Part shown: piece by piece, positions 1-64,000 of the stretch
How positions within the stretch are numbered: the stretch's first letter is position 1
Layout: every line of letters begins with the position of its first letter
Assembly (NCBI GenBank): GCA_018663035.1
Contig: JABJEX010000013.1
Coordinates: 4,409 to 68,408 of the forward strand
Reading direction: 5' to 3'
Source of the DNA: Porticoccaceae bacterium
GTDB taxonomy: Bacteria > Pseudomonadota > Gammaproteobacteria > Pseudomonadales > Porticoccaceae
DNA length: 64,000 bases
Program-made: the position numbers and the translations under genes
The notes under the pieces: model-generated
What the model was told of the DNA's origin: nothing
What the model saw: only the letters and a program-made list of their open reading frames with translations
The model's database searches: none

Positions 1-987
1 GCGAATCATCATGCCGAACCGCGCTGCATCTCTGGTGGTGCTATTCATGCCTCCAGTCACCGCTGGCATATAGGCGCGATCTACAGCGATAAAACCATCG
101 TGTTCGGCGCCTAGCTTGGACCAGATATGCTGCTGGATATAATCCTGGAAAGGCTGACCGCTTATCCGTGAAATCAACCAGCCCAGCACATCGGCATTGC
201 TTGAGTTGTAGTCGAAGTTATCACCTGGCACGCGCTGGAGATCTGGCTTGATAAAGCGACCAAGAAAATCATGCACACCGTAAATTTCTGCATTTTGCGG
301 CTGCACATCAGCAGCACCGGGCATCCATCCTAGATTCAGTGCGGGAGCATAATAGCGCGCAAAGTCAGAATCCAAATCTGTGTAGGTTTCATGAAAATCT
401 AATGAGGTAGCGTGATCTAACACCTGCTGAATGGTCACTCGTTCAAAGCCACTACCTTTTAGCTCTGGAATATATTTAGCCGGTGAGTCCTGCAAATTAA
501 CCTTTCCCTCTGCCACCAAAATACCGAATGCCGCACTGGCTAGGGACTTACTCATAGAAAACCAAATGTGCTGGGCATGGGCCGAAAAACCATTAAAGTA
601 ATTTTCATAGAGCAGTTCATCAGCCTGCACAACAACCATACCATCGGTATAGTTGTCAGCAAAAACGCTATCGAGGGGGGCCTGCTCGCCATTCAGATCC
701 CCAACCAAAAACTGACCCAGCTCCGGCTTAGTGGGGCCCAGTAATTCGACAATTTTACCCTCTCTGGGAATTACTACTGTACGCAGTGGCGCACCGGCAT
801 TACGAAATGCCCAGCGACTCATCGGATACTCGCGATAGTTCTGCATAGTAACCTGAGACTCGCGGGCAGGCGGAATGCCCAGCATAGGCTCAAGCGCTTC
901 CTTCTCGGGCGCTGAGTTGACAACCTGGCTAACAGCCAAGCAACCTAAAGCAACGATATTGCCGACTATTTTCTGAATGTTTTCCAT
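1..987 (-). CDS. Beta-lactamase-family serine hydrolase (NylB/AmpC-like), truncated at the window edge
   Basis: Not in the ORF track. Hand translation from ATG at 987 gives MENIQKIVGNIVALGCLAVSQVVNSAPEK... with no stop down to base 1. It has SxxK (FSMSKS), a Y-x-S motif (FDYNSSNAD) and a signal-peptide-like N-terminus. Confidence 0.85.
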   Translation of the reverse strand, partial: MENIQKIVGNIVALGCLAVSQVVNSAPEKEALEPMLGIPPARESQVTMQNYREYPMSRWAFRNAGAPLRTVVIPREGKIVELLGPTKPELGQFLVGDLNGEQAPLDSVFADNYTDGMVVVQADELLYENYFNGFSAHAQHIWFSMSKSLASAAFGILVAEGKVNLQDSPAKYIPELKGSGFERVTIQQVLDHATSLDFHETYTDLDSDFARYYAPALNLGWMPGAADVQPQNAEIYGVHDFLGRFIKPDLQRVPGDNFDYNSSNADVLGWLISRISGQPFQDYIQQHIWSKLGAEHDGFIAVDRAYMPAVTGGMNSTTRDAARFGMMIR

Positions 988-1120
988 GTTAATTCCCCCA
1001 GTGCTCGCTAGCATTTAGCTATGGCGATTTTATTAATTTATGGTTTTATTATTTTATTATTAATTTGCCAAACCAAAGCCAAAGCGGTTTTGGTTAGTAT
1101 ACCTGCAAGAACTCTGGGGC

Positions 1121-1168
1121 AAAATAAAGGCCCCTTGCCTACCCTCAGGGGGCGCGCTTGGGGCCTTT
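1121..1168 (-). terminator. Likely intrinsic terminator of secDF
   Basis: 9-bp inverted repeat AAAGGCCCC (1126-1134) / GGGGCCTTT (1160-1168). On the minus strand it is followed by TTTATTTT, just downstream of the secF stop. Confidence 0.5.
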
Positions 1169-1203
1169 AGAAAGAACCATCAACTAACCGAGTAACTAGT
1201 CAC

Positions 1204-2118
1204 CTAAGGCAGATCATCCACCAGCTCGCCCTCAACAGGCTCGAGGAGATCTTCGCGATCTACATTCATGGCTAACATAACAGTGGCTGCCACATAGATA
1301 GATGAATAGGTTCCTATACCCACGCCAACAAGCAGTGCAATAGCAAAATTATGAATAAGCTCACCGCCAATAAAGAATAGCGCCAACAATACCAACAGCG
1401 TAGTTAGAGAGGTGTTAATGGTGCGCCACAGAGTTTGCGAAAGGGATTCATTAATCACCTCCACGGCAGAGGTATTGCGGATTTTGCGGAAATTTTCACG
1501 AATGCGATCAGAGACCACGATGGTGTCGTTGAGAGAATACCCTACCACCGCCAGAATTGCTGCTAGTACGGTAAGATCAAACTCCAGACGCGCTAAGGAG
1601 AACACTCCCAGGGTGATCAACACATCATGCCCCAGCGCCAATACCGCAGCCACAGAAAATTTAAACTGGAAACGAATTGCCACATAGAGCATCACAATCG
1701 CCAAAGCGGTGAGCATACCGAGACCACCATCGTCACGCAGTTCCTCACCGATCTGCGGGCCAACAAAGTCTACCCGACGCAACTCAACTTCTTCGCCATC
1801 AGCCTGTAACACCTGATACACCCGCTCAGCAAGACTCTGATCTGGCTCACCCTGCATACGGATCAGTACATCGGTCTCAGACCCAAAATGCACCACCACA
1901 GGGCTTTCAAACCCAGCCACTTCGAGCTTCTCACGCAACTTGCCTACATCCGCAGGCTGCTTGTAACCGACCTCAATCTGCGTGCCGCCAGAAAAGTCCA
2001 ACCCGAGCACTAGGCCCTGACTGTAAAGAGACCAGGACGACACCAGCAGCATAACCACGGAAAAAACCAGCGCGTATTTGCGAATACCCATAAAGTTGTA
2101 AACTTTTAGTTGAGTCAT
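1204..2118 (-). CDS. secF: Protein translocase subunit SecF
   Basis: LGLDFSGG, VGYSLNDTIVVSDRIREN and RTINTS motifs; directly follows secD. Start taken at MTQLKV (2118) to avoid overlap with secD. Confidence 0.97.
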   Translation of the reverse strand: MTQLKVYNFMGIRKYALVFSVVMLLVSSWSLYSQGLVLGLDFSGGTQIEVGYKQPADVGKLREKLEVAGFESPVVVHFGSETDVLIRMQGEPDQSLAERVYQVLQADGEEVELRRVDFVGPQIGEELRDDGGLGMLTALAIVMLYVAIRFQFKFSVAAVLALGHDVLITLGVFSLARLEFDLTVLAAILAVVGYSLNDTIVVSDRIRENFRKIRNTSAVEVINESLSQTLWRTINTSLTTLLVLLALFFIGGELIHNFAIALLVGVGIGTYSSIYVAATVMLAMNVDREDLLEPVEGELVDDLP

Positions 2119-2128
2119 GATTTTCTCC

Positions 2129-3976
2129 TTAGATCCAAAGCTTTTCGATTCTGCGACCACCCACAACCAGATTTACTAATCCGCGGGTCATCACGATTGA
2201 GGTAAACATCGAGGTTAAGATACCTATGGACAGGGTTACGGCAAAACCTTGAACCGGCCCAGAACCGATAAGAAATAGAATTAACGCCACAATCAGTGTC
2301 GTAATATTGGCATCCAAAATAGACACAAAGGCACGATCATAGCCGGCACTAATGGCACCCTGAGGCGATGCCCCTGCTGCAAGCTCCTCGCGAATACGCG
2401 AGAAAATAAGCACATTGGCATCAACGGCCATTCCCACAGTTAACACAATTCCTGCAATACCGGGCAGGGTAAGAGTGGCGCCAAGTAGCGACATAAATGC
2501 CACAAGTAGAACCAGATTCATTGCTAGAGCGAAATTAGCAACCACACCAAAGCCCTTGTAAATCACCAGCATAAACAACAGAACCAGAAACATACCCAGA
2601 GTAACGGACTTAACACCCAACTCAATATTATCCGCACCCAGTGATGGACCAATGGTGCGCTCTTCGACAATGTACATAGGCGCAGCCAGGGCTCCAGCGC
2701 GCAGTAACAGAGCTAGCTCGGAAGACTCTCTCTGACCGTCCAGACCGGTGATACGGAACGACTTACCGAGCTGAGCCTGCACCGTGGCTAGACTAATAAT
2801 ATTTTTCTCAACAAAGGGAACAGGCGTAATGACCAGCTCACCATCGGCACCCACAGATTTCTCAAGCTTAGTTTTGTACTCGATAAACAATACACCCAGA
2901 CGGCGGCCTATGTTGTCACGAGTAGCATGGCCCATTTGCCAACCACCTTTACTATCCAGCGTAATATTCACCTGAGGACGGCCGTTTTCGTCAAAACTAG
3001 CACGGGCGTCTGTAACGTTTTCACCAGTGATAACCGCTTTGTTTTCTAAGCGTGCATCTGGACCCTGAACTGTAGGATTGCGGAACTCAAAGGTTTCGCC
3101 AGATTTGGATTCAGCTTCGAGACGAAACTCCAAGTTGGCAGTTTTACCAATAATACGTTTCGCCTCAGCAGTATCCTGAACCCCAGGTAGCTCAACTACG
3201 ATGCGGTTTTTGCCCTGCCGAGAAACCAATGGCTCGGAGACACCCAGCTCGTTGACACGATTTCTCAACGAGGTCAGGTTCTGCTTGATGGCGTTGTCTT
3301 CAATTGTACTGGAGGCCTCCTCACTCAGATTTAGCACTAGGGAGAGGGGGTTTTGACTAGGCCCAATCTGCGGCTGAAGATCGCGGTAGTTGGTGCGAAC
3401 CAGCGAGGTAGCCAGGCCGACCTGATCAACATCGCGAAACTGACCAATTATTTGATTGCCCCTTATTTCAAAGGTGCGGTAGCGAATTCTCTCTTCGCGC
3501 AATGCTGCTTTAATATCCTGCAGATCACCCTCGAGTCTGGTCGTCAGCGCAGAATCCAAGTCAACCTCAAGTAAGAAGTGCACACCACCACTTAGATCTA
3601 ATCCAAGTTTCATGGGCGTACCGCCAAGATTACGAAGCCAGTCTGGTGTGGTAGGCGCCAGATTGAGGGCAACAATATAGTCTCCGCCCATATTGGCTTG
3701 AATAACTTCTTTGGCACGCAGCTGCTGATCTATCGCCTGTAGTCGCACAAGTGCGGTCTGACCATCTGCTTCGCCGGCAAAGTGCGCTATGCCAGCCTCA
3801 TCTAGAGAGCCTTCAATTTTATCCAAGACAACCTGATCAATAACCATAGCACCACTCTGGCCAGATAGCTGAATCGCGGGGTCTGGTGGATAGAGATTAG
3901 GCGCCGCGTAAACAAAGCCGAATGTTACGATCAGCAGGATCAGCAGATTTTTCCAAAGGGGAAACTTATTTGGCAT
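2129..3976 (-). CDS. secD: Protein translocase subunit SecD
   Basis: KLGLDLSGGVH, RVNELGVSEP, IVVELPG, GMAVDANVLIFSRIREE and ILDANITT motifs. Confidence 0.98.
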   Translation of the reverse strand: MPNKFPLWKNLLILLIVTFGFVYAAPNLYPPDPAIQLSGQSGAMVIDQVVLDKIEGSLDEAGIAHFAGEADGQTALVRLQAIDQQLRAKEVIQANMGGDYIVALNLAPTTPDWLRNLGGTPMKLGLDLSGGVHFLLEVDLDSALTTRLEGDLQDIKAALREERIRYRTFEIRGNQIIGQFRDVDQVGLATSLVRTNYRDLQPQIGPSQNPLSLVLNLSEEASSTIEDNAIKQNLTSLRNRVNELGVSEPLVSRQGKNRIVVELPGVQDTAEAKRIIGKTANLEFRLEAESKSGETFEFRNPTVQGPDARLENKAVITGENVTDARASFDENGRPQVNITLDSKGGWQMGHATRDNIGRRLGVLFIEYKTKLEKSVGADGELVITPVPFVEKNIISLATVQAQLGKSFRITGLDGQRESSELALLLRAGALAAPMYIVEERTIGPSLGADNIELGVKSVTLGMFLVLLFMLVIYKGFGVVANFALAMNLVLLVAFMSLLGATLTLPGIAGIVLTVGMAVDANVLIFSRIREELAAGASPQGAISAGYDRAFVSILDANITTLIVALILFLIGSGPVQGFAVTLSIGILTSMFTSIVMTRGLVNLVVGGRRIEKLWI

Positions 3977-4000
3977 GACTTGGGTGGTCCTTTATTTCTT

Positions 4001-4013
4001 GGCGCGCATTATA
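4001..4013 (-). promoter_or_regulatory. Candidate -10 element with GC-rich discriminator for secDF
   Basis: The minus strand reads TATAAT-GCGCGCC about 30 nt upstream of the secD ATG. No convincing -35 seen. Confidence 0.4.
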
Positions 4014-4079
4014 GCTGTATTAGAGAATAAATAGGGGCAGATTTAGGGATTTAAACCCCTGGCGATTGTTGTTGCGCTG

Positions 4080-6261
<2,182 letters not shown>

Positions 6262-6378
6262 AGGACAATGTGTTAGGCAAAGTATTAAAGATTTTGGGGT
6301 TAAGGTTAACAACTGGCAAGGGTATAGAAAATATGCCTAAACACCAAACCATTTAATTACAATTGCCATCAAGATCAG

Positions 6379-6414
6379 TTGACCCGCCTATGATCACTGC
6401 TATAATCGCCGCCC
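6379..6414 (+). promoter_or_regulatory. Sigma70 promoter of tRNA-Leu with GC-rich discriminator
   Basis: TTGACC (6379-6384), 16-nt spacer, TATAAT (6401-6406), then CGCCGCCC. This is the architecture typical of stable-RNA promoters. Confidence 0.75.
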
Positions 6415-6436
6415 TGTCAGCGCAAGCTGATAGAAT

Positions 6437-6523
6437 GCCAGTGTGGTGGAATTGGTAGACACAGGGGATTCAAAATCCCCCGCCCTTAAAAGCGTGCCGG
6501 TTCGAGTCCGGCCACTGGTACCA
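6437..6523 (+). tRNA. tRNA-Leu (anticodon CAA)
   Basis: Acceptor stem GCCAGTG/CACTGGT, D-loop GG, anticodon arm GGGGA-TTCAAAA-TCCCC, long variable arm, GGTTCGAGTCC T-arm and encoded CCA; 87 nt. Confidence 0.97.
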
Positions 6524-6533
6524 AGCATACGTT

Positions 6534-6569
6534 AAAGCCTCTGCAATCATTAGACTGCAGGGGCTTTTT
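6534..6569 (+). terminator. Intrinsic terminator after tRNA-Leu
   Basis: AAAGCCTCTGCA...TGCAGGGGCTTT stem (one G-U pair) followed by a T run. Confidence 0.75.
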
Positions 6570-6644
6570 GCTGTTAATGGGCCTACCAATTCGCAGCGTT
6601 TTATAAGCTAGATTTCTGCTCGCAGCGCAATCTGCGCCGATGGT

Positions 6645-7370
6645 CTAGATACGCTTGAAGGATTGAGTCAGCAGTCCTGTATCTGTCAGCGATGTCTGCA
6701 CAAAGCAGTCTTTATTAATGAGTTCGAGTCGCATCGGATAAACTGAACCCTGACGATCTTTTCGGGCGCTTATAGAAATCTCTTCACTCGCATGCCCCGC
6801 CTTGTCGATAGTCCAGGGACCAAATGCAAAGTCTTGCTCGGGCTGGCCGTCTCGGGTGCCATTGCGCAGCCAAATAAAGTGCCCGCCACCAATCATTTTG
6901 GTTTCGGCAACTCCACTGATCTCAACACCGTCTTTACTAGAAGTCTCCAGCTGCCAAAGGCCATCGAAATCACTTCGAGCGGTGGATACAACATGCCAAT
7001 CTTCGACCATATCGACAACACGGCCATCATCGTAGCGAAACCCAAGAATAGTCTGCTCAAAGCCAGTCACTGTCTGTTTGATGGCTACATCAAAACTGAG
7101 GCCGTCCACTGGACCATCATGGTTTACTCTAGGCACTTCAACCATTACGCCTGCGCGCCAGCTGGCCATACCCCCGCCCACATCAATATTGCCGGTCATT
7201 GCGTTATTAAAGGCGTACATAAAGCGGCCGTTGCTATAAATTTTTATTTGGTCGCGCTGCAGCTGACTGACCTGCCCTTTCTCTGTCATCAAAACGCCAG
7301 CAATCAGATAGGCACCATCCGGCAGTGCTTGGCTATTAGAGGCAGCGTATTGTTGGTCACTGGAAGACAT
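6645..7370 (-). CDS. Hypothetical protein with two similar beta-rich (lipocalin-like) halves
   Basis: 241-aa ORF. The halves align loosely: DGAYLI..QIKIYSNGRFMY..GGGMASW versus DGLWQL..ETKMIGGGHFIW..AFGPWTI. Confidence 0.65.
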   Translation of the reverse strand: MSSSDQQYAASNSQALPDGAYLIAGVLMTEKGQVSQLQRDQIKIYSNGRFMYAFNNAMTGNIDVGGGMASWRAGVMVEVPRVNHDGPVDGLSFDVAIKQTVTGFEQTILGFRYDDGRVVDMVEDWHVVSTARSDFDGLWQLETSSKDGVEISGVAETKMIGGGHFIWLRNGTRDGQPEQDFAFGPWTIDKAGHASEEISISARKDRQGSVYPMRLELINKDCFVQTSLTDTGLLTQSFKRI

Positions 7371-7480
7371 AATGGGTCCTGTAAAACTGTGAGTTGCAGA
7401 ACCTTAACGGGACAACAGCACTCTGTATAGAATCGATATGCCGCTTTGACGCACAAAAACCTGGGGTTTATCTCATCCCG

Positions 7481-8857
7481 TTAGATAACACGTCGTGGAT
7501 TGAGGATTCCCTTGGGATCCATGGCCATTTTTAAGGTTTTCATTAGCGCTATTTCGCTGGGGCTACGCGACTGATCGAGAAAGTCTCTCTTTAGGACACC
7601 CACACCATGCTCAGCGGTAATCGCGCCACGGTGTTCGCCAATCATCAGCATAATGTCTCTATTGATATCAGCCTTGTCCTCTTCGCGCCCGGTATAAGCC
7701 ACGACATGTAAGTTGTTGTCACCAATATGGCCAAACAGTAACACAGCCATATTGCTGTACCTGTCTTTAAGACGGGATTCCAAGGCCGCTGAAAACTCCC
7801 CCAGTTCACTAATTGGCAGGCTAATATCCTGATTGGAGACAGGCCCCAACACCTGCAGCAGCTCACCTATGCCATCTCTAATTTGCCAGAACCGCGCTGC
7901 GTCTTGGTGAGACTGAGCAATAAGGGCATCGGTGATCAAACCAGCTTCGATCTGCTCGAATAAAGCCGACTCGAATCGCTCTCTGCCGGCGGTTTCGCTA
8001 CTGTCTTTGTATTCCACCAGAAGATAGAAGGGATGAGCCTGGGTAAAGGGGTTTTGTAACCTGGTATCAACTTCTAACACTTTGTCGTAGTAGTTATCCC
8101 ACATCAACTCGAACCCAGTCAGGCCCGACCCTAAGCTACGCTTTAGTTCAGCCAAAAGTCTGGTAACAGATTCATAGTCTTGTAGCGCACAGAGCGCAGT
8201 GTGCGAGCTCTTCAGTTTAGGCTGAAGCTGGATGACCACTCGAGTAACTATACCCAATGTGCCCTCGGAGCCTATAAACAGGTGTTTAAGGTCATAGCCA
8301 GAATTGTTTTTGACCATTTTGTTCATAGCGTTGATGACAGTACCGTCTGCGAGCACCGCTTCTAGACCAAGCACTAGAGACCTGGTCATACCATAGCGAA
8401 TCACCTCGGTGCCACCGGCATTAGTGGCAACATTGCCACCGATATTACAGCTGCCACGGGCACCCAAATCCAAGGGCATAAACAGATCCTGCTCGGCTGC
8501 CGCTTCTTGAAGCACCTGCAATGCCGTGCCAGCTTGGGCAGTCATAGTCATGGCTGTGGTATCTATCTCTTCGATACCCTGCATACGCTCGAGAGAAATG
8601 GCAACCTCGCCCGGCTGCGGTGTTGCACCGCCAGCAAGACCAGTCAGGCCTCCCTGTATCACAACGGGCTGCTCGTGCTCATGGCATAGCGCCATAATAC
8701 TCGACAGTTGTTCAGTATTTTTAGGTTTTAACAGGGCGGCAGGCTTGCAGGGGTCTGCACCGCTCCAGTCGACAGAGTATTTTTCACTGATCTCGTCGCC
8801 AAGAAACAGTGCAGATTTATCTAGAGTCTGTACAAGGCGATCAATTAAAGTTTGCAT
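7481..8857 (-). CDS. FAD-binding oxidoreductase (D-2-hydroxyglutarate dehydrogenase / GlcD / D-lactate dehydrogenase family)
   Basis: QGGLTGLAGGA FAD motif, GGNVATNAGG, FIGSEGTLGIVT, FGHIGDNNLH, AEHGVG and MDPKGILNP. Confidence 0.9.
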   Translation of the reverse strand: MQTLIDRLVQTLDKSALFLGDEISEKYSVDWSGADPCKPAALLKPKNTEQLSSIMALCHEHEQPVVIQGGLTGLAGGATPQPGEVAISLERMQGIEEIDTTAMTMTAQAGTALQVLQEAAAEQDLFMPLDLGARGSCNIGGNVATNAGGTEVIRYGMTRSLVLGLEAVLADGTVINAMNKMVKNNSGYDLKHLFIGSEGTLGIVTRVVIQLQPKLKSSHTALCALQDYESVTRLLAELKRSLGSGLTGFELMWDNYYDKVLEVDTRLQNPFTQAHPFYLLVEYKDSSETAGRERFESALFEQIEAGLITDALIAQSHQDAARFWQIRDGIGELLQVLGPVSNQDISLPISELGEFSAALESRLKDRYSNMAVLLFGHIGDNNLHVVAYTGREEDKADINRDIMLMIGEHRGAITAEHGVGVLKRDFLDQSRSPSEIALMKTLKMAMDPKGILNPRRVI

Positions 8858-8912
8858 TGCAAAGGAGCTTGTCAGTTAGCTGAGTTCTAGTTTAACTGAC
8901 AACTACAGGCTA

Positions 8913-9980
8913 CTACCACTTGTCATCATAGGTTTGTAGACGATCAAATGACTCGCCAATCAGAACGCCAAGTTCGCGCTCCTCTCCCTCTTTAAGGTGC
9001 ACCGCGGGACGACCATGGGCGAACCTGTAGTTACAGATAATAGCAACATCACCGACTTGCCAGTTTATCGGTATACCGTAGTCATCATAAATCTTCAAAA
9101 ACAGCTGCTTTTCCTCAGCAGTCATTTCAGTGCCATCGCCAAAGGTTAGCTTCAGGGGGCGTTCATCGGCAGGCAGATGCTGAACCAAAGGCCAGGTGTC
9201 AAACCACATAGCGTCGTCGGCAAGACTGGCGTAAAGCAGGTTGCGATCTAACTGCGGGAAATATTCAAATGCAGAGATGTAGTAACGAGTCTTTAATAGA
9301 CGACCCTCTCCCCACTCGGCTTCCAGCCCACGGTTGCGAGCTTCAGCGATTGCTGCATCTGGATCATCAGTCAACATTGACTGCTGCCAGTGGTTGTAGA
9401 CACCAATATTCAAACGATCGACAAAAGATTCTCTATCTGTCAGGTTGCGGTGATAGCACAGCCCCCGTTTTTTTAGCTTCTGACCAAACTCTGTTGCCAT
9501 TAACGCATCAGTCGCCTGACAGTTATCCGAGACAAAGGTGGCTCCACCCTCACTAGGCATTTTATGGGCCATAAAACTGACCATCTTGGTGCTCGACCCT
9601 ATATAGGCCATTTCATGGTGGTAGTGCAGCCAAGCTTCAAGCGGCGCACCCACTTCATAAACATTCTTTTCAATGGGCCGTCTTGGGTTGGCGCCACCTT
9701 CGTACTTACGTTCATTTTTTAGCACCTGAGTTGCGATAAGGCGCATGGACTGAAGGTCATCCAACCCGGTATTGATTACATGCACCAGTCCAACTCTGTC
9801 AAAAGTAGCTTGCATATGTGCGGCTAACTCATCGCTCGGCACCAGCGGTTGACCATCAGTTCTGTAGTCATTGCCATCAACAACAAACAGTTCTGGACTG
9901 ATCGCAGGCGACCCTGTCCACCACTTTGGTTCTGTGATATCTGGCAGTGGAGCAAAATTTTCGGCGCTGTTAGCGGACAT
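8913..9980 (-). CDS. TauD/TfdA-family Fe(II)/2-oxoglutarate dioxygenase (SyrP-like HxE type)
   Basis: HYHHEMAY (H-x-E), GGATFVSD, and W.VGDVAIICNYRFAHGR (distal His plus Arg). Confidence 0.85.
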   Translation of the reverse strand: MSANSAENFAPLPDITEPKWWTGSPAISPELFVVDGNDYRTDGQPLVPSDELAAHMQATFDRVGLVHVINTGLDDLQSMRLIATQVLKNERKYEGGANPRRPIEKNVYEVGAPLEAWLHYHHEMAYIGSSTKMVSFMAHKMPSEGGATFVSDNCQATDALMATEFGQKLKKRGLCYHRNLTDRESFVDRLNIGVYNHWQQSMLTDDPDAAIAEARNRGLEAEWGEGRLLKTRYYISAFEYFPQLDRNLLYASLADDAMWFDTWPLVQHLPADERPLKLTFGDGTEMTAEEKQLFLKIYDDYGIPINWQVGDVAIICNYRFAHGRPAVHLKEGEERELGVLIGESFDRLQTYDDKW

Positions 9981-10297
9981 CTATTACTTCTCGAACGTTT
10001 TAGTTTTAAAAAAAGCTCCGCATTCTATCTGCGAAAACTGGCGCGAACAACACAATAAGGCTGATTTCTTAGATGATTTATATTGGTCGTCATTACTTTA
10101 CGTCACATTAAAAAAAATCGGTTTATTTTCTTTACCAATATTTGTGCATCGCCAGACGCCCACTTATATCCCTCTTATCTCAACGGCAGAGCAATTCGAC
10201 TTTTTTAAGTAGTGCTCTCAACGTTTAAAGAAGAAAATAGGGCGGTTAAATTTCAAAAAATGTCAGTTAACTAATAACTAAAACTTTTGAGGGACCC

Positions 10298-12763
10298 ATG
10301 ATTCAATCTCGATTAACTCAGCTTGTTCGGCAGCCGCTGGCTGTAGCTTTTGCGGCGCTGATTCTCGCGGCCTGCGGCGGCGGTGGGGGAAGCACTACAC
10401 CACCAGTAACGCCAGGGCCTGTCAGTGATACTACTGCACCGGAAATAACGCTAGTAGGCTCATCTACAATGACCCACGAACAGGGCACCGAATTCTCCGA
10501 TCCAGGTTACAGCGCTTCTGACAACGTAGATAGCAATCTGACCGTTAGCGTCGATGGTGAAGTCAACACAGCAGTTGCAGGCGAATACAGCATTACCTAT
10601 TCGACTAGCGATAGTGCCGGTAACAGCACTTCAGAAACTCGCACGGTTACAGTGGTAGACACCACTGTGCCGGTTATCACTCTTTCAGGTGACGCGGAAG
10701 TATCTGTGCAACAGGGCGATGCCTACACAGACGCTGGCGCAACGGCTAGCGACAGTGCCGATGGCGAAGTTGCCGTAGTCACCTCTGGCAGCGTAGACGC
10801 AAATACTGCGGGTCAATATGTTATTACCTATACCGCAACTGATGCAGCGGGTAATCAGGCCACGCTTACCAGAACAGTCACTGTTGACGAAATTGATACG
10901 GGCGTTATCGGGGGCATCGCTGGCGATTGGCGATTGTCGCCAGTGGCTAACGCTCTGGGTGTAGGCCCTAGCCAGGGCGATATCAGCTGGTGGTCAAGCT
11001 CAGAGGAAGATGTGAACGGCCGCGGATGTCTCTTTGATGATATCTATCGCTTTGCGGAGGATGGCTCATTCTCTAACCTGATGGAAGGCTCTACTTGGGT
11101 TGAACAGTGGCAGGGCGGTGCTGATAGCTGCGGTACACCTGTTGCTCCTCATGATGGGTCTAATGCAGCCACCTATACCTACAACGAAACAGCTGCCACC
11201 CTTACGCTTCAGGGCCTCGGCGCACATATTGGTCTATCCAAGGCATTTAATGGCGGTGAGCTGGCCTCCCCAGCGGATGCAGTTGAATCTATTGTGTACT
11301 CAGTGGTGGAAATGAGCGCCACCGAAATGACGCTGGATATTGAGATCGCTAATGGTGCTTACTGGCGCTTCATGCTCACTAAACTTGATAATGCCGATAT
11401 AGCGCCTGATTTAAGTATTTTAGACAATGGTGTTGCTAGCGCAGAATGGGACACTGGAGTAGTTATCATTGATGAAGCCAAGGCCTGGGGCCGCTGTGAT
11501 TCAGGTGATGATGCCTCATGTCCAAGTGCGAGCTGGACGGTAGTAAATGACGCTGACCGCGGTAATGTTTTGCAAATCAGCCATGCACCAGCGGCGCAGC
11601 TTGGCTTCGTTATCGTGCAGACGTCTACGCCCTATGACCTGTCAGCTTATGCAGGCGGAACCATTGAATTTGATGTAAAAATCATTAGTGGCGACAGCAA
11701 TCTGACCTTAAAATCAGAATGTACCTTTCCCTGTACATCTGGTGATTTCGCTCTTGGCGCAGTGCAGGGCAATGACTGGGTAGCTATATCTGTCAATGTA
11801 AATGATCTGGTTGATCAGGGGCTCAGTCTATCGGCTGTCGACATTGGCTTGGCTATCTGGGCAACTAATCATGACTCTACAGTGTTCCAGATTGACAATG
11901 TTCGCTGGGTAGCCAATCCCAATGGGCCAACGTTTGGCACGGGCAATACTGGCGGCACTATTTCTGAGTGGGTCAAGGCAGATCCCAGCATAGGCTATGT
12001 TACGCCAACAGAATATGCGGGCTATAACCTTGTCTGGGCCGATGAGTTTAATGGCACAGATCTGGACACTACTCAGTGGAAATTCGATATTGGCACCGGC
12101 AGTAATGGCTGGGGTAACAATGAACTCGAGTACTACACTGAGAACAATGTCAGTGTTGAAAACGGATTGCTGGTCATTGAGGCTCGTAAAGAGACCTTTG
12201 GTGGCAGAGCCTATACTTCTTCACGCATCAAAACTCAGGACAATTTCTCTTTCAAATACGGCCGTGTAGATGCCAGAGCAGTTGTTGCAGAGGGTAAGGG
12301 GCTGTGGTCAGCTATCTGGATGCTGGGCCAGAATTTTGCTGAGGTCAGCTGGCCTCATAGTGGTGAGATTGACATAGTCGATACCATTGGTGGCCCAGGC
12401 AATGAGAATTCAGCAGTTCACAATGTCTATTGGAATAATGGTGGCGTTGGCGCAGCTTACAGCCCCGCCTCAGCAGGCACTAATCACGTACTCTCTGGTG
12501 GTGAAACCTATTCTGACACTTTCCATGTGTTCAGCATCGAGTGGACCGAAGATCAGATTATCTGGTACGTCGATGATGTGCAGTCGCACGTGGTAGATGT
12601 CACCGATGGTTCAGATCTTGCAGAAGCTGTTCGAGCAGAGTTCTTCTTGATTCTGAACGTAGCTGTTGGAGGCAACTGGCCTGGTAAGCCGATCACATCT
12701 ACCCAGTTCCCTCGCGGTATGCTGGTAGACTATGTTCGTGTCTTCCAAAAGACTGCTCCCTAA
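10298..12763 (+). CDS. Multidomain surface lipoprotein: 2x Ig-like (DUF5011-type), putative glycan-binding modules and a C-terminal GH16 (laminarinase-like) domain with a variant active site
   Basis: Lipobox LAAC; two TTxPxITLxG...RTVTV Ig repeats; GH16 motifs LVWADEFNG, WGNNELEYY, YTSSRI and KYGRVDARA. The catalytic motif reads EIDIVD instead of ExDxxE. Confidence 0.85.
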   Translation: MIQSRLTQLVRQPLAVAFAALILAACGGGGGSTTPPVTPGPVSDTTAPEITLVGSSTMTHEQGTEFSDPGYSASDNVDSNLTVSVDGEVNTAVAGEYSITYSTSDSAGNSTSETRTVTVVDTTVPVITLSGDAEVSVQQGDAYTDAGATASDSADGEVAVVTSGSVDANTAGQYVITYTATDAAGNQATLTRTVTVDEIDTGVIGGIAGDWRLSPVANALGVGPSQGDISWWSSSEEDVNGRGCLFDDIYRFAEDGSFSNLMEGSTWVEQWQGGADSCGTPVAPHDGSNAATYTYNETAATLTLQGLGAHIGLSKAFNGGELASPADAVESIVYSVVEMSATEMTLDIEIANGAYWRFMLTKLDNADIAPDLSILDNGVASAEWDTGVVIIDEAKAWGRCDSGDDASCPSASWTVVNDADRGNVLQISHAPAAQLGFVIVQTSTPYDLSAYAGGTIEFDVKIISGDSNLTLKSECTFPCTSGDFALGAVQGNDWVAISVNVNDLVDQGLSLSAVDIGLAIWATNHDSTVFQIDNVRWVANPNGPTFGTGNTGGTISEWVKADPSIGYVTPTEYAGYNLVWADEFNGTDLDTTQWKFDIGTGSNGWGNNELEYYTENNVSVENGLLVIEARKETFGGRAYTSSRIKTQDNFSFKYGRVDARAVVAEGKGLWSAIWMLGQNFAEVSWPHSGEIDIVDTIGGPGNENSAVHNVYWNNGGVGAAYSPASAGTNHVLSGGETYSDTFHVFSIEWTEDQIIWYVDDVQSHVVDVTDGSDLAEAVRAEFFLILNVAVGGNWPGKPITSTQFPRGMLVDYVRVFQKTAP

Positions 12764-12777
12764 GATCTAACAGACAG

Positions 12778-12806
12778 GTATCTGGCCTCGCTTGGAGGCC
12801 GGATAC
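12778..12806 (+). terminator. Hairpin between the two GH16 genes (terminator or mRNA stabiliser)
   Basis: 12-bp stem GTATCTGGCCTC-GCTTG-GAGGCCGGATAC with one G-U pair; the U-tail is weak. Confidence 0.5.
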
Positions 12807-12871
12807 TCTGGTCTGTATAGTTATAGCAAGACCAGCCTAACTAGGCTGCATCAATTCCCAAGGGCTCTTCT

Positions 12872-13954
12872 ATGCGTACTCTATTGATAGCTAGTTTAAT
12901 TTCACTACTTGTCGCCTGCGGCGGAAACACCACTTTCAGCCCCAGCCAACCCATCATCGATATAACGCCTCCAGTTATTACACTGCAAGGATCCTCCTCA
13001 CTCACTATTGAACAGGGGTCATCCTACAGCGAGCTCGGAGCATCGGCAGTTGATGATCAAGACGGCAGCCTAGAGGTCGAAATTTCAGGGACTGTAGGCT
13101 CCGAACCTGGTGCCTACACACTGACCTACAGCGCTACAGATAGCGCTAACAATTCTGCGTCAACCAACAGAACAGTCACTGTGATTGCAGCAACTGGCAG
13201 TGCCCAGCCAATTGATGGAACAAAATGGTTTCAACAAACCATTATTCCCAATGGCTCAGGCTGGTTTAATAATGAGCAGCAAATCTACACAGATCGCACT
13301 GAGAACAGCTACGTCAGCGACGGCACCTTAAAAATTGTTGCCAAGAGAGAGCAGTTTACCGATCAGGGTGTTACCAAGCAGTTCACCTCAGCACGACTCA
13401 ATTCTAAATTTGCCTTTAAATACGGCCGAGTTGAAGTCAGAGCCAAGCTCCCCTCAGGGCATGGCACCTGGCCGGCGATATGGATGTTAGGGAAAAACAT
13501 TAATGAGCGAGGAGCCTATTGGCAGCAGCAAGGTTTTGGTAATGTGGGTTGGCCACACTGTGGCGAGCTAGACATCATGGAGCATTGGGGCCGCAACCAA
13601 AACTACGTGCAAAGTGCTATTCACAGCCCCAGTAGTTACGGCGGCACCATCAACCATGGTGGACAGTATGTGAGCACAGTGTCTACAGACTTCCATACCT
13701 ACAGTATGGAGTGGTCGTCTGAGCGAATGATTTTTAGCGTTGATGGCACAGAGCACTACACCTATGACCCAGTAGTTAAAGACGCTGATAGCTGGCCCTT
13801 TGACGCTGAAATGTACCTTCTACTCAATGTTGCAATACAGGATGGTATCTCATCAGCTTTTAATGAGAGCGAAATGGAAATCGACTATGTGCGTATCTAT
13901 AGCCTAGATGCTACCCCTGAAGACGCACCCATCTGGTCTGACGAGTTTAACTAA
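12872..13954 (+). CDS. GH16 endo-beta-1,3-glucanase (laminarinase-like) lipoprotein with one Ig-like domain
   Basis: Lipobox LVAC; one DUF5011-type Ig repeat; intact WPHCGELDIMEHWG (ExDxxE); FTSARL, KYGRVEVRAKLP and WPAIWML motifs. Confidence 0.92.
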   Translation: MRTLLIASLISLLVACGGNTTFSPSQPIIDITPPVITLQGSSSLTIEQGSSYSELGASAVDDQDGSLEVEISGTVGSEPGAYTLTYSATDSANNSASTNRTVTVIAATGSAQPIDGTKWFQQTIIPNGSGWFNNEQQIYTDRTENSYVSDGTLKIVAKREQFTDQGVTKQFTSARLNSKFAFKYGRVEVRAKLPSGHGTWPAIWMLGKNINERGAYWQQQGFGNVGWPHCGELDIMEHWGRNQNYVQSAIHSPSSYGGTINHGGQYVSTVSTDFHTYSMEWSSERMIFSVDGTEHYTYDPVVKDADSWPFDAEMYLLLNVAIQDGISSAFNESEMEIDYVRIYSLDATPEDAPIWSDEFN

Positions 13955-13969
13955 AAGAGAGTTCCGTCT

Positions 13970-13990
13970 GGCAGCCAACCACCGGCTGCC
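13970..13990. terminator. Hairpin between the convergent GH16 and pyrF genes
   Basis: GGCAGCC-AACCACC-GGCTGCC, lying between the two stop codons. Confidence 0.45.
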
Positions 13991-14685
13991 TAGAGCGATT
14001 GGTTGATCTTTCTGAGGACTGCGGTGGGGTTTTCTGCCTGAGTAATGGGTCGACCAATCACTAAAAAGTCACTGCCCATTGCCACTGCATCGATAGGACT
14101 GACGATTCTACGCTGGTCGTCTGCGGCACTTTCTGGCAAGCGAATTCCCGGTGTAATCAACTTAAAGTCTGAACCCAACCCTCGCTTCAGAGCCTGGGCC
14201 TCCTGAGCGGAGCAAACTACGCCATCCAGACCACAGCCTTGCGTCAAGCGCGCCAGGTGCAATACCTGATCACTGGGGCTGCGCTGCACCCCTAACTCGG
14301 CCAAATCCTCTTGGTCCATGCTGGTCAGCACCGTCACCCCTATCAGCAGCATGTCACTGCCCTGCTGATCTAATGCGCGCTTGGCAGCGCTCATCATTCT
14401 TGAGCCGCCTGAGGCATGCACGTTGGCCATCCAGACACCTAGATCTGCCGCGGCACAAATAGCCTTCGCCGTGGTATTGGGAATATCATGAAACTTGAGG
14501 TCGAGAAAGACATCAAAACCGCGGTTTACTAGTGATCTCACTAGCTGAGGCCCCGCCCTAGTAAATAACTCCTTACCCACCTTAAGCCGGCATTCGCTGG
14601 CATCTAACTGCTCAGCCAGAGCGAGGGCCGCCTGCTCATTATCAAAATCTAGAGCGACAATAACGCGGGAATTTGAAGAAGTCAT
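13990..14685 (-). CDS. pyrF: Orotidine-5'-phosphate decarboxylase
   Basis: [37 protein letters not shown] and LVIGRPIT motifs. Start at MTSSNSRV. Confidence 0.98.
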
Positions 14686-14692
14686 AAAGGGA

Positions 14693-14941
14693 TCAGTCCT
14701 TTCTGGTGGCGCGAGCCAATTTGCGTCGATAGCTAGCAATAATCACTGAGCTGGCGAAGACACCCAACAGGGTGCCCGCCGCCAAAAATAGCAACAACCA
14801 AACCCCTAGTGCAATTTCCGGGCTATTTATCAGTACAAAATTTACACTGAGCTGTTGGCTATTTTCCATAGCAAACAGAGCGCCAATTAGAGCAACAGCA
14901 ACAATCAGTAAAAACTTAATAAACGTCCACAGTGCGCGCAC
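14693..14941 (-). CDS. lapA: Lipopolysaccharide assembly protein A family (LapA/YciS)
   Basis: Two hydrophobic helices with [13 protein letters not shown] between them and a basic C-tail; directly upstream of pyrF. Probable GTG start at 14941 with GGAGG 5 nt upstream. Confidence 0.75.
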
Positions 14942-15032
14942 CTTAGCCTCCAGCATGCTATTCGATTCAGCCCGTTACAGTTATTGTAACCGCTGTCTGT
15001 CAAAGCGACAAAAGCCACAGCTTTTTATCCGC

Positions 15033-15070
15033 AAAAAAAATGCGCCGATGGATAAACCAAGGCGCATTTT
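15033..15070 (-). terminator. Intrinsic terminator of rpmE
   Basis: Minus strand reads AAAATGCGCC...GGCGCATTTTTTTT. Confidence 0.8.
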
Positions 15071-15094
15071 ATAGTCTGTCTAGCTGCCTGCTAT

Positions 15095-15304
15095 CTACTT
15101 CTTAGCAGCACCAAAACGCTTGTTGAAGCGATCGATTCGACCACCAGTATCAACAACTTTCTGCTTGCCAGTGTAGAACGGGTGACATGCAGAGCAGACA
15201 TCCAAATATAAATCTTCGGAACGTGTTGATCCGACTTTGATAACGTTACCACAGCTGCAAGTCGCTGCTAATTCGCTATAGTTTGGGTGAATCTCAGTTT
15301 TCAT
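15095..15304 (-). CDS. rpmE: 50S ribosomal protein L31 (zinc-binding C+ type)
   Basis: MKTEIHPNY...CSCG...[15 protein letters not shown]...[10 protein letters not shown]; divergent from priA, as is usual. Confidence 0.98.
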
Positions 15305-15422
15305 CATATACTCCAATTCGCGAGCCGCCACCTCATCGTAAAACTGTTAAGCTACTGGCAACTAACACCAATCTCTAGATAAGTTTCCGAAAGGCACGGT
15401 AGGCCATTTCTAAAGAGCGCGG

Positions 15423-15450
15423 ATTCTAGCAGAAATAAACTGGGTTACAA
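15423..15450 (-). promoter_or_regulatory. Sigma70 promoter of rpmE
   Basis: Minus strand reads TTGTAA-N16-TAGAAT followed by CCGCGC, about 115 nt upstream of the start codon. Confidence 0.55.
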
Positions 15451-15469
15451 AAGGAATTCTTTATTTTTT

Positions 15470-17698
15470 ATGGCGCAATCAGAGCCTTTTATTATTCGTG
15501 TTGCTGTACCTTCGCCACTGCGTCGTCTGTTCGACTATCTAGTTCCGGCCGACTTACTGCAAAGCCACAGTCCCAATGCTGTTCAGCCCGGTTGCAGGGT
15601 CAGAGTGCCCTTTGGTCGCAGACAGCTAGTCGGGCTCATTATAGAAACCGCTCATAGCAGTGAATTCGATATTGCTAAACTAAAACCCGTTGGCGAATTA
15701 GTGGATTCAGAACCTCTGCTACCGCCCTCATTATTCAAGTTGTTTATCTGGGCAGCAAACTATTACCAGCACCCGATTGGCGATGCGCTGTTTGCGACAT
15801 TACCTGTGCTACTCCGAACAGGGCAGCCCCTGCCCGAGCCGGGACAGCCAGGTTGGCAGCTTAGTCATCAAGGACTCGGGTTGGGGCCAAATTCCCTAAA
15901 GCAAGCTCCTAAACAACGCGCCCTAGTAGAGTTTTTGCAAACTCAGGGGGCCGCGGTTTTAGAATCTGTTTTGCTAGCATCATTCTCACGACCCGTTGTT
16001 AGGCAGCTCGAACATAAAGGTCTGCTGGAGTCCTGCTTGATCGAACCGCAGAATCAAGCTGTCTCCACAGACGAGTTATTGGCTGAAAACTCACTTAACC
16101 TTTATGACTCTCAGCGGCTTGCGATGGACGCCATCCAAAGCCATGGCTTCAACTGCTATTTACTCGATGGCGTCACGGGTAGCGGCAAAACTGAAATCTA
16201 CTTGCAGTCCATCGAAAAAGTTTTAAGGTATGGGCGCCAAGCGCTGGTGCTTATTCCAGAAATTAGCCTGACACCACAGACTAAAAAGCGTTTTCGTGAT
16301 CGCTTTAATGTGCCTATGGTAACGCTGCACTCAGGACTAAGTGACAAACAGCGTCTAGTTGCATGGAATCAGGCGAGATCTGGCGAGGCATCCATTGTTC
16401 TTGGCACTAGGTCAGCGATTTTTACCGCATTAAAAAGTCCCGGACTGATCATCCTCGATGAAGAACATGATCAGTCTTACAAACAACAGGACGGCTTTCG
16501 CTATTCGGCTCGAGATCTAGCAGTGATTCGTGCCCGACAAGAAACTATCCCGATTATTTTGGGGTCAGCCACCCCCTCTTTGGAATCGCTAAATAACTGC
16601 GCCATGGGTCGCTACAGTCATCTGATCTTGGATAGTCGGGCCGGTCAGGCGCAACAGCCAGACTGGCATTTAATCGACCTCAAAAATGAGTCTGTGGATT
16701 CAGGCGTTGCAACCTCTACCTTGCAAGCTATTGAGGAAACCCTAAATAGCAACCAGCAGGTCCTAGTGTTTCTCAATCGCCGTGGTTATGCCCCAGCCCT
16801 GCTGTGTCATCAATGCGGCTGGACCGCTGACTGCAATCAGTGCGATGCTCGACTAACAGTGCACCGCGCTCGCGCTCGTCTTATTTGCCACCACTGTGAT
16901 CATCAGCGGCGCATACCCCACCATTGTCCCAGCTGTCAAAGCCAGCAGCTAATTGCCGCTGGCGAGGGTACAGAGCGCAGCGAAGCTTTTTTGCAGCAGC
17001 GCTTCCCAAGCAGTAAGGTATTGCGAGTAGATCGCGATAGCACTAGGCGCAAAGGTGCTATGCAGGAAGTATTCGATACAGCCGACAGCGGTGAGCCCTG
17101 CATTCTTCTAGGCACCCAAATGCTGGCCAAGGGTCACCATTTCCCGAATGTCACTCTGGTAGCGGTGTTAGACGCTGACAGCGGGCTGTTCAGCCCAGAC
17201 TTTCGCGGCCATGAGCGCACTGGACAACTGCTTACTCAGGTTGCTGGGCGCAGTGGCCGAGGCACAGCCCGAGGGAGGGTGTTAATTCAGACCCACCAGC
17301 CGCAACATCCTTTACTTCAGATACTGATGAATGAGGGTTACGGACAGTTCGCTAAAAAGCTTTTATCTGAGCGTCAACTGCATCAGCTACCACCCTTCAG
17401 GCATCTTGTGGTGATCAGAGCTGAATCTAATCGAGCAGAGCTGGCCGAGGCATTTTTACGGCAGGCGCGTCGCTTGGCTGAGACTATCGCAGTGCCTAGC
17501 ACTAGCCTAGCTTATCTGGGACCATTGCCTGCAATGCTGGAAAAGCGCGGCGGTCGCTACCGCTATTTGTTGCAAATCGATGCCGATCATCGCCAGAGCC
17601 TGCATGGACTTTTATCTCAGCTAGCTGGGCAATTGGAGAGCCAACCAGAGGGTAGGTCAATCCGCTGGTCGATTGATGTAGATCCTCAGGAACTGTGA
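15470..17698 (+). CDS. priA: Primosomal protein N' (PriA helicase)
   Basis: GVTGSGKTE, DEEHD, GSATPS, four CxxC zinc knuckles, GTQMLAKG, GRSGR and WSIDVDP motifs. Confidence 0.98.
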   Translation: MAQSEPFIIRVAVPSPLRRLFDYLVPADLLQSHSPNAVQPGCRVRVPFGRRQLVGLIIETAHSSEFDIAKLKPVGELVDSEPLLPPSLFKLFIWAANYYQHPIGDALFATLPVLLRTGQPLPEPGQPGWQLSHQGLGLGPNSLKQAPKQRALVEFLQTQGAAVLESVLLASFSRPVVRQLEHKGLLESCLIEPQNQAVSTDELLAENSLNLYDSQRLAMDAIQSHGFNCYLLDGVTGSGKTEIYLQSIEKVLRYGRQALVLIPEISLTPQTKKRFRDRFNVPMVTLHSGLSDKQRLVAWNQARSGEASIVLGTRSAIFTALKSPGLIILDEEHDQSYKQQDGFRYSARDLAVIRARQETIPIILGSATPSLESLNNCAMGRYSHLILDSRAGQAQQPDWHLIDLKNESVDSGVATSTLQAIEETLNSNQQVLVFLNRRGYAPALLCHQCGWTADCNQCDARLTVHRARARLICHHCDHQRRIPHHCPSCQSQQLIAAGEGTERSEAFLQQRFPSSKVLRVDRDSTRRKGAMQEVFDTADSGEPCILLGTQMLAKGHHFPNVTLVAVLDADSGLFSPDFRGHERTGQLLTQVAGRSGRGTARGRVLIQTHQPQHPLLQILMNEGYGQFAKKLLSERQLHQLPPFRHLVVIRAESNRAELAEAFLRQARRLAETIAVPSTSLAYLGPLPAMLEKRGGRYRYLLQIDADHRQSLHGLLSQLAGQLESQPEGRSIRWSIDVDPQEL

Positions 17699-17785
17699 CC
17701 AAAAACAGTCGGGGCTAGATAGATTGTTTTGCTTACAACAGAGCAATTCACCTACAATCTGAGCCTGATTAAGGGAAATTATTTT

Positions 17786-18319
17786 ATGGCGCAAGACAAG
17801 GCTCGAAAATCTGCTACTCGCTCTCCTCAGCGAGGCCCCGCAACTGAAAAGTCTACCGCGCCCGCTTTTTTGTCTGGCTTAGTACTAGGCGCCCTGCTCA
17901 GCTATTTTATACCCATGCTATTCGACAGCCCATTGCCTGATAGCCAGAGCACCGCAGACAGCGTAGACGAGGTTAAATCACCAAGCCTAACCTTTACCTT
18001 TCATGATATTTTAAAGACTTCGGAGATTGTTATCGCTGAGGAAGAGCAGGTCGAAGATAGCAAGGCGGTACAGGGTGAAGACTACAATTATCTACTGCAA
18101 GTAGGATCCTTTAAAAACAAAGCTGATGCCGAGCGACTGCGTGTTCAGCTCCTACTGCTTAACCTGACGGTGAGCACAGAAACCCTGGGCGCCGAAAAGG
18201 GCGATGTCTGGCACCGCGTATTGGTCGGGCCCTTCGCCAATACCTCTAAAATGGCGTCGGCGAGGGCCAAGCTTGCTCAAAATGAGATAGACACCCTTCT
18301 AGTTAAGCGCAAACTCTAG
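17786..18319 (+). CDS. SPOR-domain cell-division protein (FtsN-like)
   Basis: Basic N-terminus, one TM helix, FTFHDIL and a C-terminal SPOR domain (YLLQVGSFKNKADAE...WHRVLVGPF). Start at MAQDK. Confidence 0.85.
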   Translation: MAQDKARKSATRSPQRGPATEKSTAPAFLSGLVLGALLSYFIPMLFDSPLPDSQSTADSVDEVKSPSLTFTFHDILKTSEIVIAEEEQVEDSKAVQGEDYNYLLQVGSFKNKADAERLRVQLLLLNLTVSTETLGAEKGDVWHRVLVGPFANTSKMASARAKLAQNEIDTLLVKRKL

Positions 18320-19662
18320 AGATAGGCATCGTATTCCATCATTGTGACGGCAGAATCAAACTCCTGCTTCTCTTTGCGCTTGCACAGTGCATAGGTAGAC
18401 TGTAACTCAGCCCCTAAGTACTCCCTTATAAAATCTGACTTCTCAAACGCTTTAATAGCATCATTCCAAAAATGCGGCAGCGTGGCCTCAACATCGCCAG
18501 CGTCACCCTCGACTGCTTCAGGTGCTTTTAATTTGTTTTCAATGCCATACAGAGCTCCTGCCAACATTGCTGCGACCGTGAGATAAACATTGGCATCTGC
18601 GCCGGCTACACGATGTTCTATGCGCATAGCGCTGTTATCGCCACCGGGTATACGGATGGCTGTGGTGCGATTTTCATAGCCCCAATTGGGTGCCAGTGGC
18701 GCATAGCATCCGGGTACCATGCGGCGAAAGGAGTTGATATTAGGAGCGAATATAGCCATGCAGTCGGCCATAGTTTCTAGGCAACCAGCGACCGCATGGT
18801 TGAGCAGCTCCGAGCCCTGCTCTGTGCCATTATCAAACACATTATTACCCTGGTCGTCGAGTAGACTAAAGTGGATATGCATACCATTGCCAACCTGCTC
18901 TGCAAAAGGCTTAGCCATAAAGGAAGCTACTTTGCCATGGTTGTGGGATACATTGCGAATGGCGCGCTTCAGCATGCTGCCCTGGTCGCAGGCACGCAAT
19001 GCACAATCTTGATGGTAGAGATTAATCTCGAACTGTGAGGGGCCAAACTCTGTAATCAGGGTATCTACCGGTAGATTCTGGATTCTTGCCGCCTCGGAGA
19101 TGGCATCCATGAGTGGCGCCGTCCGGCGCATAGCCTCTAGACCGTATGTCTGGCCTCCCAGCGCCGGACTACCATCCAGCGCACTTTGGCTGTGCTGAGG
19201 CTTGCCAAATTGATCGCGATCTAATTCGAACAGATGAAACTCCATCTCACTAGCAACCACTGGTGTGAGACCGAGAGCCTTAAAGCGTGCCAATAGGTTT
19301 TCAAGAACAACGCGTGGGTCGCCACCGTAGTGACTTTCCCCATTAAAGCTACCCATAGAAACAATGAGTTGGCCTGTGGGTCGATCCGCCCAGGGGACCC
19401 GCGCCAGGGTTTCAGGGTGGGGCTTGCAGACGCCATCAGCGTCGCCACTGTCTGCCACTAGCTCCTCGAGATCGCGCCCCCAGATATCTAAAGAACAGGT
19501 GTTTTGGGGCATTTTATAGCCGCCCTCAAAAACCTTAGCGATCTGCTCGCGGGGTAACCATTTGCCGCGATGTACGGCGTTTAGGTCATGCAGAATCACC
19601 TCAAATATTTCTATATCCGGGTTATCTTGCAAAAATTGATCGAGTGGGGAGAGCATAGCCAT
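18316..19662 (-). CDS. Glutamine-synthetase-family gamma-glutamylpolyamine ligase (PuuA/PauA-like)
   Basis: EMEFHL, EFGPSQFEIN, GNGMHIHFSL, WGYENRTTAIRIP and RIEHRVAGADAN motifs. The N-terminus (DLNAVHRGKW) is PuuA-type, and a PuuD-like gene lies nearby. Confidence 0.85.
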   Translation of the reverse strand: MAMLSPLDQFLQDNPDIEIFEVILHDLNAVHRGKWLPREQIAKVFEGGYKMPQNTCSLDIWGRDLEELVADSGDADGVCKPHPETLARVPWADRPTGQLIVSMGSFNGESHYGGDPRVVLENLLARFKALGLTPVVASEMEFHLFELDRDQFGKPQHSQSALDGSPALGGQTYGLEAMRRTAPLMDAISEAARIQNLPVDTLITEFGPSQFEINLYHQDCALRACDQGSMLKRAIRNVSHNHGKVASFMAKPFAEQVGNGMHIHFSLLDDQGNNVFDNGTEQGSELLNHAVAGCLETMADCMAIFAPNINSFRRMVPGCYAPLAPNWGYENRTTAIRIPGGDNSAMRIEHRVAGADANVYLTVAAMLAGALYGIENKLKAPEAVEGDAGDVEATLPHFWNDAIKAFEKSDFIREYLGAELQSTYALCKRKEKQEFDSAVTMMEYDAYL

Positions 19663-19782
19663 AGTGTTTTCCAATTTGCTTATCGGCAACAGTAGCGCAT
19701 GTTGCAGCACAAATACATTGACCCCTGTGCTAACTACCCCTTGGTGGTATCTAAAATTAGCTCAGACAAAGCATTGGGGGAC

Positions 19783-21756
19783 TTATTCGGCAAGATCACC
19801 TAGGGCTGCTTTTAAAGGGCCCAAATGCGCTTCGAAATGCTTCCAGTAGGCAACTGCTGATTTGTAAATAGGCTGGCGCACCTGTTCAGAACTAGCGGTA
19901 TTTACTGCTCGCTCTGTCTCATGAAAACGCAGACAGGCTTGCTCTAGAGGCAGCCCACAGTAAGCCAATAACTTCTCCACATTCCCCTCAAGGTCATCGA
20001 CAACATTCTCATATTGCACTGAGTATACCTTGCCGGGGAAAACCTTTTGCCAGTGGGCCATAAGACGCTGGTAATCGCGGTAATAACGGCCCAGATCATT
20101 GAGGTCATAGCTGAAGTGTTGCCCCTCTGCCCAGAGTTGCTTGAAGCAGCCAAAACAATTGTCGATTGGGTGACGCATGGTGTTTACGATTTTGGCATTG
20201 GGCATGGCCAGCAGTATCAGCCCAATATAGATAAAGTTGTTCGGCAGCTTGTCGGTAAACAGCGGCGCATCAGTTTGCCGATGACGCTGGGCCTGAGCCA
20301 TAAACTGCTCTCCTAGGGAATACCAGTCCTGTGCGCCTAGCTCTGTTACCCCCAGAGGATAGGGTTGCGAAGCCATGGCATTGGGCTGCCGATGCAGCCG
20401 ATTTGCCAGCCAAGGGATATAGGGTAACTCGCGGGTGCCCTCCACCTGCGAATGAGACGCTAGTATTTGCTCCTGTAGCGTGGAACCTGATCTTGGCAGG
20501 CCGAGAATAAAAATCGGCGCGCCATCGTCTACACCTGCACCTGCAGACTGGGCAATAAACTCTGTCGAAAACGTCTCTATTGTTCTGTCAACCAGCTGAG
20601 AGAAATCATCGGCACTCCAACTCACCAATTGCTTCTGCACCTGGTTACCAGCTGCATAGTAAGCAAAGGCACTGTCCCAATCCTTGCGATGTTCATAGGC
20701 TTTGCCTAACGCATAATTAAAATGCACCTTGCTCTTGTCGGTAAGACTACCTTCGGCCAGAGCGGCCTGTATCTGACTCACCTCTGCATCACTAAATCTA
20801 TAGGTTTTGAGATTAGACAGAGACCAGGCGGCTTCGCCATAGTTGTTATCCAACTGCATGCAACGCCGATAGACTTCAACTGCCTGATCCTGTTCACCCA
20901 GAGTTTTTAATACTGTCGCTTTTTGGGAGAGTGCCACAACATTGTCTGGGGTTTTTTCAAGGACGAGATTGTACTGTTCGAGCGCAGCCTGAAAGCGGTT
21001 ATCCTTGGCAAAAATATCACCTAACAACATGCGCGCTTCGCTTCTGTCACTGTCAATATTTAGAACATGCTGAACAGCCTCTTCAGCCTCGATAATTTTG
21101 TCCTGCCGAGAGAGTGCCGCTGCTAGCCGCAACCACCATTTTAGACGTTCAGGCATTTTGCGAATAAGCTGCCGAGAAAGCTCCTCAGCCCAGCGTGCGC
21201 GACCAGAATCCAGTGCATGGTCGATCATTAACTCTTTGGCACCAACATTGTCGGGATCGACCGCCAAAACTTCCTGACAGAGCTTTTCGCTGCCAGCTCT
21301 ATCACCCGCCTTTAAGAGGCTAGAGGCTTCTATGACTTTATTTTTGAGTTCTTCCGACTGACGATTAAGCGCTGCTATCTGCGCTGATTGATCGGTTTTG
21401 CCCTGTGCCAATAAGACTTTTTCCAGCAATCTGCGCGGGGCCTTGAGCCTGTCATCAAGACTAAGAGCGCGCCTCAGGGATTGCTCAGCTGAATGGTATT
21501 GCTCTAGGGCAAGCTGGACCCTGCCAAGATCGGCGCAGGCATGGGCAAAATCTGGGGTGATGGCAAGAACCGCCTCAAACCCGCTTGCTGCTAGCTCTAG
21601 ATCTCCACGGCGCTCCCATACCTGAGCACGCAAACGCAAGCTGTTTACCTCGCGTGGGTTGAGCTTCAGCAGGGTTTCGCAAATCGCCTCGCAGCGCTGC
21701 AGATCGCCTTCGCGCAATGCTGAGAGTGCTTTAAAAAATTGCTGCTGAGGATCCAT
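19783..21756 (-). CDS. TPR-repeat sulfotransferase-family protein
   Basis: Many TPR-like helices, then the 5'-PSB loop PIFILGLPRSGSTL, FTDKLPNNF, RHPIDNCF and TASSEQVRQPIY. Confidence 0.92.
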   Translation of the reverse strand: MDPQQQFFKALSALREGDLQRCEAICETLLKLNPREVNSLRLRAQVWERRGDLELAASGFEAVLAITPDFAHACADLGRVQLALEQYHSAEQSLRRALSLDDRLKAPRRLLEKVLLAQGKTDQSAQIAALNRQSEELKNKVIEASSLLKAGDRAGSEKLCQEVLAVDPDNVGAKELMIDHALDSGRARWAEELSRQLIRKMPERLKWWLRLAAALSRQDKIIEAEEAVQHVLNIDSDRSEARMLLGDIFAKDNRFQAALEQYNLVLEKTPDNVVALSQKATVLKTLGEQDQAVEVYRRCMQLDNNYGEAAWSLSNLKTYRFSDAEVSQIQAALAEGSLTDKSKVHFNYALGKAYEHRKDWDSAFAYYAAGNQVQKQLVSWSADDFSQLVDRTIETFSTEFIAQSAGAGVDDGAPIFILGLPRSGSTLQEQILASHSQVEGTRELPYIPWLANRLHRQPNAMASQPYPLGVTELGAQDWYSLGEQFMAQAQRHRQTDAPLFTDKLPNNFIYIGLILLAMPNAKIVNTMRHPIDNCFGCFKQLWAEGQHFSYDLNDLGRYYRDYQRLMAHWQKVFPGKVYSVQYENVVDDLEGNVEKLLAYCGLPLEQACLRFHETERAVNTASSEQVRQPIYKSAVAYWKHFEAHLGPLKAALGDLAE

Positions 21757-21788
21757 AACTATCGCCGTTAGAATTTTGTTTAGTCTAC

Positions 21789-21818
21789 AAAAAAAGAGCC
21801 GACATTGTCGGCTCTTTT
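21789..21818 (-). terminator. Intrinsic terminator between the TonB-dependent receptor and the sulfotransferase
   Basis: AAAAAAAGAGCCGAC-ATT-GTCGGCTCTTTT, with a T-run on the minus strand. Confidence 0.85.
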
Positions 21819-21840
21819 ATTTGGTTGTTGGTCTGGTCTC

Positions 21841-24186
21841 TTAGAACTTCCAGCCAACATCTACGCCTATACGACGAGGCTCAGAGAAACCAAAGTAATG
21901 GGCACCAATATTAGAATCTGATGGTGCAGCTCCCTTGTAGTGGAACTCATCGGTAATATTATTAACCCACAGCGTTAGGTTCCAGTCCTCAGCACTGTCA
22001 AAGCCGACTCGCAGATTACTGGTAGTGAAACCGTCAGTAATAATTGGGTCGTTGCTAAATGAGCCAAAGCCAATACCCTCGTCCTGATGGAAAGTCTCCC
22101 AGGAAATAGCCAGATCGCCATTTTCCATAGGCACCGTATAGGTCGCTACAATGGCTCCACTGAACTCTATAGTTCCTGGAATCTGAGCACCCTTACAGTC
22201 AGCTGGATCACAGAAGCCCGGATCTGGGTTTGTCAGATCGGTATCTGCCCATGACAGTCCCATGTAAATATCTAGGTTGTCAGTCGGCAAGATGCGTATA
22301 TCCAACTCAACGCCGCTGCCCTCTGCATCACCTATATTAGCCACGCTGTAGCGCGAGCCAACATAGTAGCCTGACTGCATATCAGTAAACTCGTAGCTGT
22401 AGAGACTACCATTAACCTGCAACTGACCATCCCAGAACTGACCCTTGAGTCCCAATTCAATATTGGTCACTTCTTCCTTCCTAAAGCTCTCTGGAGTGGC
22501 ACCCAAATCTAGAGCGTCCGCACCTTCCATATCCTCGTCGGTAACCGAGTCAGGGAAAGACAGGAAGAAGGTATTAAAACCGCCGGCTTTGTAGCCAGTG
22601 CTGTAGTTAATATAGGTCGATACATCTTCTGACACCTGATAAGAAACTGCAGCTCGGACAGATGTATTAGTCCACTGGTCACTGCCACGGACATAGTCAG
22701 AGGAGAAGAATGGGAATGAATAGAAGAAATAATTGCGGTCAGCGCCACCAAATTTCTGGCCGAAGTCACGATTATCCTCTGTGTAACGAGCACCAACACT
22801 GACGTCGATCTTGTCAGAAACACGGATAGTAGCATCGCCGTAAACACCCCAGCCATCATACTCAGCATCAATATCTACCGAGTCATTGCGCGTGCCTATA
22901 CCTGGACCATAGCTGGTATATCCGTTGTACTCGTAATAAGAAGCACAGTCGGTAACCTCTGACTCAAAATACGCAGCATCAAAGTCCTCGCCATAGGCTG
23001 CCGCATAAGAAGCTGCATAGTAAGTACCATAGGTGACACACATAGTGTCTTCATCATAGGTTTGATTGAAGCGCGTCTGAATCTCTTCTTGATACCAAGA
23101 AGCTCCGACAAACCAGCTGACGTCTTCGCTATCGCCATCGAGTCGGAATTCTTGACTGAAGTACTCCTGCTCCTGAATCTGCTGGTAGTTGAAGATAAAG
23201 CGGTCTTCACCATCAAAATCTTCGTTGTAGTAATAGTTGTGTCCACGCAGACCAGTAATGGATGTCAGACTGAGATCGCCGCCAAGGTCAACCTCTACAT
23301 TTAAGCTGGCTCCCCAGACTTCGCCCTCATCAATAAGGAGGTCTGTGTCTACATCTGAACTAAACTGCTTTTTGCCCGCGTCAGAACTAAAGAACGAAAA
23401 GCCTGTGTTGTCCGCATCAAACACCTTGTAAATAGTAGGAGGACCCATACGGTCTTCGTACTCTAGTACTAGCGTGCTGCTTACAGCATCATTTTCAAAC
23501 GAGATGCTGTGTCTAATTGCCCTATTTTCAATAGCGCCAGCAGTTTTGCCGTCGTTGATGTTAGTCATCCAGCCATCTTGCTGCTGATGATAAATCGCCG
23601 TGCGACTGGTGAGGTTATCACTCAGGGACATATTAAAGGCACCAGATAGCATACCGTAACCGTCCTGACCCATTCCCACTGTCAATGAAGCATCCTGATC
23701 CTGACTTGGTTTCTTGGTGGTTACAGCAATAGCACCAGCTGATGCGTTGCGACCAAACAGGGTACCCTGTGGCCCCTTGACGATTTCTACTGCCTCTATA
23801 TCAAAGAAACTTGAGAGAGCGCCACCGGTTCGACCCAGATAGATACCATCCTGATAGACGCCGATGGAAGGCTCTGCACCTACACCAAAATCATTGGTGC
23901 TGATGCCGCGCACATTCATAGAGTCCAAGAACGAGTCGTCTGTATCGCCAGATACGCCAGGCGTGAGCAGAGCCAATTCTTTAGCATCATTTATCTGGGC
24001 CTTCTCAATAAAAGATCCAGTAAAGGCTGATACCGAAATAGGCACATCCTGTAGTGATTCTGCACGCTTCTGCGTGGTGACAATCACCTCTTCAATCTGA
24101 GCTGCAGTCACCTGCGCTGCATTTATTGTGGCTGCTGCCACAGCTGCCGAAAGCAGCGTTTTACGTAATACGGTATTAGATTTCAT
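21841..24186 (-). CDS. TonB-dependent outer-membrane receptor
   Basis: Signal peptide, TonB box IEEVIVTTQKRAESLQDVPISVSAF, plug motif VEIVKGPQGTLFGRNASAG, and a C-terminal beta strand ending in F (PRRIGVDVGWKF). Start at MKSNTV. Confidence 0.95.
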   Translation of the reverse strand: MKSNTVLRKTLLSAAVAAATINAAQVTAAQIEEVIVTTQKRAESLQDVPISVSAFTGSFIEKAQINDAKELALLTPGVSGDTDDSFLDSMNVRGISTNDFGVGAEPSIGVYQDGIYLGRTGGALSSFFDIEAVEIVKGPQGTLFGRNASAGAIAVTTKKPSQDQDASLTVGMGQDGYGMLSGAFNMSLSDNLTSRTAIYHQQQDGWMTNINDGKTAGAIENRAIRHSISFENDAVSSTLVLEYEDRMGPPTIYKVFDADNTGFSFFSSDAGKKQFSSDVDTDLLIDEGEVWGASLNVEVDLGGDLSLTSITGLRGHNYYYNEDFDGEDRFIFNYQQIQEQEYFSQEFRLDGDSEDVSWFVGASWYQEEIQTRFNQTYDEDTMCVTYGTYYAASYAAAYGEDFDAAYFESEVTDCASYYEYNGYTSYGPGIGTRNDSVDIDAEYDGWGVYGDATIRVSDKIDVSVGARYTEDNRDFGQKFGGADRNYFFYSFPFFSSDYVRGSDQWTNTSVRAAVSYQVSEDVSTYINYSTGYKAGGFNTFFLSFPDSVTDEDMEGADALDLGATPESFRKEEVTNIELGLKGQFWDGQLQVNGSLYSYEFTDMQSGYYVGSRYSVANIGDAEGSGVELDIRILPTDNLDIYMGLSWADTDLTNPDPGFCDPADCKGAQIPGTIEFSGAIVATYTVPMENGDLAISWETFHQDEGIGFGSFSNDPIITDGFTTSNLRVGFDSAEDWNLTLWVNNITDEFHYKGAAPSDSNIGAHYFGFSEPRRIGVDVGWKF

Positions 24187-24299
24187 AATTCTCCCCAATT
24201 AGTCTGAGTTGATTGGCGTCATTGCTAAGATCTTGACCACTAATACTTTTAGACTGCAGTTGCCAATATCAGAATTCTATCCCTAAACAAACAATTTAC

Positions 24300-25109
24300 C
24301 TATCCCTGGTCAAACAATTTCCCCTGCCCTTTTAAGGCTTTTTTTCGCATCTGCTGTCCGAACTCACTAAACAGCAGCTTGGAAATCTGGTTGTTTTCAT
24401 ATTGCCACTCTGGATGCCACTGCACCCCAACGGCCCAACAGCCACTTTCAGGCTTCAGCATAACCGCTTCAATCAAGCCATCCTCTGCATGGGCTAGGGC
24501 TTCTAAGCCATCAGCTAATCGATTTATGCCCTGACTATGCAGACTGTTAACCTGACAACTAGTGTCGCCACTGGCGCTGTGCAGCCAACCACCAGAAACA
24601 AAGTTTACTGAATGGGACGGGCCATACTGTCCATCGCGATCTTTGCTCTTGTCCTCTCGGTGGTCATGGTAAGGGCTCACCTCATGAACCTTGGCATGCA
24701 ATGAACCGCCTAGGGCCACATTGAGCTCCTGAAAGCCCCTACAGACTGCAAAAATAGGCACCCCATGATCGATACAGCAGCGGATCAACTGCAAACTCAA
24801 GCTATCGCGCTGAGGATCCTCTAAGGTACCATCTGCATGGGCGGGGCCAGCGTAATGTCGGGGCTGAATATTCGATGGGCTGCCCGGCAAGAATAGCCCA
24901 TCAATGCGACTGACAATATCCTCAACCTGATACAGAGCACCTAGGTCGTTGATATCTTTCCCGTCGCCAAAGGTAGGCAACAGCATCGGCAGCGCCTGAG
25001 CACCGTTAGCAGCTGCATTAATATATTTCTCACCGACCCCATGCACAGGATGCATCCCCGAGGTCATTACGTCACAGGCTATACCCACCACAGGCAGAGT
25101 TTTGCTCAT
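24300..25109 (-). CDS. Gamma-glutamyl-gamma-aminobutyrate hydrolase family (PuuD/SpuA, peptidase C26)
   Basis: GLFLPGSPSNI, AVCRGFQELNVALGG (nucleophile Cys), VNSLHSQG and VQWHPE. Start at MSKTLPVVGI. Confidence 0.9.
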   Translation of the reverse strand: MSKTLPVVGIACDVMTSGMHPVHGVGEKYINAAANGAQALPMLLPTFGDGKDINDLGALYQVEDIVSRIDGLFLPGSPSNIQPRHYAGPAHADGTLEDPQRDSLSLQLIRCCIDHGVPIFAVCRGFQELNVALGGSLHAKVHEVSPYHDHREDKSKDRDGQYGPSHSVNFVSGGWLHSASGDTSCQVNSLHSQGINRLADGLEALAHAEDGLIEAVMLKPESGCWAVGVQWHPEWQYENNQISKLLFSEFGQQMRKKALKGQGKLFDQG

Positions 25110-25291
25110 CGATAAATCCTTCACTTTTACTCGCCATTTATAGGTTGAAATTTGCCAACCCATTTGGGTACATGACGCCTGACCATTTGTATGTTGAGAT
25201 ATTCATTCAACCTAGCCGCTATAAAAATACCCTTTTGGGGTGGCTCATCATTGCAGCACTGGCGCTAGTCAGACGACTTCTTGAGATAATT

Positions 25292-26665
25292 ATGACCAAA
25301 ATGCGAACAACAGAACAGTGGCAACAGCTGGATACCCAGCGACATCTGCACCCCTTTACGGACTTTAATGACTATGCACGTAAACCTGGCAGAATCATCA
25401 ACCGCGCCGAGCATATTTATATCCATGATACCGACGGCAACGTTTTGCTCGACGCCATGTCAGGGCTTTGGTGTTGCAGTCTGGGCTATAGCCAGCCGAC
25501 TATTGCTGAAGCTGTAAGCCGTCAATTTTCTGAACTGCCCTACTACAATAATTTCTTCCAATGCAGTAACGCACCAGCCGTAGAACTGGCGAATCGCTTA
25601 GTAAACATTACGCCAGAGCAGTTTACCCATGTGTTTTTCACCAGCTCTGGTTCCGAAGCAAACGATACTAACATTCGTATCGTACGACGGTATTGGGATC
25701 TCAAAGAGCAGCCTAAAAAACGAATTATCCTATCGCGCACCAATGGTTATCACGGCAGTACTATTGCGTCCGCCAGTCTTGGCGGCTTTGAATTTGTTCA
25801 CAAGCAGTTCGAGACGCTACCCTATGTTGAGCATATTGCCGATCCCAACTGGTATTGCAACGGTGGCGAGCTAAGCCCCCATGAATTTGGTATTCAGGCA
25901 GCGCGCGAATTAGAGAAGCGCATCGACAAATTGGGCGCCGAAAATGTCGCTGCGTTTATAGCCGAACCTGTGCAGGGTGCAGGCGGTGTTATCGTGCCAC
26001 CAGACAGTTATTGGCCAGAAGTTAGCCGCATTCTTAAAGAGCGGGATATTCTGTTTATCAGCGACGAGGTTATCTGTGGCTTTGGTCGAACTGGAAACCT
26101 GTTTGGCTGCCAGACCTATGGCACTGAGCCGGATCTTATTACCTTTGCCAAGGCAGTAACTAATGGCTTTCAGCCTCTGGGTGGTGTAATGGTCAGCGAT
26201 AAAGTTGCGCAGGTAATCACCAGCAGCGGCGGCGAGTTTGGTCATGGCTTTACCTACTCGGGCCACCCTATCGCCTGTTCAGCCGCTCTGGCGACCCTCG
26301 ATATTATTGAAGATCAGAATATGGTGTCTCATGTTGCCGATAATGTCGGCCCTTACTTACAAAATAAGTGGGCAGCGCTAGCAGAGCACCCTATAGTCGG
26401 TCATGTGCGCGGCGTAGGCATGCTGGGCTCTATCGAGTTGGTGCGTAACAAAGAGACCCGTGAGCGACTGGAGCCAGAGCAAAAATCCGGCGGCATCTGT
26501 AGAGAATTTTGTATTGCTAATGGCCTAGTAATGCGTGCTGTGGGCGACTCAATGATTATTTCACCGCCCTTTGTTAGCAGCCATGAAGAAATTGATCTAT
26601 TAATCGAACGTGCCACTAAGGCGCTGGATGCCACTGCGCATCATTACCAAGTAAAAGGTTCTTAA
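25292..26665 (+). CDS. Class III aminotransferase (SpuC-like polyamine:pyruvate transaminase)
   Basis: [48 protein letters not shown] and FAKAVTNG motifs. Start at MTKMRTT. Confidence 0.9.
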
Positions 26666-26666
26666 T

Positions 26667-27848
26667 ATGGCGGGTGATTGGGGAAAGTTTAACTGGCAAG
26701 ACGCATTTAATCTCGATGATCAGCTGACTGATGAGGAGCGTATGGTGCGAGACACCGCCGCCATCTATGCTCAGGAAAAACTAGCACCCAGAGTACGTGA
26801 TGCTTTTCGTCAAGAACACACAGACCGAGAAATCTTTAACGAAATGGGTGAACTAGGGTTACTGGGTGCCACTATTGATGGCTATGGCTGCCCTGGTGTT
26901 AGCTATGTAAGCTACGGTCTAGTCGCCCGAGAAGTCGAACGCGTCGATTCTGGCTATCGCTCGATGATGAGTGTGCAATCTAGCCTAGTTATGTACCCCA
27001 TCTATACCTATGGCACTGAACAGCAAAAAGAAAAATACCTGCCCAAGTTGGCCACCGGTGAATGGGTGGGCTGCTTTGGTCTGACCGAACCAGACGCTGG
27101 TTCTGATCCGGGCGGGATGAAAACTCGAGCGAGAACTGTAGATGGCGGCTATCTGCTGTCAGGCAGCAAAATGTGGATCAGTAACTCACCGATTGCCGAT
27201 GTATTTGTGGTCTGGGCGAAAACTGATGACGGTATTATTCGAGGCTTTATTCTCGACAAAGGTATGAAAGGTCTTACCGCACCTAAAATAGAAGGCAAGC
27301 TAGCACTGCGCGCTTCGATTACCGGTGAGATTGTTATGGACGAGGTATTTGTTCCTGAAGAGCAACTGATGTCCAATGTACAGGGCTTAAAAGGGCCCTT
27401 TGGCTGCCTTAATTCTGCACGCTATGGCATAAGCTGGGGTGTTATGGGGGCCGCTGAAAACTGCTGGCATGCAGCGCGACAATACTGTCTGGACCGCACG
27501 CAGTTTAACCGACCTCTGGCGGCTACCCAGTTGATTCAAATGAAATTGGCTAATATGCAAACAGAGATCAGCCTGGGGCTACAGGGTTCGTTGCGTGCTG
27601 GACGGTTGAAAGATCAAGGCCAGCTAGCGCCTGAACTGATCTCTCTAATGAAGCGCAACAACTGTACTAAGGCTCTGGATATTGCTCGTATGGCAAGAGA
27701 CATGCATGGTGGCAACGGAATTTCTGATGAATACCCAATTATGCGCCATATGATGAACCTAGAGGTGGTTAACACCTACGAGGGTACAGCTGATGTTCAT
27801 GCCCTGATTCTAGGGCGTGCCCAAACAGGCATTCCGGCCTTCGGATAA
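26667..27848 (+). CDS. gcdH: Glutaryl-CoA dehydrogenase
   Basis: [40 protein letters not shown] and [20 protein letters not shown] are characteristic of GcdH. Confidence 0.93.
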
Positions 27849-27852
27849 TTCT

Positions 27853-29073
27853 ATGGCAGGACCTCTGGCTGGCTATAAAGTTTTGGATATGAGCCGCGTG
27901 CTCGCTGGCCCCTGGGCTGGGCAGATGCTCGCGGATCTCGGAGCTGAGGTAATCAAGATTGAACGGCCATCAGTGGGCGACGACACTCGCCACTGGGGAC
28001 CTCCCTACCTGCAAAACAGCGACGGCACCAGCACCCAAGACGCGGCTTATTTTTTTTGCACCAATCGCGGTAAAAAATCGGTCACTGTAGATATTACACA
28101 ACCAGAAGGCCAAGCAATTATCCGTCAGCTCGCCAGTCAGTCTGATGTGCTGATCGAAAACTATAAGGTGGGTGGCCTTGCAAAGTACGGTCTCGACTAC
28201 GACTCTCTGCAAGCCTTAAACCCACAGCTGATCTACTGCTCAATCACTGGCTTTGGCCAAACCGGCCCCTATGCTCAACGTCCGGGTTATGATTTTTTAA
28301 TTCAGGGCATGGGCGGCTTAATGAGCATCACCGGCGAGCCCGATGAGCAGCAAGGCGGCCCAGTAAAGGTCGGAGTAGCTGTCACAGATATTTTTACCGG
28401 TCTTTACGCCGCCAATGCAATTCAGGGCGCCCTGCTCGAACGGCACCAATCTGGACTGGGACAGCACATAGATCTGGCATTACTGGATGTGCAGGCTGCC
28501 GTATTAGCCAATCAGGCCAGCAACTACCTCATTGGTGGTCAGGTGCCAGAGCGTCTGGGTAATGCCCACCCAAACATTGTGCCCTATCAAGCATTCGCTA
28601 CTGCAGATGGCCATATTATTTTGGCGGTGGGTAATGACAGCCAGTTTGAGCGTCTCAGTCAGGTGCTACAGCAGCCACAGTGGGCTCTTGATCCAAGCTA
28701 TCAAACCAATGCCGCCAGAGTGAAAAACCGACAGCAACTATGCGCCAGTATCAGCCAGCAACTCAGTGCAGGAAACAGCAGTGATTGGCTCAGATTATTC
28801 ACCGAGCACCAGATTCCCTGCGGCCCGATTAATAGAATTGATGAAGTATTCGAAGACCCACAAATCTTAGCTCGTGACATGCTGGTCAAGGTGGCGGATA
28901 AACGCGCCGGTGAAATTAAACTGGTGGGCAATCCAATAAACTATAGTCGCTCACAAATAGACTATGCAGTGCCACCTCCGGAACTTGGAGATGACACTGC
29001 ATCAGTACTAGGGGAGACTCTTGAATTTTCGCAAGCGGAGCTAGACGCCCTGCGCAAAAAATCTATTATTTAG
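27853..29073 (+). CDS. CaiB/BaiF (family III) CoA-transferase, probably succinyl-CoA:glutarate CoA-transferase
   Basis: DMSRVLAGPW, GDDTRHWGPP, NRGKKS, PGYD and GVAVTDIFTG motifs; directly follows gcdH. Confidence 0.85.
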   Translation: MAGPLAGYKVLDMSRVLAGPWAGQMLADLGAEVIKIERPSVGDDTRHWGPPYLQNSDGTSTQDAAYFFCTNRGKKSVTVDITQPEGQAIIRQLASQSDVLIENYKVGGLAKYGLDYDSLQALNPQLIYCSITGFGQTGPYAQRPGYDFLIQGMGGLMSITGEPDEQQGGPVKVGVAVTDIFTGLYAANAIQGALLERHQSGLGQHIDLALLDVQAAVLANQASNYLIGGQVPERLGNAHPNIVPYQAFATADGHIILAVGNDSQFERLSQVLQQPQWALDPSYQTNAARVKNRQQLCASISQQLSAGNSSDWLRLFTEHQIPCGPINRIDEVFEDPQILARDMLVKVADKRAGEIKLVGNPINYSRSQIDYAVPPPELGDDTASVLGETLEFSQAELDALRKKSII

Positions 29074-29076
29074 TCG

Positions 29077-30891
29077 CTAGTTTTGTGACGCAATCCAACT
29101 GGCCACTGACTCTTCCAAAATGGCCAGTGGCATAGCGCCATTCATCAAAATCATTTCGTGAAACTCGCGGCTATCAAAGCGCTCACCCAGTGCTTTTTCA
29201 GCTTGGGTACGCAGCGCCAATATGGCTTGTTGACCGACTTTGTAGGAGGTCGCCTGACCGGGCCAAACCACATAGCGCTCAATTTCGCGAGTAACTTCTG
29301 CCTCAGTGAGACCAGTTTTCTCAAGCATGTAAGCGATCGCTTTCTCGCGACTCCAACGCTTGGCGTGGATGCCAGAATCTACGACTAAACGCACAGCCCG
29401 AAAAATCTCGTCCTGCAAGCGACCCAGATTCCCCAGAGGGTCATTGTCATAAACTCCCATGTCGGTAAAAGCGATGCGCTCTGCGTAAAGCGCCCAACCC
29501 TCGGTATAGGCATTGAAAGGGCTCATCATGCGAAGGAACGGCACATCCTCGATCATCTGCCCCGCAGAAATCTGGAAATGATGTCCTGGAGCACCCTCGT
29601 GATACATAAAGGTCCGCAGTTTCCAGCGGGGATTATCCCAGGTATCTTTTTGATTGATGTAGAAGCGCCCTGGGGTAGATCCATCTAGAGCTGGCGGCTG
29701 GTAGTACCCGCCTGGAGAGGAATCCTGCGCATAGACAGGCACCCTGACTATCTCCAGAGGCTGCGGCGGTATGGTTATAAAGTGCTGATCCGCCATAGCC
29801 ATCAACTGATCATTGACCTGGTTTAGGTAGGCTATCTGCTCAGCCCGACCTTCCTCTGTGTTGGCGAAGTTATGTTCAGGCATCACCATCAGCTGCTGAA
29901 CTCGAGACAGAATACTGCCTTCCGTCATCCCCAAGCTCATCAGAATATCGTTCATTTCCAACTGAATTCGTGCCACCTCGGCTAAACCTAGTTGATGAAC
30001 GTCATCTGCCGACATATTGGTGGTGGTATTTGATCTCAGAGCATTGTTGTAAATAGCTTCACCCTGAGGCAGACGCCATACACCAGCATCATGACTGCTG
30101 GTCAATAGCATCTCTTCAAATAGCGCGATCATGTTGTGGTACTGAGGAATAATCTGGGAGCTTACAGCCTCCTGCGCTTCCTTGGTGAGCGCCACCTTAG
30201 TAGCCTCAGCGATGTTGTCCAACGGATCCAACCTGCTGGCTAATGTAGCCACTAGAGGGTTTTCCTCTACTGGGCCATCAGAGAAAGCACGCATGCCAAC
30301 CAGTACTTTTTCAATAATAAAATCAGGGGGCACGGTCCCCTGATCACGATCATCCATTACCCGCACCCGCACCTCGGAAATGACCCGGGCGAACTCATTC
30401 AGGCGTGAAATGTAACGACGCAAACTTTTCTCGTCGACGATCCTATGTCTATCTGTGAGGAACTGAGGCAAATCCACCATCACGCCAGAGATTTGATTAA
30501 CTCGATATCCACCATGCTCAAACTCGGCGCTGCGAATTAAATCGTCAAAAAACCAGGCAGTAATCTTCCAACTGAGGAGCTCTTGACCCTCTAATCCCTC
30601 TGGGCCATAACTATCGAGACCGCGACGACCCTCAAGCAAAATAGTCAGTGACTTTTTATCGGCCTCCTCTGTATAGGACTCTAATTTGTCACTGTGGAAG
30701 TCTAGGGGCGTGTTATCAATAAGTCCGATAGAGCTGATCATTTCAGGAGACTGCATCACCAGCTGGAGGCTTATTTTGTTGATATAGTTATTGACGCCCA
30801 CAGGCATAGCCCAGAACCACAGATAGAGCGAAAACACTGCAATGACGACGACTGAGATCAGTAGCCCGAGAATTTTTTTAACAGCAGACAT
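29077..30891 (-). CDS. DUF885-family protein (putative metallopeptidase-like)
   Basis: N-terminal TM anchor, YHEGAPGHHFQ, EGWALYAE, RAVRLVVDSGIH and WPGQATSYKVG motifs. Confidence 0.88.
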   Translation of the reverse strand: MSAVKKILGLLISVVVIAVFSLYLWFWAMPVGVNNYINKISLQLVMQSPEMISSIGLIDNTPLDFHSDKLESYTEEADKKSLTILLEGRRGLDSYGPEGLEGQELLSWKITAWFFDDLIRSAEFEHGGYRVNQISGVMVDLPQFLTDRHRIVDEKSLRRYISRLNEFARVISEVRVRVMDDRDQGTVPPDFIIEKVLVGMRAFSDGPVEENPLVATLASRLDPLDNIAEATKVALTKEAQEAVSSQIIPQYHNMIALFEEMLLTSSHDAGVWRLPQGEAIYNNALRSNTTTNMSADDVHQLGLAEVARIQLEMNDILMSLGMTEGSILSRVQQLMVMPEHNFANTEEGRAEQIAYLNQVNDQLMAMADQHFITIPPQPLEIVRVPVYAQDSSPGGYYQPPALDGSTPGRFYINQKDTWDNPRWKLRTFMYHEGAPGHHFQISAGQMIEDVPFLRMMSPFNAYTEGWALYAERIAFTDMGVYDNDPLGNLGRLQDEIFRAVRLVVDSGIHAKRWSREKAIAYMLEKTGLTEAEVTREIERYVVWPGQATSYKVGQQAILALRTQAEKALGERFDSREFHEMILMNGAMPLAILEESVASWIASQN

Positions 30892-31007
30892 GTTTGAACC
30901 TTTTTCATTGAATTAATGCGCCGGTCATTAGCCGGCATTAGTTGCCCTGATTTAGACGAATCAGGGCTCTAATTTGGATTCAACTCAGTATTACCTAAAC
31001 GTCACCA

Positions 31008-32183
31008 CTAGTCGATAAGCCGCATCACTGGCGGAGGAAAGCCATTGAAATCGCAGGCACAGGTGGTGCAATAGGCACCCAGATTGGGCATATAGATAAA
31101 ATCTTCCGCCTCGGTGTTAGCTGGGAGTTTATGTCGGCCCATTACGTCGATAGAGTCACAGGTTGGGCCAGCCATGGTCCACAGTCCCGGCTCCCCAGTG
31201 CGCTCGCTTATAAGAGTCACTGGAAAATCTTGGGTTAACTCCATCAATCCACCGTAAACACCAGTATCCAGATAGACCCAACGCACCTCATCGCGAGTCG
31301 CCACGCCTACTACCTGTGCAATGAGACAGCCTGCTGAACCAGCAAAGTATCTTCCCGGCTCTGCCATTATCTGAATATTTTCCGGAATCGATTCAAGCTC
31401 AGCATTGATCACGGCGCCAATCTCTTCAATAGCCGGCTCAGCTCCAGTAAATTGCAATGGATAACCACCACCCATATTGAGCAGTTCAGGCTCAAAGCCA
31501 TGGCTGGATAATTTAGTAAACAGTGCCTTGGCCGCTCGAATACCCTCAACCCAATTATTGGTGTTCACGCATTGCGAACCCACATGGAAGGTCACGCCAC
31601 AGATTCGCATACCGAGATTTTTTGCCGTTTCTATAACAGCATCAACGCCAGACGGACTAGCACCAAACTTACCTGCCAACGGCCAGCTGGAGCCTTCGTT
31701 GCTAACTTCGATACGAATATACAACTTGGCATCTGGCTTGATTGCAGATATTTTTGCCACCTCTTCTGGCGTGTCAACGCTGTACCAAAGGATGCCGTTC
31801 TTTGCAGCATGGGCAACGGCAGCGGGCGATTTAATCGGGTTGGAGTAAAATACTGTCTGCATATCGGCGCCCAGCTTCAGCATCGCATCTACCTCGGCGA
31901 TAGAGGCCACCTCAAAACAGGTACCCTCTTCTTTGAAGGTGCGCAGAATATCCATATCAGGGTTGGCCTTCACCGCATAATGAGGGCGTACTCTTGGCAT
32001 AGCCGCCATAAAACGACGCGCGTTTTCTCGCAGACGCTGCTTTGACACGACCAACACAGGCCGGCTGTAGTCTTTAGTGAAAGGCGCAGTAAAAGAAATT
32101 TGCTGACGACTGTCTTCTTCTACCATTAATCTACGCTGATTTTGGTTATTATTTTCCAGCTTAACTGCTGCAGCAACGCTCAT
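31008..32183 (-). CDS. Fold-type III PLP-dependent basic amino-acid decarboxylase (ornithine/lysine decarboxylase family)
   Basis: HYAVKAN (PLP Lys), KFG, TFHVGSQ, MGGGYP, AEPGRY and GPTCDSID motifs. Confidence 0.9.
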   Translation of the reverse strand: MSVAAAVKLENNNQNQRRLMVEEDSRQQISFTAPFTKDYSRPVLVVSKQRLRENARRFMAAMPRVRPHYAVKANPDMDILRTFKEEGTCFEVASIAEVDAMLKLGADMQTVFYSNPIKSPAAVAHAAKNGILWYSVDTPEEVAKISAIKPDAKLYIRIEVSNEGSSWPLAGKFGASPSGVDAVIETAKNLGMRICGVTFHVGSQCVNTNNWVEGIRAAKALFTKLSSHGFEPELLNMGGGYPLQFTGAEPAIEEIGAVINAELESIPENIQIMAEPGRYFAGSAGCLIAQVVGVATRDEVRWVYLDTGVYGGLMELTQDFPVTLISERTGEPGLWTMAGPTCDSIDVMGRHKLPANTEAEDFIYMPNLGAYCTTCACDFNGFPPPVMRLID

Positions 32184-32255
32184 TACACACCTATAAGAAG
32201 AGAGGTTTAAAACAGCATTTTATTAATATAAACTGTCATTTTGTATTTGCAAACC

Positions 32256-32290
32256 TTTCAATTTGTTTACTATTAATAAGCAAATTGAAA
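32256..32290. promoter_or_regulatory. AT-rich inverted repeat in the decarboxylase/Lrp divergent promoter (candidate operator)
   Basis: TTTCAATTTGTTTA...TAAGCAAATTGAAA: 14-bp arms with one mismatch. Confidence 0.5.
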
Positions 32291-32309
32291 TATTAAATGG
32301 CATATTGAA

Positions 32310-32732
32310 ATGAAAAATGAAAGTCGCCTTCTCAAGCTTCTCCAAGAAAATAGCCGCAGAACCGTATCTGATCTCGCCAGCGAACTAGGGCTTAGCCGTG
32401 CCACAGTGCAGCAGACAATGGAGAGGTTGGAGCGCAAAGGCGTAATCCAGGGCTATACCATTAAGATTAACCCGCATTTTGAGCAGCAGCAGGTTAGCGC
32501 CTACATCATGATCTCAGTGATTCCTAAAAAGACTGCAGATATTGTTCGCCAGATTCACAGGGTGCCGCAACTGGATATGCTATGCACAATCAGTGGCCAG
32601 TACGACCTTATTGCCAAGGTAACTGAGGAAACCACAGAGGCGCTGGATAAAAGCATTGATCGAATCGCTACCCTTGATGGAGTAGAAAAAACACTGAGTC
32701 ATATTGTGTTGTCAAGAAAGGTAGATAGATAG
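32310..32732 (+). CDS. Lrp/AsnC-family transcriptional regulator
   Basis: N-terminal HTH (LQENSRRTVSDLASELGLSRATV...GVIQGYT) and a C-terminal RAM domain (ISGQYDLIAKV). Confidence 0.93.
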   Translation: MKNESRLLKLLQENSRRTVSDLASELGLSRATVQQTMERLERKGVIQGYTIKINPHFEQQQVSAYIMISVIPKKTADIVRQIHRVPQLDMLCTISGQYDLIAKVTEETTEALDKSIDRIATLDGVEKTLSHIVLSRKVDR

Positions 32733-32788
32733 TCGGTAGACTGGTAACTTAGCGACTCAAAAAAATAACGACAAAATCATCATTCCCT

Positions 32789-34252
32789 ATGAGCAAAATA
32801 ATCACTAAACCCAGCTTACTCGACGCCCTGATTCCTGTTATCGTTCTAATCAGCATGCTGGCAGGCACTGTCTATGTGTTTGGTCTAGACTCCTTTGGCC
32901 CCAATCAGGTTGCACTCATCATGGCAGCGGCAGTAGCTGCCATGATTGGGATTAAAAATGGCATCAGCTGGCATGAGATTGAGCAGGGCATGATTCACAC
33001 AATTAGCCTCTCACTACAATCAATTCTGATTCTATTAATGGTTGGCTCATTAATCGGCAGCTGGATTCTGTCTGGCACTGTACCCAGCATGATTTACTAT
33101 GGGGTGGAGTTGATGTCGCCGGACTACTTTTATCTCACCGCCTGCCTGGTTTGCGCCCTGCTAGGCTTTAGCATTGGTAGTTCTTGGACAGTGGCAGGAA
33201 CCCTAGGTATTGGCCTGATGGGCATCGCTGCGGCACTTAATCTTTCGCTGGCGATCAGTGCTGGCGCTATCATCTCCGGCGCCTACTTTGGCGACAAGCT
33301 GTCACCACTCTCAGAAACCACCAATCTGGCAGCGGCAGTAACCAGCAACAATCTGTTTGACCATATTCAGCACATGCTTTGGACTACTATCCCAGGCTTT
33401 TTGATTACCCTGGTTCTATTTTTTCTTTTGGGGGTAGGTAGCGGGTCCAACCTAGTAATTGATGATATTGAGATACTCCAAAATGCAATGCAGCAAACCT
33501 TCACCATTAATCCGCTGATGCTGCTGCCACTGATACTTTTACTGACCATGGCGGTCAAGAAGCTACCGGCCCTATCAACATTGATCTGCGGAACAGTCGC
33601 AGGCTGTGTGTTTGCGGCGGCGTTTCAAACCGATGTAGTTATTGCTCTGGCGGATGATAATAGCCTCAGCTCCACTGCAGCTATTTTTAAGGGCCTGTTT
33701 AGCTCGATGTTTTTGGGCTACAGCTCTGTGACCGGCAACGAAGCCCTTGATACCCTGCTGTCCAAAGGCGGCATGAGTAATATGCTGACTACCGTTGGTC
33801 TGGTCATAAATGCGATGGCCTTCGGTGGCGCGATGCGACGCACAGGTCTGCTGCAGCGGCTGGTAGAGGCTGCATTGAGCCGAGTTAGATCAGCAGGCGA
33901 TATGATTGTCGCCACTGTAGGGACCTGTATAGGCACGAATATTTTGGCTGCCGACCAATATCTCAGCCTGGTAATTCCTGGGCAGATGTTTGTAAAACCC
34001 TATGAAGAGCGCGGGCTCAGCACCATCAACCTATCGCGTACACTTGAGGACTCTGGCACCCTAACCTCGGCGCTAGTGCCCTGGAATACCTGTGGTGCCT
34101 ATATGTCAGCAACCCTAGGGGTCAGCACGTTTATCTATGCCCCCTATGCTTTCTTTAATATCCTCTGCCCAATCATTGCCATTATCTATGGTTATTCGCA
34201 AATTGGATTGACTACAATTGATAAAGAACCCTCAGGGCAGGCCCGGTCTTAG
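32789..34252 (+). CDS. NhaC-family antiporter (possible amino-acid/amine transporter)
   Basis: About 12 TM helices; GSSWTVAGTLG, GAYFGDKLSPLSETTNLA and SRTLEDSGT..LVPWNTCG motifs. Confidence 0.88.
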   Translation: MSKIITKPSLLDALIPVIVLISMLAGTVYVFGLDSFGPNQVALIMAAAVAAMIGIKNGISWHEIEQGMIHTISLSLQSILILLMVGSLIGSWILSGTVPSMIYYGVELMSPDYFYLTACLVCALLGFSIGSSWTVAGTLGIGLMGIAAALNLSLAISAGAIISGAYFGDKLSPLSETTNLAAAVTSNNLFDHIQHMLWTTIPGFLITLVLFFLLGVGSGSNLVIDDIEILQNAMQQTFTINPLMLLPLILLLTMAVKKLPALSTLICGTVAGCVFAAAFQTDVVIALADDNSLSSTAAIFKGLFSSMFLGYSSVTGNEALDTLLSKGGMSNMLTTVGLVINAMAFGGAMRRTGLLQRLVEAALSRVRSAGDMIVATVGTCIGTNILAADQYLSLVIPGQMFVKPYEERGLSTINLSRTLEDSGTLTSALVPWNTCGAYMSATLGVSTFIYAPYAFFNILCPIIAIIYGYSQIGLTTIDKEPSGQARS

Positions 34253-34298
34253 AGGGTCTCTGCCAATCTAGTGGCGGTGGTACTCGGGGCTTAATGCT

Positions 34299-35198
34299 AT
34301 GACCATCAGCCAGTGCAGCATAATTTTTCTAGCGGCCTGTTTATCGGCTGGCTCGGCCTCATCTGGACCATTATTATTTGACGGTGAACTGGCAATACAA
34401 CATATAGCTAGGCAGATAGCATTCGGGCCCAGAGAGCCTCGCAATCAACTAGCAAAGAAAAATACCCTTAGCTATTTACAGCAAACTCTGGCCCCTCTGG
34501 CCGATGATATTAGCATCCAACATTTTCAAGCCTACCAACTAGAAGGTACTAATTTATGGGCCAGCTTCCAAGGCCCTACCCACGGCGATAAGCCCAGCGA
34601 ACGGATTATGCTCGCAGCCCACTGGGATACTCGCCCCTGGGCGGACCAAGACTCTGATCCAGCACTGCGACGCAGTGCGGTTATTGGCGCGAATGACGGC
34701 GGCTCTGGCGTCGCCCTGTTACTAGAGATGGCTCGTATTCTGGCATATAGACCAGCCCCAGTTACTGTTGATCTGGTATTTTTTGACCTTGAAGATATGG
34801 GAGGCATAGGTAATCGCCCTTTCTCGATTGGTGCACAACAATTTATTGCTGCCAATCCTAAGTATCGTCCCAGCGCAGGGGTTGTGGTTGATATGGTCTG
34901 CGATAAAAACCTCAGCATTCCCAGAGAGCAATATTCCGATACTAGAGCGGGCGCGCTGATGGATAAACTGTGGGCGATTGCTAAGACACAACAGGCTCGG
35001 GCCTTTAAAGACCGACGCGGTGGATTTATCAGCGACGACCACCTACCCTTTTTGGAGGCTGGAATTCCAGTCGTTGATTTGATTCACTATCCATTTCCTG
35101 ATTACTGGCACACTACAGAAGACACCCTAGACAAATGCAGTGCCCGTAGCTTGCAGCAGGTTGGCAATCTTCTGACTGACTTTATCTACACTTACTAG
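34299..35198 (+). CDS. M28-family metalloenzyme, glutaminyl-cyclase-like, secreted
   Basis: Signal peptide; AHWDTRP, GANDGGSG, FDLEDMG, DMV, SDDHLPF and YWHT motifs. Confidence 0.8.
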   Translation: MTISQCSIIFLAACLSAGSASSGPLLFDGELAIQHIARQIAFGPREPRNQLAKKNTLSYLQQTLAPLADDISIQHFQAYQLEGTNLWASFQGPTHGDKPSERIMLAAHWDTRPWADQDSDPALRRSAVIGANDGGSGVALLLEMARILAYRPAPVTVDLVFFDLEDMGGIGNRPFSIGAQQFIAANPKYRPSAGVVVDMVCDKNLSIPREQYSDTRAGALMDKLWAIAKTQQARAFKDRRGGFISDDHLPFLEAGIPVVDLIHYPFPDYWHTTEDTLDKCSARSLQQVGNLLTDFIYTY

Positions 35199-35233
35199 CA
35201 ACTTAGCAACTTAGCAACTTAGCAACTTAGCAA
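35196..35233 (+). repeat. Intergenic 8-bp tandem repeat (TAGCAACT)x4 plus a partial copy
   Basis: Exact copies start at 35196, 35204, 35212 and 35220, with partial TAGCAA at 35228. The first TAG is the M28 stop codon. Confidence 0.95.
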
Positions 35234-35253
35234 AACTTTAGAGAACAAACAGC

Positions 35254-36591
35254 ATGACAAAAAATAAACTAGTTCGTCTCATTAGCCTGTCTGCTATCGG
35301 CAGCCTTTTCGCCCTCAGTGTCAGCGCAGACAATCTGATGCAGTCCATCGAGGACGACTACAGCAATCGACTAGGCGATATCTTTGCCGACTTCCATGCT
35401 AATCCAGAGCTCAGCACAGGCGAGTTTCGCACGGCCAAAATACTGGCTAGCCTGCTGCGAGAATCAGGCTTTGAGGTCACAGAAGGCGTCGGTGGTACTG
35501 GGATTGTGGCACTAATGGAAAATGGCCCTGGACCATTAGTAATGATGCGCGCTGATATGGATGGACTTCCCCTAGAAGAAAAATCCGGCTTGCCCTATGC
35601 CTCAAAGGTGACCCAGTTGGATCCGGTGACTGGGAAGGTGTTTCCAGTGATGCATGCCTGTGGCCACGACGTTCATATCACCAGCTTAGTAGGAACTGCC
35701 AAACAGATGGCCGAGCGGCGAGATAGCTGGTCTGGCAGGTTGATGCTAATTGGCCAGCCTGCCGAAGAGCGAGTATTGGGTGCCAAGATCATGATGCAGG
35801 ACAATCTCTGGAAGCGTTTTGGAAAGCCTGACTATGCTTTGGCGTTCCACGTCGCAGCGGGGCTGCCTGCGGGAAATATTAATGTGCAAGAAGGTGCGCC
35901 CATGGCAGGTGCGGATACTGTAGATATTATTGTCCACGGCATCGGTGCTCACGGCGCGTCTCCCCATGCAGGTAAAGATCCAGTCCTTCTCGGCAGTCAG
36001 ATTGTAGTAGGACTACAGGCACTGGTGGCACGAGAACTCCCGCCAAGAGAAGCCGGCGTGGTCACTGTGGGGGCATTCCATAGCGGCACCAAGCACAATA
36101 TTATTTCCGATCGTGCAGAACTTCAGCTGACAGTGCGCAACACCAACCTTAAGACAAGGGATAAGTTACTCAGTGGCATAGAACGCATTGCGACCAACAT
36201 GGGGCGTGTTGCTGGATTGCCCGAGGATAAGCTGCCCGAGGTTATTGTTCTCGACGAATCAACCCCTCCCACCATTAATAATGATCCACTGGTGCGCCGC
36301 CTAAAGGCAGTGTGGCAGAACGCCATGGGAGAGGATCGGGTAACCGGTTATTCATCTCAGGGGATGGGCGCAGAAGACTTTCCATTTTTCACGACAGAAC
36401 CGGCAATACCAAGCGTTTACTTCTCTGTAGGTGGCACCCATATCTCGGACATAGAAGCCGCTGCTGATGGCACTGGGCCCGCAGTACACTCCCATCACAG
36501 CCCATTATTTAAGATTGAACCGCAGCCGTCGGTGACTACAGGCATTCAGGCCACCGTGCTTGCGCTGATGGATTTGATGCCAGTGAACTAA
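35254..36591 (+). CDS. M20D amidohydrolase (hippurate hydrolase-like) with signal peptide
   Basis: HANPELS, RADMDGLP, MHACGHDVH, QPAEE, FHV, MGAEDF and HHSP motifs. Confidence 0.9.
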   Translation: MTKNKLVRLISLSAIGSLFALSVSADNLMQSIEDDYSNRLGDIFADFHANPELSTGEFRTAKILASLLRESGFEVTEGVGGTGIVALMENGPGPLVMMRADMDGLPLEEKSGLPYASKVTQLDPVTGKVFPVMHACGHDVHITSLVGTAKQMAERRDSWSGRLMLIGQPAEERVLGAKIMMQDNLWKRFGKPDYALAFHVAAGLPAGNINVQEGAPMAGADTVDIIVHGIGAHGASPHAGKDPVLLGSQIVVGLQALVARELPPREAGVVTVGAFHSGTKHNIISDRAELQLTVRNTNLKTRDKLLSGIERIATNMGRVAGLPEDKLPEVIVLDESTPPTINNDPLVRRLKAVWQNAMGEDRVTGYSSQGMGAEDFPFFTTEPAIPSVYFSVGGTHISDIEAAADGTGPAVHSHHSPLFKIEPQPSVTTGIQATVLALMDLMPVN

Positions 36592-37703
36592 AGCACTGCT
36601 TTTAAGGCGTTAAGGCAGAAGTCGACATTTTTTTGGTTGCTGGCGTGTCCCATTAATCCGATGCGCCAGACCTTGCCTGCAAGGGCGCCTAGGCCTGCGC
36701 CGATCTCAAGGTCGAACTCGTTAAGCAAGCGAGTTCGCACCTCAGCATCATCGGCACCCGAAGGTATAAAGACGCTATTGAGCTGCGGCAGACGATGAGC
36801 TTCTTTAACCAAAAAGCCTATACCCAACTGCTGTAAACCCTTATGCAGCGCCAAATGGTTCTGCTGATGCCTAGCCCAAGAATTTTCCAGCCCTTCCTCT
36901 TGAACAATTACCAGTGACTCATGCAATCCGTAGAGACAGTTGACCGGAGCAGTGTGATGATAAGCACGTTTGCCTTCGCCACCCCAGTAGCCCATAACAA
37001 GGTTGAGATCGAGAAACCAACTCTGCACCTTGCTCTGGCGACCTTGAATCTTTTCTGCGGCACGCTGATTAAAGCTGACGGGCGACAACCCGGGGGGCGC
37101 CGAGAGACACTTCTGAGAACCTGAGTAGATCGCATCTATGCCCCATTCATCTACCAACAGGGGGGTACCTACTAAACTAGTCACAGCATCGACGATAGTA
37201 AGGCAACCATATTGATGAGCCAACGCCACCAAAGTTTTGGCATCGGACTGAGCGCCAGTGGAGGTCTCCGCATGCACAAAGGCAACCAGTACAGCATCTG
37301 GATGAGCTTTTAATGCCGCCTCAAGTTTCTCCGGGTCAACCGCATCGCCCCAGTTATCCTCAACCATCACTGCAGTGCCACCACAGCGCTCTACATTTTC
37401 TTTCATGCGCCCGCCAAACACGCCATTTTGGCAAACAATAACCTTGTCACCGCACTCGACTAAATTGGCAAAGCAACATTCCATACCAGCTGACCCAGGG
37501 GCAGATACCGCGAAGGTCAGCTCATTTTGGGTCTGAAAAACATATTGCAGCAGAGTTTTGACCTCATTCATCATACCGATAAATGCGGGATCCAAGTGAC
37601 CTAGTGTAGGTCTCGCCATAGCCTGTAAAACACGGTCGCTCACATCTGAAGGGCCAGGGCCCATGAGGGTACGGCGCGGAGGTAGAAAACTGCTTATGCT
37701 CAT
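36588..37703 (-). CDS. Alanine-glyoxylate / serine-pyruvate aminotransferase (class V)
   Basis: LMGPGPS, HAETSTG, VDAVTS, YSGSQKCLSAPPG, YHHT and WRIGLMG motifs. Confidence 0.92.
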   Translation of the reverse strand: MSISSFLPPRRTLMGPGPSDVSDRVLQAMARPTLGHLDPAFIGMMNEVKTLLQYVFQTQNELTFAVSAPGSAGMECCFANLVECGDKVIVCQNGVFGGRMKENVERCGGTAVMVEDNWGDAVDPEKLEAALKAHPDAVLVAFVHAETSTGAQSDAKTLVALAHQYGCLTIVDAVTSLVGTPLLVDEWGIDAIYSGSQKCLSAPPGLSPVSFNQRAAEKIQGRQSKVQSWFLDLNLVMGYWGGEGKRAYHHTAPVNCLYGLHESLVIVQEEGLENSWARHQQNHLALHKGLQQLGIGFLVKEAHRLPQLNSVFIPSGADDAEVRTRLLNEFDLEIGAGLGALAGKVWRIGLMGHASNQKNVDFCLNALKAVL

Positions 37704-37720
37704 AATGATCTCTTTGTAAG

Positions 37721-38932
37721 TTAACTCTTTGGGTCTGCGACCACACCGGTGCTTTTCAACTGCGCTATATGTTCAGCATCTAGCCCTAGGCTACTGAGTA
37801 CCTCATCTGTATGAGAGCCCAATTCAGGTCCAGGCCATTCGGTCCCGCCCGGCGTACTTTGCAATTTTGGTAGCATTGCAGGGATTTTGAGGGATTCACC
37901 ATTAATTTCAATGTTCTCAAATAATTCTCGGTATTTGAAATGCTCATCTTGCATCATATCTGCCACGTTATAGACAGGGCCACAGGGCACAAGATGTTCC
38001 TCAAGTATGGCCATTGCCTTGGCTAGACTATGAGATGCACACCAGTTGGCCAGAACCAAATCGATATCCGCCTCATGAACAACGCGCTCGGCATTGCTGC
38101 TGTATTTTTTATCCTCGGCCATGTCAGGTCTGCCTACAGCCACCATTAGCCGAGAAAAAATCGAGTCTCCATTACCCCCAATAACCAGAAATTTATCATC
38201 GGCACATTTGTAGGTGTTAGTGGGTACTATACCGGTCACCGTGGTTCCAGACGGTTGGCGAATAACGCCAGCGCCGTCGTATTCAGGAACAACCGCTTCC
38301 AGCAAATTAAACATTGACTCATAGAGGGCAACATCGACCACCTGACCACCTGCCGAGCTACCATTAGTCACCTGGTCCCGAGAGCGCAGAGCCATTAGAA
38401 TTCCGATTACCGCATGCAGCCCGGACACTGTGTCGCCGATGCTAAGGTTGGGACGCACAGGAGCCTCACCAGGATAACCATTGACATAGCGGAAACCACT
38501 TATCGCCTCACAGGCAGAGGCAAACCCAGGCTTTTTGGCATAGGGTCCAGTCTGTCCATAACCAGAAATCCGCGCATAGACAAGATTAGGGTTGTCGGCT
38601 CTGAGACTTTCAGGACAGAGACCCCAGTCTTCCAGCACACCAGGGCGAAAGTTCTCGATCACTATATCTGCGGTTTTAAGTAACCGCTTAACTAGGTCTC
38701 GACCCTCGGTAGTTTTTAAATCAAGCGAGATACATTTTTTATTGCGGGCAAGGCTGCGCCACCAAAGTGAAGTGCCGTCTTTGACCTCCCTCCAATTGCG
38801 AATAGGGTCACCGCCCGGTGGCTCAACTTTGATCACCTCGGCACCAAAATAACCCAGCATGCAGCCTGCGAAAGGACCAGCTAATAGCTGCCCCAGTTCT
38901 ACCACCCTAAGTCCCTGCAATGGTTTATTCAT
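37721..38932 (-). CDS. CaiB/BaiF (family III) CoA-transferase
   Basis: ELGQLLAGPF, GGDPIRNW, RNKK, ENFRPG, ISGYGQTGP and GDTVSGLH motifs. Confidence 0.9.
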   Translation of the reverse strand: MNKPLQGLRVVELGQLLAGPFAGCMLGYFGAEVIKVEPPGGDPIRNWREVKDGTSLWWRSLARNKKCISLDLKTTEGRDLVKRLLKTADIVIENFRPGVLEDWGLCPESLRADNPNLVYARISGYGQTGPYAKKPGFASACEAISGFRYVNGYPGEAPVRPNLSIGDTVSGLHAVIGILMALRSRDQVTNGSSAGGQVVDVALYESMFNLLEAVVPEYDGAGVIRQPSGTTVTGIVPTNTYKCADDKFLVIGGNGDSIFSRLMVAVGRPDMAEDKKYSSNAERVVHEADIDLVLANWCASHSLAKAMAILEEHLVPCGPVYNVADMMQDEHFKYRELFENIEINGESLKIPAMLPKLQSTPGGTEWPGPELGSHTDEVLSSLGLDAEHIAQLKSTGVVADPKS

Positions 38933-39108
38933 TATTAATCGATCTCATCCCTATAAAGCCTAAAATTACCTGAGCTCAAAAGTGTAAACTAAGCTCAGCG
39001 AGAAATTAAATTAAAACGCTTAGTGAGCTAAACCCATGATTTTGCAGTCAAAGCACCTAATGATGGCGAATAAAAATAAAAAAACTGTATTTCAATGTTC
39101 TGACCATG

Positions 39109-39135
39109 GAACCGGCTTTTACCTGAATACTCTAA
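39109..39135 (+). promoter_or_regulatory. Candidate ECF (sigmaE/AlgU-type) promoter of the envelope cluster
   Basis: GAACCG-N16-TCTAA compared with the consensus GAACTT-N16/17-TCTNA; lies 26 nt before the ATG, which has an AGGAG RBS. Confidence 0.35.
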
Positions 39136-39161
39136 ACTTGGAGTCACCTTAGGAGCTGGTT

Positions 39162-40418
39162 ATGCCCAACGAACAAATAATGGCCCATTGTCACAGAGAC
39201 TATAAATACAGAGTGTCTGCAATTTTTTTACTTATCGCTTTGTTGCTGGCCAGTCAAACTGGATATTCCGAATCTATTGCGCAACAACAGCCACTAACAG
39301 ATCCAGTGGCAGACTACATCGACGCAATAGATCAGGTTGAAGCCGAGTACAGCGCCTATTCAACAGAACTCTCCGATCTCTATCTAGGGTTAGGAAAATT
39401 ACTTTATTCTCGCCAGAGCTACCAGGAGGCTCGCCAAGCATTTCAGCGCGGAATGCAGGTAGAGCGCGTCAACTATGGGCTCGAAAGCCTATCTCAGGGA
39501 CCATACTTACTGTCTATCGCAGACACTGAAAGCTATCTGGGCAACTGGGAAGAATCTCAAAAAGCGCTAGAGAATCTTTACAATATTCATGAAGCAACCC
39601 ATGGTAAAAATACCATAGAGATGTTGCCCGTATTGGATCAGATGATGACCTGGTATCTGGATAGCTACGATGAACGCACGCCCGCTGGAGGCTACTCCAG
39701 TCTGGTGGTGACCGAACGTATCGCAATGCGCATGCACTACATCATGGACAATAAAATGCCCCTCGACCACCCAGATGCGGTGCACCGTTATCGACGATTG
39801 GGGCATCTACAGTACTTTATAGCCAACCATATTAAACAGCATGGTGAACCCACCGTATCCGGGATTACCATTTCCACGGGCTCATCTGTACGCGGCAGTG
39901 ATGACAGCACCTCTCATATGCATTTTAGGCGCGGAAAAATAGCACTGGAGAGAGTTGTGGAGTCTCTGGTACAGCGCCAGGAAGATAATGAAATTGAACA
40001 GGCAATGGCGTTAGCGGAGCTGGGAGACTGGTACCTGGTCTTTGGACAGAGGTACTCTGCTCAGGAAGCCTATCAATTGGCCTATGATGTCTTGGGGAAT
40101 ACAGATCACCCAGAGCAGATCCGTGAGCAGCTCTTTGGCCAGCCACAGGTGATCGCTTTTAAGATGGAAAAGGACCCGGTGCCATTAGAGCCCAACGAAA
40201 ATCAACTACAGTTTAATATGGTTGTTTCTTCTGCTGGAGTCCCACAGGACATTAAAATGGTTAGTCAGGATGCTAACCTCTCCGACGAGCAACTGATGGC
40301 TCTGCGTAAAAAAGTGCGTAAACAGAGATACAGACCGAAATTGGACGCTGGACTGACTCAGGATGCTCCCCATAGCGTTATCCTCAATAATCCGGCACTA
40401 CTACCAGATGACCAATGA
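39162..40418 (+). CDS. Secreted TPR protein with a C-terminal TonB-C-like domain
   Basis: Hydrophobic N-terminal signal/anchor and TPR-like helices. The C-terminus LQFNMVVSSAGVPQDIKMV...VRKQRYRPKLDAG resembles the TonB C-terminal pattern. Confidence 0.65.
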   Translation: MPNEQIMAHCHRDYKYRVSAIFLLIALLLASQTGYSESIAQQQPLTDPVADYIDAIDQVEAEYSAYSTELSDLYLGLGKLLYSRQSYQEARQAFQRGMQVERVNYGLESLSQGPYLLSIADTESYLGNWEESQKALENLYNIHEATHGKNTIEMLPVLDQMMTWYLDSYDERTPAGGYSSLVVTERIAMRMHYIMDNKMPLDHPDAVHRYRRLGHLQYFIANHIKQHGEPTVSGITISTGSSVRGSDDSTSHMHFRRGKIALERVVESLVQRQEDNEIEQAMALAELGDWYLVFGQRYSAQEAYQLAYDVLGNTDHPEQIREQLFGQPQVIAFKMEKDPVPLEPNENQLQFNMVVSSAGVPQDIKMVSQDANLSDEQLMALRKKVRKQRYRPKLDAGLTQDAPHSVILNNPALLPDDQ

Positions 40419-40426
40419 GATGCCAT

Positions 40427-41185
40427 ATGACAGTGAAGATTACAGCCAAAAACACATCTAAGCCTGCACCCTCAATACTGGCTTTAGCCTCTGTGGTTCT
40501 AACCAGTCTGATATTAGGCGCCTGCCAGATGCCGTCCTACAGTTCACCCACGGGACCATCTTTACCCTCGGGACCATCTGGCGGAAGTTCTGGTGGTGGA
40601 AGCTCTGGTGGCGGAAGCTCTGGTGGCGGAGGCTCAGGTGGCGGTAGTTCAGGTGGTGGAATGCCCAGCGGCGGTGGAATGCCCGGCGGAACAGATTCCG
40701 GTAGTGGCGGCCAATCCGTCGAAGACTTAGATCAGGCCCTGGATGATAGTCTAGATGGTTTTGATGATGCCATGGGTGGCCAGAGTTCGAGTCAGGGCCC
40801 AGACGAAATTGATATTCTCAGCCCTAGCGGAGGTGGCGGCGGCGTGCAAAGTGATAGCGACGCACCATTGTTTGAGGGTGCTGAAGGCGGCCCCTTGGGC
40901 GAAAGCAATTCAGATTACGATCAGCGCGCAGCCGAGGGTCCTAGCTCTGGGGACTCAGCCGAGAGCAGCGCTGGAGGCCAGGGTGCCCCGCAGGGACAAG
41001 AGAGCAGTACCGGCTCCGCCTCTGAAAATGAGCCGGGTGAGGCGATACCAATGCCCGAGGATATAGGCGACGGACAGGGTGATGATATAGTGCTCAGGCA
41101 GATTAGAGATGCGGCGATGAAAGAGACTGACCCCGTCCTGCGTGAAAAGCTTTGGGACGAATATCGTCGTATAAAGAATCAATAA
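40427..41185 (+). CDS. Gly/Ser/acidic low-complexity lipoprotein with a short helical C-terminal domain
   Basis: Lipobox LGAC, a long disordered linker, and C-terminal DDIVLRQIRDAAMKETDPVLREKLWDEY. Confidence 0.7.
   Translation: MTVKITAKNTSKPAPSILALASVVLTSLILGACQMPSYSSPTGPSLPSGPSGGSSGGGSSGGGSSGGGGSGGGSSGGGMPSGGGMPGGTDSGSGGQSVEDLDQALDDSLDGFDDAMGGQSSSQGPDEIDILSPSGGGGGVQSDSDAPLFEGAEGGPLGESNSDYDQRAAEGPSSGDSAESSAGGQGAPQGQESSTGSASENEPGEAIPMPEDIGDGQGDDIVLRQIRDAAMKETDPVLREKLWDEYRRIKNQ
40586..40660 (+). repeat. Coding 15-bp tandem repeat x5 encoding (S/G)SGGG
   Basis: agttctggtggtgga / agctctggtggcgga x2 / ggctcaggtggcggt / agttcaggtggtgga. Confidence 0.9.
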
Positions 41186-41217
41186 CAGACTAGGCTACGC
41201 AATAAATAGGACGCTTT

Positions 41218-42471
41218 ATGAAAACCAAATTCTCAGGGACTAGCCCAATCTATCTGCGCCGCTATTTGAAGCGGCAGTCAGAGTACCGCTGGTATTTCCT
41301 AGCTAGAATTATGTGTTGCTGTGCAGCTATTGCTCTCTCGGCATCATCAGCTTGGAGCGCCACAGATAAGATCACCTCCTCAACGGCACTAGTGCTCAAC
41401 ACGCCGAGTCAGCAAATCCCAGATGAGGCCCTGTTAGATGTAGGCATCGCCACGCTAAATGACGGCCTAGAACTCACTGACGAAGATGACACAGTTTTCC
41501 CTGAGGTTCGCTTCGCCGAAGCCATATATTTTTCCAACCAGCTGGCTAAGGTAATGGAAAAAAGTGGTGCCTGGGGTGCTATTCGCGTCACCCCCAGCGA
41601 CAACGTAATTATGGATCTCTACATCACCGGCACCATCCTGCAATCCGATGGCGAGACCATGGATTTAGATATCAATGTGCGGGACAGCAGTGGTCGACAG
41701 TGGTTTAGTAAGCGCTATAAACAGATCACAGGAAAGTACGCCTACGATCGACGCCTAAAAACTTTGGGCGACCCCTTTCAGAATTTATTTGTGAGAATTG
41801 CCAATGATCTGCTTGCCTACCGAGAGGGGCTTACTAGTCAGCAGGCCGCCGAGCTGCGCACTATATCTGAACTGCGTTTTGCAAAACTGTTTTCACCTCA
41901 GGCCTTCGATAACTATGTCAGTGAGAGACGTGATGGCACATTAAAAATTGATCGTCTGCCAGCGGAAAACGACAGCATCCTCCAGCGAGTGCGCAAAATT
42001 CGTGATCGCGATTACCTGTATATAGATACTATGCAAGATTACTACGATGGTTTTTCTCAACAGATGCATCTGGCCTACCAAGAGTTCCGCCGCGCCTCCT
42101 ATGACTCAGTGGTAAAAGCTCGACAGCTAGACAAACAGGGTAACCGCCGTATTATCGCTGGTATCGGCGCCATACTAGCGGGTATCTATGGCCGCTATGA
42201 AGCCAATACCAGCATCGCTAGCGATGCTGGTTCAGCGACCGCGGCTGTGGGAGGCTTTGTTCTCAAGTCAGGGCTAGAAAAAAAGCAGGAGGCCGCATCC
42301 TACAATGAGGCCGTGGCGGAGATGGGCTCATCACTGGAGGCTGAAATTGCACCTCAGGTGATTGAGCTAGAAGATCGTACAGTGACCCTCACCGGCACAG
42401 TGCAGGCCCAGTATCAGCAGTGGCAAGAGTTGCTACAAAAAATTTACAAGCAAGAACGAGGCGCTCTGTAG
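41218..42471 (+). CDS. Uncharacterised exported protein with C-terminal glycine-zipper-like helices
   Basis: 417-aa ORF in the operon; signal-like segment (AIALSASSAWSA) and IIAGIGAILAGI...AAVGGFVL hydrophobic Gly-rich helices. Confidence 0.7.
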   Translation: MKTKFSGTSPIYLRRYLKRQSEYRWYFLARIMCCCAAIALSASSAWSATDKITSSTALVLNTPSQQIPDEALLDVGIATLNDGLELTDEDDTVFPEVRFAEAIYFSNQLAKVMEKSGAWGAIRVTPSDNVIMDLYITGTILQSDGETMDLDINVRDSSGRQWFSKRYKQITGKYAYDRRLKTLGDPFQNLFVRIANDLLAYREGLTSQQAAELRTISELRFAKLFSPQAFDNYVSERRDGTLKIDRLPAENDSILQRVRKIRDRDYLYIDTMQDYYDGFSQQMHLAYQEFRRASYDSVVKARQLDKQGNRRIIAGIGAILAGIYGRYEANTSIASDAGSATAAVGGFVLKSGLEKKQEAASYNEAVAEMGSSLEAEIAPQVIELEDRTVTLTGTVQAQYQQWQELLQKIYKQERGAL

Positions 42472-42474
42472 CCT

Positions 42475-43893
42475 ATGCCTGAGGCCAAACAGCATACCCA
42501 GCAAAAATTTATTGTCGGTGGTTTATTACTGCTCGGGGGCTTTGTGTTTTTGCTGCTTCCCAATATGGTAACCGAGCCTTGGATTGCAGCTGATGATAGT
42601 TCAACGGCACCAGTGGCGCCCGCTCCTTTAGTTAGTCCATCCACAGCCGCAGAAAAAACCAAGTATCGACAGGACTCACAGAAAGTATTGGCTCAAATTA
42701 TCGTGGCACGCGATAGCCTTCAAGAACGTTCCGTGGAGTACTGGGGTGACTTTGATTTCCGTCAGGCGATAGCGCTGGTGGATCAGGGTGACGAACAGTA
42801 TGGCTATGGCAATTACCGCGAATCATTGGCGAGCTATCAACAGTCACTGCTTGAGCTTCAAAGGTTGCAAGATAAAGCGCAAATCACTCTGGAAAACGCT
42901 CTAGCCGACGCCTCCAACGCTATCGAAAACGCCCAGCCGGGAGATGTTGCCATTGCTCAACAGGCAGCAAACACTGCCATAACCATAGCTCCTGACGACA
43001 GTAGATCGCAGCAGATTCTTGCGCGCACCAGCCAATTGGAAGCACTCGTCGAGGCATTGCAACTGGGTGAACAGCATCTGCAAAGAAAAGAACTAGCAAC
43101 TGCTAAAGCGTACTTCCAAAAAGCGTTGGCTCTTGATGGCCAGCATAAAAAAGCTACTGCTGCGCTGAGCTCTGTAGACCAAGCCATAGTAGAGCAGACA
43201 TTTCGCGGCTATATGAGTCGCGGTTTTAAAAAACTTGAAGACAATAATTTCGATGCTGCCACTGCAGCCTTTAACGAAGCAGGTAGAATCTACACTAATC
43301 ATCCAGCTGTAGATCAGGCTCTTTCACAGTTAGAGACAAGGCGCTCACAACTTACTGTCAGTCGGCAGATGCGGGAGGCAGCCGCCTTTGAGCGCCAGGA
43401 AGACTGGCAAAAGGCGCTAGCGCTGTATCAGGCACTGTTAAAAACCGACCCCTCACTTACCGAGGCTAGCGTTAGAACCGTAGGCGTCACTGTGCGAGCC
43501 AATTTAGACGAACAACTAAAAATGGCGCTTAAAGACCCCCTAGCGCTGTCTTCACCTAATGCCTACAACAGAGCCCAGAGGCTGGTCACAGATGCAGACA
43601 GCATTAAAAACCCAGGGCCTAAACTGCAACAACAGGTCTCAGAATTAAAGCGGCTATTGCAACAGTCCACAGTAGCCGTGAACGTAGAGCTGAGATCCAA
43701 CAACCTAACTGAGGTCACATTGTTTAGAGTCGCCGAGCTGGGCACCTTCGAAAATACCTCATTACAGCTGCGCCCTGGGCGCTATATTGCCGCAGGCACC
43801 CGCCTAGGTTTTCGAGACGTGAGAGTTGAATTTACCATTAGCGGCGAGCCCCTAGATCAACCCATTTGGGTAAGCTGCGAAGAAGCAATCTAA
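42475..43893 (+). CDS. Membrane-anchored periplasmic TPR protein with a C-terminal PEGA-like beta domain
   Basis: One N-terminal TM helix, a long helical/TPR region, and LQLRPGRYIAAGTRLGFRDVRVEFTI. Confidence 0.75.
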   Translation: MPEAKQHTQQKFIVGGLLLLGGFVFLLLPNMVTEPWIAADDSSTAPVAPAPLVSPSTAAEKTKYRQDSQKVLAQIIVARDSLQERSVEYWGDFDFRQAIALVDQGDEQYGYGNYRESLASYQQSLLELQRLQDKAQITLENALADASNAIENAQPGDVAIAQQAANTAITIAPDDSRSQQILARTSQLEALVEALQLGEQHLQRKELATAKAYFQKALALDGQHKKATAALSSVDQAIVEQTFRGYMSRGFKKLEDNNFDAATAAFNEAGRIYTNHPAVDQALSQLETRRSQLTVSRQMREAAAFERQEDWQKALALYQALLKTDPSLTEASVRTVGVTVRANLDEQLKMALKDPLALSSPNAYNRAQRLVTDADSIKNPGPKLQQQVSELKRLLQQSTVAVNVELRSNNLTEVTLFRVAELGTFENTSLQLRPGRYIAAGTRLGFRDVRVEFTISGEPLDQPIWVSCEEAI

Positions 43894-44022
43894 ACAAAAG
43901 TAAGAAAATGGAGTCAAAGACAACAGGGAACAGTTCAGTGCGCAGTATATACTTGGTAAAAAACAAACAGCGTTTAAGCAGCTACCAGCACTGTCTTATA
44001 ATCAATTACAACAATTACCAAA

Positions 44023-46098
44023 GTGACTATGCTCGGAAAAAATAATAATCAGCATCTATCCGCTACAGACTTCACACCACTCGACCAGGTAGCTAGCCAA
44101 CGTCGTCTGCCATTTTCTCCCGGCGTATTGGCACTGGTTTTACTTGCCGCCAGTGCCGCTGTGATAATGCTATATCTGGTTATAGCTCGCGCGGTGATTT
44201 TTCAAACAGAGCCAGAGAGTGCCGAGATAACGATTAGCGGCCTTTCATTTAACATAGGTGACAATTATCTACTGTTGACCGGCGTCTATCAGGTTGAGGC
44301 CAGCGCTGATGGTTACCATCCCCTGACCCAGAATATCGAGGTCACCGAGCAAGCAACTCAGAACGTCAAACTGGAGCTACAACCATTGCCAGGCAACCTC
44401 AGTGTCAGCTCAGAACTGACCGAGATAGAGGTCAGTATTGATGATGAACTCCGATCAACAGTGCCAGGCACGATAGAGGGCATTAACCGTGGGCTGCATC
44501 AAATCGAGTTTAAAAAATACCGCTATTTTCCATTGCAGCAAGAAATTGACATAGTCGGCCTGGGCACCACCCAGTCTCTAAATGTCTCCTTATTGCCCGC
44601 CTGGGGTGAGATGCATTTTGACTCCCAACCTCAGGGTGCCGATCTATATATTGATGATCGACCTGTCGGCCAAACCCCCTTGAAAACCGAGGTGTTGGAA
44701 ACTGGCAGTAAACTCAGATTGGAATACCCAGGCTATAAAACCTATACCAAGCAGGTGACTGTTAAAGCGGGCACTTCGGAGCAACACGAACTGATTAAGA
44801 TGATAGTTTCGGACGGTACGCTGCGAATCAGCAGCATGCCAGAGGGCGCCAATATCACCATCGACAGTCAATTTTTTGGCACCACCCCCGTTGATCTACC
44901 CCTAGCACCTTTTAAACAATACGACGTTGGGTTGTTTCTGGAGGGCTATATAAAAACCACTAAAAAGGTCAGTCTGGAGCCGGAGAAAACCACTGCTATG
45001 CAGGTTAGGCTGCAGCCAAATATCGGTAGCATTGCCTTGACCATAAGCCCAGCTGATGCGCAGATATTGATCGACAATAGGGATCAGGGCACTGGTAGCC
45101 GTACCCTGTCATTAACTGCCAAGCCGCACACGCTCACAGTTACTAAGCCAGGCTACGAGCCTAAATCTCTAACGGTTACTCCTAGGCCAGGGCATCAGCA
45201 GGCGCTCAATATCAAACTACTGACTCTTGAAGATGCCTACTGGGCATCTCGCCCCCCTGTAATAAAGAGCCCAGTTGGCTCAGAGTTAAAGCTTTTCCGT
45301 CCACAGCAGAGCTTCATCCTGGGTGCACCTCGCCGGCAACCGGGTCGACGAGCCAATGAGGCCGAGCGCAACGTTGGTCTGGAGAGACCCTTTTACCTGG
45401 GACGCAAAGAAATCAGCAATACCCAGTTCCGACGATGGCAAGAGCACAGCTCCTCAGCCATTAAAGGCCAGTCATTAGATATGAATAACCAGCCAGTGGC
45501 CAACGTCTCCTGGGAACAGGCCGCCCTGTTCTGTAACTGGCTTAGTCGTCAGGAGGGGCTCCCACCCTTTTATCTGATTGAAGACGGACTGATCAGTGGC
45601 TTTGACTGGGAGTCTCATGGTTATCGCCTACCCACAGAGGCAGAATGGGCCTGGGCGGCCAAGGTAAACAACGATGGCAATTCAGAGATCTTCCCATGGG
45701 AGTCTGGGCTATACCCGCCGATCAATGTACTAGACAACTATGCAGATCAGAGTGCTGCCAAGTTTCTTAGCTTTACCATTGCGAACTACAACGATAACTA
45801 TCCAGTCTCTGCGGACATAGGTAGTTTTAAGCCCAATAATAAGGGGCTCTACAATATGAGTGGCAATGTCTCAGAATGGGTCAACGACTTCTATGATATA
45901 CGCCCACATCGCGGCGCGCCTATCATGGACCCTAGGGGCCCGATTAGTGGTAATCGTCATGTTATTCGTGGCGCTAGCTGGGCACTTGGATCACGCACTG
46001 AACTGCGCCTGAGTTACCGTCAGGCTGGCACAGACGGTCAACTGGATGTAGGCTTTAGAATCGCCCGCTATGTTGATAGCCCCGGAGTCACACCATGA
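44023..46098 (+). CDS. PEGA-repeat protein with a C-terminal FGE-sulfatase (SUMF1/C-lectin-fold) domain
   Basis: One TM helix and several PEGA repeats (SQPQGADLYIDDRPVGQTP; SSMPEGANITIDSQFFGTTP). FGE motifs EISNTQF, PVANVSWEQA, RLPTEAEW, GLYNMSGNVSEW, RGASW and GFRIAR. Confidence 0.9.
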   Translation: MTMLGKNNNQHLSATDFTPLDQVASQRRLPFSPGVLALVLLAASAAVIMLYLVIARAVIFQTEPESAEITISGLSFNIGDNYLLLTGVYQVEASADGYHPLTQNIEVTEQATQNVKLELQPLPGNLSVSSELTEIEVSIDDELRSTVPGTIEGINRGLHQIEFKKYRYFPLQQEIDIVGLGTTQSLNVSLLPAWGEMHFDSQPQGADLYIDDRPVGQTPLKTEVLETGSKLRLEYPGYKTYTKQVTVKAGTSEQHELIKMIVSDGTLRISSMPEGANITIDSQFFGTTPVDLPLAPFKQYDVGLFLEGYIKTTKKVSLEPEKTTAMQVRLQPNIGSIALTISPADAQILIDNRDQGTGSRTLSLTAKPHTLTVTKPGYEPKSLTVTPRPGHQQALNIKLLTLEDAYWASRPPVIKSPVGSELKLFRPQQSFILGAPRRQPGRRANEAERNVGLERPFYLGRKEISNTQFRRWQEHSSSAIKGQSLDMNNQPVANVSWEQAALFCNWLSRQEGLPPFYLIEDGLISGFDWESHGYRLPTEAEWAWAAKVNNDGNSEIFPWESGLYPPINVLDNYADQSAAKFLSFTIANYNDNYPVSADIGSFKPNNKGLYNMSGNVSEWVNDFYDIRPHRGAPIMDPRGPISGNRHVIRGASWALGSRTELRLSYRQAGTDGQLDVGFRIARYVDSPGVTP

Positions 46099-46334
46099 AA
46101 ACAGTCTTATTCTTGCTGCTAATGCCCCTGCTGGCACTAGCCCAACAACCGGATGCTGATACCAGCGGCCAGGGTACCAGCCCTGAGCCAATAGAAAGCC
46201 CTGAGCCAATAAACAGCCCTGAGCCGGAAGAAAGCCCTGAGCCTACAGAAAGCCCCGAACCCCAAGACATTGACTTCAAACCCAGCGAAGAGATATCTGA
46301 AGATTTCCCAGTTCCTCTTCCAGCAGACATATAA
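46095..46334 (+). CDS. Small secreted acidic Pro-rich protein
   Basis: Signal peptide (LLALA|QQ), five SPEPxx repeats and tail FKPSEEISEDFPVPLPADI; overlaps the upstream stop (ATGA). Confidence 0.75.
   Translation: MKTVLFLLLMPLLALAQQPDADTSGQGTSPEPIESPEPINSPEPEESPEPTESPEPQDIDFKPSEEISEDFPVPLPADI
46179..46268 (+). repeat. Coding 18-bp tandem repeat x5 encoding SPEPxx
   Basis: agccctgagccaatagaa / agccctgagccaataaac / agccctgagccggaagaa / agccctgagcctacagaa / agccccgaaccccaagac. Confidence 0.92.
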
Positions 46335-46360
46335 GTATATCCACAGATAGGAACAGCGAC

Positions 46361-47182
46361 ATGAACAGTTCAACCAACCGCTCAACCAACGAGTTGTTTT
46401 TCCAGATAGTAGCACTGCTACTCGCGGTGATAATTGTCCACACCATCTTTGTCACTGTGGTGCGTCCCAACGCAGAGAGTACCATTCGCCAGCATGCCGA
46501 AATGGCTGCCGCTGGAGAGGACTACGTGGTGCCAAGATCATTTTTTATTGTCATTAAAGATCTTGAACAGGAAGCCTGTTTTATCCTGATGTTCTGGGCA
46601 CTGGCGATTATGGGCTACAAGACTCGCACCAGTATTCGTGAAAACAAAATGCTGCAAAAGCCACTAATCTCCATCGCTGAGGGTTCGCGAGTGCTACCAG
46701 AGGACGCAGCGCAGCTAGCTCGCCCATTGCAAGCATTACCCGAGGTAGAGCGCAGCTATCTGCTACCCCGCGCGCTGCAAACCGCTCTGACCAGATTTCA
46801 GGTTACAGCCAGCGTACAATTTGCTACCGAGGCAGTGACCAATGTCTGCGAAACTGAAAATGATCGGCTCGACTCTGAATTGTCCATGGTTCGCTACATA
46901 ACCTGGGCCATTCCCTCGATTGGATTTATTGGTACAGTGCGAGGTATTGGCGCGGCTCTGGGTCAGGCTCATGAAGCTATGCAAGGGAATATTGCTGGGG
47001 TTACTAGCAGCCTTGGAGTCGCCTTTAACTCAACATTTATCGCACTGCTAATCAGCATGGTGGTGATGTTCTTTATGTTTCAACTGCAACTTATTCAGGA
47101 ACGTCTGGTACTTGATTCTCAGGCTCACTGTGAAAATAACCTGCTGCGCTTTTTAAAGGCGCCCAAAGCGACGCAGTCCTAA
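46361..47182 (+). CDS. MotA/TolQ/ExbB proton-channel family protein
   Basis: AIPSIGFIGTVRGIG matches the TolQ/ExbB PxxGLxGTVxG motif, followed by LGVAFNSTFIALL. It carries extra N-terminal TM helices. Confidence 0.92.
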   Translation: MNSSTNRSTNELFFQIVALLLAVIIVHTIFVTVVRPNAESTIRQHAEMAAAGEDYVVPRSFFIVIKDLEQEACFILMFWALAIMGYKTRTSIRENKMLQKPLISIAEGSRVLPEDAAQLARPLQALPEVERSYLLPRALQTALTRFQVTASVQFATEAVTNVCETENDRLDSELSMVRYITWAIPSIGFIGTVRGIGAALGQAHEAMQGNIAGVTSSLGVAFNSTFIALLISMVVMFFMFQLQLIQERLVLDSQAHCENNLLRFLKAPKATQS

Positions 47183-48441
47183 TGACCACAGCTGTTTTAG
47201 ACCTCAATGATCAGAATCTGTTGATCCAGACAGAGGATGGTACCCTGTATGCAGAACCAGGCTTCGCTCAGCTGACCACCACAGGAATAGACACGGGTGA
47301 TCGTGCTAAAGACCGTGCCTGGAAAGAGCCACAACAGAGTTACAATGACTATTGGCGGCAACTGAATCAACTTCCACTGCCCAGCAGGCAGCCACTGGCT
47401 CGCCACCATGCAGATATCGCCTTTGCCCAGCTAAAGAGGCTATATGAGATCGCCGGCTCTCCAGAAGACCTTATTATTGCGGTACCAGGCAGTTTTTCCG
47501 ATCAACAATTATCCCTGCTGCTTGGTTTAGCCAGCGCCATACCCACTCGGGTAAAAGGCGTTATAGATAGTGCCCTTGCCTGCTGCCCGCAACAGCAAAC
47601 AACCCTTTTAGTAGAGCTACAGCTACAACAGGCAGTTATTAGTCTGATAGAAGAAAATCAGGGCATCAGAAGCATAAGCCAGCAAGAGGTGATACCAGAT
47701 CTTGGAATCTTGCATCTCTACAACGCCGCTGCTCGGCATATCAGTGAGCAACTTATCGCTGACTACCGCTATGACCCTTTGCACACCTCAATTGGCGAGC
47801 AGACAATTTATGATCAGCTACCAAATTGGTTAATGCAGCTGAGCTGGGCAGACGAGGTTTCATTCAATGTTCCCACAGCCCAGGGCGAGCTAAATTTGAT
47901 ACTTCGCAAACACCAGATTGCCGCACTATTTGAGGAACGTCTTGCCAGTTTAAATACCATTATCAAAAAACACCCTCAGGCCAACCTGTGTTTTTCTCAT
48001 GGTGCCGGTGTGATTCCCGCCCTACTGCCACAGTTTTCTGAGGCACAGGTCTGCGCGCAGAACGCCGGCATAGAGCAGTGTTTTAGACTGCAAGCTCAGT
48101 TATCAGGGGAACAGCTGCAGCGCGTTAGCCAGATACAAATACTCGAGCACACCGGTGAGACGCCGACTACGACACCGCATCATGCGACCCATCTGTTGTA
48201 TCAGAACCATGCCTACCCTCTCGATCATCCGATTAGCATCCATATCAAAGAGAATCAGCTAAGCCTGATTAGCGCGATTGATAACCGCGCCGCCTGTGTA
48301 CTGATTTTAGAGGAGCAAAAATTGAAAGCTCTGCATCAGCAGAGCGACCTTGAGGTAAAAGTGCCCAGCGTCTGCCAGCCGGGAAAAATCGTCCAGATCG
48401 CAGAGCACAGCCTGCGGCTTATTGAGGTAAGCAATGCCTAA
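47182..48441 (+). CDS. Cytoplasmic protein with a degenerate Hsp70/actin-like domain and an FHA-like C-terminus
   Basis: LIIAVPGSFSDQQLSLLLGLA...VKGVIDSALA parallels the DnaK motif AVITVPAYFNDAQR...VKRIINEPTAA. The C-terminus QPGKIVQIAEHSLRLIEV parallels the end of FHA domains. Confidence 0.6.
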   Translation: MTTAVLDLNDQNLLIQTEDGTLYAEPGFAQLTTTGIDTGDRAKDRAWKEPQQSYNDYWRQLNQLPLPSRQPLARHHADIAFAQLKRLYEIAGSPEDLIIAVPGSFSDQQLSLLLGLASAIPTRVKGVIDSALACCPQQQTTLLVELQLQQAVISLIEENQGIRSISQQEVIPDLGILHLYNAAARHISEQLIADYRYDPLHTSIGEQTIYDQLPNWLMQLSWADEVSFNVPTAQGELNLILRKHQIAALFEERLASLNTIIKKHPQANLCFSHGAGVIPALLPQFSEAQVCAQNAGIEQCFRLQAQLSGEQLQRVSQIQILEHTGETPTTTPHHATHLLYQNHAYPLDHPISIHIKENQLSLISAIDNRAACVLILEEQKLKALHQQSDLEVKVPSVCQPGKIVQIAEHSLRLIEVSNA

Positions 48442-49489
48442 AAAGCGTCGCAATATAGCCTTCAGTCTTTCCTTTCTGGATATTATGGCCTGTGGCTTTG
48501 GTGCTGTGACATTGCTGTTTTTAATTCTTCGCCACAATGCTGCCGAGGTGGTTACCCCAGATCTGCGTATCGCTGCAGAGGTAGACATGCTGCAGATGGA
48601 TATTCGCCAAGCCGAGGAAGAGAGAGTTGAGCTGCTCAATAGCCTTCAAGAAATTCAACTCCAGTTGGTTGAGGCTCAGGGCCTCTCACAAAGAGTGATT
48701 ACCGATCTTCAGGAACAGGAAAACAGTATTCAAAACGACCCCAATGATCTGGACAGGCTTCGCCGTCAAGTGGAACGCCTCGAAGAAGAGACTGCGCAGA
48801 TGGAAGAGGTGGAGTTTGGTGACCGCGTGCGCGAATTTCAGGGCGATGGCAATCGCCAATACCTGACGGGACTAAAATTAGGTGGGGAACGGGTTCTTAT
48901 TTTGGTGGATGGCTCCGCTAGTATGCTAGCAGATACAGTGGTCAATGCTGTGCGACGACGCAATATGGAGGACAGCCAAAAACAGCAGTCTGCAAAATGG
49001 CAGTGGACATTGCGGACGCTGGAATGGCTGCTCGCTCAACTACCGCCCAGCAGCCGCTTTCAAGTCTATGTATTTAATACGCAGGCACGGCCCGCTCTTG
49101 AAGGAACAGAGGGTGAGTGGCTGGACGCAGCAGATTCTCTTGCCCTAGAGCAGGTAGTTGCAGGTATCAAAGAATACTCTCCCGGTGAAGGCACCAGCCT
49201 GTTCAATGCCTTTACGGCTATTCGAGACTTTGAAGATAAACCGGATAACCTATTCCTGTTAACCGATGGACTGCCCACTCAGGGAAAAAGCCCGCCGAAA
49301 AAATATATGGTCAGTGGTAAACAACGCCGCAATCATTTTTCGACTGCCATCGATCTGCTGCCGAGGGGTCTACCTGTAAACACCATTTTGTTTCCCATGG
49401 AAGGTGATCCAGAGGCAGCAGCACTATTTTGGCAGACAGCATTAGATACCAATGGCGCGTTTATAGCGCCTTCAAGAGACTGGCCCTAG
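48434..49489 (+). CDS. ExbD/TolR-like anchored coiled-coil VWA protein 1
   Basis: Basic N-terminus, TM helix LSFLDIMACGFGAV (Asp16), a long coiled coil, and a VWA domain with MIDAS DGSAS and LLTDG. Confidence 0.85.
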   Translation: MPKKRRNIAFSLSFLDIMACGFGAVTLLFLILRHNAAEVVTPDLRIAAEVDMLQMDIRQAEEERVELLNSLQEIQLQLVEAQGLSQRVITDLQEQENSIQNDPNDLDRLRRQVERLEEETAQMEEVEFGDRVREFQGDGNRQYLTGLKLGGERVLILVDGSASMLADTVVNAVRRRNMEDSQKQQSAKWQWTLRTLEWLLAQLPPSSRFQVYVFNTQARPALEGTEGEWLDAADSLALEQVVAGIKEYSPGEGTSLFNAFTAIRDFEDKPDNLFLLTDGLPTQGKSPPKKYMVSGKQRRNHFSTAIDLLPRGLPVNTILFPMEGDPEAAALFWQTALDTNGAFIAPSRDWP

Positions 49490-49498
49490 GTTAATGCT

Positions 49499-50488
49499 AT
49501 GAAAAAACAACGTAGAGAACTTCAGGAAGCGAGCCTCTCATTTCTAGATGTCATTAGCTGTGGTTTTGGCGCCATAGTGCTGTTACTGGTAATCGCGAAA
49601 GTGGGTGACCCCTCAGCGCTAGAGGAGGCAGAAAAACAACTGCTTGGCTCAGTAAAGGACTATCAGGAAAAGCTCTTTGATATTCGTGGTGAGGCAGTGA
49701 TTCTCGATCGGCGTCTAAAATCCCGTCAGGAGCAGCTCTCAGATCTCAATGAGCGAATAGCCCGTCTCAAAGAAAAACTGGCCAGCGTTGCCAAACAATC
49801 CAACCAGCTGTCGCAATCCCAGTCACGAGAAAAAGAACAGCTACAGCTGGTGCTTCAGGTGCTCTCAGAAGAAATGCAGCGTCTGCTAGGGCCGGAATTT
49901 CAGCGCAAAAATCAGTTGATCGGCGGTATACCAGCAGACAGTGATTATATTATTTTTGTCATAGATACCTCAGGTAGCATGCAGGTAGCAGCCTGGGAAA
50001 AAGTAAAAAAGGAGATGCTCAATATTCTCGATATATACCCCGAGGTCAAGGGGCTTCAGGTGCTTAATGATATGGGCCAGTACATGTTCAGTGCAGAAGA
50101 AGGCCGCTGGATAGCAGACAGCCCTGGCATGAGAAAAAACATCATAGATCAGCTGACAAACTGGGCGCCCTTTAGTAACTCAAGCCCAGTGGAAGGAATC
50201 AATGCAGCTATTCGAACCTTTTACAAGCCGGGCCGTAAAATCAGTATCTATACCCTAGGTGATGATTTTCAGGGGCGTTCAATTCGCAAGGTAGTCAAAG
50301 CTGTTGACCAGTTAAATAAAGCCCATCGTGGCAGCGACCGACTAGTGCGCGTCCACGCTATTGGGTTCCCTGTGCACTTCCCCCCAGGGGGCACCCCAAG
50401 CGCATCGGCCGTTAAGTTCGCCGCATTGATGCGCGAACTAAGTTACAACAATGGAGGAACCTTTATCGGGTTAAATAGCCTTAACTAA
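49499..50488 (+). CDS. ExbD/TolR-like anchored coiled-coil VWA protein 2
   Basis: Basic N-terminus, TM helix LSFLDVISCGFGAI (Asp17), a long coiled coil, and a VWA domain with MIDAS DTSGS and TLGDD. Confidence 0.85.
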   Translation: MKKQRRELQEASLSFLDVISCGFGAIVLLLVIAKVGDPSALEEAEKQLLGSVKDYQEKLFDIRGEAVILDRRLKSRQEQLSDLNERIARLKEKLASVAKQSNQLSQSQSREKEQLQLVLQVLSEEMQRLLGPEFQRKNQLIGGIPADSDYIIFVIDTSGSMQVAAWEKVKKEMLNILDIYPEVKGLQVLNDMGQYMFSAEEGRWIADSPGMRKNIIDQLTNWAPFSNSSPVEGINAAIRTFYKPGRKISIYTLGDDFQGRSIRKVVKAVDQLNKAHRGSDRLVRVHAIGFPVHFPPGGTPSASAVKFAALMRELSYNNGGTFIGLNSLN

Positions 50489-50501
50489 AGGGATATAAAC
50501 T

Positions 50502-51146
50502 ATGTTGAATATAAATAGACCTGACGGAAGCGGACAAAAAACCTCAATTAAAGTCCTTTTGGGCTTGGGTTTACTACTATTGCTGAGTGGCTGCAGCAGC
50601 TCCTCCTCGGTGACAGTAGATCAGGAATTTCCAACCGTGCTAGCTGTTCCCAAGCCGGTATCTGCCAGCATCGTCTTCGACGAAAGCTTCAGCACCTATC
50701 TTGCTCAGCCCAATGAAAAAACACAGATTGCTCTGGGGACTGCTCAGGTAAAACTGTTGCGCAACGCCTTTACCGGCCTCTTTGAAGAAGTCGAGTTTGT
50801 CAGCAGCAAAGAACAGATCACTAGTACCAATGGCCTTGTGATTATCCCCTCGGTGAGAGAGGTACAGGTCTCGACCCCATCAGACAATTATCTCAATGTA
50901 TTTGAAGTCTGGATCAAATATAACTTAGACATTGAAACCGCTGATGGCGAGACAATAGATAGCTGGTTTATGCCGGCCTATGGCAAAACCCCCGATGCGT
51001 TTATGGCCTCGAAATCAAGTGCCATTGAAGACGCCGCAGTCATTGCTCTTCGGGATGCTGGCGCCAAGTTGATGCTGGACTTTTATCGTATTCCTGCAAT
51101 TTACGGCTGGATGATGGAACAGCAAATATTGGAGGACTCAAAATGA
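50502..51146 (+). CDS. Uncharacterised lipoprotein
   Basis: Lipobox LSGC; 214 aa; translationally coupled to the next gene. Confidence 0.75.
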   Translation: MLNINRPDGSGQKTSIKVLLGLGLLLLLSGCSSSSSVTVDQEFPTVLAVPKPVSASIVFDESFSTYLAQPNEKTQIALGTAQVKLLRNAFTGLFEEVEFVSSKEQITSTNGLVIIPSVREVQVSTPSDNYLNVFEVWIKYNLDIETADGETIDSWFMPAYGKTPDAFMASKSSAIEDAAVIALRDAGAKLMLDFYRIPAIYGWMMEQQILEDSK

Positions 51147-51805
51147 ATACTCTGACCAAATTCACTGGTATTGGCCTATTTTTAATTGTTTTAAGTGGCT
51201 GTACAGCCACCACCACTATTGATGAGTATCGTCCATCGACTGAAGCCATAGACCTCAATAGTGACGAAAAAGTCGTTATTCTCGGCCGTCGTGATGCAGG
51301 CCACTACGAAACTGACCGAGAATTTATTCAATGTGTTGCCGGAAAAATGAAAGGTGCTGATATTTCAGTACTGCCCGAACAGACTTTTATTGATTCTATT
51401 TACCCCTGGTTTGAACCACGTACTGCGCCCAAGGGCCTGCCCAGACTCAAGCGTCTGATGCAAGACCCCAGTGTTAAAGCCCAGGTTGACCGGCAGTCAG
51501 TGCGCTATTTGGTATGGTTAGATGGTTCCACGGAAACTCTGGATCAGGGTGGCTCTATCAGCTGTGCTGTCGGCCCCGGTGGTGGTGGCTGCTTCGGCTT
51601 CGCCCAGTGGGACAAACTCTCAGTGTACGAAGCCATAGTCTGGGATATGACCAATCTTCAGGAAATGGGTCGACTTCGAGTGGACTCCGAAGGCACCTCT
51701 TATCTGATTGGTGCCGTAGCACCGATCCCCCTGCTAACACCCGTCAAGAGTGATGCCTGCTCCAGCTTGGGCAATCAGCTTAAATCATTTTTCTCGGCGC
51801 CTTAA
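51143..51805 (+). CDS. Uncharacterised Cys-containing lipoprotein
   Basis: Lipobox LSGC; contains ISCAVGPGGGGCFGF and two further Cys residues. Confidence 0.75.
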   Translation: MNTLTKFTGIGLFLIVLSGCTATTTIDEYRPSTEAIDLNSDEKVVILGRRDAGHYETDREFIQCVAGKMKGADISVLPEQTFIDSIYPWFEPRTAPKGLPRLKRLMQDPSVKAQVDRQSVRYLVWLDGSTETLDQGGSISCAVGPGGGGCFGFAQWDKLSVYEAIVWDMTNLQEMGRLRVDSEGTSYLIGAVAPIPLLTPVKSDACSSLGNQLKSFFSAP

Positions 51806-51810
51806 CTCTT

Positions 51811-53241
51811 ATGCCTTTACTGACTCAAACCTTTAAGCATCGCTGGTCGATAATCTTTATGGTCAGCTTACTAAGCCTGACTCCAGCGACTGCTCTGTCC
51901 GCAGTTAGCGGCGCTGACATCTACAAAGAGGTGCTAGAAAGCACCAATATTTATAAAGACGAAAAGCTACAGGCCTACATAGAAAGGCTCGGCAATGAAA
52001 TTGTCGCTCAATCAGAAATGGCTGGGGAGACCTTTATATTTACCCTGCTCGACTCGCCAGATCTCAATGCCTTTGCCACCAGAGATAACTATATCTACGT
52101 CAATCGCGGGCTGCTCAATTATGTCAGCAATGAGGCTCAGCTGGTTTCTGTACTTGCCCATGAGGTGGGCCATATCACTCGCAATCATGTGCGCGGACAG
52201 GAAGGCCAGGCTACGGGAGCGCAGATTCTCTCTACCATCGCTGCAGTGCTCTCTAATAGCTCAGAGGTATACGAGGCCGGCATGGCCTACGCCAACTCAT
52301 TGATACGAGGCCATGGCCGCCGCAACGAATTGGAGGCAGATGAAGCTGGTGCAGAATATATGGCCAAACTCGGATATGACCCCAACGAAATGCTGGGCAT
52401 GCTGTCAATAATGAAAGACTATGAGTCCCTGACAAAACAGCGCGCTAAATCCAAAGGTGCCAGCAAACAGACTTACCATGGGATTTTTTCTACGCATCCG
52501 CGCAATGACAGCCGTCTGCGTACCGTGGTCAGTAAAGCAAATGCCTTTAAATCTGAAATCACCAGGGATAATGGTGCCGCCAACTACAGAGCACTGACCG
52601 ACGGTCTAGTCTGGGGTGAAAACTTTCTTGCTAAGGAACAAAAACTGCAGCGCTTTTCAGATATGCGTCTGCGGGTACGCCTGGATTTTCCACCCGACTG
52701 GATCCAAGATAAGCCTGCTAGTGGGCTATTAGCCAGTGCCACAGCACCAGATAAAAAGGCTGACATGAGCATGCAGGTCATTGCCCGCACGGCTCAGAGC
52801 CCGGAAGAGTATCTCTACAACTATCTTAAAGTCTCGCAACTAAAAAATGGCACAGCCATAGCACCGGCGAGACTAAAGGGCTTTACCGGCATACTGCCCG
52901 GCCAAGAGGGTGATCCGGATACTCGAATCGCAGTAATTTATTACAAGTTGAATGCCTATTTGCTGAGTGGCACGGTTGAGGAGCCGACTAGCTTTAATGA
53001 TATTGATAAGAGCTTTATCGCCTCAATTAATACCTTTCGGCCGATTTCCAGTCGAGAAATTGCTGGCCAAAAACCTCAGACCGTTCGCTATGTAAAAGCC
53101 ACGGCCGCCACTACCTTTGAGGCACTGGCAAAGACCCTTAAACTGAGCAGCGCGGATGTTGAAGATCTGCGTATAATCAACGGCTACTACCCCAGTGGCG
53201 AGCCCGCCGCAGGCGAGTGGATTAAAATCTTTAAACGCTAG
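51811..53241 (+). CDS. M48-family zinc metalloprotease (BepA/YfgC-like) with a LysM-like C-terminus
   Basis: LNAFA, VLAHEVGH (HExxH), ELEAD and FSTHP motifs. The C-terminus TTFEALAK...LRIINGYYPSGEPAAGEWIKI is LysM-like. Confidence 0.9.
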   Translation: MPLLTQTFKHRWSIIFMVSLLSLTPATALSAVSGADIYKEVLESTNIYKDEKLQAYIERLGNEIVAQSEMAGETFIFTLLDSPDLNAFATRDNYIYVNRGLLNYVSNEAQLVSVLAHEVGHITRNHVRGQEGQATGAQILSTIAAVLSNSSEVYEAGMAYANSLIRGHGRRNELEADEAGAEYMAKLGYDPNEMLGMLSIMKDYESLTKQRAKSKGASKQTYHGIFSTHPRNDSRLRTVVSKANAFKSEITRDNGAANYRALTDGLVWGENFLAKEQKLQRFSDMRLRVRLDFPPDWIQDKPASGLLASATAPDKKADMSMQVIARTAQSPEEYLYNYLKVSQLKNGTAIAPARLKGFTGILPGQEGDPDTRIAVIYYKLNAYLLSGTVEEPTSFNDIDKSFIASINTFRPISSREIAGQKPQTVRYVKATAATTFEALAKTLKLSSADVEDLRIINGYYPSGEPAAGEWIKIFKR

Positions 53242-53254
53242 GTTTTAACATCAG

Positions 53255-54013
53255 ATGAAAATGTTAAATAGACTTTCTAGTCGGCGGTGGCTGCTGCTGA
53301 TAATTCTTTTGCTACCTATGCTGTTGGCAGTTTACTGGGTCATCAATCAGGAGAATTCAGCTAGCCAAAAAGACTGGGACGCAGATCGATACAACCTGCC
53401 GGATATCTCTGCACTGGAACAACGTATTGAGATTGAACTATTTGGTACTGAGCCAGAGGCGACCCGAGATATAGGTGCAGATATAGATATGCCGCTGGAT
53501 ATCCAGGCAATGGAAGCGAAGCTGGCAGGGCTAACCAAAAATGTTACCACTCTCCGCCAACCCAAAGAGCAGGAACTGCAGAGCTACTTTCAACGCCATG
53601 AGGCAAATTACCGGCGAGACTCGTATTTCAGTTTTCGACACATGCTATTTAGTACCGCGGCTTATGGCGGTCAGGCCTATGACAGGGCCGAGAGAGAATT
53701 GCTTGAGCTCAAGGCAGGCGCAGCAACAACATCCCAGCCTAGCTCTTTAAAAGACCAGTATTATGGAGTTTCCTCAAGCGAGATCGACCGAGATTTTGGC
53801 AACAATTTTTCGACTAAAATGATCGCTCTGAGTTTGGAGGGAGACCAGAGCAATGGCAGCCTACCCTGCTGGGCCGGCCCCATTACCTCAGCCTATGGTG
53901 CCCATCTAATCTGTATAGAGAAGTTGGTTTTGGGAGCAGTTCCAAGGTTGGAGGATGTGCGTGCTCAGGTAATCAACGATTGGCGCTACTGGATAAGCAC
54001 AGCAACCGATTAA
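53255..54013 (+). CDS. Membrane-anchored parvulin/PpiC-like protein (rotamase-like, probably divergent)
   Basis: TM anchor; ELQSYFQRH..Y...FSFRHMLF and WAGPITSAYGAHL...PRLEDVRAQVINDW motifs. Confidence 0.65.
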   Translation: MKMLNRLSSRRWLLLIILLLPMLLAVYWVINQENSASQKDWDADRYNLPDISALEQRIEIELFGTEPEATRDIGADIDMPLDIQAMEAKLAGLTKNVTTLRQPKEQELQSYFQRHEANYRRDSYFSFRHMLFSTAAYGGQAYDRAERELLELKAGAATTSQPSSLKDQYYGVSSSEIDRDFGNNFSTKMIALSLEGDQSNGSLPCWAGPITSAYGAHLICIEKLVLGAVPRLEDVRAQVINDWRYWISTATD

Positions 54014-54777
54014 GCCATAAGGTCCGCAAAGAATTTTTGCAAGCCCTCAGCCCCTGACTGCTCCCAGGTCTTGAGCGCCGCAGTACCCACAATCGCCAGA
54101 TCAGCAGAGCCTCGCAAAAAGTCCATATCCGCCTTGCTGCTGATACCAAAGCCCACACCAATAGGCACGTTGGTGTGCTGTTTACAGCGGTCGATCAACG
54201 CAATAACATCATCACCCATGTTGGTTTTAGAGCCAGTAACGCCTTTGCGGGCGACGGCATAAACCATTCCGCGGCTGGCGGCGCCCAACTGGGCTAGACG
54301 CCTATCGCTACTAGTGGGCGTCATTAAAATTACTGGTTCTATACCAGCCTCTGCGGACAGACTGTGCAGGTTGGCCGACTCTTCAATAGGAAGATCTGGC
54401 AGAATATAGCCCACACCCCCCGCCTCTTTTAGGCGCTGAACAAATACATCTTCGCCCATTTTAAACACAGTATTGTAGTAACCCATCATCAAGACTTTGA
54501 ACGGAAAACGGGCACTGACCAAGGCCATAAACTCAAAACATTGGTCCACTGTAGTGCCAGCCTTTAATGATTGCTCATTGGCACGAACAAAAAGTGGGCC
54601 ATCAGCACTGGGCTCGGAAAATGGGAACTGGAGTTCAACCAGGTCGACCCCAGCCTCAGCCATAATTTCAAGTTCCTGCAGATTTTCCTCAAAGGAAGGG
54701 TATCCACAGACAACGTGGGCCATTACCAGTAGGTCTTTGCTCTTTTTGCGCTCTGCTATAAAAGCTTCCAAGCCCAT
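54010..54777 (-). CDS. trpA: Tryptophan synthase alpha chain
   Basis: VELQFPFSEPSADGP (catalytic Glu and Asp), LMMGYYN, LPDLP, LMTPTS, VARKGVTG, VGFGIS and IVGTA motifs. Confidence 0.93.
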   Translation of the reverse strand: MGLEAFIAERKKSKDLLVMAHVVCGYPSFEENLQELEIMAEAGVDLVELQFPFSEPSADGPLFVRANEQSLKAGTTVDQCFEFMALVSARFPFKVLMMGYYNTVFKMGEDVFVQRLKEAGGVGYILPDLPIEESANLHSLSAEAGIEPVILMTPTSSDRRLAQLGAASRGMVYAVARKGVTGSKTNMGDDVIALIDRCKQHTNVPIGVGFGISSKADMDFLRGSADLAIVGTAALKTWEQSGAEGLQKFFADLMA

Positions 54778-56036
54778 TATTTTTTCTCCGCGCGGTACTG
54801 ATCCGCTTTACCGCAAATAAATGACTTCCACTTAGCATCGTCGAGGGCATCGGCAATGGTAAAAATGTCCTTATCACCACGTCCCGACATATTGACTAGC
54901 ACAATTTCATCTTTGGCCAAAGTCGCTGCTTCTTTCAATGCCACCACGAATCCGTGGGTACTTTCCAGCGCAGGAATCAGACCCTCAGTACGCATGGTCA
55001 GCTTTAAGGTCTCTTTTACTTCTGCATCTGTGGCCGCCTCAAAACGCACCTTGCCCTGATCATGAAGATGAGAAAAGATAGGATTTACACCAATATAGTC
55101 GAGACCGGCCGCAACCGAATGAGTCTCATTCATATTGCCTTCTTCGTTTTGCAGGAAGTAGGTCTTATAACCCTGAGCCACACCCACGCTGGCATCGTCA
55201 TAGGCCAGTCGTGCCGAGTGCATATAGGATCCAACACCCTCACCACCAGCTTCGCAGCCAATCAACTCAACATTGGGTTCATCGAAAAAGCCTTGGAAAA
55301 GGCCCATGGCATTAGAGCCCCCACCAACACAGGCGTAGACACGATTAGGTAATCGCCCAGTCTGCGCAATAATCTGCTCTCGGGCTTCAAGACCAATAAT
55401 TGATTGGAACCAGCTGACCATTTCCGGGAACGGATGAGGGCCACAGGCAGTACCTAGGATGTAATGGGTATCGGCCATATTGGTGACCCAATCACGCATA
55501 CATTCATTGACCGCATCTTTTAGCGTCTTTTGGCCATCCTCTACCGCAATCACCTCTGCACCCAGATTTTCCATCCAGAATACATTGGGTCGCTGTCGAG
55601 CCACATCGACTGCACCCATATAAATCTTGCAGTCAAAGCCAAATTTAGCGGCCATAGTGGCGGTGGCAAACCCATGCTGCCCAGCACCGGTTTCAGCAAT
55701 CACCCGCGTTTTTCCCAGTCGCTGAGTTAACAGCCCCTGCCCCATAACATTGTTAACCTTGTGGGAGCCAGTGTGATTGAGGTCATCGCGCTTGACATAA
55801 ATTTGTGCGCCACCCAACTCTCGACTTAGGTTTTCAAGATAGGTCACAGGGGTAGGACGACCGGAATAATTCTGCAGAAGGGCTACATAGTCCTGCCAAA
55901 ATTTAGGATCGGCTTTACATTCGCGGAAGCACTCGAGAAGCTCCTCAATAGTGGCGTGTAAAATTTCTGGCAGAAAAACACCGCCATACTCTCCGTAGTA
56001 GCCTTCGCGACCATCGGAGAAGTCAAAAATATCCAT
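54777..56036 (-). CDS. trpB: Tryptophan synthase beta chain
   Basis: HTGSHKVNN (PLP Lys), AETGAGQHG, VGGGSNA, HSVAAGLDY, PALES and SGRGDKD motifs. Confidence 0.96.
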   Translation of the reverse strand: MDIFDFSDGREGYYGEYGGVFLPEILHATIEELLECFRECKADPKFWQDYVALLQNYSGRPTPVTYLENLSRELGGAQIYVKRDDLNHTGSHKVNNVMGQGLLTQRLGKTRVIAETGAGQHGFATATMAAKFGFDCKIYMGAVDVARQRPNVFWMENLGAEVIAVEDGQKTLKDAVNECMRDWVTNMADTHYILGTACGPHPFPEMVSWFQSIIGLEAREQIIAQTGRLPNRVYACVGGGSNAMGLFQGFFDEPNVELIGCEAGGEGVGSYMHSARLAYDDASVGVAQGYKTYFLQNEEGNMNETHSVAAGLDYIGVNPIFSHLHDQGKVRFEAATDAEVKETLKLTMRTEGLIPALESTHGFVVALKEAATLAKDEIVLVNMSGRGDKDIFTIADALDDAKWKSFICGKADQYRAEKK

Positions 56037-56235
56037 GAATTGCCTCAGCAGAGCTCAGATGGATCCAGACATGTAGCCATCAGTGCAGGTGATTATTTGA
56101 AGGCGATATTTTATATAAGTCGCCACATAGGCACAACAGCTCGCAGGCACTGGAAAATTTATCGTCGACATTAAATTCTGCGCTGCTAACTCAGTCTGTG
56201 CGTATGTCAGTATACGAGCCACAAACATGACCGGT

Positions 56236-56301
56236 TTATGCACAATGGTCGGATTCTATTAAAACCTCAATAACTACGCGTAGTTACGGGATTTATCCAC
56301 A
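56236..56301 (+). promoter_or_regulatory. Two DnaA boxes upstream of nrdJ
   Basis: TTATGCACA (56236-56244) and TTATCCACA (56293-56301); both fit TTWTNCACA. Confidence 0.6.
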
Positions 56302-56350
56302 AGTTTTGCAAAGGCAGATAGGGGCTATTTAGGGGGTAAATCCATAAAAA

Positions 56351-56397
56351 ACACAATATATAGTGGATTAGGGCTTGCATGACACAAAATGTAGGAT
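56351..56397 (+). promoter_or_regulatory. Tandem NrdR boxes
   Basis: ACACAATATATAGTGG (56351-56366) matches the acaCwAtATaTwGtg consensus. A weaker ACACAAAATGTAGGAT starts 31 bp later (56382), the canonical tandem spacing. Confidence 0.85.
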
Positions 56398-56566
56398 AAA
56401 CTCTAGATCGTTTCCCCAGCGCAAAAGCGGGGACCTGATGGCACTAAATCATCAAAAAACAGCATTAAAGAGACCAGTATGGCTCCCAGGAGTGCATAGC
56501 CGGCTAGTAATCGCGCAAGGGCGCGGTAGAGATGAATAACGATAATACGATAAAAAAGGTCATGTA

Positions 56567-58717
56567 ATGAGCGCAACCAGACTAAAGACAGTGAAGCCAA
56601 CTAAGGCAGTTCAAGAAATTGCAATGCAAGATGCGTCCCTAGACATTTGGGATAAAAAGTACCGCTTAAAAGATAAGCAAGAGCAGCCTGTTGATAAAGA
56701 TATCAACGCTACCTATATGCGTGTAGCCAAGGCTCTTTCTGACGTCGAAAGCAAAGAAAAGCGTGAAGAATGGCAGGAGAAATTTGTCTGGGCACTTCAG
56801 CATGGTGCGATCCCGGCTGGCCGTATTATCTCTAACGCAGGCGCTCAGGCATACAAACCTGCCACCTCCACTATTAACTGCACAGTGTCCGGCGTAGTGC
56901 CTGATTCCATGCAGGGTATCCTAGAACGCAATCTTGAAGCCGGGCTAACGCTCAAGGCTGGCTGTGGTATTGGTTACGAATTTTCCACACTGCGCCCAAA
57001 AGGTGCCTATGTGTCCGGTGCAGGCGCCTATACGTCTGGTCCGCTGTCCTTCATGGATATCTACGACAAAATGTGTTTTACCGTGTCATCTGCTGGTGGC
57101 CGTCGCGGCGCTCAGATGGCAACCTTTGATGTGAGTCATCCAGATGTGTTTGATTTTGTGCGCGCTAAGCGTGAAGACGGCCGCCTGCGTCAATTCAACC
57201 TGTCGCTGTTAATCACCGAAGAGTTTATTGAAGCCGTGCGCTCCGACAGTGACTGGGATCTGACCTTCCCTATCAGCAGCAAAGAGATTGAAGGTGGTTT
57301 GGATCTTAAAGGCGACAACGTGGTGTGGAAGCCATTCCCCACTACTGATGGCTACACCAGCAATGAAGAGGGCCTGGTGGCCTGCCGCATCTACGAGACC
57401 ATTCGCGCTCAAAAGCTGTGGAATGCCATTATGTCCTCCACCTATGACTATGCAGAACCTGGCTTTATTCTTATTGATCAGGTTAATAAGAATAACAACA
57501 ACTGGTTCTGCGAAGATATTCGCGCTACTAACCCCTGTGGTGAACAGCCACTGCCCCCCTATGGAAGCTGCCTGCTGGGTTCAGTCAACCTGACCAAGTT
57601 TGTTCGCAATCCGTTTACTGAGGATGCGTTCTTTGACTGGGACGAGTATGCAGAGGTGGTCGGCGTATTTACACGTATGCTCGACAACGTAGTCGAGATC
57701 AATGGTCTGCCCCTAGATGGTCAGCGCAAAGAAATCGAATACAAGCGTCGTCACGGCATGGGCTTCCTAGGTCTGGGGTCGGCTATTACCATGTTGCGTA
57801 TGAAGTACGGAGAGCAGGATTCGCTGGAGTTTACCGAACGTGTGGCAAGAGATATGGCGGTTGCCGGTCTTAAAAGCGGTCTGCATCTAGCCCGCGAAAA
57901 AGGCGCAGCGCCAATTATGGAAGACGAGTTCGAAGTCACTGCAGCCATGTTGTTCAAGCAGCCAGATATGGCTAAAGACGGCATCAAGGTAGGCGACAAA
58001 CTTTCAGGCAAGGTGCTAATGGCCAAGTACAGCCGCTACATGCAGAACATCTCTGCAGTAGCCCCCGAGCTGGTCGACGCTATTTCCGAAGAGGGCTGTC
58101 GTTTTAGTCACCACTCATCTATTGCGCCCACAGGTACTATCTCGCTGTCGCTTGCCAATAACGTTAGCAATGGTATTGAGCCAAGCTTTGCGCACCACTA
58201 TTCGCGCAATGTGATTCGCGAAGGCAAGAAGTCTAAAGAGAAAGTCGATGTTTTCTCATATGAGCTACTGGCCTATCGCACATTGGTTAACGAAAAAGCT
58301 ATGCCCTATGGCACCAGTGAAGAAGAAGCTCTACCAGATTATTTTATGAGCTCGGAGAACATTACTCCCCGCGCCCATGTAGATATTCAGGCAGCGGCTC
58401 AGAAGTGGGTTGATTCATCAATTTCTAAAACGATCAACGTGCCAACTGACTGCGACTACGATGACTTTAAAGACATCTACCTGTACGCAGCAGAGAAAGG
58501 CCTTAAAGGCTGCACCACTTTCCGCTTTAACCCAGAGGCATTCCAGGGCGTACTGGTGACCGAGAAAGATCTCGAGAACACCACCTACAGCTTCACATTG
58601 GAAGACGGCTCTACGGTTGAATTTAAAGGTAACGAAGAAGTTGAGTATGACGGTGAAACTCATACCGCAGCCAACCTGTTCGACGCCCTGAAAGAAGGTT
58701 ACTACGGTAAATTCTGA
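56567..58717 (+). CDS. nrdJa: Class II (adenosylcobalamin-dependent) ribonucleotide reductase, large subunit of the split enzyme
   Basis: PAGRIISNAG, TINCTVS, GGRRGAQM, TNPCGEQ, CLLGS, IAPTGT, SISKT and GLKGCTTFR motifs; no ATP cone; ends LFDALKEGYYGKF. Confidence 0.93.
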   Translation: MSATRLKTVKPTKAVQEIAMQDASLDIWDKKYRLKDKQEQPVDKDINATYMRVAKALSDVESKEKREEWQEKFVWALQHGAIPAGRIISNAGAQAYKPATSTINCTVSGVVPDSMQGILERNLEAGLTLKAGCGIGYEFSTLRPKGAYVSGAGAYTSGPLSFMDIYDKMCFTVSSAGGRRGAQMATFDVSHPDVFDFVRAKREDGRLRQFNLSLLITEEFIEAVRSDSDWDLTFPISSKEIEGGLDLKGDNVVWKPFPTTDGYTSNEEGLVACRIYETIRAQKLWNAIMSSTYDYAEPGFILIDQVNKNNNNWFCEDIRATNPCGEQPLPPYGSCLLGSVNLTKFVRNPFTEDAFFDWDEYAEVVGVFTRMLDNVVEINGLPLDGQRKEIEYKRRHGMGFLGLGSAITMLRMKYGEQDSLEFTERVARDMAVAGLKSGLHLAREKGAAPIMEDEFEVTAAMLFKQPDMAKDGIKVGDKLSGKVLMAKYSRYMQNISAVAPELVDAISEEGCRFSHHSSIAPTGTISLSLANNVSNGIEPSFAHHYSRNVIREGKKSKEKVDVFSYELLAYRTLVNEKAMPYGTSEEEALPDYFMSSENITPRAHVDIQAAAQKWVDSSISKTINVPTDCDYDDFKDIYLYAAEKGLKGCTTFRFNPEAFQGVLVTEKDLENTTYSFTLEDGSTVEFKGNEEVEYDGETHTAANLFDALKEGYYGKF

Positions 58718-58768
58718 TCATATTAATTAGGTTCTGTAGCCAAGGCGCAGAACAGTAAGAGGAAGACA

Positions 58769-59455
58769 ATGAGCAAGAAAATTTCGCAAAAAATTGTAGG
58801 CTACAAAGTAGCCACTGAAGAGCAGACCAAAGAGGTCGTTGCCAAAGAGCCAGAAAGTAACATTATTCAGATGCACGAGAAGGTCTCGCGCCCTGAAGAG
58901 CTAGCGGGCAGTACCTACAAGATTAAGACTCCTATGTCTGATCATGCTCTGTACCTGACAATTAACGATATTATTTTAAATCAGGGTACAGACCACGAAC
59001 TGCGCCGACCATTTGAAGTCTTTATCAACTCTAAAAACATGGATCACTTCCAGTGGATCGTGGCCCTGACCAGAGTACTGTCAGCCGTGTTCCGCAAGGG
59101 CGGCGACTGCACCTTCCTAGTTGAAGAGATGAAGGCGGTGTTTGATCCCCAGGGTGGTTACTTCAAGCCAGGCGGCAAGTTTATGCCCTCATTGGTTGCA
59201 GAGATTGGCTGGGCGATCGAAGATCACCTGCAGAAGATCGGCATGTTGCAAAAGCCTGAGATCTCCGACCATCAGCAGCAGATTATGAATGAGAAGCGCG
59301 CTGAATTTGAAGGTGCGGGAACGGCTGCACCAGCAGAGGGTTCCAGTGATTTTCCTCCCACAGCCGAAGTCTGTAAAAAGTGTAGTGTTAAAGCTACGAT
59401 CCTGATGGATGGCTGCATGACCTGCTTAAACTGCGGTGATTCTAAATGCGGTTAA
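58769..59455 (+). CDS. nrdJb: Class II RNR small subunit (TSCPD domain with C-terminal Cys cluster)
   Basis: TYKIKTP..HALYLTIND, PFEVFINSK and terminal CKKC...DGCMTCLNCGDSKCG; directly follows nrdJa. Confidence 0.92.
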   Translation: MSKKISQKIVGYKVATEEQTKEVVAKEPESNIIQMHEKVSRPEELAGSTYKIKTPMSDHALYLTINDIILNQGTDHELRRPFEVFINSKNMDHFQWIVALTRVLSAVFRKGGDCTFLVEEMKAVFDPQGGYFKPGGKFMPSLVAEIGWAIEDHLQKIGMLQKPEISDHQQQIMNEKRAEFEGAGTAAPAEGSSDFPPTAEVCKKCSVKATILMDGCMTCLNCGDSKCG

Positions 59456-59475
59456 GCTGATTATTACAGCAGCAT

Positions 59476-59505
59476 AAAAAAAGCGGCTAGTGAGCCGCTT
59501 TTTTT
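59476..59505. terminator. Bidirectional intrinsic terminator
   Basis: AAAAAAAGCGGCT-AGTG-AGCCGCTTTTTTT between convergent genes. Confidence 0.9.
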
Positions 59506-59518
59506 ATGTCTTAGCTGT

Positions 59519-60715
59519 TTACAAAAACAGTCGCACAATATTCCATAGACCCAACGCTGTCACCACAGCTACTACAGCGACACCAAATACATTGGTCCAA
59601 AGTCTATTTCGGTACTCACCTAACAGGTCAGCACGATTCATAATAATAATCAGAAATATGGCGGTAACCGGCAACAAAATCCCATTGGCCGCCTGAGCAA
59701 ATAAAATAGCTGCAATAGGCTTGGTGCCCAGTGCCGCAAACAAAGTACCCAACGCCAGAACCAACATCCAGATTAACTTAAAACGCCGATCTTTAAACGT
59801 TGCTGGCCATCCCATGGCGCCGCTTACGGCATAAGCTGCCGCCAACGGGGCGGTAATAGCACTGGTTAAACCCGCTGCCATTAAACCAAAGGCAAAAAAA
59901 CTGTTAGCTGCTATGCCAAGTGTAGGCTCCAGCTGGGTCGCCAGACTAGCGGCAGAAAACTCAGCGCCAGTGTTAAAGAATGCCACAGCACTAGTGCTCA
60001 TTACTGCCAGAGTAATCAAGCCCCCCAGTCCTATGGAGATTACTGTATCCCCACGAGATTCCACTATCGCCTGTGCCGTATTAACCCCATGCCATTTTTC
60101 CTGGACAATATTGGCATGTAAAAATAGATTGTAGGGCACCACAGTAGTACCAATCAGCGCTACCACGGTTAATGCTGAGCCACTGGGCATGCTGGGTTTA
60201 AATAAACCACTGAGCATGGCACTGAGGTCAAGATCGATCATCAGCATGGTTACTACAAATACCGTACTCATCATCAGTACCAGAACAATAAGTATCGGCT
60301 CGAGTAATCGATAGCCACCGCCCGCCAGTAATAGTGCTGCTAAACTGCCAATCAACAGCGCACAGACAGCAGTAGAAAATGGAAGCAATGATTGCAGCCC
60401 CAGAGCAGCGCCAGAAATATTACCAGCTTCGTAGGCCGCATTGCCCACACCAATAGCCGCGACCACCAATATTACCGACGCCCGGCTTAGGTTTGGATTG
60501 CTAAAGGTGCTTCGCAGTGCCTGAGATAGGCCCTCACCTGTCACCAGACCGAGGCGCGCCGCCATTTCTTGCAACACCATGGTGGCCAGCAGAGAAAAAA
60601 GCAGCGCCCAAAGCAAAACAAAACCAAAGTTAGCACCAGCAGCACTGGCGGTGGCAATGCTGCCGGGACCTATAAAGGCCGCAGTCACCAGCAATCCGGG
60701 TCCAAATTTCTTCAT
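59519..60715 (-). CDS. NRAMP-like transporter (non-canonical, YcsG-like)
   Basis: About 11 TM helices; AAFIGPGS in place of the canonical DPGN; QEMAARLG, GNAAYEAGN and IGTTVVPYNLFLH motifs. Confidence 0.85.
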   Translation of the reverse strand: MKKFGPGLLVTAAFIGPGSIATASAAGANFGFVLLWALLFSLLATMVLQEMAARLGLVTGEGLSQALRSTFSNPNLSRASVILVVAAIGVGNAAYEAGNISGAALGLQSLLPFSTAVCALLIGSLAALLLAGGGYRLLEPILIVLVLMMSTVFVVTMLMIDLDLSAMLSGLFKPSMPSGSALTVVALIGTTVVPYNLFLHANIVQEKWHGVNTAQAIVESRGDTVISIGLGGLITLAVMSTSAVAFFNTGAEFSAASLATQLEPTLGIAANSFFAFGLMAAGLTSAITAPLAAAYAVSGAMGWPATFKDRRFKLIWMLVLALGTLFAALGTKPIAAILFAQAANGILLPVTAIFLIIIMNRADLLGEYRNRLWTNVFGVAVVAVVTALGLWNIVRLFL

Positions 60716-60747
60716 TATTTTATATCCTTTTAAAATAGCTAAAGTTA

Positions 60748-61335
60748 TTAGTCAGACAATAATGTTAGCTGTCCTGTGGCAACATCGTAGATAAGTCCCT
60801 TAACAACAATATGGCTAGGCACCAATGGGTGATTAGCAATCAGATGTACGTCGTCCAACACAGACTGATGCAAGTCAGCAATGGTGTGCCAGTGCATAGA
60901 TCTGCCCAGATCTGAACCAGCTTTTTTATTGTCGCTCTGCTCACGTTGAGGATTTTCCCAACATTCACCATTGTGAACAGCGGTTTCTAAGTCCTCTTCC
61001 AGCAGCTCGGCAATCTGCTGGTCAGAAACCGTGGCCATGCCGCAGCCAGTATGCTGAATTACAAACCACTCAGTAGTACCCAGAAACTTATGGGAAATAA
61101 TCAGCGAGCGAATAGCATCATCTGACGCACGTCCCCCGGCGTTGCGAATCACATGGGCATCGCCCTCGTTAAGTCCAGCGAATTTGGCCGGATCCATACG
61201 GGCGTCCATACAGGTAAGCACCGCAAAATTTCTAGCCGGAGGAGACGGCAAATCGCCCTTTTTAAAGGTTTCGGCATAGGCGCTATTGGCTGTCATGATT
61301 GCGTTGAGATTTTTACTATTGCCGGAGTTGGCCAT
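60748..61335 (-). CDS. Beta-class carbonic anhydrase
   Basis: LTCMDAR, IRNAGGR and QHTGCG zinc-ligand motifs. Confidence 0.93.
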   Translation of the reverse strand: MANSGNSKNLNAIMTANSAYAETFKKGDLPSPPARNFAVLTCMDARMDPAKFAGLNEGDAHVIRNAGGRASDDAIRSLIISHKFLGTTEWFVIQHTGCGMATVSDQQIAELLEEDLETAVHNGECWENPQREQSDNKKAGSDLGRSMHWHTIADLHQSVLDDVHLIANHPLVPSHIVVKGLIYDVATGQLTLLSD

Positions 61336-61400
61336 GGATAAACTGTCCTTCTGTGATTCTAACTACTGCTGGCGCTTTGTTTAAAGTTGCAAGTATAGAC

Positions 61401-62375
61401 TTAGTGGCCGGACTTGTAATTCTCAATTAGTCGCTGAGCCGCAACTATGGCTGGCAGCTCGCCCGCCAATACAGCGGCCTCTAATTCAGGCACTAGTTTA
61501 CTAACACCCGGATGATTGCGCAGATCTGCCAGCAACTCGGCGGCCGTCTCAGCCCACATCCAAGCTTTGGCCTGCCGCGCGCGAAGCACCTCTAACTTGC
61601 CGGATTCAGTCAGTACTCGTCGAAAGTCTTCCACTACAGCCCATGCCTGTTCTATACCCTGCCCCTGTAAAGCGGAACAGCTGTTGACCTTAGGTATCCA
61701 GCCGGGTGTTCGCGCCTGCATAAATTGCAATGCACCGCGGTAATCAGACAGGGTTTGATTAGCTGCACTAGCCTGATCACCATCGGCCTTATTGACCAGC
61801 ACCAGATCCGCCAGCTCCATAATGCCGCGCTTAATCCCCTGCAAATCATCACCACCACCGGGGGACAGCAGCAGTAAAAACATATCGGTCATATCAGAGA
61901 CTGCCGTCTCAGACTGTCCTACCCCCACAGTCTCAACAATAATTACATCATAGCCCGCAGCTTCGCAGAGCAGCAGCGATTCACGAGTTCGACGGGTCAC
62001 ACCACCAAGAGTGGTACCCGCAGGTGAAGGCCGCACAAAGGCTTTGGGGTTAACTGAAAGAGCTTCCATTCTGGTCTTGTCGCCCAGAATAGAACCACCA
62101 CTGACCGCAGAAGTAGGATCAACCGCCAGCACTGCCACCTGATGTCCCAGCAGGGTTAAATAATTACCCAGAGCCTCAATGAAGGTCGACTTGCCCACCC
62201 CGGGCGCACCGGAAATACCAAGACGTATAGACTTGCCAGTGTGAGGCATTAGCTCGGCCAACAGATGCACAGCCTGTTCGCCATGATCAACCCGAGTAGA
62301 TTCCACCAGAGTAATGGCTTTCGCCAGTGCCCGGCGATCTCCCTCGATAATTTGCTGTGCTAATGGCTGAATCAT
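61401..62375 (-). CDS. meaB: Methylmalonyl-CoA mutase-associated GTPase MeaB/ArgK
   Basis: RRALAKAITLVES, GAPGVGKST, VDPTS, ETVGVGQSE, LQGIKRG and NKAD motifs. Confidence 0.95.
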   Translation of the reverse strand: MIQPLAQQIIEGDRRALAKAITLVESTRVDHGEQAVHLLAELMPHTGKSIRLGISGAPGVGKSTFIEALGNYLTLLGHQVAVLAVDPTSAVSGGSILGDKTRMEALSVNPKAFVRPSPAGTTLGGVTRRTRESLLLCEAAGYDVIIVETVGVGQSETAVSDMTDMFLLLLSPGGGDDLQGIKRGIMELADLVLVNKADGDQASAANQTLSDYRGALQFMQARTPGWIPKVNSCSALQGQGIEQAWAVVEDFRRVLTESGKLEVLRARQAKAWMWAETAAELLADLRNHPGVSKLVPELEAAVLAGELPAIVAAQRLIENYKSGH

Positions 62376-62385
62376 AATTTAATCG

Positions 62386-64000
62386 TTATTCAAATTCTAA
62401 AATAGCCTGATCCACCACCAGACTATCACCGGCGGCGGCCGAGATTTTAGCCACAATACCATCATTAACAGCGCGCAGACTATTCTCCATTTTCATAGCT
62501 TCCACCACTGCCAGCTCTTCTCCCGCCTTCACTTGATCGCCCTCCTTAACCGCCAGCTTAACCAGTAGCCCAGGCATCGGCGACAGTAAATACTTAGATA
62601 GATCAGCTGGAACCTTTTCCAGCATAAGCTTATTCAGCTGAGCAGCCTTGGGTGACAGCACCAGCGCATTGATTTCTGCGCCGCGGTAAAAGAGCCTGTA
62701 GCCAGAGCCGCTGCGCTCAACCTGAACAGTCACCGCCTGGCCATTAATGTCAGCCTCAAAGAGTGGCGCGCCAAGGGCCCAGTCGGTCGCCACTGAGTAA
62801 TCATCATTGCCAATAGACACCAAAAATCCTGACATGGTTAGGGTCATTGAGACCGCAACCTCATCGGAGCCAGTAATCACCACCCATTGATCGGGCACCT
62901 GATATTCATGACCTTCCGACTGCCCAGAAATCTGCGCCGAACGCTCGCGGTATTCCTGATGCACAGCTGCTGCGACTACCAAAGGTATATGAGGGTTATT
63001 TTGCGGGACTAAATCTGCATTAAAGCCCTCGGGAAACTCTTCCTCAATAAAGTTAGTGGTGAGTTCGCCAGCAACAAATCTCGGATGCACCATCAGTGCA
63101 TTAAGGAAGCTGATATTGTGGTTAACACCGCGAATATAGTAGGCATCAAGCGCATCGACCATGCGACCAATAGCCTGCTCACGATCATCACCATAGGTGA
63201 TTAACTTCGAAATCATAGGGTCGTAGTGCATAGACACCTCACCGCCCTCATAGACACCACTGTCGACCCGAACTCCCTCTCCTCGGGGCTCCCTGTACCC
63301 AGAGAGCCTGCCAATGGAGGGCATAAAGTTGCGGAACGGATCCTCCGCATAGACCCGCGATTCCATCGCCCAGCCAGTTAAAGTTACATCATTTTGAGCC
63401 AGAGCAAGCTTTTCACCCGCCGCCACCCGAATCATCATCTCGACCAGATCCTGACCTGTAACCAACTCAGTGACCGGATGCTCCACCTGCAACCTAGTAT
63501 TCATCTCCAGAAAATAGAAATTCATATCAGCATCGGCAATAAACTCCACCGTGCCCGCCGACTGATAATCCACCGCCTTTGCTAGAGCACAACTCTGCTC
63601 ACCCATTTTCTGACGAGTGGCTTCATTGAGAAATGGTGATGGTGCCTCTTCAATTACCTTCTGGTGACGGCGCTGAATCGAGCACTCTCGCTCACCCAGA
63701 TAAATCACATTGCCATGACCATCTGCCATTATCTGAATTTCGATATGCCGTGGCTGCTGGATATATTTTTCAATAAAGATGCGCGTATCGCCAAAGCTAG
63801 AGCGTGCTTCATTGGTGGCGCGTTCAAAACCGTCGCGACAATCTGCCTCATCCCAGGCCACTCGCATGCCCTTACCGCCGCCACCGGCGGAGGCCTTCAG
63901 CATTACCGGATAACCAATACCATTGCTAATCTCCACCGCATGATCCGCATCTCGCACCACATCGGTATAGCCCGGAATACAGCTAACGCCAGCTTTTTCA
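62386..64000 (-). CDS. pccA: Propionyl-CoA carboxylase alpha chain (biotin carboxylase plus biotin carrier); N-terminus lies beyond the window
   Basis: The frame stays open to base 64000 (..EKAGVSCIPGYTDVVRD..). KASAGGGGKGMR, ERECSIQRRHQK, EMNTRLQVEH and biotinyl EAMKM motifs; adjacent to meaB. Confidence 0.88.
   Translation of the reverse strand, partial: EKAGVSCIPGYTDVVRDADHAVEISNGIGYPVMLKASAGGGGKGMRVAWDEADCRDGFERATNEARSSFGDTRIFIEKYIQQPRHIEIQIMADGHGNVIYLGERECSIQRRHQKVIEEAPSPFLNEATRQKMGEQSCALAKAVDYQSAGTVEFIADADMNFYFLEMNTRLQVEHPVTELVTGQDLVEMMIRVAAGEKLALAQNDVTLTGWAMESRVYAEDPFRNFMPSIGRLSGYREPRGEGVRVDSGVYEGGEVSMHYDPMISKLITYGDDREQAIGRMVDALDAYYIRGVNHNISFLNALMVHPRFVAGELTTNFIEEEFPEGFNADLVPQNNPHIPLVVAAAVHQEYRERSAQISGQSEGHEYQVPDQWVVITGSDEVAVSMTLTMSGFLVSIGNDDYSVATDWALGAPLFEADINGQAVTVQVERSGSGYRLFYRGAEINALVLSPKAAQLNKLMLEKVPADLSKYLLSPMPGLLVKLAVKEGDQVKAGEELAVVEAMKMENSLRAVNDGIVAKISAAAGDSLVVDQAILEFE

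What the first reader, a model, noticed from the sequence alone, without database searches (positions are those of the whole stretch)
10298..12763. GH16 with Asp replacing the catalytic acid/base Glu: a possible non-catalytic laminarin-capture lipoprotein
Seen: codons at 12365-12382 read GAG ATT GAC ATA GTC GAT, giving E690-I-D692-I-V-D695. The neighbouring GH16 has the canonical ELDIME. Established: GH16 catalysis needs the ExDxxE nucleophile and acid/base pair, and shortening the acid/base Glu normally cripples hydrolysis. Inference: this large surface lipoprotein binds beta-1,3-glucan and holds it for the active partner next door. That would be a gammaproteobacterial stand-in for Bacteroidota SusD/SGBP proteins, or else it has altered (transglycosylase) chemistry.
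Basis: partly seen in the sequence, partly recalled or inferred. Interest (0 to 1): 0.78.

Follow-up and report, generated by a model that had tools for sequence, protein, structure and literature searches.

The report
Laminarinase clade with aspartate acid/base
A surface enzyme that marine bacteria use to cut the algal sugar laminarin carries a shortened catalytic residue; the change is real, old and strictly conserved with other changes beside it, so it is probably a retuned enzyme, not a dead one.

Summary
ORF 10298-12763 (821 aa, lipoprotein) ends in a GH16_3 laminarinase domain that reads E690-I-D692-I-V-D695. D695 aligns with the acid/base Glu of solved laminarinases. The downstream GH16 is canonical (ELDIME).

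It is neither an assembly error nor decay. The Asp is invariant in 28 domains forming one clade (support 0.999-1.0) and in dozens of independent metagenome assemblies. dN/dS of the domain is 0.04.

The change is not isolated. Along the same branch WPA became WSA, P664 became A, M696 became T, and G-T-x-H became [H/N]-[N/K]-x-[Y/F]; the canonical Thr and His bind the +1 glucose. The nucleophile E690, D692 and the other conserved positions are kept. One sub-lineage switched D-T back to E-M.

In sister Porticoccaceae-like genomes the same slot (large GH16, small ZgLamA-like GH16, pyrF, priA) holds a canonical enzyme.

My best reading (0.55) is a still-catalytic surface endo-beta-1,3-glucanase with a remodelled acid/base and +1 subsite. 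A non-catalytic capture protein remains possible (0.27). The SusD analogy has no support from context. No clade member has been characterised, and only biochemistry can decide.

The parts
10298..12763 (+). Large modular GH16 lipoprotein (P0001, 821 aa), the D-type enzyme
   Evidence: ORF list and translation; Pfam GH16 82 bits and two Bact_surface_Ig-like domains
10298..10375 (+). Lipoprotein signal peptide with lipobox L-A-A-C (Cys26 at 10373-10375), followed by a Gly-rich linker
   Evidence: Read directly from the translation and DNA; this is an inference from the lipobox consensus, as no predictor was run
10445..10888 (+). Two Ig-like spacer domains (residues 50-119 and 120-197)
   Evidence: Pfam PF16403 at 7e-42 with two stretches; AF2 pLDDT about 90 and all-beta
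10910..11392 (+). Unassigned module A (residues about 205-365)
   Evidence: No Pfam, NCBIfam or PDB sequence match; AF2 confidence is low to moderate
11405..11932 (+). Module B (residues about 370-545), a beta-sandwich and putative carbohydrate-binding module
   Evidence: Pfam Exop_C (galactose-binding-like) at 3.6e-6 for residues 438-537. AF2 pLDDT is about 90 and all-beta. Cys400, 408, 475 and 479 are nearly invariant in alignment A2. The module is shared with canonical large GH16s at this locus
12020..12754 (+). GH16_3 laminarinase-type catalytic domain (residues 575-819)
   Evidence: PDB phmmer gives 4dfs/3azx at 1e-63 and 4crq at 2e-62; Foldseek to 4crq gives TM 0.95 and rmsd 1.6 A
12365..12382 (+). 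Catalytic strand E690-I-D692-I-V-D695: nucleophile Glu and helper Asp kept, acid/base Glu replaced by Asp. T696 (12383-12385) replaces the canonical Met
12287..12313 (+). Neighbouring strand with A664 (canonical Pro in 255/261) and W670-S671-A672 (canonical WPA in 258/261)
12416..12430 (+). V707-H708-N709-V710-Y711, which replaces the canonical [H/Y]-G-T-x-H. The canonical Thr and His (SCLam T161/H163; ZgLamC His155) bind the +1 glucose
   Evidence: MAFFT column counts; SCLam contacts from PMC7961093; His155 described as 'strongly conserved' in PMC6827312. The residue mapping is by motif and offset, so it is an inference
12872..13954 (+). Small partner GH16 lipoprotein (P0002, 360 aa): one Ig-like domain plus a ZgLamA-like GH16 with canonical GELDIMEH. 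It is probably co-transcribed, with a 108-bp gap and no terminator found

Best explanation
P0001 is the large, outer-membrane-anchored endo-beta-1,3-glucanase of a two-gene laminarin locus in a streamlined marine gammaproteobacterium, probably of the Porticoccaceae. It belongs to a previously undescribed, monophyletic sub-clade of GH16_3. In this clade the general acid/base is Asp instead of Glu, and the residues around the acid/base and the +1 (leaving-group) subsite were replaced together: M696T, P671S, P664A, G708H/N, T709N/K and H711Y/F. The nucleophile, the helper Asp and the negative subsites are untouched.

I infer that the domain still cleaves beta-1,3-glucan by the retaining mechanism. 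The shorter carboxylate would be accommodated by the second-shell changes, and handling of the aglycone side is probably altered (for example branch tolerance, product profile, pH dependence or hydrolysis/transglycosylation ratio). The Ig-like and beta-sandwich modules hold the catalytic domain away from the membrane and provide the glycan binding. The products would go to the ZgLamA-like partner, and then to the GH17, GH149 phosphorylase and MFS transporter cluster elsewhere in the genome.

Shown here: the sequence facts, the conservation, the phylogeny and the synteny. Inferred: activity, the surface location and the division of labour.
For: - Position: D695 occupies the acid/base position.
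- Clade: 28 of 301 aligned GH16 domains have E-x-D-x-x-D and form one clade, support 1.0 and 0.999. The clade is nested among canonical marine gammaproteobacterial large GH16s.
- Conservation: E690, D692, H743, W670, W674 and W685 are among the 36 of 43 canonical conserved positions kept at 90% or more. Only P664, P671 and E695 are fully replaced, each by one invariant residue.
- +1 subsite: further switches cluster on the strand whose canonical Thr and His hydrogen-bond the +1 glucose.
- Back-switch: at 96% protein identity, cluster members carry either I-M-D-T or I-T-E-M (four nucleotide changes in nine). This keeps the D/T and E/M coupling on an unchanged WSA/A664/Y711 scaffold.
- Selection: dN/dS between G000 and G054 is 0.038 for the GH16 domain, against 0.118 for the canonical partner.
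- Synteny: the slot large GH16, small GH16, pyrF, priA holds a D-type in G000, G054, G102, L001 and L099. The E-M revertant occupies it in L098. It holds a canonical EIDIMEM/WPA enzyme in G246 (same genus), G314 and G328.
- Nucleophile-less modules: GH16_3 modules without a nucleophile in the same data set lose the nucleophile or the helper Asp, which this clade never does.
- Architecture: the domain layout matches the active surface enzyme Cf-GH16_3.
- Model: the GH16 model superposes on ZgLamC with TM 0.95.
- Pathway: the genome has only these two GH16 genes, plus three GH17, a GH149 phosphorylase and an MFS_2 transporter.
Against: - No biochemical data exist for any clade member. No paper in the library holds the motif strings or EXDXXD.
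- Shortening the acid/base normally lowers activity, and I could not retrieve quantitative GH16 Glu-to-Asp mutant data.
- The changed residues are exactly those a lineage would alter to abolish turnover while keeping the tight negative-subsite binding.
- Nucleophile-less GH16 modules also keep 25-38 of the 43 scaffold positions, so overall conservation alone does not prove catalysis.
- Every D-type genome examined also has a canonical GH16 next door, so hydrolysis does not strictly require the D-type.
- I could not inspect model coordinates to measure the carboxylate-to-carboxylate distance.
Confidence: 0.55

Rival explanations
1. Non-catalytic or nearly inactive laminarin-capture lipoprotein. 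The GH16 cleft keeps its negative subsites and binds beta-1,3-glucan. The Asp and the altered +1 subsite prevent turnover, so the chain is held at the cell surface for the ZgLamA-like partner.
For: The acid/base is shortened, and the Thr and His that contact the +1 sugar are replaced. In SCLam the strongest substrate interactions are in the negative subsites, which are intact here. A canonical GH16 is always encoded beside or near the D-type. Both proteins are lipoproteins and are probably co-transcribed. GH16-derived modules that lack catalytic residues do occur in related proteins.
Against: A binding module has no need for an invariant carboxylate at 695, an invariant nucleophile and an invariant helper Asp across a clade down to about 50% identity. 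The nucleophile-less GH16_3 modules in the data set lose exactly those residues. A close sub-lineage restored Glu together with Met. Canonical enzymes fill the same slot in sister genomes and have the same small partner, so the partner is not specific to the D-type. The protein has its own putative binding modules. There is no TonB-dependent receptor or SusC/D-like gene at the locus.
Confidence: 0.27
2. Dedicated transglycosylase or otherwise altered chemistry. The glycosyl-enzyme intermediate forms, but the repositioned Asp and the new +1 subsite favour transfer to a sugar acceptor over water, so the protein remodels or elongates beta-1,3-gluco-oligosaccharides at the surface.
For: All diagnostic changes lie on the acceptor/leaving-group side, while the donor side is unchanged. 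Binding in the positive subsites is described as the critical step for transglycosylation in GH16 laminarinases (PMC7961093).
Against: Known GH16 transglycosylases keep Glu as the acid/base (from memory, not tested here). A catabolic context (GH149, GH17 and an MFS transporter elsewhere) gives no obvious use for a pure transferase. No direct evidence exists.
Confidence: 0.12
3. Sequencing or assembly error, or a decaying pseudogene.
For: None beyond the rarity of the substitution.
Against: The same codon and motif appear in independent genomes and in dozens of assemblies. The frame is intact, and dN/dS is 0.04-0.07.
Confidence: 0.01

Closest known systems
ZgLamC (Zobellia galactanivorans modular GH16_3 laminarinase; PDB 4crq/4cte) and Thermotoga laminarinases (3azx, 4dfs)
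   Same: The GH16 domain is 44-45% identical, with phmmer E-values of 1e-62 to 1e-63. The model superposes on 4crq with TM 0.95 and rmsd 1.6 A. The nucleophile, helper Asp, Trp platform and calcium-side scaffold positions are shared.
   Different: The acid/base is Asp, not Glu; WPA is WSA; His155 of ZgLamC is Tyr/Phe; the Thr two residues before it is Asn/Lys; Met after the acid/base is Thr. The loop after the catalytic strand carries two to three extra residues.
Cf-GH16_3 of Christiangramia forsetii (surface lipoprotein: Ig-like, CBM, GH16_3; bioRxiv 10.1101/2023.09.07.556657)
   Same: It is a lipoprotein in which N-terminal Ig-like spacers and a non-catalytic beta module precede a C-terminal GH16_3. 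It has a role at the cell surface in laminarin use.
   Different: Cf-GH16_3 comes from a different phylum and sits in a SusC/D PUL. The modules here are not shown to be related to its CBM, and its catalytic motif is canonical.
Canonical large GH16 at the same locus in sister genomes (G246, G314, G328; EIDIMEM, WPA, His)
   Same: They occupy the same genomic slot upstream of the small ZgLamA-like GH16, pyrF and priA. They share the beta-sandwich module plus GH16 architecture, with 47-54% identity over residues 372-818.
   Different: They keep all canonical active-site residues. The G246 protein has a different N-terminal region.
Catalytically dead GH16-like glucan-binding domains (insect beta-GRP/GNBP; the second GH16 module of P0015/P0017 found here)
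   Same: They have the GH16 fold with a changed catalytic motif, and binding rather than cleavage is proposed or known.
   Different: Those have lost the nucleophile and usually the helper Asp as well (for example S-x-T-x-x-D or Q-x-N-x-x-E). The present clade keeps both, and keeps a carboxylate at the third site.
SusD-like proteins and SGBPs of Bacteroidota
   Different: There is no SusD fold or family match. No SusC or TonB-dependent transporter is adjacent, and the locus is flanked by housekeeping genes.

Membership tests
GH16 (glycoside hydrolase family 16) | Sequence match to the family profile above the curated threshold | tested here: met
   PF00722 scores 82.3 bits against a cut-off of 22
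GH16 (glycoside hydrolase family 16) | Beta-jelly-roll fold | tested here: met
   The AF2 GH16 region has pLDDT about 90. Foldseek to 4crq gives TM 0.95 and rmsd 1.6 A
GH16 (glycoside hydrolase family 16) | Catalytic motif E-x-D-x-(x)-E: nucleophile Glu and helper Asp | tested here: met
   E690 and D692 are present and invariant in the clade
GH16 (glycoside hydrolase family 16) | Catalytic motif E-x-D-x-(x)-E: acid/base Glu | tested here: not met
   D695 is Asp in 28/28 clade members, against Glu in 261/261 canonical domains
GH16 (glycoside hydrolase family 16) | Glycosidase or transglycosidase activity | not testable with these tools
   This needs an enzyme assay
GH16_3 (laminarinase subfamily, Viborg et al. 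2019) | Closest relatives and tree position among GH16_3 laminarinases | tested here: met
   The best PDB hits are all GH16_3 laminarinases. The clade is nested among canonical GH16_3 domains
GH16_3 (laminarinase subfamily, Viborg et al. 2019) | Pattern WPA ... WXX ... WPX | tested here: not met
   The first element is W-S-A, with Ser in 28/28 against Pro in 258/261. W674-M-L and W685-P-H are present
GH16_3 (laminarinase subfamily, Viborg et al. 2019) | Strongly conserved His (ZgLamC His155) in the loop or strand after the catalytic strand | tested here: not met
   Y711 is Tyr/Phe in 27/28 against His in 233/261
SusD-like / SGBP surface glycan-binding proteins | SusD-family fold or profile match | tested here: not met
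   There are no SusD/RagB Pfam hits, and the protein is all-beta
SusD-like / SGBP surface glycan-binding proteins | Encoded next to a SusC-like or TonB-dependent transporter in a utilisation locus | tested here: not met
   The neighbours are TauD-like, FAD oxidase, queA, pyrF and priA
SusD-like / SGBP surface glycan-binding proteins | Lipoprotein anchoring | tested here: met
   The lipobox LAAC with Cys26 is read from the sequence; no predictor was run
SusD-like / SGBP surface glycan-binding proteins | Binds glycan without cleaving it | not testable with these tools
   This needs binding and activity assays
Non-catalytic GH16-like glucan-binding modules (beta-GRP type) | Loss of the catalytic nucleophile, usually with the helper Asp | tested here: not met
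   E690 and D692 are invariant. The contrast set with S/Q/A/T at 690 is listed

The most novel reading that the evidence does not exclude
The D-T and E-M states are two functional settings of the same surface protein. The Asp form would be a slow or non-turnover laminarin trap, or a form with different specificity. The Glu form would be a fast hydrolase. Natural populations of marine Porticoccaceae-like bacteria would switch between them by a few point changes, as seen in the 96%-identical P0302 (I-M-D-T) and P0300/P0038 (I-T-E-M) proteins. That would be an enzyme-to-lectin (or specificity) toggle operating within a species-level population. It would also give the first gammaproteobacterial analogue of an SGBP built from a glycosidase cleft.
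Probability: 0.17. Interest if true: 0.75.

Novelty: new variant of a known kind. Interest (0 to 1): 0.55.

Why it matters
Laminarin is one of the largest carbon fluxes in the ocean, and small-genome Gammaproteobacteria such as the SAR92/Porticoccaceae group are major consumers. CAZyme annotation counts every GH16_3 as an active laminarinase. Here a whole conserved clade departs from the family's catalytic motif and from two subfamily hallmarks.

If the clade is active, it would be a natural retaining GH16 that uses Asp as its acid/base, with a defined set of compensating residues. I found no such case in the literature I could search. It would be a ready-made system for studying acid/base positioning and +1-subsite specificity.

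If it is inactive, gene-count-based estimates of laminarinase potential in these bacteria are inflated, and a new kind of surface glycan-capture protein exists outside the Bacteroidota. Either outcome can be tested with one expression construct and two mutants.

Tried and rejected
I replaced it with cross-genome and cross-assembly conservation.
- The search for related loci on genome contigs with the clade alignment: the second pattern (GWPxSGE[IL]DI) also matches canonical GH16.
- Literature searches for EXDXXD, for the motif strings (EIDIVD and others), for inactive family-16 laminarinases and for Glu-to-Asp mutants (E107D, E138D and others) found nothing relevant.
- Rv0315 (PMC4606783) is an inactive GH16, but it keeps both Glu residues, so it is not a precedent.
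- The ZgLamA paper (PMC3900952) is not held.
- My recollection that Glu-to-Asp at the acid/base of Bacillus circulans xylanase costs far less than at the nucleophile could not be verified in the library. I do not use it as evidence.
- AF2 of the GH16 domain with an 11-sequence alignment was mediocre (pLDDT 72.7). The 50-sequence full-length run was good.
- PDB sequence search of the middle modules (residues 198-559) found nothing.
- Partner test: I asked whether the E-M revertant lineage had lost the partner GH16, which would have favoured the capture model. It has not, and both loci keep the small GH16.
- Overall scaffold conservation as proof of catalysis is rejected, because nucleophile-less GH16 modules also keep most scaffold positions.
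Full report
**1. Observation**

ORF 10298-12763 (+) encodes an 821-aa protein, P0001. Bases 12365-12382 are GAG ATT GAC ATA GTC GAT, which gives E690-I-D692-I-V-D695. The next ORF, 12872-13954 (P0002, 360 aa), reads GELDIMEH.

P0001 residues 575-819 match solved GH16_3 laminarinases. The matches are 4dfs and 3azx at 1e-63 and 4crq at 2e-62. D695 aligns with the acid/base Glu of GEIDIME in 3azx and 4dfs. In 4crq, the ZgLamC E142S acid/base mutant, it aligns with the mutated Ser.

**2. Anatomy**

- The N-terminus carries a lipoprotein signal (…ILAAC26GGGGGS).
- Two Bact_surface_Ig-like domains follow (residues 50-197).
- Module A (residues about 205-365) has no Pfam, NCBIfam or PDB match and is modelled with low confidence.
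- Module B (residues about 370-545) is a confidently modelled beta-sandwich. It has a weak Exop_C (galactose-binding-like) match and nearly invariant Cys pairs.
- The GH16 domain comes last. In a full-length AF2 model (50-sequence alignment, mean pLDDT 81, about 90 in the GH16 part) it superposes on ZgLamC with TM 0.95 and rmsd 1.6 A.
- P0002 is also a lipoprotein (LVAC16), with one Ig-like domain and a ZgLamA-like GH16 (4bq1/4bow, about 1e-60).
- The two genes are 108 bp apart, and the consensus scan found no terminator between them.
- The flanks are housekeeping genes: queA, an FAD oxidase and a TauD-like gene upstream; pyrF and priA downstream. There is no transporter or PUL context.

**3. 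The change is not an error or decay**

I searched the 5.8-billion-protein collection and the 1.84-billion representative library, which returned 22,966 hits. I then cut out and aligned 301 GH16 domains.

- 261 domains have the canonical E/D/E triad. 28 have E/D/D, of which 27 are followed by Thr and one by Asn.
- In a FastTree phylogeny the D-type domains form a single clade, with support 1.0 and then 0.999 after genome sequences were added. One E-type sequence, P0038, is nested inside it.
- The clade reaches down to about 50% identity to P0001.
- At least eight clusters at 50% identity belong to it: P0005, P0108, P0130, P0133, P0140, P0147, P0154 and P0196.
- Look-ups within the 90% clusters show the same motif in about 45 further sequences from the JGI, ENA, Logan and NCBI assemblies.
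- The codon is GAT in every locus I read.
- Between G000 and the congeneric G054, dN/dS is 0.038 for the GH16 domain and 0.066 for the whole protein. For the canonical partner it is 0.118.
It is no longer needed to exclude an artefact.

**4. The Asp is one part of a coordinated remodelling**

Of the 43 columns that are at least 90% conserved in the canonical set:

- 36 stay at least 90% conserved in the D-clade.
- Four vary conservatively (R/K, L/M, F/Y, V/I).
- Three are replaced outright by one invariant residue each: P664 to A, P671 to S (the WPA hallmark becomes WSA) and E695 to D.

Further clade-specific states are listed below.

| Position | Canonical state | D-clade state |
|---|---|---|
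| 694 | Met | mostly Val |
| 696 | Met/Leu/His | Thr |
| 708 | Gly (196/261) | His/Asn |
| 709 | Thr (203/261) | Asn/Lys |
| 711 | His (233/261) | Tyr/Phe (27/28) |
| 807 | Arg (most common residue, 106/261) | Gly |

Numbering against 4crq shows that position 711 is ZgLamC His155. Viborg et al. 2019 single this residue out as strongly conserved in GH16_3.

In SCLam (6xof), T161 and H163 lie at +12 and +14 from the acid/base. This is the same G-T-x-H motif, and both residues hydrogen-bond the +1 glucose. The acid/base itself contacts O3 of that glucose (PMC7961093). The mapping of 709 and 711 to T161 and H163 is by motif and offset, and is anchored on the conserved Trp712. It is an inference: pairwise HMMER alignments place the loop gaps slightly differently.

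So every diagnostic change lies at the acid/base, beneath it, or in the +1 subsite. The nucleophile, the helper Asp, H743, the Trp platform and the negative subsites are untouched.

**5. A natural back-switch**

Inside the clade, P0038 reads E-I-D-I-T-E-M while its sister P0030 reads E-I-D-I-M-D-T. Within one 90% cluster, P0302 and P0301 have M-D-T, while P0038, P0300, P0303 and P0304 have T-E-M. P0302 and P0300 are 96% identical, and half of their 34 differences lie within about 80 residues of the GH16 domain.

At the DNA level, ATG GAT ACC became ACG GAA ATG, which is four changes in nine bases. The revertant keeps A664, WSA and Y711.

The pairing (Asp with Thr, Glu with Met) has therefore changed twice in a coupled way. 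The only substitution ever seen at 695 in this clade is back to the other carboxylate.

**6. Genomic setting**

The genome (2.0 Mb, 100% complete) has only these two GH16 genes. Source names on partner homologues point to the Porticoccaceae ('Gammaproteobacteria bacterium MOLA455' and 'Porticoccaceae bacterium'). This assignment is an inference.

A DNA pattern for GE[IL]DIxDT[IV]GG was scanned in 301 genomes of the order. It hit only three, all in the window's genus.

tblastn of the neighbours shows one conserved locus: large GH16, small ZgLamA-like GH16, pyrF, priA. It is present in G000, G054, G102, G246, G314, G328, L001, L098 and L099. The occupant of the large-GH16 slot varies:

| Occupant of the large-GH16 slot | Where |
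|---|---|
| D-type | G000, G054, G102, L001, L099 |
| E-M revertant | L098 |
| Canonical (P, P, EIDIMEM, H) | G246 (same genus), G314, G328 |
| Absent | G347 |

These states are shown. The canonical occupants fall in clades next to the D-clade. The small partner accompanies both kinds of large enzyme.

Elsewhere in the genome (contig C93) there are three GH17 genes, a GH149 beta-1,3-glucan phosphorylase (1742 bits) and an MFS_2 sugar transporter. This organism is thus a dedicated laminarin consumer.

**7. Interpretation**

What I see instead is as follows:

- An invariant nucleophile, helper Asp and carboxylate at 695.
- A conserved new second shell around them.
- A reversion to Glu plus Met.
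- Positional equivalence with canonical enzymes.
- An architecture that already contains separate binding-type modules. This matches the active surface enzyme Cf-GH16_3 (Ig-like, CBM, GH16_3).

By contrast, the GH16_3 modules in my data set that lack a nucleophile show E to Q/A/S/T and D to N/H/T/S. Examples are the second modules of P0015 and P0017, and P0205, P0210 and P0246.

I therefore favour, at 0.55, a still-catalytic endo-beta-1,3-glucanase. Its shorter acid/base would be accommodated by the S671/T696/A664 changes, and its +1 subsite has been redesigned. The likely consequences are for leaving-group and acceptor handling: branch tolerance, product spectrum, pH profile or transfer-versus-hydrolysis ratio.

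The capture model keeps 0.27 for three reasons. The altered residues are also the ones that would stop turnover while sparing the high-affinity negative subsites. A canonical GH16 is always nearby. And scaffold conservation alone does not prove catalysis. A dedicated transglycosylase gets 0.12, and error or decay 0.01.

**8. Comparison with what is known, and novelty**

The domain belongs to GH16 by profile and fold, and to GH16_3 by relatedness. It fails three sequence hallmarks: the acid/base Glu, the Pro of WPA and His155.

It is not a SusD-like protein, and it has no transporter context. Viborg et al. report that only 0.7% of GH16_3 members lack a catalytic residue, and they describe no coherent Asp clade. 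I found no paper holding the motif or describing such a variant.

I class it as a new variant of a known kind. It is a conserved 'Asp/WSA' sub-clade of GH16_3 in abundant marine Gammaproteobacteria, and it is uncharacterised biochemically.

**9. Limits**

- No enzyme data exist for any clade member.
- The read-level check was closed.
- The taxonomic range of the clade beyond this genus rests on anonymous metagenome contigs.

Noticed in passing
window 13934-13951 (C-terminus of P0002): The small partner GH16 ends in ...PIWSDEFN. This is the strand that normally opens a GH16 domain, and no W-x-DEF strand precedes its catalytic core. 81 of 120 partner homologues end the same way.
   Followed up: partly
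L098 843-3461 versus L099 1656-4208 (and proteins P0300-P0304, P0302): Near-identical proteins (96%) differ at the catalytic strand: I-M-D-T versus I-T-E-M (ATG GAT ACC versus ACG GAA ATG). Half of all their differences cluster within about 80 residues of the GH16 domain. This could be a local burst of substitutions or a small recombination tract.
   Followed up: partly
proteins P0015, P0017 (second GH16 module), P0205, P0210, P0246, P0126, P0128: These are GH16_3-like modules with the nucleophile and/or helper Asp replaced (S-M-T-I-F-D, A-I-H-I-M-E, Q-I-N-I-A-E and others). Several sit in tandem behind an intact GH16. They are better candidates for non-catalytic glucan-binding modules than the D-clade.
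   Followed up: no
G000 contig C93, locus L096 about 9100-19700: This is a second laminarin cluster. It holds two tandem GH17 genes, a GH149 beta-1,3-glucan phosphorylase (1190 aa, NCBIfam 1742 bits), an MFS_2 sugar transporter, a 413-aa GH2-like fragment hit and a third GH17-like protein of 625 aa. The GH17 part is conserved in all five genomes of the genus that were checked.
   Followed up: partly
L090 (G246), L091 (G347), L092 (G102): The 'large GH16' slot turns over within one genus. There is an 821-aa D-type (G000, G054), a roughly 520-aa D-type only about 50% identical (G102), a 775-aa canonical enzyme with a dockerin/EF-hand-like N-terminal motif (G246), and no large gene at all (G347). 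The small partner stays throughout.
   Followed up: partly
L099 6529-11073: A third GH16 lies at the same locus in one metagenome lineage. It is 1514 aa, with about five Ig-like repeat units and then a ZgLamA-like catalytic domain (EVDLMEHWG). It looks like a duplicate of the small partner with an expanded stalk.
   Followed up: no
window 10910-11932 (P0001 residues about 205-545): Two unassigned modules lie between the Ig-like repeats and GH16. Module B (370-545) is a confident beta-sandwich with four nearly invariant Cys, and it is shared with canonical large GH16s. Module A (205-365) is poorly modelled and has no family match.
   Followed up: partly

Follow-up and report, generated by a model that had tools for sequence, protein, structure and literature searches.

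A Porticoccaceae GH16_3 lipoprotein that appears to carry the first strand of its catalytic domain at the C-terminus

Two GH16 genes lie next to each other in the window, the stretch of 64,000 nucleotides analysed here, and the second of them raises a question about strand order. The first (gene 10298..12763) opens its catalytic domain normally, with YNLVWADEFNGTDLDTTQW, as the original prediction had stated. In the second (ORF 12872..13954, + strand), the canonical GH16 strand order, with WxDEF at the N-terminus of the domain, is absent; a WSDEFN sequence closes the protein instead. Is this sequence a leftover, a terminal signal or an artefact, or is it the first strand of the fold, placed last?

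Layout of the ORF and of its tail

Direct translation of ORF 12872..13954 gives a product of 360 amino acids, which opens with MRTLLIASLISLLVAC, contains the lipobox LVAC and consists, in this order, of a lipoprotein signal peptide, an Ig-like domain and a GH16_3 laminarinase core. The Ig-like domain ends in ...NRTVTVIAATGSAQP and IDGTKWFQQ... comes next, with no W-x-D-E-F in the translation between the Ig domain and the core. The C-terminal end of the product is ...MEIDYVRIYSLDATPEDAPIWSDEFN, followed by TAA. The translation agrees with the earlier statement that the Ig domain of the second GH16 runs into the core without a WxDEF strand, and WSDEFN was located exactly where it had been placed, at 13934-13951, with the stop at 13952-13954.

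Features of the ORF. Residue numbers refer to the 360-residue product.
12872..12919, + strand: lipoprotein signal peptide, residues 1-16 (MRTLLIASLISLLVAC16) with lipobox L-V-A-C16, from the sequence; AlphaFold pLDDT is below 50 at residues 1-22
12977..13183, + strand: bacterial surface Ig-like domain, residues 36-104 (Pfam PF16403, E = 7.9e-19; strands at pLDDT 86-97)
13184..13210, + strand: linker AATGSAQP, residues 105-113, after the last Ig strand NRTVTVI; no WxDEF, and no strand by DSSP at 106-118
13211..13900, + strand: GH16_3 core from the second to the last canonical strand, residues 114-343 (IDGTKW ... EIDYVRIY), from phmmer, Pfam PF00722 and Foldseek
13565..13582, + strand: catalytic motif E232-L-D234-I-M-E237 (nucleophile, helper Asp, acid/base), from the sequence; E232, D234 and E237 are invariant in a 66-sequence alignment
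13901..13930, + strand: connecting loop SLDATPEDAP, residues 344-353, between the last canonical and the relocated strand; block 341-350 at pLDDT 95
13931..13951, + strand: relocated first strand I354-W-S-D-E-F-N360, from conservation, logos, AlphaFold/DSSP, SCLam alignment and codons
13952..13954, + strand: stop codon TAA directly 3' of the relocated strand, from the sequence

The tail of the product is thus laid out as EIDYVRIY-SLDATPEDAP-IWSDEFN and then TAA. The linker AATGSAQP is found where canonical domains have the loop after their first strand; the canonical logo there is F-D-D-D-G-A-I-D, and the query reads ...S-A-Q-P-I-D. By motif reading, the N-terminus matches the lipobox pattern [LVI][ASTVI][GAS]C (SLLVAC16, with G at +2), and the consensus of the homologues is ACGG. 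The exact 360-residue product is absent from the protein collection, and an NCBI member (P0304) has 290 amino acids; the public gene call seems to start 70 residues late, leaving out the lipoprotein signal and half of the Ig domain.

Conservation and predicted structure of the C-terminal strand

The position of the strand was scored on an either/or basis in 212 related GH16 domains from pooled searches. It follows the last strand in 129 of them (permuted) and is N-terminal in 83 (canonical); domains with both copies (0/212) or with neither (0/212) were not found in this set. Among the best 120 homologues from a collection of 5.8 billion proteins, 85 have W[SA]DEF[NDE] 6-11 residues after DYVRVY, two are fragments that were not scorable for strand position, and in the remaining full-length matches WSDEF stands where it normally does, some 128 residues ahead of ExDxxE. 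These canonical matches are mostly Bacteroidota-type proteins with a T9SS sorting domain. PF26113 is listed for all homologues. The arrangement predicted from the one protein is therefore conserved in a clade, as the 129 permuted domains of the 212 indicate.

Conservation within the permuted form was followed in an alignment of 66 members, which share 57-88% identity with the query. D357, E358 and F359 never vary, W355 is conserved to at least 90%, and the connecting loop between this block and the core is variable in sequence and length (consensus xxAxxSxxP). In the permuted homologues 6-11 residues separate the end of DYVRVY from the Trp. The logo of the tail, [PL]-[VI]-W-[SA]-D-E-F-[NDE], coincides with that of the canonical first strand, L-[VI]-W-S-D-E-F-[DN]. 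At 15 genomic loci the tail is encoded by varying codons (D by GAT in 9 and GAC in 6, E by GAG in 8 and GAA in 7, F by TTT in 11 and TTC in 4). The amino acids of the tail are kept while the codons vary synonymously, which indicates purifying selection on the tail.

Nine of these 15 loci end right after DEF[ND], and their stop, be it TAA, TAG or TGA, is at one and the same position; four are one residue longer and two continue into further domains. Among all members the chain ends directly after DEF[NDE] in about 59%, and within two residues of it in 84%. Where the permuted domain is internal, the strand is kept directly after DY[VI]RVY and further domains come after it (L094, L003 and P0266-9). 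The same was found in nine multidomain proteins (among them P0136, P0151, P0168, P0171, P0195, P0207, P0215 and P0254) from a representative-protein search with the whole protein as query, in which giant Ig-repeat proteins dominated owing to the Ig domain of the query. In L094, with an open frame of 1868 aa, the internal domain reads ...DYIRVYQSDDLVWSDEFNSESDVDSDGDG.... As the strand is kept when the domain is internal, it is not a C-terminal signal.

By our own estimate from typical amino-acid frequencies, W[SA]DEF[NDE] is expected by chance at about 4e-8 per position, and it recurs in the same place in 129 homologous domains. An assembly or frameshift artefact was considered and ruled out, since the arrangement recurs in at least 129 independent sequences, and different stop codons occupy the conserved stop position. 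To judge from the sequences, the arrangement is a conserved one, neither a remnant nor an artefact.

The AlphaFold model of the query has a mean pLDDT of 87. Its tail block 351-360 reaches pLDDT 93, and DSSP assigns a strand to residues 355-357 but none to the stretch between the Ig domain and KWF (residues 106-118). In the model of a homologue with a 5-residue loop (P0003), a strand at 334-345, a turn at 346-350 and a strand at 351-356 were obtained, all at pLDDT 93-97; as modelled, this is a beta-hairpin of the last canonical and the relocated strand. These models may reproduce a learned GH16 fold instead of testing the position of the tail. In Foldseek the query model matched ZgLamA (4bq1_A) with E = 5e-26, a TM-score of 0.83 normalised by the target and 45% identity, and matches 1-42 of the 50 listed were GH16 or glucanase entries, as judged by their titles only.

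A fragment search against PDB sequences was also carried out. The tail, TPEDA-PIWSDEFN, aligned to residues 20-33 of the SCLam chain (6xof; IPSDYKLVWADEFN), which is its N-terminus, and the preceding LLNVAI...DYVRIYS aligned to residues 235-267 of the same chain, its C-terminus. The query tail thus matches the beginning of the SCLam chain and the stretch before it the end, and such non-sequential homology is the defining mark of circular permutation. No PDB chain with the contiguous permuted arrangement was recovered in this search, and no solved structure of any member was found.

The relocation of the first strand to the C-terminus, which had been proposed for this protein, is upheld by the conservation in the clade, the matching logos, the non-sequential alignment to SCLam and the tail strand in two AlphaFold models. 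The original prediction had turned on whether the tail would be modelled as ordered or another segment would supply the first strand; the tail is an ordered strand (pLDDT 93) and no other segment is predicted as first strand. The evidence supports the tail as the element that would fill the first-strand/Ca2+-site position, its proposed three-dimensional slot.

Family assignment, Ca2+ site and competing explanations

The product scored 81.5 bits with PF00722, against a cut-off of 22, over residues 144-340. The beta-jelly-roll of GH16 is present in the predicted structure (AlphaFold and Foldseek), and the GH16 catalytic pattern E-x-D-x-x-E is formed by E232, D234 and E237. The GH16_3 pattern WPA ... 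W[ML][ML] ... WPx is also found, as W200-P-A, W204-M-L and W227-P-H; the commonest residues of the third motif, WPx, do not include the H of the query (Viborg et al. 2019, PMC6827312). Since WxDEF lies after the last canonical strand and not before IDGTKW, the protein is a permuted variant of GH16 and not a canonical member. The best PDB matches (ZgLamA, TmLam, RmLam, PfLamA) are enzymes that we take to be GH16_3 in CAZy.

ZgLamA of Zobellia galactanivorans (4BQ1, 4BOW, 4BPZ) was the top match by both sequence and fold. In phmmer, query residues 115-343 aligned to residues 26-255 of the 4bq1 chain with E = 2e-60, and the first 25 residues of that chain, strand 1 included, were without an N-terminal counterpart in the query. 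Both proteins have the ExDxxE and WPA...W motifs, and they have in common an insertion of about 12 residues (NERGAYWQQQGFGN versus NETGNYFGEQYGN), which ULam111 lacks and which is presumably the loop that bends the ZgLamA cleft for laminarin. They differ in that the first strand of ZgLamA is N-terminal and its chain ends right after DYVRIY, whereas the strand of the query comes after DYVRIY. Canonical GH16_3 domains of Bacteroidota (for example P0088, P0103, P0112 and L015) have a core up to 72.5% identical to that of the query and a strand 1 of the form LVWSDEF[DN]; unlike the query they carry this strand N-terminally, belong to another phylum and bear a PF18962 T9SS sorting domain, where the query is a lipoprotein.

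In solved laminarinases, strand 1 and the last strand share the convex sheet, and Ca2+ is held by one or more residues at the end of strand 1, by a Gly in the turn between strands 3 and 4 and by the DYVRVY Asp (PMC7961093, PMC5595797). The ligands in SCLam are the main-chain O of E28 (in WADEFN), G72 and D258 (in DYVRVY) (PMC7961093); the numbering of the PDB chain and of the paper differ by 3 residues in the 6xof alignment. In ULam111 the ligands are Asn14, Gly54 and Asp229, and strand 1 (residues 6-11) and strand 15 (224-235) are both in sheet B (PMC5595797). By phmmer-alignment equivalence of ULam111 to the query, Gly54 corresponds to G151 and Asp229 to D338. G151, D338 and E358 are invariant in the 66-sequence alignment.

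With the observed linker lengths, an antiparallel register with the Glu beside the Asp would leave 9, 5 or 4 residues in the loop. Applied to P0003, the same register would predict exactly the strand boundaries of the AlphaFold model. The shortest observed linkers are still no shorter than a minimal hairpin, with loops of 4-5 residues in this register. Given the register, the hairpin and the invariant Ca2+ residues, the most likely role of the tail is to complete, in cis, both the convex sheet and the putative Ca2+ site. The Ca2+ ligand predicted from the tail is the main-chain O of E358, and possibly N360 as well.

The product would then be a surface or periplasmic lipoprotein, a ZgLamA-like GH16_3 endo-beta-1,3-glucanase with a jelly-roll circularly permuted by one strand. 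The chain would enter the catalytic domain at the loop that normally follows strand 1, pass through the last canonical strand EIDYVRIY, turn via the 10-residue loop and end in IWSDEFN. Within the convex sheet the relocated strand would lie antiparallel to the last canonical one and pair with it; this pairing would set E358 next to D338 and, with G151, rebuild the conserved GH16 Ca2+ site. With that site rebuilt from E358, D338 and G151, the tail is proposed to act in cis as a structural part that the domain cannot do without. As E232, D234 and E237, the GH16_3 aromatic motifs and the ZgLamA-type insertion are intact, an active laminarinase is expected from the sequence.

Three other explanations of the tail were weighed. 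The tail might fill the strand-1 slot of a neighbouring molecule, so that the enzyme would form domain-swapped dimers or donor-strand oligomers at the cell surface. Terminal strands that hang on a flexible loop, here of 10 residues, are classic substrates for 3D domain swapping, and the conservation evidence fits complementation in trans as well as in cis. With only 4-5 loop residues, as in many members, a tight intramolecular hairpin is favoured, however; the strand is confidently placed in both monomer models, and the internal copies in large multidomain proteins keep the same geometry, so that we regard a swap as improbable. That the tail serves sorting, secretion or recognition and has nothing to do with the fold is less likely still, and we consider it scarcely credible. 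The stop at DEF[NDE] in about 59% of members, and within two residues in 84%, does resemble a terminal motif, yet the motif occurs at the same distance after DYVRVY even with hundreds of residues following, and canonical domains of the family have the identical motif as their N-terminal strand. The tail is also without a hydrophobic or transmembrane segment such as is found in known C-terminal sorting domains.

The tail could also be an inert leftover of a lost downstream GH16, in a domain that works without its first strand or uses the linker between Ig and GH16 for it. Tandem GH16 relatives do exist (P0138, P0260, P0266-9), and 245 columns are covered when Foldseek aligns the model to 4bq1, somewhat above the 230 of the sequence alignment. 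Against this, D, E and F stay the same in all aligned members although their codons change synonymously, and the stop keeps its position; not one of the 212 domains is without the strand or has two; and DSSP, which makes the tail a strand (pLDDT 93), finds none at 106-118 in the linker. The stop of the ORF lies only 35 nt from a convergent pyrF-like gene, a gap that leaves no decayed second domain hidden downstream. An inert leftover is thus very unlikely. The remnant alternative of the original prediction may describe the route by which the strand came to its place; it fails for the present state, in which the codon evidence marks the strand as an integral part of the domain under purifying selection. 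The product is very probably a one-strand-permuted GH16_3 lipoprotein endo-beta-1,3-glucanase with its tail acting in cis.

Origin, precedents and genomic setting

The closest canonical cores come from Bacteroidota and reach 72.5% identity with the query; the maximum for a pair of one permuted and one canonical core is 78%. In quick unconstrained ML trees the permuted label needs 3-4 changes, which fall across poorly supported forks. A tree constrained to one permuted clade was 65 lnL units higher and was not rejected (p-AU = 0.92); a single origin is therefore compatible with the data, though not proven by them. Duplication followed by loss is the textbook route to circular permutation, and tandem GH16 proteins occur among the relatives (P0138, P0260, P0266-9). 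No evolutionary intermediate was seen in the 212 scored domains, nor with an artificial-tandem query (best 120 of about 7,900 matches).

Two sets of candidates were set aside. P0266-9, the only candidates that the artificial-tandem query brought up, were rejected as intermediates, being an already permuted domain fused to a complete canonical GH16. L015, from a MAG labelled Flavobacteriaceae with a tblastn match reaching residue 358, was rejected as a permuted form from Bacteroidota, as it is canonical. As no intermediate was found, we infer the origin by duplication and partial loss only provisionally. The arrangement would have arisen once, most likely by duplication or fusion and then loss, from a canonical ancestor of the type now found in Bacteroidota, and would since have spread within Porticoccaceae (SAR92 group).

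Full-text searches for permutation together with GH16, laminarinase or beta-glucanase, which covered part of the literature, returned only two cases, that of Fibrobacter succinogenes (PMC4606783) and engineered Bacillus enzymes (PMC8513176). The 1,3-1,4-beta-D-glucanase of F. succinogenes is described as a natural circularly permuted GH16 in a passage of PMC4606783 that refers to Tsai et al. (2003, J Mol Biol 330:607). Like the query it is a natural permutation of the GH16 jelly-roll with the native termini joined; it differs in belonging to the lichenase subfamily (GH16_21) and in its motif, ExDxE against ExDxxE in the query. In the Fibrobacter lichenase the new termini are mid-fold and a large segment is transposed. 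The query is not of this type: its transposed segment has no more than 7-8 residues, and its chain is cut in the loop between strands 1 and 2. Engineered permutants of the Bacillus 1,3-1,4-beta-glucanase, for example CPM59 (PDB 1CPM), have been reported (PMC8513176). They resemble the query in that the adjacent GH16 N- and C-termini are joined and the chain is opened elsewhere with a native-like fold, and differ in being man-made, cut at Phe59 and of the lichenase subfamily. The GH16 subfamily roadmap makes no mention of permutation. A one-strand GH16_3 permutation with the first strand last thus appears undescribed, and it would represent a second natural cut site in the GH16 jelly-roll, distinct from that of Fibrobacter.

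The homologues are annotated in their sources as ordinary 'family 16 glycosylhydrolase' or 'beta-glucanase'. The Pfam model ends the GH16 module at DYVRVY, as does the dbCAN family model. Constructs or annotations cut at this point would remove the predicted essential strand and its Ca2+ ligand. The Porticoccaceae/SAR92 group has been linked to the consumption of algal laminarin in spring blooms (PMC8371827, PMC10108472), and the domain boundary matters for the laminarinases of such consumers. Permuted and unpermuted cores that are 72-78% identical also provide an unusually clean natural system for studying the origin of permutations and their price in folding and stability. A bolder reading, which we put forward only tentatively, is that an entire clade of abundant marine SAR92/Porticoccaceae laminarinases stems from one recent one-strand permutation and so offers a natural pairing of permuted with unpermuted enzymes at more than 70% identity, that most chains have been selected to stop at the Ca2+-binding residue, with the alpha-carboxylate of N360 completing the site, and that constructs made to the annotated boundary would be misfolded or inactive.

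The permuted form was found in 32 of 121 sampled genomes of the family Porticoccaceae, in 5 of its 20 genera, and in 16 of the 17 same-genus genomes listed, the source genome of this ORF included. Among 401 genomes of the order Pseudomonadales it occurs only in Porticoccaceae, and the named records with it are Porticoccaceae MAGs and strain MOLA455. In the family genomes the permuted gene usually adjoins a canonical GH16 gene, as in the window. In at least nine of them (G015, G019, G030, G034, G043, G046, G095, G116, G120) the two genes are on the same strand, about 100-550 bp apart and 36-43% identical. The permuted and the canonical GH16 form a conserved two-gene unit.

In the window this unit is flanked by housekeeping genes (pyrF-like, L31 ribosomal protein and priA-like). 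An inverted repeat, GGCAGCC-N7-GGCTGCC, is present at 13970-13990 between the convergent GH16 and pyrF-like genes and overlaps the pyrF-like stop; as no T tract follows, it was not called as a terminator. A promoter and terminator scan of 12650-14100 gave no more matches than shuffled sequence.

In the metagenomic proteins P0266-P0269 (644-667 aa), an Ig domain and a permuted GH16, tail included, are joined through about 45 aa of linker to a canonical GH16, which is complete and of the type of the first gene in the window. They are a Rosetta-stone style link of the two adjacent GH16 genes, in the opposite order. In the upstream canonical gene (10298-12763), E-I-D-I-V-D is read at about 12365-12382, where the acid/base Glu is expected (SGEIDIVDTIGG); the second domain of P0266-9, which is homologous to it, reads EIDIME. 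Locus L094 (565-3795, G108:C3) has an ORF read over more than 1077 aa within its open frame of 1868 aa, with CBM-like N-terminal modules before the internal permuted GH16, runs of Asp-rich DxDxDG repeats of the Ca2+-binding type and a GDWKLAP...WWS...CFFDDIFRF module in common with the first gene of the window. In the representative library, the PF16403-type Ig-like module recurs 20-50 times in giant proteins of 1,600-5,200 aa (P0121-P0135 and similar).

Follow-up and report, generated by a model that had tools for sequence, protein, structure and literature searches.

A TonB-dependent receptor and a TPR-sulfotransferase as an accessory cassette linked to polyamine-type catabolic genes in a marine SAR92-type bacterium

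Genes for modifying enzymes that adjoin the gene of their outer-membrane substrate are familiar from Aah-AIDA-I, TibC-TibA and HMW1C-HMW1, in which the modification takes place before Sec export. RaxST, which sulfates RaxX, is likewise a cytoplasmic bacterial enzyme whose product is exported afterwards. For small polyamines the usual route is through porins, which counts against uptake of polyamines by a receptor. One paper names Omp1X as a further substrate of RaxST (PMC4892823). In CciT-CciO of Caulobacter, Fiu-YbiX of E. coli and PiuA-PiuC of Pseudomonas, the function of a TonB-dependent transporter depends on an adjacent cytoplasmic Fe(II) dioxygenase, and the strict need of CciT for CciO provides a precedent for the pairing of a receptor with an enzyme (PMC12004947). 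Our search of the literature for modification of a TonB-dependent receptor, or for its modification by sulfate, found none reported.

The locus described here comes from a marine SAR92-type bacterium of the Porticoccaceae (contig JABJEX010000013.1; estimated genome completeness 100%), and the window, meaning the whole stretch of DNA analysed, spans 64,000 nt. The minus strand carries genes for a PuuD-like Peptidase_C26 protein, a candidate gamma-glutamyl amide hydrolase (24300-25109; Pfam E 1.1e-63), a 781-aa TonB-dependent outer-membrane receptor (TBDR; 21841-24186), a 657-aa TPR-sulfotransferase (ST; 19783-21756) and a PuuA/PauA-like, glutamine synthetase (GS)-like candidate gamma-glutamyl-amine synthetase (18316-19662; Pfam Gln-synt_C E 1e-97). 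Divergent from this set, on the plus strand, are a SpuC-like class-III diamine/polyamine:pyruvate aminotransferase (25292-26665; NCBIfam PRK07480, 686 bits, above the cut-off of 510; PDB matches 6hx9, 6gwi and 9j4z, E ~1e-164), a glutaryl-CoA dehydrogenase, GcdH (26667-27848; PDB 3gnc/3d6b E 4e-192, human GCDH 1e-171), and a family-III CoA-transferase resembling succinate-glutarate CoA-transferase (27817-29073; Pfam CoA_transf_3; 540 bits with NCBIfam NF052585, below its cut-off of 750). Open reading frames, Pfam and NCBIfam agree with an earlier note on this DNA as to five of these genes, C26 through aminotransferase, all present in the order and orientation it gave. Several frames are longer than the likely genes. 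That of the GS-like protein (18316-19710, minus) probably starts at M17 (19662), giving 448 aa and matching its relatives; the C26 frame (24300-25163) probably starts at the ATG at 25109 and the aminotransferase, whose frame opens at 25145, at the ATG at 25292, which leaves a divergent intergenic region of 182 bp. The TBDR frame is 21841-24198 (minus), with the true start at the ATG at 24186.

Beyond the CoA-transferase lie a DUF885 protein that has a HEGAPGHH motif and is membrane-anchored at its N-terminus, a candidate envelope hydrolase (29077-30891, minus; Pfam and sequence), a lysine/ornithine decarboxylase-like PLP enzyme (31008-32183, minus; PDB 2plj E 5.8e-61), an AsnC/Lrp regulator with an NhaC-family transporter (32310-34252, plus; Pfam), and two envelope hydrolases, an M28 lipoprotein and an M20 peptidase with a signal peptide (34299-36591, plus; Pfam and N-termini). 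The chemistry most directly indicated by the neighbouring genes is that of lysine/cadaverine and ornithine/putrescine.

As in the Puu system of E. coli and the Pau/Spu systems of Pseudomonas, the genes of a GS-like ligase, a C26 gamma-glutamyl hydrolase and a SpuC-type pyruvate transaminase form a cluster, with downstream glutarate/glutaryl-CoA genes for the cadaverine branch. Unlike in those systems, the GS-like and C26 proteins fall under the PuuA and PuuD equivalog cut-offs (221.5 bits against 650 for GGputSyn, the top NCBIfam match of the former, and 180.6 against 266 with the PuuD model for the latter), PuuB, PuuC, PuuR, PuuP and PotFGHI/SpuDEFGH are missing from the window, and the TBDR stands where the known uptake system would be. 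The earlier note was also right that PotABCD/SpuDEFGH and PuuP are absent: the window contains no polyamine ABC system and no APC/PuuP-type permease, its only transporters being the NhaC-family protein, an Nramp protein and SecDF, and no PotA in the whole genome scores above the cut-off (TIGR01187, best 157.6 bits against 355.6).

Amine genes are strongly linked to the TBDR clade. Of the 57 relatives whose sequence extends at least 7 kb to either side of the TBDR, 52 have a GS-like or SpuC-like gene within ~10 kb of the receptor, against a chance expectation of ~0.1 GS-like or AT3 aminotransferase gene per 20 kb flank at the density of the bacterium's own genome (2.02 Mb, with three GS-like and eight AT3 homologues). 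The arrangement is thus far from chance, and the association with polyamine-type catabolic genes, whose absence among orthologues the earlier note had named as a refutation of its reading, holds across the clade. It spans six lineages with differing gene orders, with SAR92, Pseudomaricurvus/Cellvibrionaceae, Pseudoteredinibacter, Microbulbifer and Steroidobacteraceae among the groups covered, and sister clades that have no ST still combine the same TBDR clade with GS-like/AT3 genes. Individual annotated TBDR contexts add arginase, DAO (PuuB-like), Aldedh, AA_permease or Amidohydro_3 genes; in HTCC2207-type loci (L046 and L047) NhaC immediately follows AT3; and the C26 gene occurs in only 5 of 16 SAR92 relatives.

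Within the genus, the receptor and the sulfotransferase come and go together. Among 25 same-genus genomes a TBDR orthologue is present in eight and an ST orthologue in exactly the same eight, whereas a GS-like orthologue (72-83% identity) occurs in 15, namely these eight and seven others. In the five of these seven whose loci were compared, synteny is kept apart from the missing pair, and AT3 and GS are direct neighbours or have only an amidohydrolase between them. Because seven more genomes hold the syntenic catabolic locus without either gene, the TBDR and ST constitute an accessory cassette, and the earlier description of the pair as inserted is literally apt. Since the ST-less sister clades retain the catabolic genes, the ST goes with the receptor and not with the pathway. 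Like CciT-CciO, the locus places the gene of a TonB-dependent transporter beside that of a leaderless, cytoplasmic, tailoring-type enzyme with which it is co-conserved, gained and lost. Unlike CciT-CciO, the partner is a TPR-sulfotransferase rather than a 2OG/Fe dioxygenase, and the context is amine catabolism rather than Fur-regulated iron uptake.

The TBDR has Plug and barrel domains (Pfam), a signal peptide and, downstream of it, a TonB box, IEEVIVTT (24073-24096, minus, from the translation), of which the residues I-E-E...T are invariant in our alignment (A1). Its AlphaFold2 (AF2) model (pLDDT 75) finds generic TonB-dependent transporter folds at 13-17% identity, and the long extracellular loops of the receptor are strongly acidic. 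In the gap that separates the TBDR stop codon from the start of the ST, a terminator scan located a perfect 12-bp hairpin with an A-run on one side and a T-run on the other (21792-21818), which is terminator- or attenuator-like; its separation of the two genes is a point against a paired function.

The ST comprises ~400 aa of TPR helices followed by a C-terminal Sulfotransfer_3 domain (Pfam E 1.3e-49, 169.9 bits), and its AF2 model has a pLDDT of 90. A signal peptide was sought in it and none was found. The 5'-phosphosulfate-binding loop GLPRSGST (20479-20502, minus), E443, R528-x-P-x-D532 and SSEQVRxP are invariant in 17 ST homologues, down to 40% identity, and an APS kinase is encoded in the genome; the protein is probably a cytoplasmic, PAPS-dependent enzyme. 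In a sequence search of the PDB with the catalytic domain the only matches were TPSTs and the CurM ST, the TPSTs being the only protein-acting relatives found there. With human TPST1/2, tick TPST and RaxST it shares the Sulfotransfer_3 domain together with three motifs: PRSGS/TTL in the phosphosulfate loop, RxxxD for the 3'-phosphate and, at the C-terminal end, S-S/T-x-Q-V-x-x-P. Unlike TPST and RaxST, it bears a 400-aa TPR arm, and its similarity to TPSTs is weak (E 9e-5), with Gly at the position of the TPST catalytic Glu and another invariant Glu that corresponds to CurM-ST. A fold search with the whole protein returned OGT/SPINDLY first, via the TPR region, and the ST resembles these in its TPR-plus-catalytic design; the enzymes of Aah-AIDA-I, TibC-TibA and HMW1C-HMW1, in contrast, are glycosyltransferases acting on autotransporters or adhesins. 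The ~400 aa of TPR joined to a TPST/CurM-like domain suggest a macromolecular acceptor. All of the ~20 close ST homologues in other genomes adjoin a TBDR of another clade, a second ST-TBDR pair lies on another contig (C28) of the bacterium's own genome, and the pairing is one-to-one with individual TBDR paralogues, with up to 10 pairs in one genome.

A difference in the receptor itself accompanies the presence of the ST. The extracellular loop that joins barrel strands 9 and 10 and is clamped by Cys (ORF residues 387-432; 22903-23040, minus), placed by counting strands on the AF2 model, contains 11 Tyr, 7 Asp/Glu and no Lys/Arg. All ST-linked members have 6-18 Tyr and no Lys/Arg in this loop, whereas ST-less members have 1-3 Tyr and 8-15 Asp/Glu, and the enrichment is limited to this loop (Tyr 9.3 vs 1.6; Asp/Glu 9.3 vs 14.0). 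The one apparent exception, LSUCC0057, encodes its ST orthologue elsewhere in the genome, and a Pseudoteredinibacter genome with a Tyr-poor loop has no TPR-ST anywhere. On the tree this covariation is a single gain and is therefore confounded by ancestry; because it amounts to one evolutionary event, we treat sulfation of receptor tyrosines as a hypothesis only. In the other TBDR clade linked to an ST, the stretch rich in Tyr lies outside the homologous loop, one ST-linked receptor (L128) lacks a Tyr-rich loop altogether, few of the loop tyrosines have an acidic residue at -1, and AF2 shows the loop as packed helices (pLDDT ~75). We also know of no precedent for a sulfated precursor being exported through Sec. 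The most likely specific role of the ST, proposed tentatively and with the balance against it, would be O-sulfation of tyrosines of this loop before Sec export.

A small molecule is a less probable target: the ST could N- or O-sulfate the imported amine, an intermediate or an export compound for detoxification, trapping or signalling. Its gene lies within the catabolic locus, and in LSUCC0057 it has stayed beside the GS-like gene while the TBDR is 90 kb away. Other ST-TBDR pairs often have nitrogen-compound genes at their flanks (for amine oxidase, BCCT, arginase, GMC oxidoreductase, S-methyltransferase and a second small sulfotransferase), and of the two closest relatives with a solved structure, CurM-ST sulfates a non-tyrosine hydroxyl. 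Against this, the TBDR/GS/AT3 module runs without any ST in the sister clades, as does the catabolic locus in the seven same-genus genomes, the TBDR is the sole constant neighbour of close ST homologues whatever the metabolic genes around them, 400-aa TPR arms are unusual in small-molecule enzymes, and sulfation is, to our knowledge, not a step of amine catabolism. The earlier note's proposal of a sulfotransferase that acts on, or senses, the compound taken up is not supported in that form, given the same observations on sister clades, homologues and domain build; what stands of its interpretation is the linkage to amine genes and the missing importers. It is improbable, too, that the ST is a PAPS/PAP sensor, a scaffold or a modifier of some other envelope protein, such as a component of the TonB complex or of export. 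TPR arms do serve as scaffolds, the hairpin after the TBDR could uncouple expression, and some ST-linked TBDRs have no Tyr-rich loop, but the strict conservation of PAPS-binding and catalytic motifs argues for catalysis, Pfam finds no DNA-binding or signalling domain, and the one-to-one pairing with receptor paralogues speaks against a shared target.

The cargo of the receptor is likewise open to other readings. With a probability similar to that of the small-molecule target, it would import not free polyamines but basic peptides or N-acyl/amide conjugates (Lys/Orn-rich peptides or acylated amines, for example), from which envelope hydrolases would free lysine, ornithine or an amine for the NhaC-family carrier, decarboxylation and degradation. 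TBDR substrates usually exceed porin-permeant amines in size; the M28, M20 and DUF885 genes are syntenic with the cassette among SAR92 relatives, in loci of the Steroidobacteraceae type DUF885 again flanks the TBDR, the module repeatedly includes an Amidohydro_3 gene, and the decarboxylase, AsnC regulator and NhaC carrier are adjacent. Outside SAR92, however, the peptidases are unlinked to the TBDR, and the genes common to all lineages, GS-like and transaminase, act on free primary amines. Long-chain diatom polyamines and sulfated or acylated amines, named as examples in the earlier note, are pure speculation. Very unlikely, in our view, is a receptor for an iron chelate or unrelated nutrient that reached the amine locus by historical accident with a mobile cassette. 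Homologues are labelled 'iron complex outermembrane receptor protein' at JGI, the top NCBIfam match is a siderophore-receptor subfamily, the closest solved folds are siderophore receptors, and the cassette is gained and lost as a unit. Yet the TBDR is below the cut-off of every NCBIfam siderophore and B12 model (TIGR01783, 122 against 223.5), no Fur box was found for the cassette (best match 10-11/19), siderophore synthesis and utilisation genes are absent nearby, and since the GS-like/AT3 linkage recurs in six lineages with varied gene orders, ST-less ones included, one insertion accident cannot explain it.

The best explanation as a whole, to which we give about even credence, is that the locus is a lysine/cadaverine-putrescine catabolic island in which some SAR92 strains have gained a two-gene uptake cassette, the ST being a dedicated partner of the receptor rather than a step of the catabolic pathway. 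Comparison with relatives suggests that a cationic amine is taken up in an energised manner, and for substrate class, direction of transport and ST acceptor we infer the following. The TBDR would bring a scarce, cationic nitrogen compound across the outer membrane by energised transport, either a di- or polyamine itself or a basic peptide or amide from which one is released. With a PotABCD-type importer absent, the NhaC-family carrier of the locus is the candidate for the inner-membrane step, and the Lys/Orn decarboxylase, SpuC-like transaminase, GS-like ligase, C26 hydrolase, glutaryl-CoA dehydrogenase and CoA-transferase would form the breakdown part. The probably PAPS-dependent ST might, with the lower probability given to this role above, sulfate the loop tyrosines in the cytoplasm ahead of Sec export. 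If this is true, loop sulfation would place extra fixed negative charge at a cation-binding site.

We interpret this locus as a TonB-dependent transporter that is paired with a cytoplasmic enzyme and probably serves a new class of substrate. What is new here is the metabolic context, the behavior of receptor and sulfotransferase as a cassette, and the comparison of a single receptor loop. On the minus strand, ORF and domain searches define a PuuD-like Peptidase_C26 gene (C26; 24300-25109, start corrected), a TonB-dependent receptor (TBDR; 21841-24186), a gene for TPR repeats plus a Sulfotransfer_3 domain (ST; 19783-21756) and a GS-like, PuuA/PauA-related gene (18316-19662). The plus strand carries a divergent set of genes, a class-III aminotransferase (25292-26665), an acyl-CoA dehydrogenase and a family-III CoA-transferase, beyond which follow a DUF885 protein, a fold-III decarboxylase, an AsnC regulator, an NhaC-family carrier, and M28 and M20 peptidases. 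The window sits on contig C13 of a 2.0 Mb genome with an estimated completeness of 100%, and homologues of its proteins carry the names Porticoccaceae, SAR92 or HTCC2207. The gene description in the earlier note, made from the sequence alone, proved correct in these searches, with two start codons moved and nothing else changed. Its statement that the window lacks a polyamine importer also stands, as neither an ABC polyamine importer nor an APC permease was found in the 64 kb. Across the genome, the PotA profile, our stand-in for polyamine ABC import, returned nothing above its cut-off (best 157.6 bits against 355.6), the matches being generic ABC ATPases alone.

The Puu/Pau/Spu pathways are the nearest match for the catabolic enzymes. 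The aminotransferase aligns over its full length with solved SpuC, putrescine and polyamine:pyruvate transaminases in the PDB (6hx9, 6gwi and 9j4z; E ~1e-164) and exceeds the PRK07480 cut-off (686 against 510), and on the criterion of full-length similarity it is a predicted SpuC-type diamine/polyamine:pyruvate aminotransferase. By sequence, the dehydrogenase is a true glutaryl-CoA dehydrogenase (GcdH; E 4e-192), and the nearest relatives of the decarboxylase are lysine/ornithine decarboxylases. The GS-like protein falls under the PuuA equivalog cut-off (NF045547; 221.5 bits against 650) and has GS-like proteins as its top PDB matches (E 1e-45), and these scores assign it to the GS catalytic-domain superfamily only and not to PuuA. 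C26 passes the Peptidase_C26 Pfam model (215 bits) and scores 180.6 against a cut-off of 266 in the PuuD model NF008471. Taken together, the catabolic genes would describe a route from lysine/ornithine through cadaverine/putrescine to glutarate and glutaryl-CoA, plus a branch through gamma-glutamylation; the window has no gene for the aldehyde dehydrogenase or oxidase steps of this route. C26 is present in only 5/16 SAR92-type loci, and the completeness of the gamma-glutamyl branch therefore varies among close relatives.

Further genes accompany this pathway. Candidate envelope hydrolases occupy 29077-30891 and 34299-36591 of the syntenic block: the DUF885 candidate has an N-terminal membrane anchor and a HEGAPGHH motif, the M28 candidate a lipobox (LAAC), and the M20 peptidase a signal peptide. 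Several lineages share an Amidohydro_3 enzyme of 645-674 aa, encoded next to the GS-like and aminotransferase genes or between them (L179:7643-9646, L181:11032-13056, L042:14428-16365 and L032:14974-16998 of the loci fetched for comparison), which hints that an amide-linked (acylated) amine may be among the substrates of the module. Elsewhere in the window, at 44023-46098, a 691-aa protein combines three PEGA domains and CarboxypepD_reg-like domains with a C-terminal FGE-sulfatase (formylglycine-generating-enzyme-like) domain.

The TBDR carries a signal peptide, an IEEVIVTT TonB box, Pfam plug and barrel domains (58.6 and 110.8 bits) and a terminal Phe, and its AF2 barrel matches TBDT folds at E 1e-46. 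Judged by the hallmarks of the class, a signal peptide, a TonB box and a plug together with a 22-strand barrel whose last residue is aromatic, it is a TonB-dependent receptor; its identity to any solved transporter is just 13-17%. A siderophore or iron receptor was considered and rejected as the main reading, as the protein scores 122.1 against a cut-off of 223.5 in the siderophore-receptor subfamily model (TIGR01783), lies under the cut-off of every NCBIfam iron, haem or B12 receptor model, far under in the case of the equivalogs, and has neither a Fur box (best match 10-11/19) nor iron genes nearby.

The linkage of this receptor to amine genes extends well beyond the present locus. Among annotated contigs, TBDR homologues at 75, 66, 55, 52 and 37% identity have a GS-like gene nearby and most an Aminotran_3 gene, in gene orders that vary and with arginase, DAO, aldehyde dehydrogenase, an amino-acid permease and the Amidohydro_3 enzyme as additional neighbors; a Dasania homologue (45% identity) has neither GS-like nor Aminotran_3 neighbors. 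The earlier note had made its reading depend on orthologues of the receptor being linked to polyamine genes, and this linkage holds. Surveying a single genome for each species gave 80 loci. Of these, the 57 with flanks of 7 kb or more in both directions were counted, and in 52 of the 57 the flanks contained a GS-like or SpuC-like gene. With 11 GS-like/aminotransferase homologues in the 2.02 Mb of the genome holding the window, the chance expectation is ~0.1 per locus. By group, such a gene was present in 16/16 SAR92 loci, 7/7 of the Pseudomaricurvus/Cellvibrionaceae type, 3/4 of the Pseudoteredinibacter type, 15/16 of the Microbulbifer type, 10/12 from Steroidobacteraceae and other MAGs, and 1/2 in the 45-46% identity group (Dasania, WSDTSA12).

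Within the genus, the receptor and the sulfotransferase behave as an accessory cassette. The comparison covered 24 other genomes and our own; the TBDR orthologue occurs in 7 of the 24, or 8 including our own, and the ST orthologue (68-72% identity) in exactly these 8, with neither gene in any of the other 17. The GS-like orthologue is found in the 8 cassette genomes and 7 more. In the five of those 7 whose loci were fetched, the decarboxylase, CoA-transferase, GcdH, aminotransferase, GS-like, SPOR and priA genes are syntenic, and the place of the cassette is taken by the Amidohydro_3 gene alone or contains no gene (about 490 bp in L182). The earlier description of the two genes as inserted into the pathway is therefore apt, and it is accurate, in that relatives keep the syntenic locus without them. 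TBDR and ST travel together. The cultured SAR92 strains HTCC2207, MOLA455 and H921 also carry the cassette (L047, L046 and L048, respectively). The cassette is split in LSUCC0057 (genome G441), where ST, the GS-like gene, priA and pyrF remain at the ancestral place (L161, G441:C1:456000-474000), and the TBDR, with C26, the aminotransferase and GcdH, lies about 90 kb from ST (L058). The gap that separates the TBDR stop codon from the start of ST contains, at 21792-21818, a palindromic hairpin with a perfect 12-bp stem, AAAAGAGCCGACATTGTCGGCTCTTTT, accompanied by an A-run and a T-run. It resembles a terminator or attenuator that works in both directions, and could hold ST levels far below those of the receptor.

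The sulfotransferase lacks a signal peptide. Its AF2 model (pLDDT 90) consists of ~400 residues of TPR helices and a sulfotransferase domain, an overall design that resembles OGT and SPINDLY. The domain matches Sulfotransfer_3 in Pfam at 169.9 bits; the PRSGST phosphosulfate loop, E443 and R528xPxD532 do not vary among 17 homologues, and these motifs, along with a C-terminal SSEQVRxP, are conserved down to 40% identity. The conserved 5'-PSB loop (PxxSGxT), 3'-PB motif and catalytic base place it, as a predicted enzyme, in the PAPS-dependent Sulfotransfer_3 family. The genome encodes an APS kinase (231.6 bits), so PAPS should be available, and a supply for ST is plausible. A fold search with the whole protein gave TPR-driven matches only (OGT, SPINDLY) and did not place the catalytic domain, which was therefore excised and searched by sequence instead. 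Against the PDB this domain matched only tyrosylprotein sulfotransferases (TPSTs) and the CurM/OLS polyketide sulfotransferases, all weakly (E 9e-5 and up), TPSTs being the top full-domain matches, likewise weak (E 9e-5 to 0.03). In the alignment, the position of TPST Glu99 corresponds to ST Gly440, and the invariant ST E443 corresponds to the CurM-ST Glu.

The distribution of ST bears on what it might act upon. The TPR-sulfotransferase family is present in 67 of 400 sampled Gammaproteobacteria, often in multiple copies. At ~20 loci the closest ST homologues have a TonB-dependent receptor as neighbor, usually of another clade, with varied remaining neighbors; more distant TPR-sulfotransferases occur in other gene contexts. 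Members of the present receptor clade from Microbulbifer, Pseudoteredinibacter and Steroidobacteraceae keep GS-like/transaminase neighbors and lack an adjacent ST, indicating that the pathway chemistry does not need it. The earlier suggestion that ST acts on the imported compound is weakened by these sister receptors, which retain the amine genes without an adjacent ST. Judged from gene neighborhoods, ST accompanies receptors rather than the pathway. The flanks of the other TBDR-ST pairs share a loose nitrogen-compound theme, comprising amine oxidase, GS-like, BCCT carrier, arginase, homocysteine S-methyltransferase and Asp/Arg beta-hydroxylase genes as well as a choline-dehydrogenase-like GMC oxidoreductase.

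Individual pairs carry features of their own. Tailoring-type extras, an Asp/Arg beta-hydroxylase-family protein and a small Sulfotransfer_2 protein, stand between or after some of them (L116:5311-5937, L119:6248-6895 and L120:8637-9257). A different TBDR-ST pair in LSUCC0057 (L162, G441:C1:335000-352000) has a BCCT (betaine/carnitine/choline) transporter directly after it, apparently another tie of ST-paired receptors to organic cations. The genome holding the window contains a second pair outside it (L004, C28:12094-16931), with a sulfotransferase 34% identical to ST and an 888-aa TBDR bearing a Tyr-rich, Cys-containing stretch, YTGYSNIGAYIPGYQCEYLTGSYY.

Receptors with and without ST were compared at one Cys-clamped segment (22903-23040, minus strand; CVTYGTYY...YGP). 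In the AF2 model (pLDDT 75) it connects barrel strands 9 and 10 on the face bearing all long loops, and is therefore placed outside the cell. Across the clade, every TBDR with an adjacent ST has 6-18 Tyr and zero Lys/Arg in this loop and shares the motif C-[AS]-[ST]-Y-Y-x-Y, whereas the loop of every ST-less relative contains 1-3 Tyr and 8-15 Asp/Glu. Tyr is enriched in this loop alone (ST-linked versus ST-less, 9.3 versus 1.6 Tyr and 9.3 versus 14.0 Asp/Glu). LSUCC0057 is an apparent exception, with a Tyr-rich loop and no adjacent ST; its ST orthologue is 90 kb off, still beside the GS-like gene. No TPR-sulfotransferase was found in the sampled Pseudoteredinibacter genome, and the six in a Microbulbifer genome are all distant paralogues by score, none adjoining this receptor. 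Such a pattern would be expected if sulfotyrosines gave one subclade the negative charge that carboxylates give the others.

It is conceivable, if rather doubtful, that ST, guided by its TPR region, sulfates several loop tyrosines of the cytoplasmic receptor precursor, so that the loop could trap polycationic amines as a polyanion; in ST-less relatives, extra Asp/Glu would provide the same charge. Among bacteria, RaxST is the precedent for an enzyme that sulfates tyrosine in the cytoplasm on a product destined for export. The outer-membrane protein Omp1X is also reported to be sulfated (PMC4892823). Receptor sulfation may be the likeliest single role for ST, though with under half of the probability, and several observations keep our estimate low. 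In the tree, ST-linked receptors form one subclade with an ST-less sister and ST-less outgroups, so the covariation of loop and ST amounts to one evolutionary event. A second receptor clade, wholly ST-linked, has its Tyr-rich stretch at a different loop, and L128 is an ST-linked receptor without a Tyr-rich loop. Acidic residues rarely precede the loop tyrosines, AF2 models the loop as helices, and the intergenic hairpin counts in the same direction. A Tyr-rich-loop rule for all ST-linked TBDRs was not upheld, given the other loop in the second clade and the L128 counter-example. The maximum number of Tyr per 50 aa does differ between linked and unlinked receptors (Mann-Whitney p 1e-11), a pooled value that we do not count because two related clades dominate the sets, which are not phylogenetically independent. 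Almost no ST-less members of the second clade were found, because two candidates per genome were scored and no more.

In our model, the acidic extracellular face of the receptor would capture a scarce cationic nitrogen compound, which would pass the outer membrane in a TonB-dependent manner. Envelope hydrolases might then trim it, the candidates being the lipoprotein M28, the M20 peptidase, which is secreted, and the DUF885 protein with its membrane anchor. The compound would next cross the inner membrane, perhaps via the NhaC-family carrier, whose gene directly follows the aminotransferase in HTCC2207-type loci. Transamination or gamma-glutamylation, down to glutaryl-CoA, would complete the route, with ST serving the receptor. 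Within this scheme we infer the capture, trimming and inner-membrane crossing, and the ST acceptor. The nearest experimentally grounded parallel to the TBDR-ST pair is CciT-CciO, together with Fiu-YbiX and PiuA-PiuC; in CciT-CciO, transporter function is strictly dependent on the adjacent cytoplasmic dioxygenase (PMC12004947). At the level of genes, TBDR and ST share the adjacency and co-inheritance of such systems (both in 8/8 genomes, either in 0/17), with ~20 more pairs. Our literature search found no relevant paper on a TBDR paired with a TPR-sulfotransferase, and nothing relevant on TBDRs for polyamines or on SAR92 polyamine uptake.

Polyamines and related amines are a fast-cycling fraction of marine dissolved organic nitrogen, and their uptake is usually ascribed to PotD/PotF-type ABC systems. 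Phytoplankton blooms are rich in SAR92-type bacteria, which are heavy users of TonB-dependent transport; at least the genome studied here is without a Pot system, as judged by the PotA profile. For the widespread TBDR/TPR-sulfotransferase pair, the locus offers an unusually clean comparison, in which sister receptors with and without ST differ in one extracellular loop, and it makes the question raised by CciT-CciO, why some outer-membrane transporters need a cytoplasmic enzyme, accessible to mass spectrometry and a peptide assay. If receptor sulfation were true, TonB-dependent receptors would undergo programmed modification by tyrosine sulfation, which would be a novel means of tuning ligand capture. 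A TBDR clade dedicated to cationic amines would extend TonB-dependent transport by one substrate class, and would alter the interpretation of amine use in metagenomes, in which such genes are now labelled 'iron complex receptor'.

Follow-up and report, generated by a model that had tools for sequence, protein, structure and literature searches.

Which amine do the clustered catabolic genes of a marine Porticoccaceae bacterium degrade, and does the basic amino acid decarboxylase encoded among them supply it? The question is raised by a 64,000-nt stretch of DNA (the window; assembly GCA_018663035.1, contig JABJEX010000013.1, positions 4,409-68,408, forward strand) from a genome of 2.0 Mb. The reading that we favour, with middling confidence, is that this streamlined Porticoccaceae genome carries here an island for diamine (polyamine) catabolism, in which two modules have been kept close together and the decarboxylase is of the L-ornithine type. 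As polyamine-catabolism islands go, the cluster is fairly ordinary.

Gene content of the region

The aminotransferase, gcdH, CoA-transferase, decarboxylase, Lrp and NhaC genes all lie where the first-pass annotation of this DNA had placed them (coordinates checked; Table 1), with the first three as a tight unit and the decarboxylase divergent from Lrp plus the NhaC-family transporter gene. Absent from that annotation were the neighbouring DUF885, puuD-like and puuA-like genes and the two that follow NhaC, for secreted M28 and M20 peptidases.

Table 1. Features of the diamine catabolism region (window coordinates).
Feature	Position	Strand	Remarks
puuA-like gamma-glutamyl-polyamine synthetase (glutamine-synthetase family)	18316..19710	-	similarity to E. 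coli PuuA
puuD-like gamma-glutamyl-amide hydrolase (Peptidase C26)	24300..25163	-	divergent from aminotransferase
SpuC-like omega-amine:pyruvate aminotransferase (class III)	25292..26665	+	first operon gene; ATG 25292
Glutaryl-CoA dehydrogenase, decarboxylating type (gcdH)	26667..27848	+	similarity to solved GcdH
Family III CoA-transferase, glutarate (SUGCT/GcoT)-like	27853..29073	+	ATG 27853
DUF885 protein	29077..30891	-	Pfam DUF885, 509 bits; hydrophobic N-terminus, membrane anchor
10-bp-stem hairpin	30944..30967	.	between decarboxylase stop and DUF885 start; pattern scan
Fold-III (alanine-racemase-fold) PLP decarboxylase, bacterial L-ornithine-decarboxylase type, Lrp-linked gammaproteobacterial clade	31008..32183	-	
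Lrp/AsnC-family regulator	32310..32732	+	HTH_24/AsnC_trans_reg domains; divergent from decarboxylase
NhaC-family transporter	32789..34252	+	TIGR00931, 427 bits (cut-off 370)
Secreted M28 peptidase	34299..35198	+	Pfam Peptidase_M28; signal or lipoprotein-like N-terminus
Secreted M20 amidohydrolase/carboxypeptidase	35254..36591	+	TIGR01891, 266 bits, above cut-off; signal peptide
Class-V aminotransferase	36588..37703	-	conserved beside module
Second family III CoA-transferase	37721..38932	-	conserved beside module

The aminotransferase-gcdH-CoA-transferase operon

Module 1 is composed of the puuA-like and puuD-like genes and a three-gene operon, whose intergenic gaps are 1 bp (aminotransferase to gcdH) and 4 bp (ttct; gcdH to CoA-transferase). 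The aminotransferase scores 686 bits with NCBIfam PRK07480 (cut-off 510) and 550-567 bits with the solved SpuC/putrescine/polyamine transaminases 6hx9, 6gwi and 9j4z. The gcdH product matches Burkholderia GcdH (3gnc/3eom; 642 bits, E 4e-192) and human GCDH (E 1e-171), against just 184 bits for the non-decarboxylating Desulfococcus enzyme; the genome has no second copy, its next acyl-CoA dehydrogenase being 31% identical. The CoA-transferase (Pfam CoA_transf_3, 435 bits) reaches 540 bits with the NCBIfam succinate--glutarate CoA-transferase model, under its cut-off of 750, and 365 bits with human SUGCT (9br6). The puuD-like protein (Pfam Peptidase_C26, 215 bits; true start may be an internal Met at about 25109) and the puuA-like protein show 40% and, over 452 aa, 38% identity to E. 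coli PuuD and PuuA, respectively, the latter scoring 221 bits with NCBIfam GGputSyn, under the cut-off of 650.

The puuD-aminotransferase-gcdH unit recurs in four Porticoccaceae genera. The puuD-like gene is kept beside the aminotransferase gene in genera g1, g9 and g19 and in genome G024, and the unit, in part with the CoA-transferase gene, persists in all of these, including g9, which has no decarboxylase. The puuA-like gene adjoins puuD or the aminotransferase gene in genomes G043 and G024 and in family f40. In many genera without the decarboxylase, gcdH adjoins priA-SPOR, which is taken as its ancestral position.

The aldehyde dehydrogenases and PuuB, previously noted as lying outside the window, are likewise not on its contig. 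A genome search located them on other contigs (C58, C66, C75, C85 and others), which encode (i) a PuuB-like protein (42%) beside a second puuA-like gene (C58), (ii) a PuuC-like dehydrogenase (42%; C66), (iii) GabD/SSADH (62%; TIGR01780 above cut-off) beside a second aminotransferase, PRK06105 (C75), (iv) an AptA aminotransferase with a PuuR-like regulator (C85), and (v) an agmatinase (C18).

Because the aminotransferase gene shares an operon with genes for GcdH and a CoA-transferase of the glutarate type, the likely substrate is a C5 amine (cadaverine or 5-aminovalerate) and not putrescine. This agrees with the C5 diamine proposed as the main substrate by the first-pass annotation, and is further backed by conservation of the puuD-aminotransferase-gcdH unit and by the presence of the remaining steps in the genome. 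Cadaverine and/or 5-aminovalerate would be deaminated by transamination, partly through gamma-glutamyl intermediates, and the aldehydes would be oxidised by the PuuC-like and GabD/SSADH dehydrogenases encoded elsewhere; glutarate would then be activated by the CoA-transferase, and glutaryl-CoA converted to crotonyl-CoA by GcdH.

Lysine/cadaverine catabolism in Pseudomonas proceeds through LdcA, then Pau/Spu (gamma-glutamylation and SpuC), DavT/DavD and GcoT-GcdH, with a gcdR-gcdH-gcoT operon. Common to both systems are a SpuC-type aminotransferase, PuuA/PuuD-type enzymes, an SSADH/GabD-type dehydrogenase, a family III glutarate CoA-transferase adjoining GcdH, and the predicted end of C5 amines in glutaryl-CoA. 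The window differs in that the aminotransferase gene sits within the gcdH-CoA-transferase operon and no GcdR-type LysR regulator gene lies beside it, although genome G031 has a LysR gene by gcdH. Cadaverine/putrescine catabolism has also been described in P. putida U (PMC10606097). The Pseudomonas entry decarboxylase LdcA has the AAT fold (PMC6257575), whereas no AAT-fold decarboxylase was found by searching the Porticoccaceae genome.

Class and substrate of the decarboxylase

The first-pass annotation had further suggested that the "ornithine decarboxylase" may be a catabolic lysine decarboxylase. Such an enzyme, or one acting on both lysine and ornithine, would convert lysine imported by the NhaC-family protein or released by the M28/M20 peptidases into cadaverine, which the neighbouring genes would carry through 5-aminovalerate and glutarate to glutaryl-CoA; we consider this unlikely, though still credible. 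The genome encodes no canonical polyamine importer (no PotF/H/I; best PuuP-like match 23%), so that module 1 has no evident supply of cadaverine or 5-aminovalerate other than synthesis within the cell, a point in favour of an internal diamine source and with it of the lysine scheme.

The protein has Orn_Arg_deC_N and Orn_DAP_Arg_deC domains (Pfam), and its top-scoring solved structures by sequence are the L/ODCs of Vibrio vulnificus and Selenomonas ruminantium (2plj and 5gjm; 209 and 185 bits), whose fold and catalytic residues it shares. In the tree, however, these two enzymes and mouse ODC fall outside the bacterial ODC group to which the window's enzyme belongs. The Lrp-linked gammaproteobacterial clade is monophyletic (SH-aLRT 96) and forms a three-way polytomy with a Nitrosomonas/Nitrosospira/Burkholderiales clade and Chitinimonas (SH-aLRT 99 for the group), nested in the bacterial ODC group with Rhizobiales, Thermotoga and Aquifex rows. 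A true V. vulnificus-type orthologue exists in another Porticoccaceae genus (genome G027, locus L024) and, unlike the window's enzyme, groups with 2plj. The Nitrosomonas europaea, Thermotoga maritima and Bartonella henselae members of the bacterial ODC group are given as characterised L-ODCs in the legend to Fig. 10 of PMC7857480, a paper that cites Lee et al. 2007 for such enzymes.

With its Nitrosomonas/Nitrosospira homologues the window's decarboxylase shares 45-51% identity, and of the 45 columns scored (active-site and neighbouring) 44 differ between the gamma and beta clades conservatively or not at all, the exception being mouse position 323 (Tyr in the gamma clade, Phe in the beta clade). 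It has the GG-x-x-E specificity-helix motif found throughout the bacterial ODC clade and the catalytic residues K69, E94, R154, H197, E274, R277, C360, D361, Y389 and F397 (mouse numbering); the post-helix "RY" of other bacterial ODCs is replaced in the gamma clade, by FP in Porticoccaceae. Missing is the distal-amine-binding Asp of the V. vulnificus specificity helix (D314, in F-D-[DH]), with an invariant Glu four residues earlier. At the equivalents of S. ruminantium positions 44 and 46 the enzyme carries the ODC-like residues Val and Pro; it also shares the LDC residue Pro54 of S. ruminantium, which would suit lysine. ODC/LDC specificity is not reliably readable from sequence; by descent and active-site make-up the enzyme is most likely an L-ornithine decarboxylase, and its main product therefore most likely putrescine, with a side activity on lysine possible.

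Replacement of the canonical Asp, with the invariant Glu nearby, would also fit a different substrate, for example arginine, 2,4-diaminobutyrate or some N-modified basic amino acid freed by the M20 amidohydrolase. This protein is distantly similar to the N-acetyl-diaminobutyrate deacetylase DoeB2 (185 bits, cut-off 550), and the genome has an agmatinase and no arginine decarboxylase. Action on such a substrate is nevertheless very unlikely: the Glu motif extends to the enzymes listed as characterised L-ODCs in the above legend (PMC7857480), and the decarboxylase is cytoplasmic, unlike the secreted M20 and M28 proteins.

Distribution and genomic context of the decarboxylase

Searching the genome revealed no SpeA, NspC, SpeD/E, SpeC, CadA or any fold-I decarboxylase, and the sole other fold-III gene is lysA-like (C14). 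The window's enzyme is the only basic-amino-acid decarboxylase, and would be the sole route to any polyamine. SpeA occurs in 1/10 decarboxylase-positive versus 37/51 decarboxylase-negative Porticoccaceae (p = 4e-4, genomes counted regardless of phylogeny), and in 0/7 decarboxylase-positive genomes of other families. This complementarity is what a housekeeping biosynthetic ODC replacing a lost SpeA-NspC route would produce; it also fits that the sister clade occurs in Nitrosomonas, an autotroph in which the enzyme can have no role other than biosynthesis, and the ancestral priA-SPOR position of gcdH would reduce the proximity of the decarboxylase gene to the gcdH unit to inherited synteny of no metabolic meaning, with Lrp, NhaC and the peptidases unrelated. 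We regard this as improbable, since the decarboxylase-Lrp pair is strictly conserved (in g1 and g19 with the whole Lrp-NhaC-M28-M20 chain), the linkage to aminotransferase, puuA and gcdH genes holds away from priA (G019, G024, f40), there is no spermidine pathway to use the product, and 14 Porticoccaceae genomes lack both SpeA and the decarboxylase, so that the family can do without a biosynthetic decarboxylase.

In 10 of 18 genomes no more than about 15 kb separates the decarboxylase gene from the aminotransferase/gcdH unit, a proximity far more frequent than expected by chance and seen in at least four arrangements, which makes a functional link to diamine catabolism likely; in G024 and at locus L050 the decarboxylase gene adjoins the gcdH operon directly, at the 3' end. 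This recurrent linkage, together with the presence of gcdH in every complete decarboxylase-positive genome, would be most simply explained if the product were a C5 diamine. In favour of lysine, linkage to the aminotransferase-gcdH(-CoA-transferase) genes survives rearrangement across g1, g19, G024 and f40, the only decarboxylase-bearing genome of genus g7 is also its only gcdH-bearing one, and G024 retains SpeA and NspC, so that the decarboxylase is not needed for biosynthesis there. Against it, gcdH is found in 30 of the 51 decarboxylase-negative Porticoccaceae (co-occurrence not significant, p = 0.29), and genus g9 keeps its unit without the enzyme. After Lrp, the most constant neighbours are omega-aminotransferase genes (SpuC-like or GabD-linked), not gcdH (G054, L052, G099, G147, G350); in family f38 the gene stands in a C4 context, beside GabD, aminotransferase and agmatinase-like genes, and a search for a lysine riboswitch found none. 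Taken together, clade membership, active site, complementarity to SpeA, the absence of a significant correlation with gcdH and the enzyme's standing as the genome's sole basic-amino-acid decarboxylase leave the proposed lysine decarboxylase unsupported.

For the favoured L-ornithine decarboxylase, the same SpuC/Puu enzymes could take the product to GABA, from which GabD and the C75-encoded aminotransferase would lead on to succinate. Module 2 (decarboxylase, Lrp, NhaC-family transporter, M28 and M20 peptidases) would generate a diamine, with Lrp in control, from a basic amino acid that is either imported or released from peptides. Gene identities, intergenic spacing, synteny, clade placement and phyletic patterns are observations; every substrate, the direction of transport, the Lrp ligand and any lysine activity of the decarboxylase are inferences. 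Lrp adjoins the decarboxylase gene wherever flanking DNA was examined (Porticoccaceae, Halieaceae, Cellvibrionaceae, f38, f40, f41), and at none of the betaproteobacterial homologues examined; the gamma clade, unlike the beta clade, also stands among diamine-catabolic genes. The NhaC-family gene, for which the NhaC-type Arg/Orn antiporter ArcD ranks second among curated families (NF052307, 375 bits, cut-off 650), comes after Lrp in g1 and g19 and is 2.3 kb off in f41, and the M28 and M20 genes are kept directly behind it in that order. The class-V aminotransferase and second CoA-transferase genes are syntenic in g1 and g19; in G024 the latter adjoins Lrp.

Degradative cassettes such as SpeF-PotE, CadA-CadB and AdiA-AdiC likewise combine a basic-amino-acid decarboxylase gene with a membrane transporter and a dedicated regulator. 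In the window, by contrast, the transporter belongs to the NhaC and not the APC family, the decarboxylase is fold III and not fold I, and the amine, judging by the nearby catabolic genes, is probably consumed rather than exported.

The DUF885 gene, between the two modules and downstream of the decarboxylase gene, occurs only in genus g1 (G015, G043, G054, L049, L051, L053) and is missing from g19 and G024. The hairpin that precedes it is a possible terminator.

Gene order in the window

The window derives from a complete genome of 2.02 Mb (104 contigs), and its genes were distinguished by ORF calling and family searches. The first-pass annotation had described a class III aminotransferase gene (AT), gcdH and a family III CoA-transferase gene (CoAT) as one tight unit, and gaps of 1 and 4 bp between the consecutive genes were indeed read directly from the sequence.

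Features of the central part of the window (positions in window coordinates)
Feature	Position	Strand
priA	15470-17698	+
SPOR protein	17729-18319	+
puuA-like glutamine-synthetase homologue	18316-19710	-
TPR-sulfotransferase	19783-21756	-
TonB-dependent receptor	21841-24198	-
puuD-like Peptidase C26	24300-25163	-
Class III aminotransferase (AT)	25292-26665	+
Acyl-CoA dehydrogenase (gcdH)	26667-27848	+
Family III CoA-transferase (CoAT)	27853-29073	+
DUF885	29077-30891	-
Hairpin, 10-bp stem	30944-30967	
Fold-III decarboxylase	31008-32183	-
Lrp/AsnC	32310-32732	+
NhaC-family transporter	32789-34252	+
M28 peptidase	34299-35198	+
M20 amidohydrolase	35254-36591	+
Class V aminotransferase (AGXT/BhcA-like)	36588-37703	-
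Second family III CoA-transferase	37721-38932	-

The TPR-sulfotransferase and TonB-dependent receptor genes form an insertion that separates the puuA-like gene from the puuD-like gene. The same insertion is present in genomes G015 and G054 and in the additional loci L052 and L053, but not in genome G043, where puuA and puuD are adjacent. The decarboxylase and DUF885 genes are 116 bp apart, with the hairpin in this interval. No lysine riboswitch or any other Rfam family was found within positions 17000-40000 at E <= 1, and no RNA element there helps to choose among the readings of the decarboxylase.

The AT-gcdH-CoAT unit and the C5 route

In similarity searches against solved structures, the GcdH protein scored 642 bits with Burkholderia GcdH and 574 bits with human GCDH, compared with at most 254 bits for acyl-CoA dehydrogenases other than GcdH and 184 bits for the non-decarboxylating Desulfococcus enzyme. 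It carries all three Pfam acyl-CoA dehydrogenase domains (N, M and C), is encoded by a single-copy gene and, by overall similarity, is unambiguously predicted to be a decarboxylating GcdH. The AT protein scores 686 bits with the NCBIfam model PRK07480, above the cut-off of 510, and about 550-567 bits with solved SpuC, putrescine and polyamine:pyruvate transaminases (552 bits with Pseudomonas putida SpuC, 6hx9; 548 bits with the polyamine:pyruvate transaminase 9j4z); its subfamily membership predicts a SpuC-type diamine:pyruvate aminotransferase. CoAT shows 435 bits with Pfam CoA_transf_3 and 365 bits with human SUGCT, and its score with the succinate--glutarate model NF052585 (540 bits) is below the equivalog cut-off of 750, this being by far the best-scoring family. 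The placement of CoAT directly after gcdH is repeated in G015, G043 and the loci L050 and L051.

An omega-transaminase co-transcribed with a glutarate-activating enzyme and GcdH fits only a product that ends as glutarate. The presence of AT in one unit with GcdH and a glutarate CoA-transferase therefore points to a C5 amine (cadaverine or 5-aminovalerate) as the substrate. This logic, already put forward in the first-pass annotation on the basis of established pathway knowledge, is sound, and the C5 reading of the unit is well supported. The lower pathway is like that of Pseudomonas cadaverine/lysine catabolism (SpuC, Pau/Puu, DavT/DavD-like and GcoT-GcdH steps), but here, unlike in Pseudomonas, the aminotransferase gene sits inside the gcdH operon and no GcdR is encoded alongside.

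The puuD-AT-gcdH cluster, often with the CoA-transferase gene and puuA, recurs in the Porticoccaceae genera g1, g19 and g9 and in genome G024 of genus g7. Since g9 has puuD-AT-gcdH without the decarboxylase gene, the C5 unit is independent of the decarboxylase. In g9 (L025/L027; genomes G026 and G008) an aldehyde dehydrogenase gene, whose product is about 32% identical to Escherichia coli GabD, lies in convergent orientation just past puuD-AT-gcdH, and is a candidate for the missing aminoaldehyde/semialdehyde dehydrogenase of the C5 route. In many genera lacking the decarboxylase, gcdH alone is found near priA-SPOR, which is likely its ancestral location. In genome G031, a divergent LysR family gene lies beside gcdH, as in the gcdR-gcdH layout of Pseudomonas. 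An NhaC homologue near gcdH in the same genome, which has no decarboxylase, was considered as a link between the transporter and C5 metabolism and rejected: unannotated genes intervene, the GcdR-like LysR gene is the one beside gcdH, and no clear link emerges.

E. coli K-12 reference proteins were used in tblastn searches of the whole genome and the matches were then classed by NCBIfam. The puuB and puuC genes, recommended as search targets in the first-pass annotation, have homologues outside the window: a PuuB-like oxidase (42% identity) on contig C58, beside a second puuA-like gene, and a PuuC-like aldehyde dehydrogenase (42%) on C66. The identities of the PuuA and PuuD homologues are 38 and 40%, respectively, and the NCBIfam equivalog scores of the puuA-like (221 vs. 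650) and puuD-like (181 vs. 266) products are under the cut-offs. Other matches include (i) a GabD/SSADH on C75 (62%), which exceeds the TIGR01780 cut-off and neighbors a PRK06105-type omega-aminotransferase, (ii) an AptA aminotransferase with a PuuR-like regulator on C85, and (iii) an agmatinase (C18:43106-44063). The searches of the genome detected no GlaH/LhgD, none of SpeA, the fold-I decarboxylases (SpeC and CadA), SpeD, SpeE and NspC, and none of PotF, PotH and PotI, and the sole PuuP/CadB-like match was an APC protein (23-24%) on C7. On paper, a complete route from cadaverine to crotonyl-CoA can be assembled from the predicted genes, and a known polyamine importer cannot. The genome is thus rich in predicted polyamine catabolism (an agmatinase gene, two puuA-like genes and PuuB-, PuuC- and PuuR-like genes), with almost no biosynthesis and no recognizable importer.

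Family and active site of the fold-III decarboxylase

By sequence, the best solved structures for the decarboxylase are the lysine/ornithine decarboxylases (L/ODCs) of Vibrio vulnificus and Selenomonas ruminantium (209 and 185 bits, respectively). To our knowledge, the structure of a bacterial-type ornithine decarboxylase (ODC) has never been solved, and these enzymes are the best structural matches for that reason. An alignment and a tree were built from 102 homologues; three reference sequences in the set were taken from HMMER alignments, and the characterised Nitrosomonas europaea protein was represented by genus-level proxies. The decarboxylase falls within a monophyletic gammaproteobacterial clade (SH-aLRT 96) comprising Porticoccaceae, Halieaceae, Cellvibrionaceae and three further families. 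This clade, a Nitrosomonas/Nitrosospira/Burkholderiales clade (45-51% identity of the decarboxylase to its Nitrosomonas/Nitrosospira members) and Chitinimonas form a three-way split of unsettled order, supported as a group by an SH-aLRT of 99 and nested in a large bacterial ODC group with Rhizobiales, Thermotoga and Aquifex sequences. The V. vulnificus and S. ruminantium L/ODCs, mouse ODC and an Omnitrophota/Planctomycetota group are placed outside; the decarboxylase does not group with the two L/ODCs, being separated from them by starred branches. A true V. vulnificus-type L/ODC orthologue (L024; G027:C44:1077-2138), grouping with 2plj (SH-aLRT 99), occurs in another Porticoccaceae genus and shares just 30% identity with the decarboxylase of the window, so the two types are distinct within Porticoccaceae.

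The active site is consistent with this placement. The PLP-binding lysine is K72 in AVKANP, and the E, R, H, S, GGG, E, G-R, C-D, Y and F-N residues are all found. The gamma- and betaproteobacterial clades agree, by identical or conservative residues, at 44 of the 45 scored columns (including K69, E94, R154, H197, E274, R277, C360, D361, Y389 and F397, mouse numbering), the exception being position 323 (Tyr vs. Phe). At positions 44 and 46 of the S. ruminantium enzyme, which are reported to be specificity determinants (Takatsuka et al., 2000), the decarboxylase has Val and Pro, matching mouse ODC. In the L/ODC and eukaryotic group, the specificity helix reads G-x-F-x-x-x-x-[FY]-D; its role and the distal-amine-binding Asp (D314 of the V. 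vulnificus L/ODC) are described in PMC7857480. In the clade of the decarboxylase, the column of this Asp (D332 in eukaryotic ODC) is unconserved (Q/D/E/N/T), and the bacterial ODC group has an invariant Glu four residues before it, in the motif GG-x-x-E (YGGLMELTQDF in the window enzyme). In HMMER pairwise alignments the specificity helix seemed to have lost three residues and its register; the multiple alignments exposed this as an artefact of where the gap was placed, the real feature being the clade-wide GG-x-x-E.

By these characters, the enzyme is predicted to be a member of the known bacterial alanine-racemase-fold (AR-fold) ODC family, whose N. europaea, Thermotoga maritima and Bartonella henselae representatives are characterised L-ODCs according to the legend of Fig. 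10 in PMC7857480. That its substrate is something other than ornithine or lysine appears very improbable.

Distribution, linkage and substrate of the decarboxylase

A divergent Lrp gene lies beside the decarboxylase gene in every member of the gammaproteobacterial clade with enough flank and beside none of the betaproteobacterial homologues; in the window, 126 bp separate the two genes. We know of no previous description of this Lrp-linked subclade of bacterial AR-fold ODCs. The comparison set included 61 Porticoccaceae genomes plus extra contigs. The decarboxylase was present in all sampled genomes of g1 (5/5) and g19 (4/4) and in one of five of g7. The distribution of SpeA is complementary: it was encoded in 1 of the 10 decarboxylase-positive genomes vs. 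37 of the 51 negative ones (Fisher p = 4e-4, kinship ignored) and in 0 of 7 decarboxylase-positive genomes of other families, and the distribution of NspC tracks that of SpeA. Neither SpeA nor the decarboxylase was found in 14 of the 61 genomes, which indicates that a biosynthetic decarboxylase is dispensable in Porticoccaceae.

The first-pass annotation had proposed a possible catabolic lysine decarboxylase, but the position in the bacterial ODC clade, the active site and the phyletic pattern all indicate ornithine. On these three grounds, the best explanation, in which we place about even confidence, is an ornithine decarboxylase that would convert ornithine into putrescine.

The physical linkage of the decarboxylase to gcdH bears on the alternatives. 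Of the 18 genomes or contigs that extend far enough around the decarboxylase, 10 have the two genes within about 15 kb of each other, against a chance expectation of roughly 1%. Their arrangements differ: DUF885 lies between the decarboxylase and the gcdH operon (g1 type); the decarboxylase borders the CoAT-gcdH-AT operon at its 3' end (L050); other genes occupy the 5-7 kb between the two (g19 type); the decarboxylase is directly convergent with gcdH, followed by puuD and puuA (G024); or it lies about 6 kb (L051), 13 kb (G043) or 9-12 kb from gcdH, in the last case with AT and puuA adjoining Lrp (G099 and G147 of family f40). In g7, the sole decarboxylase-bearing genome is also the sole gcdH-bearing one. 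All complete decarboxylase-positive genomes encode gcdH; the presence-absence co-occurrence of the two genes is not significant (p = 0.29), gcdH being also present in 30 of the 51 decarboxylase-negative genomes. That the ODC is purely biosynthetic and its synteny a coincidence is, in our judgment, improbable.

A lysine or dual-specificity enzyme would fit this linkage, as well as a genome in which no known polyamine importer was found; it is nevertheless unlikely, as the enzyme is outside the V. vulnificus/S. ruminantium L/ODC clade and lacks the conserved helix Asp. Doubtful, too, and somewhat more so, is the broader proposal that the whole Lrp-linked clade of Nitrosomonas-type AR-fold decarboxylases shifted to lysine or dual Lys/Orn specificity and provides the entry enzyme of a lysine-cadaverine-glutarate-glutaryl-CoA route in marine Porticoccaceae, Halieaceae and Cellvibrionaceae. 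If true, it would mean an independent origin of lysine decarboxylase activity inside the bacterial ODC clade, one more for this activity, and a catabolic role for an otherwise biosynthetic fold. Genomic context alone is insufficient to name the enzyme a lysine decarboxylase.

For the preferred ornithine decarboxylase, the most constant catabolic neighbor is an omega-aminotransferase gene, not gcdH: in G054 and L052 a SpuC-like aminotransferase gene adjoins the decarboxylase without gcdH beside it, and in G350 the neighbors (GabD, a C75-type aminotransferase and an agmatinase-like gene) form a C4 (putrescine/GABA) context. These data support reading the region as an island of diamine metabolism that keeps the producer of a diamine next to the enzymes that consume it.

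Coastal bacterioplankton, among which SAR92-like Porticoccaceae are abundant, draw significantly on polyamines and basic amino acids as sources of dissolved nitrogen and carbon. As the comparison shows, the SpeA-NspC polyamine route is gone from these streamlined genomes; they retain one decarboxylase of the ornithine type, which has a dedicated Lrp regulator and is located beside a predicted cadaverine/5-aminovalerate-to-glutaryl-CoA operon. The comparison also provides testable annotations for several genes labeled "aspartate aminotransferase family," "CaiB/BaiF" and "type III PLP-dependent enzyme."

The surroundings of the decarboxylase-Lrp pair vary. The Lrp-NhaC-M28-M20 chain is kept in two genera, g1 and g19; M28 and M20 have signal peptides, which suggests periplasmic amino-acid release coupled to uptake, and the decarboxylase is predicted to be cytoplasmic. 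Only in g1 is the decarboxylase followed by DUF885, a protein that carries a membrane anchor. The class V aminotransferase and second CoA-transferase genes are kept beside the module in g1 and g19, and in G024 this CoA-transferase gene directly adjoins Lrp. In families f38, f40 and f41, apart from Lrp and the AT/puuA genes of f40, the neighbors are heterogeneous (GNAT, MFS, EamA, PhnA and others). In the f38 locus L039 (G225; 8292-8741), GNAT acetyltransferase and MFS transporter genes lie immediately past Lrp and could encode a diamine acetyltransferase/exporter pair.
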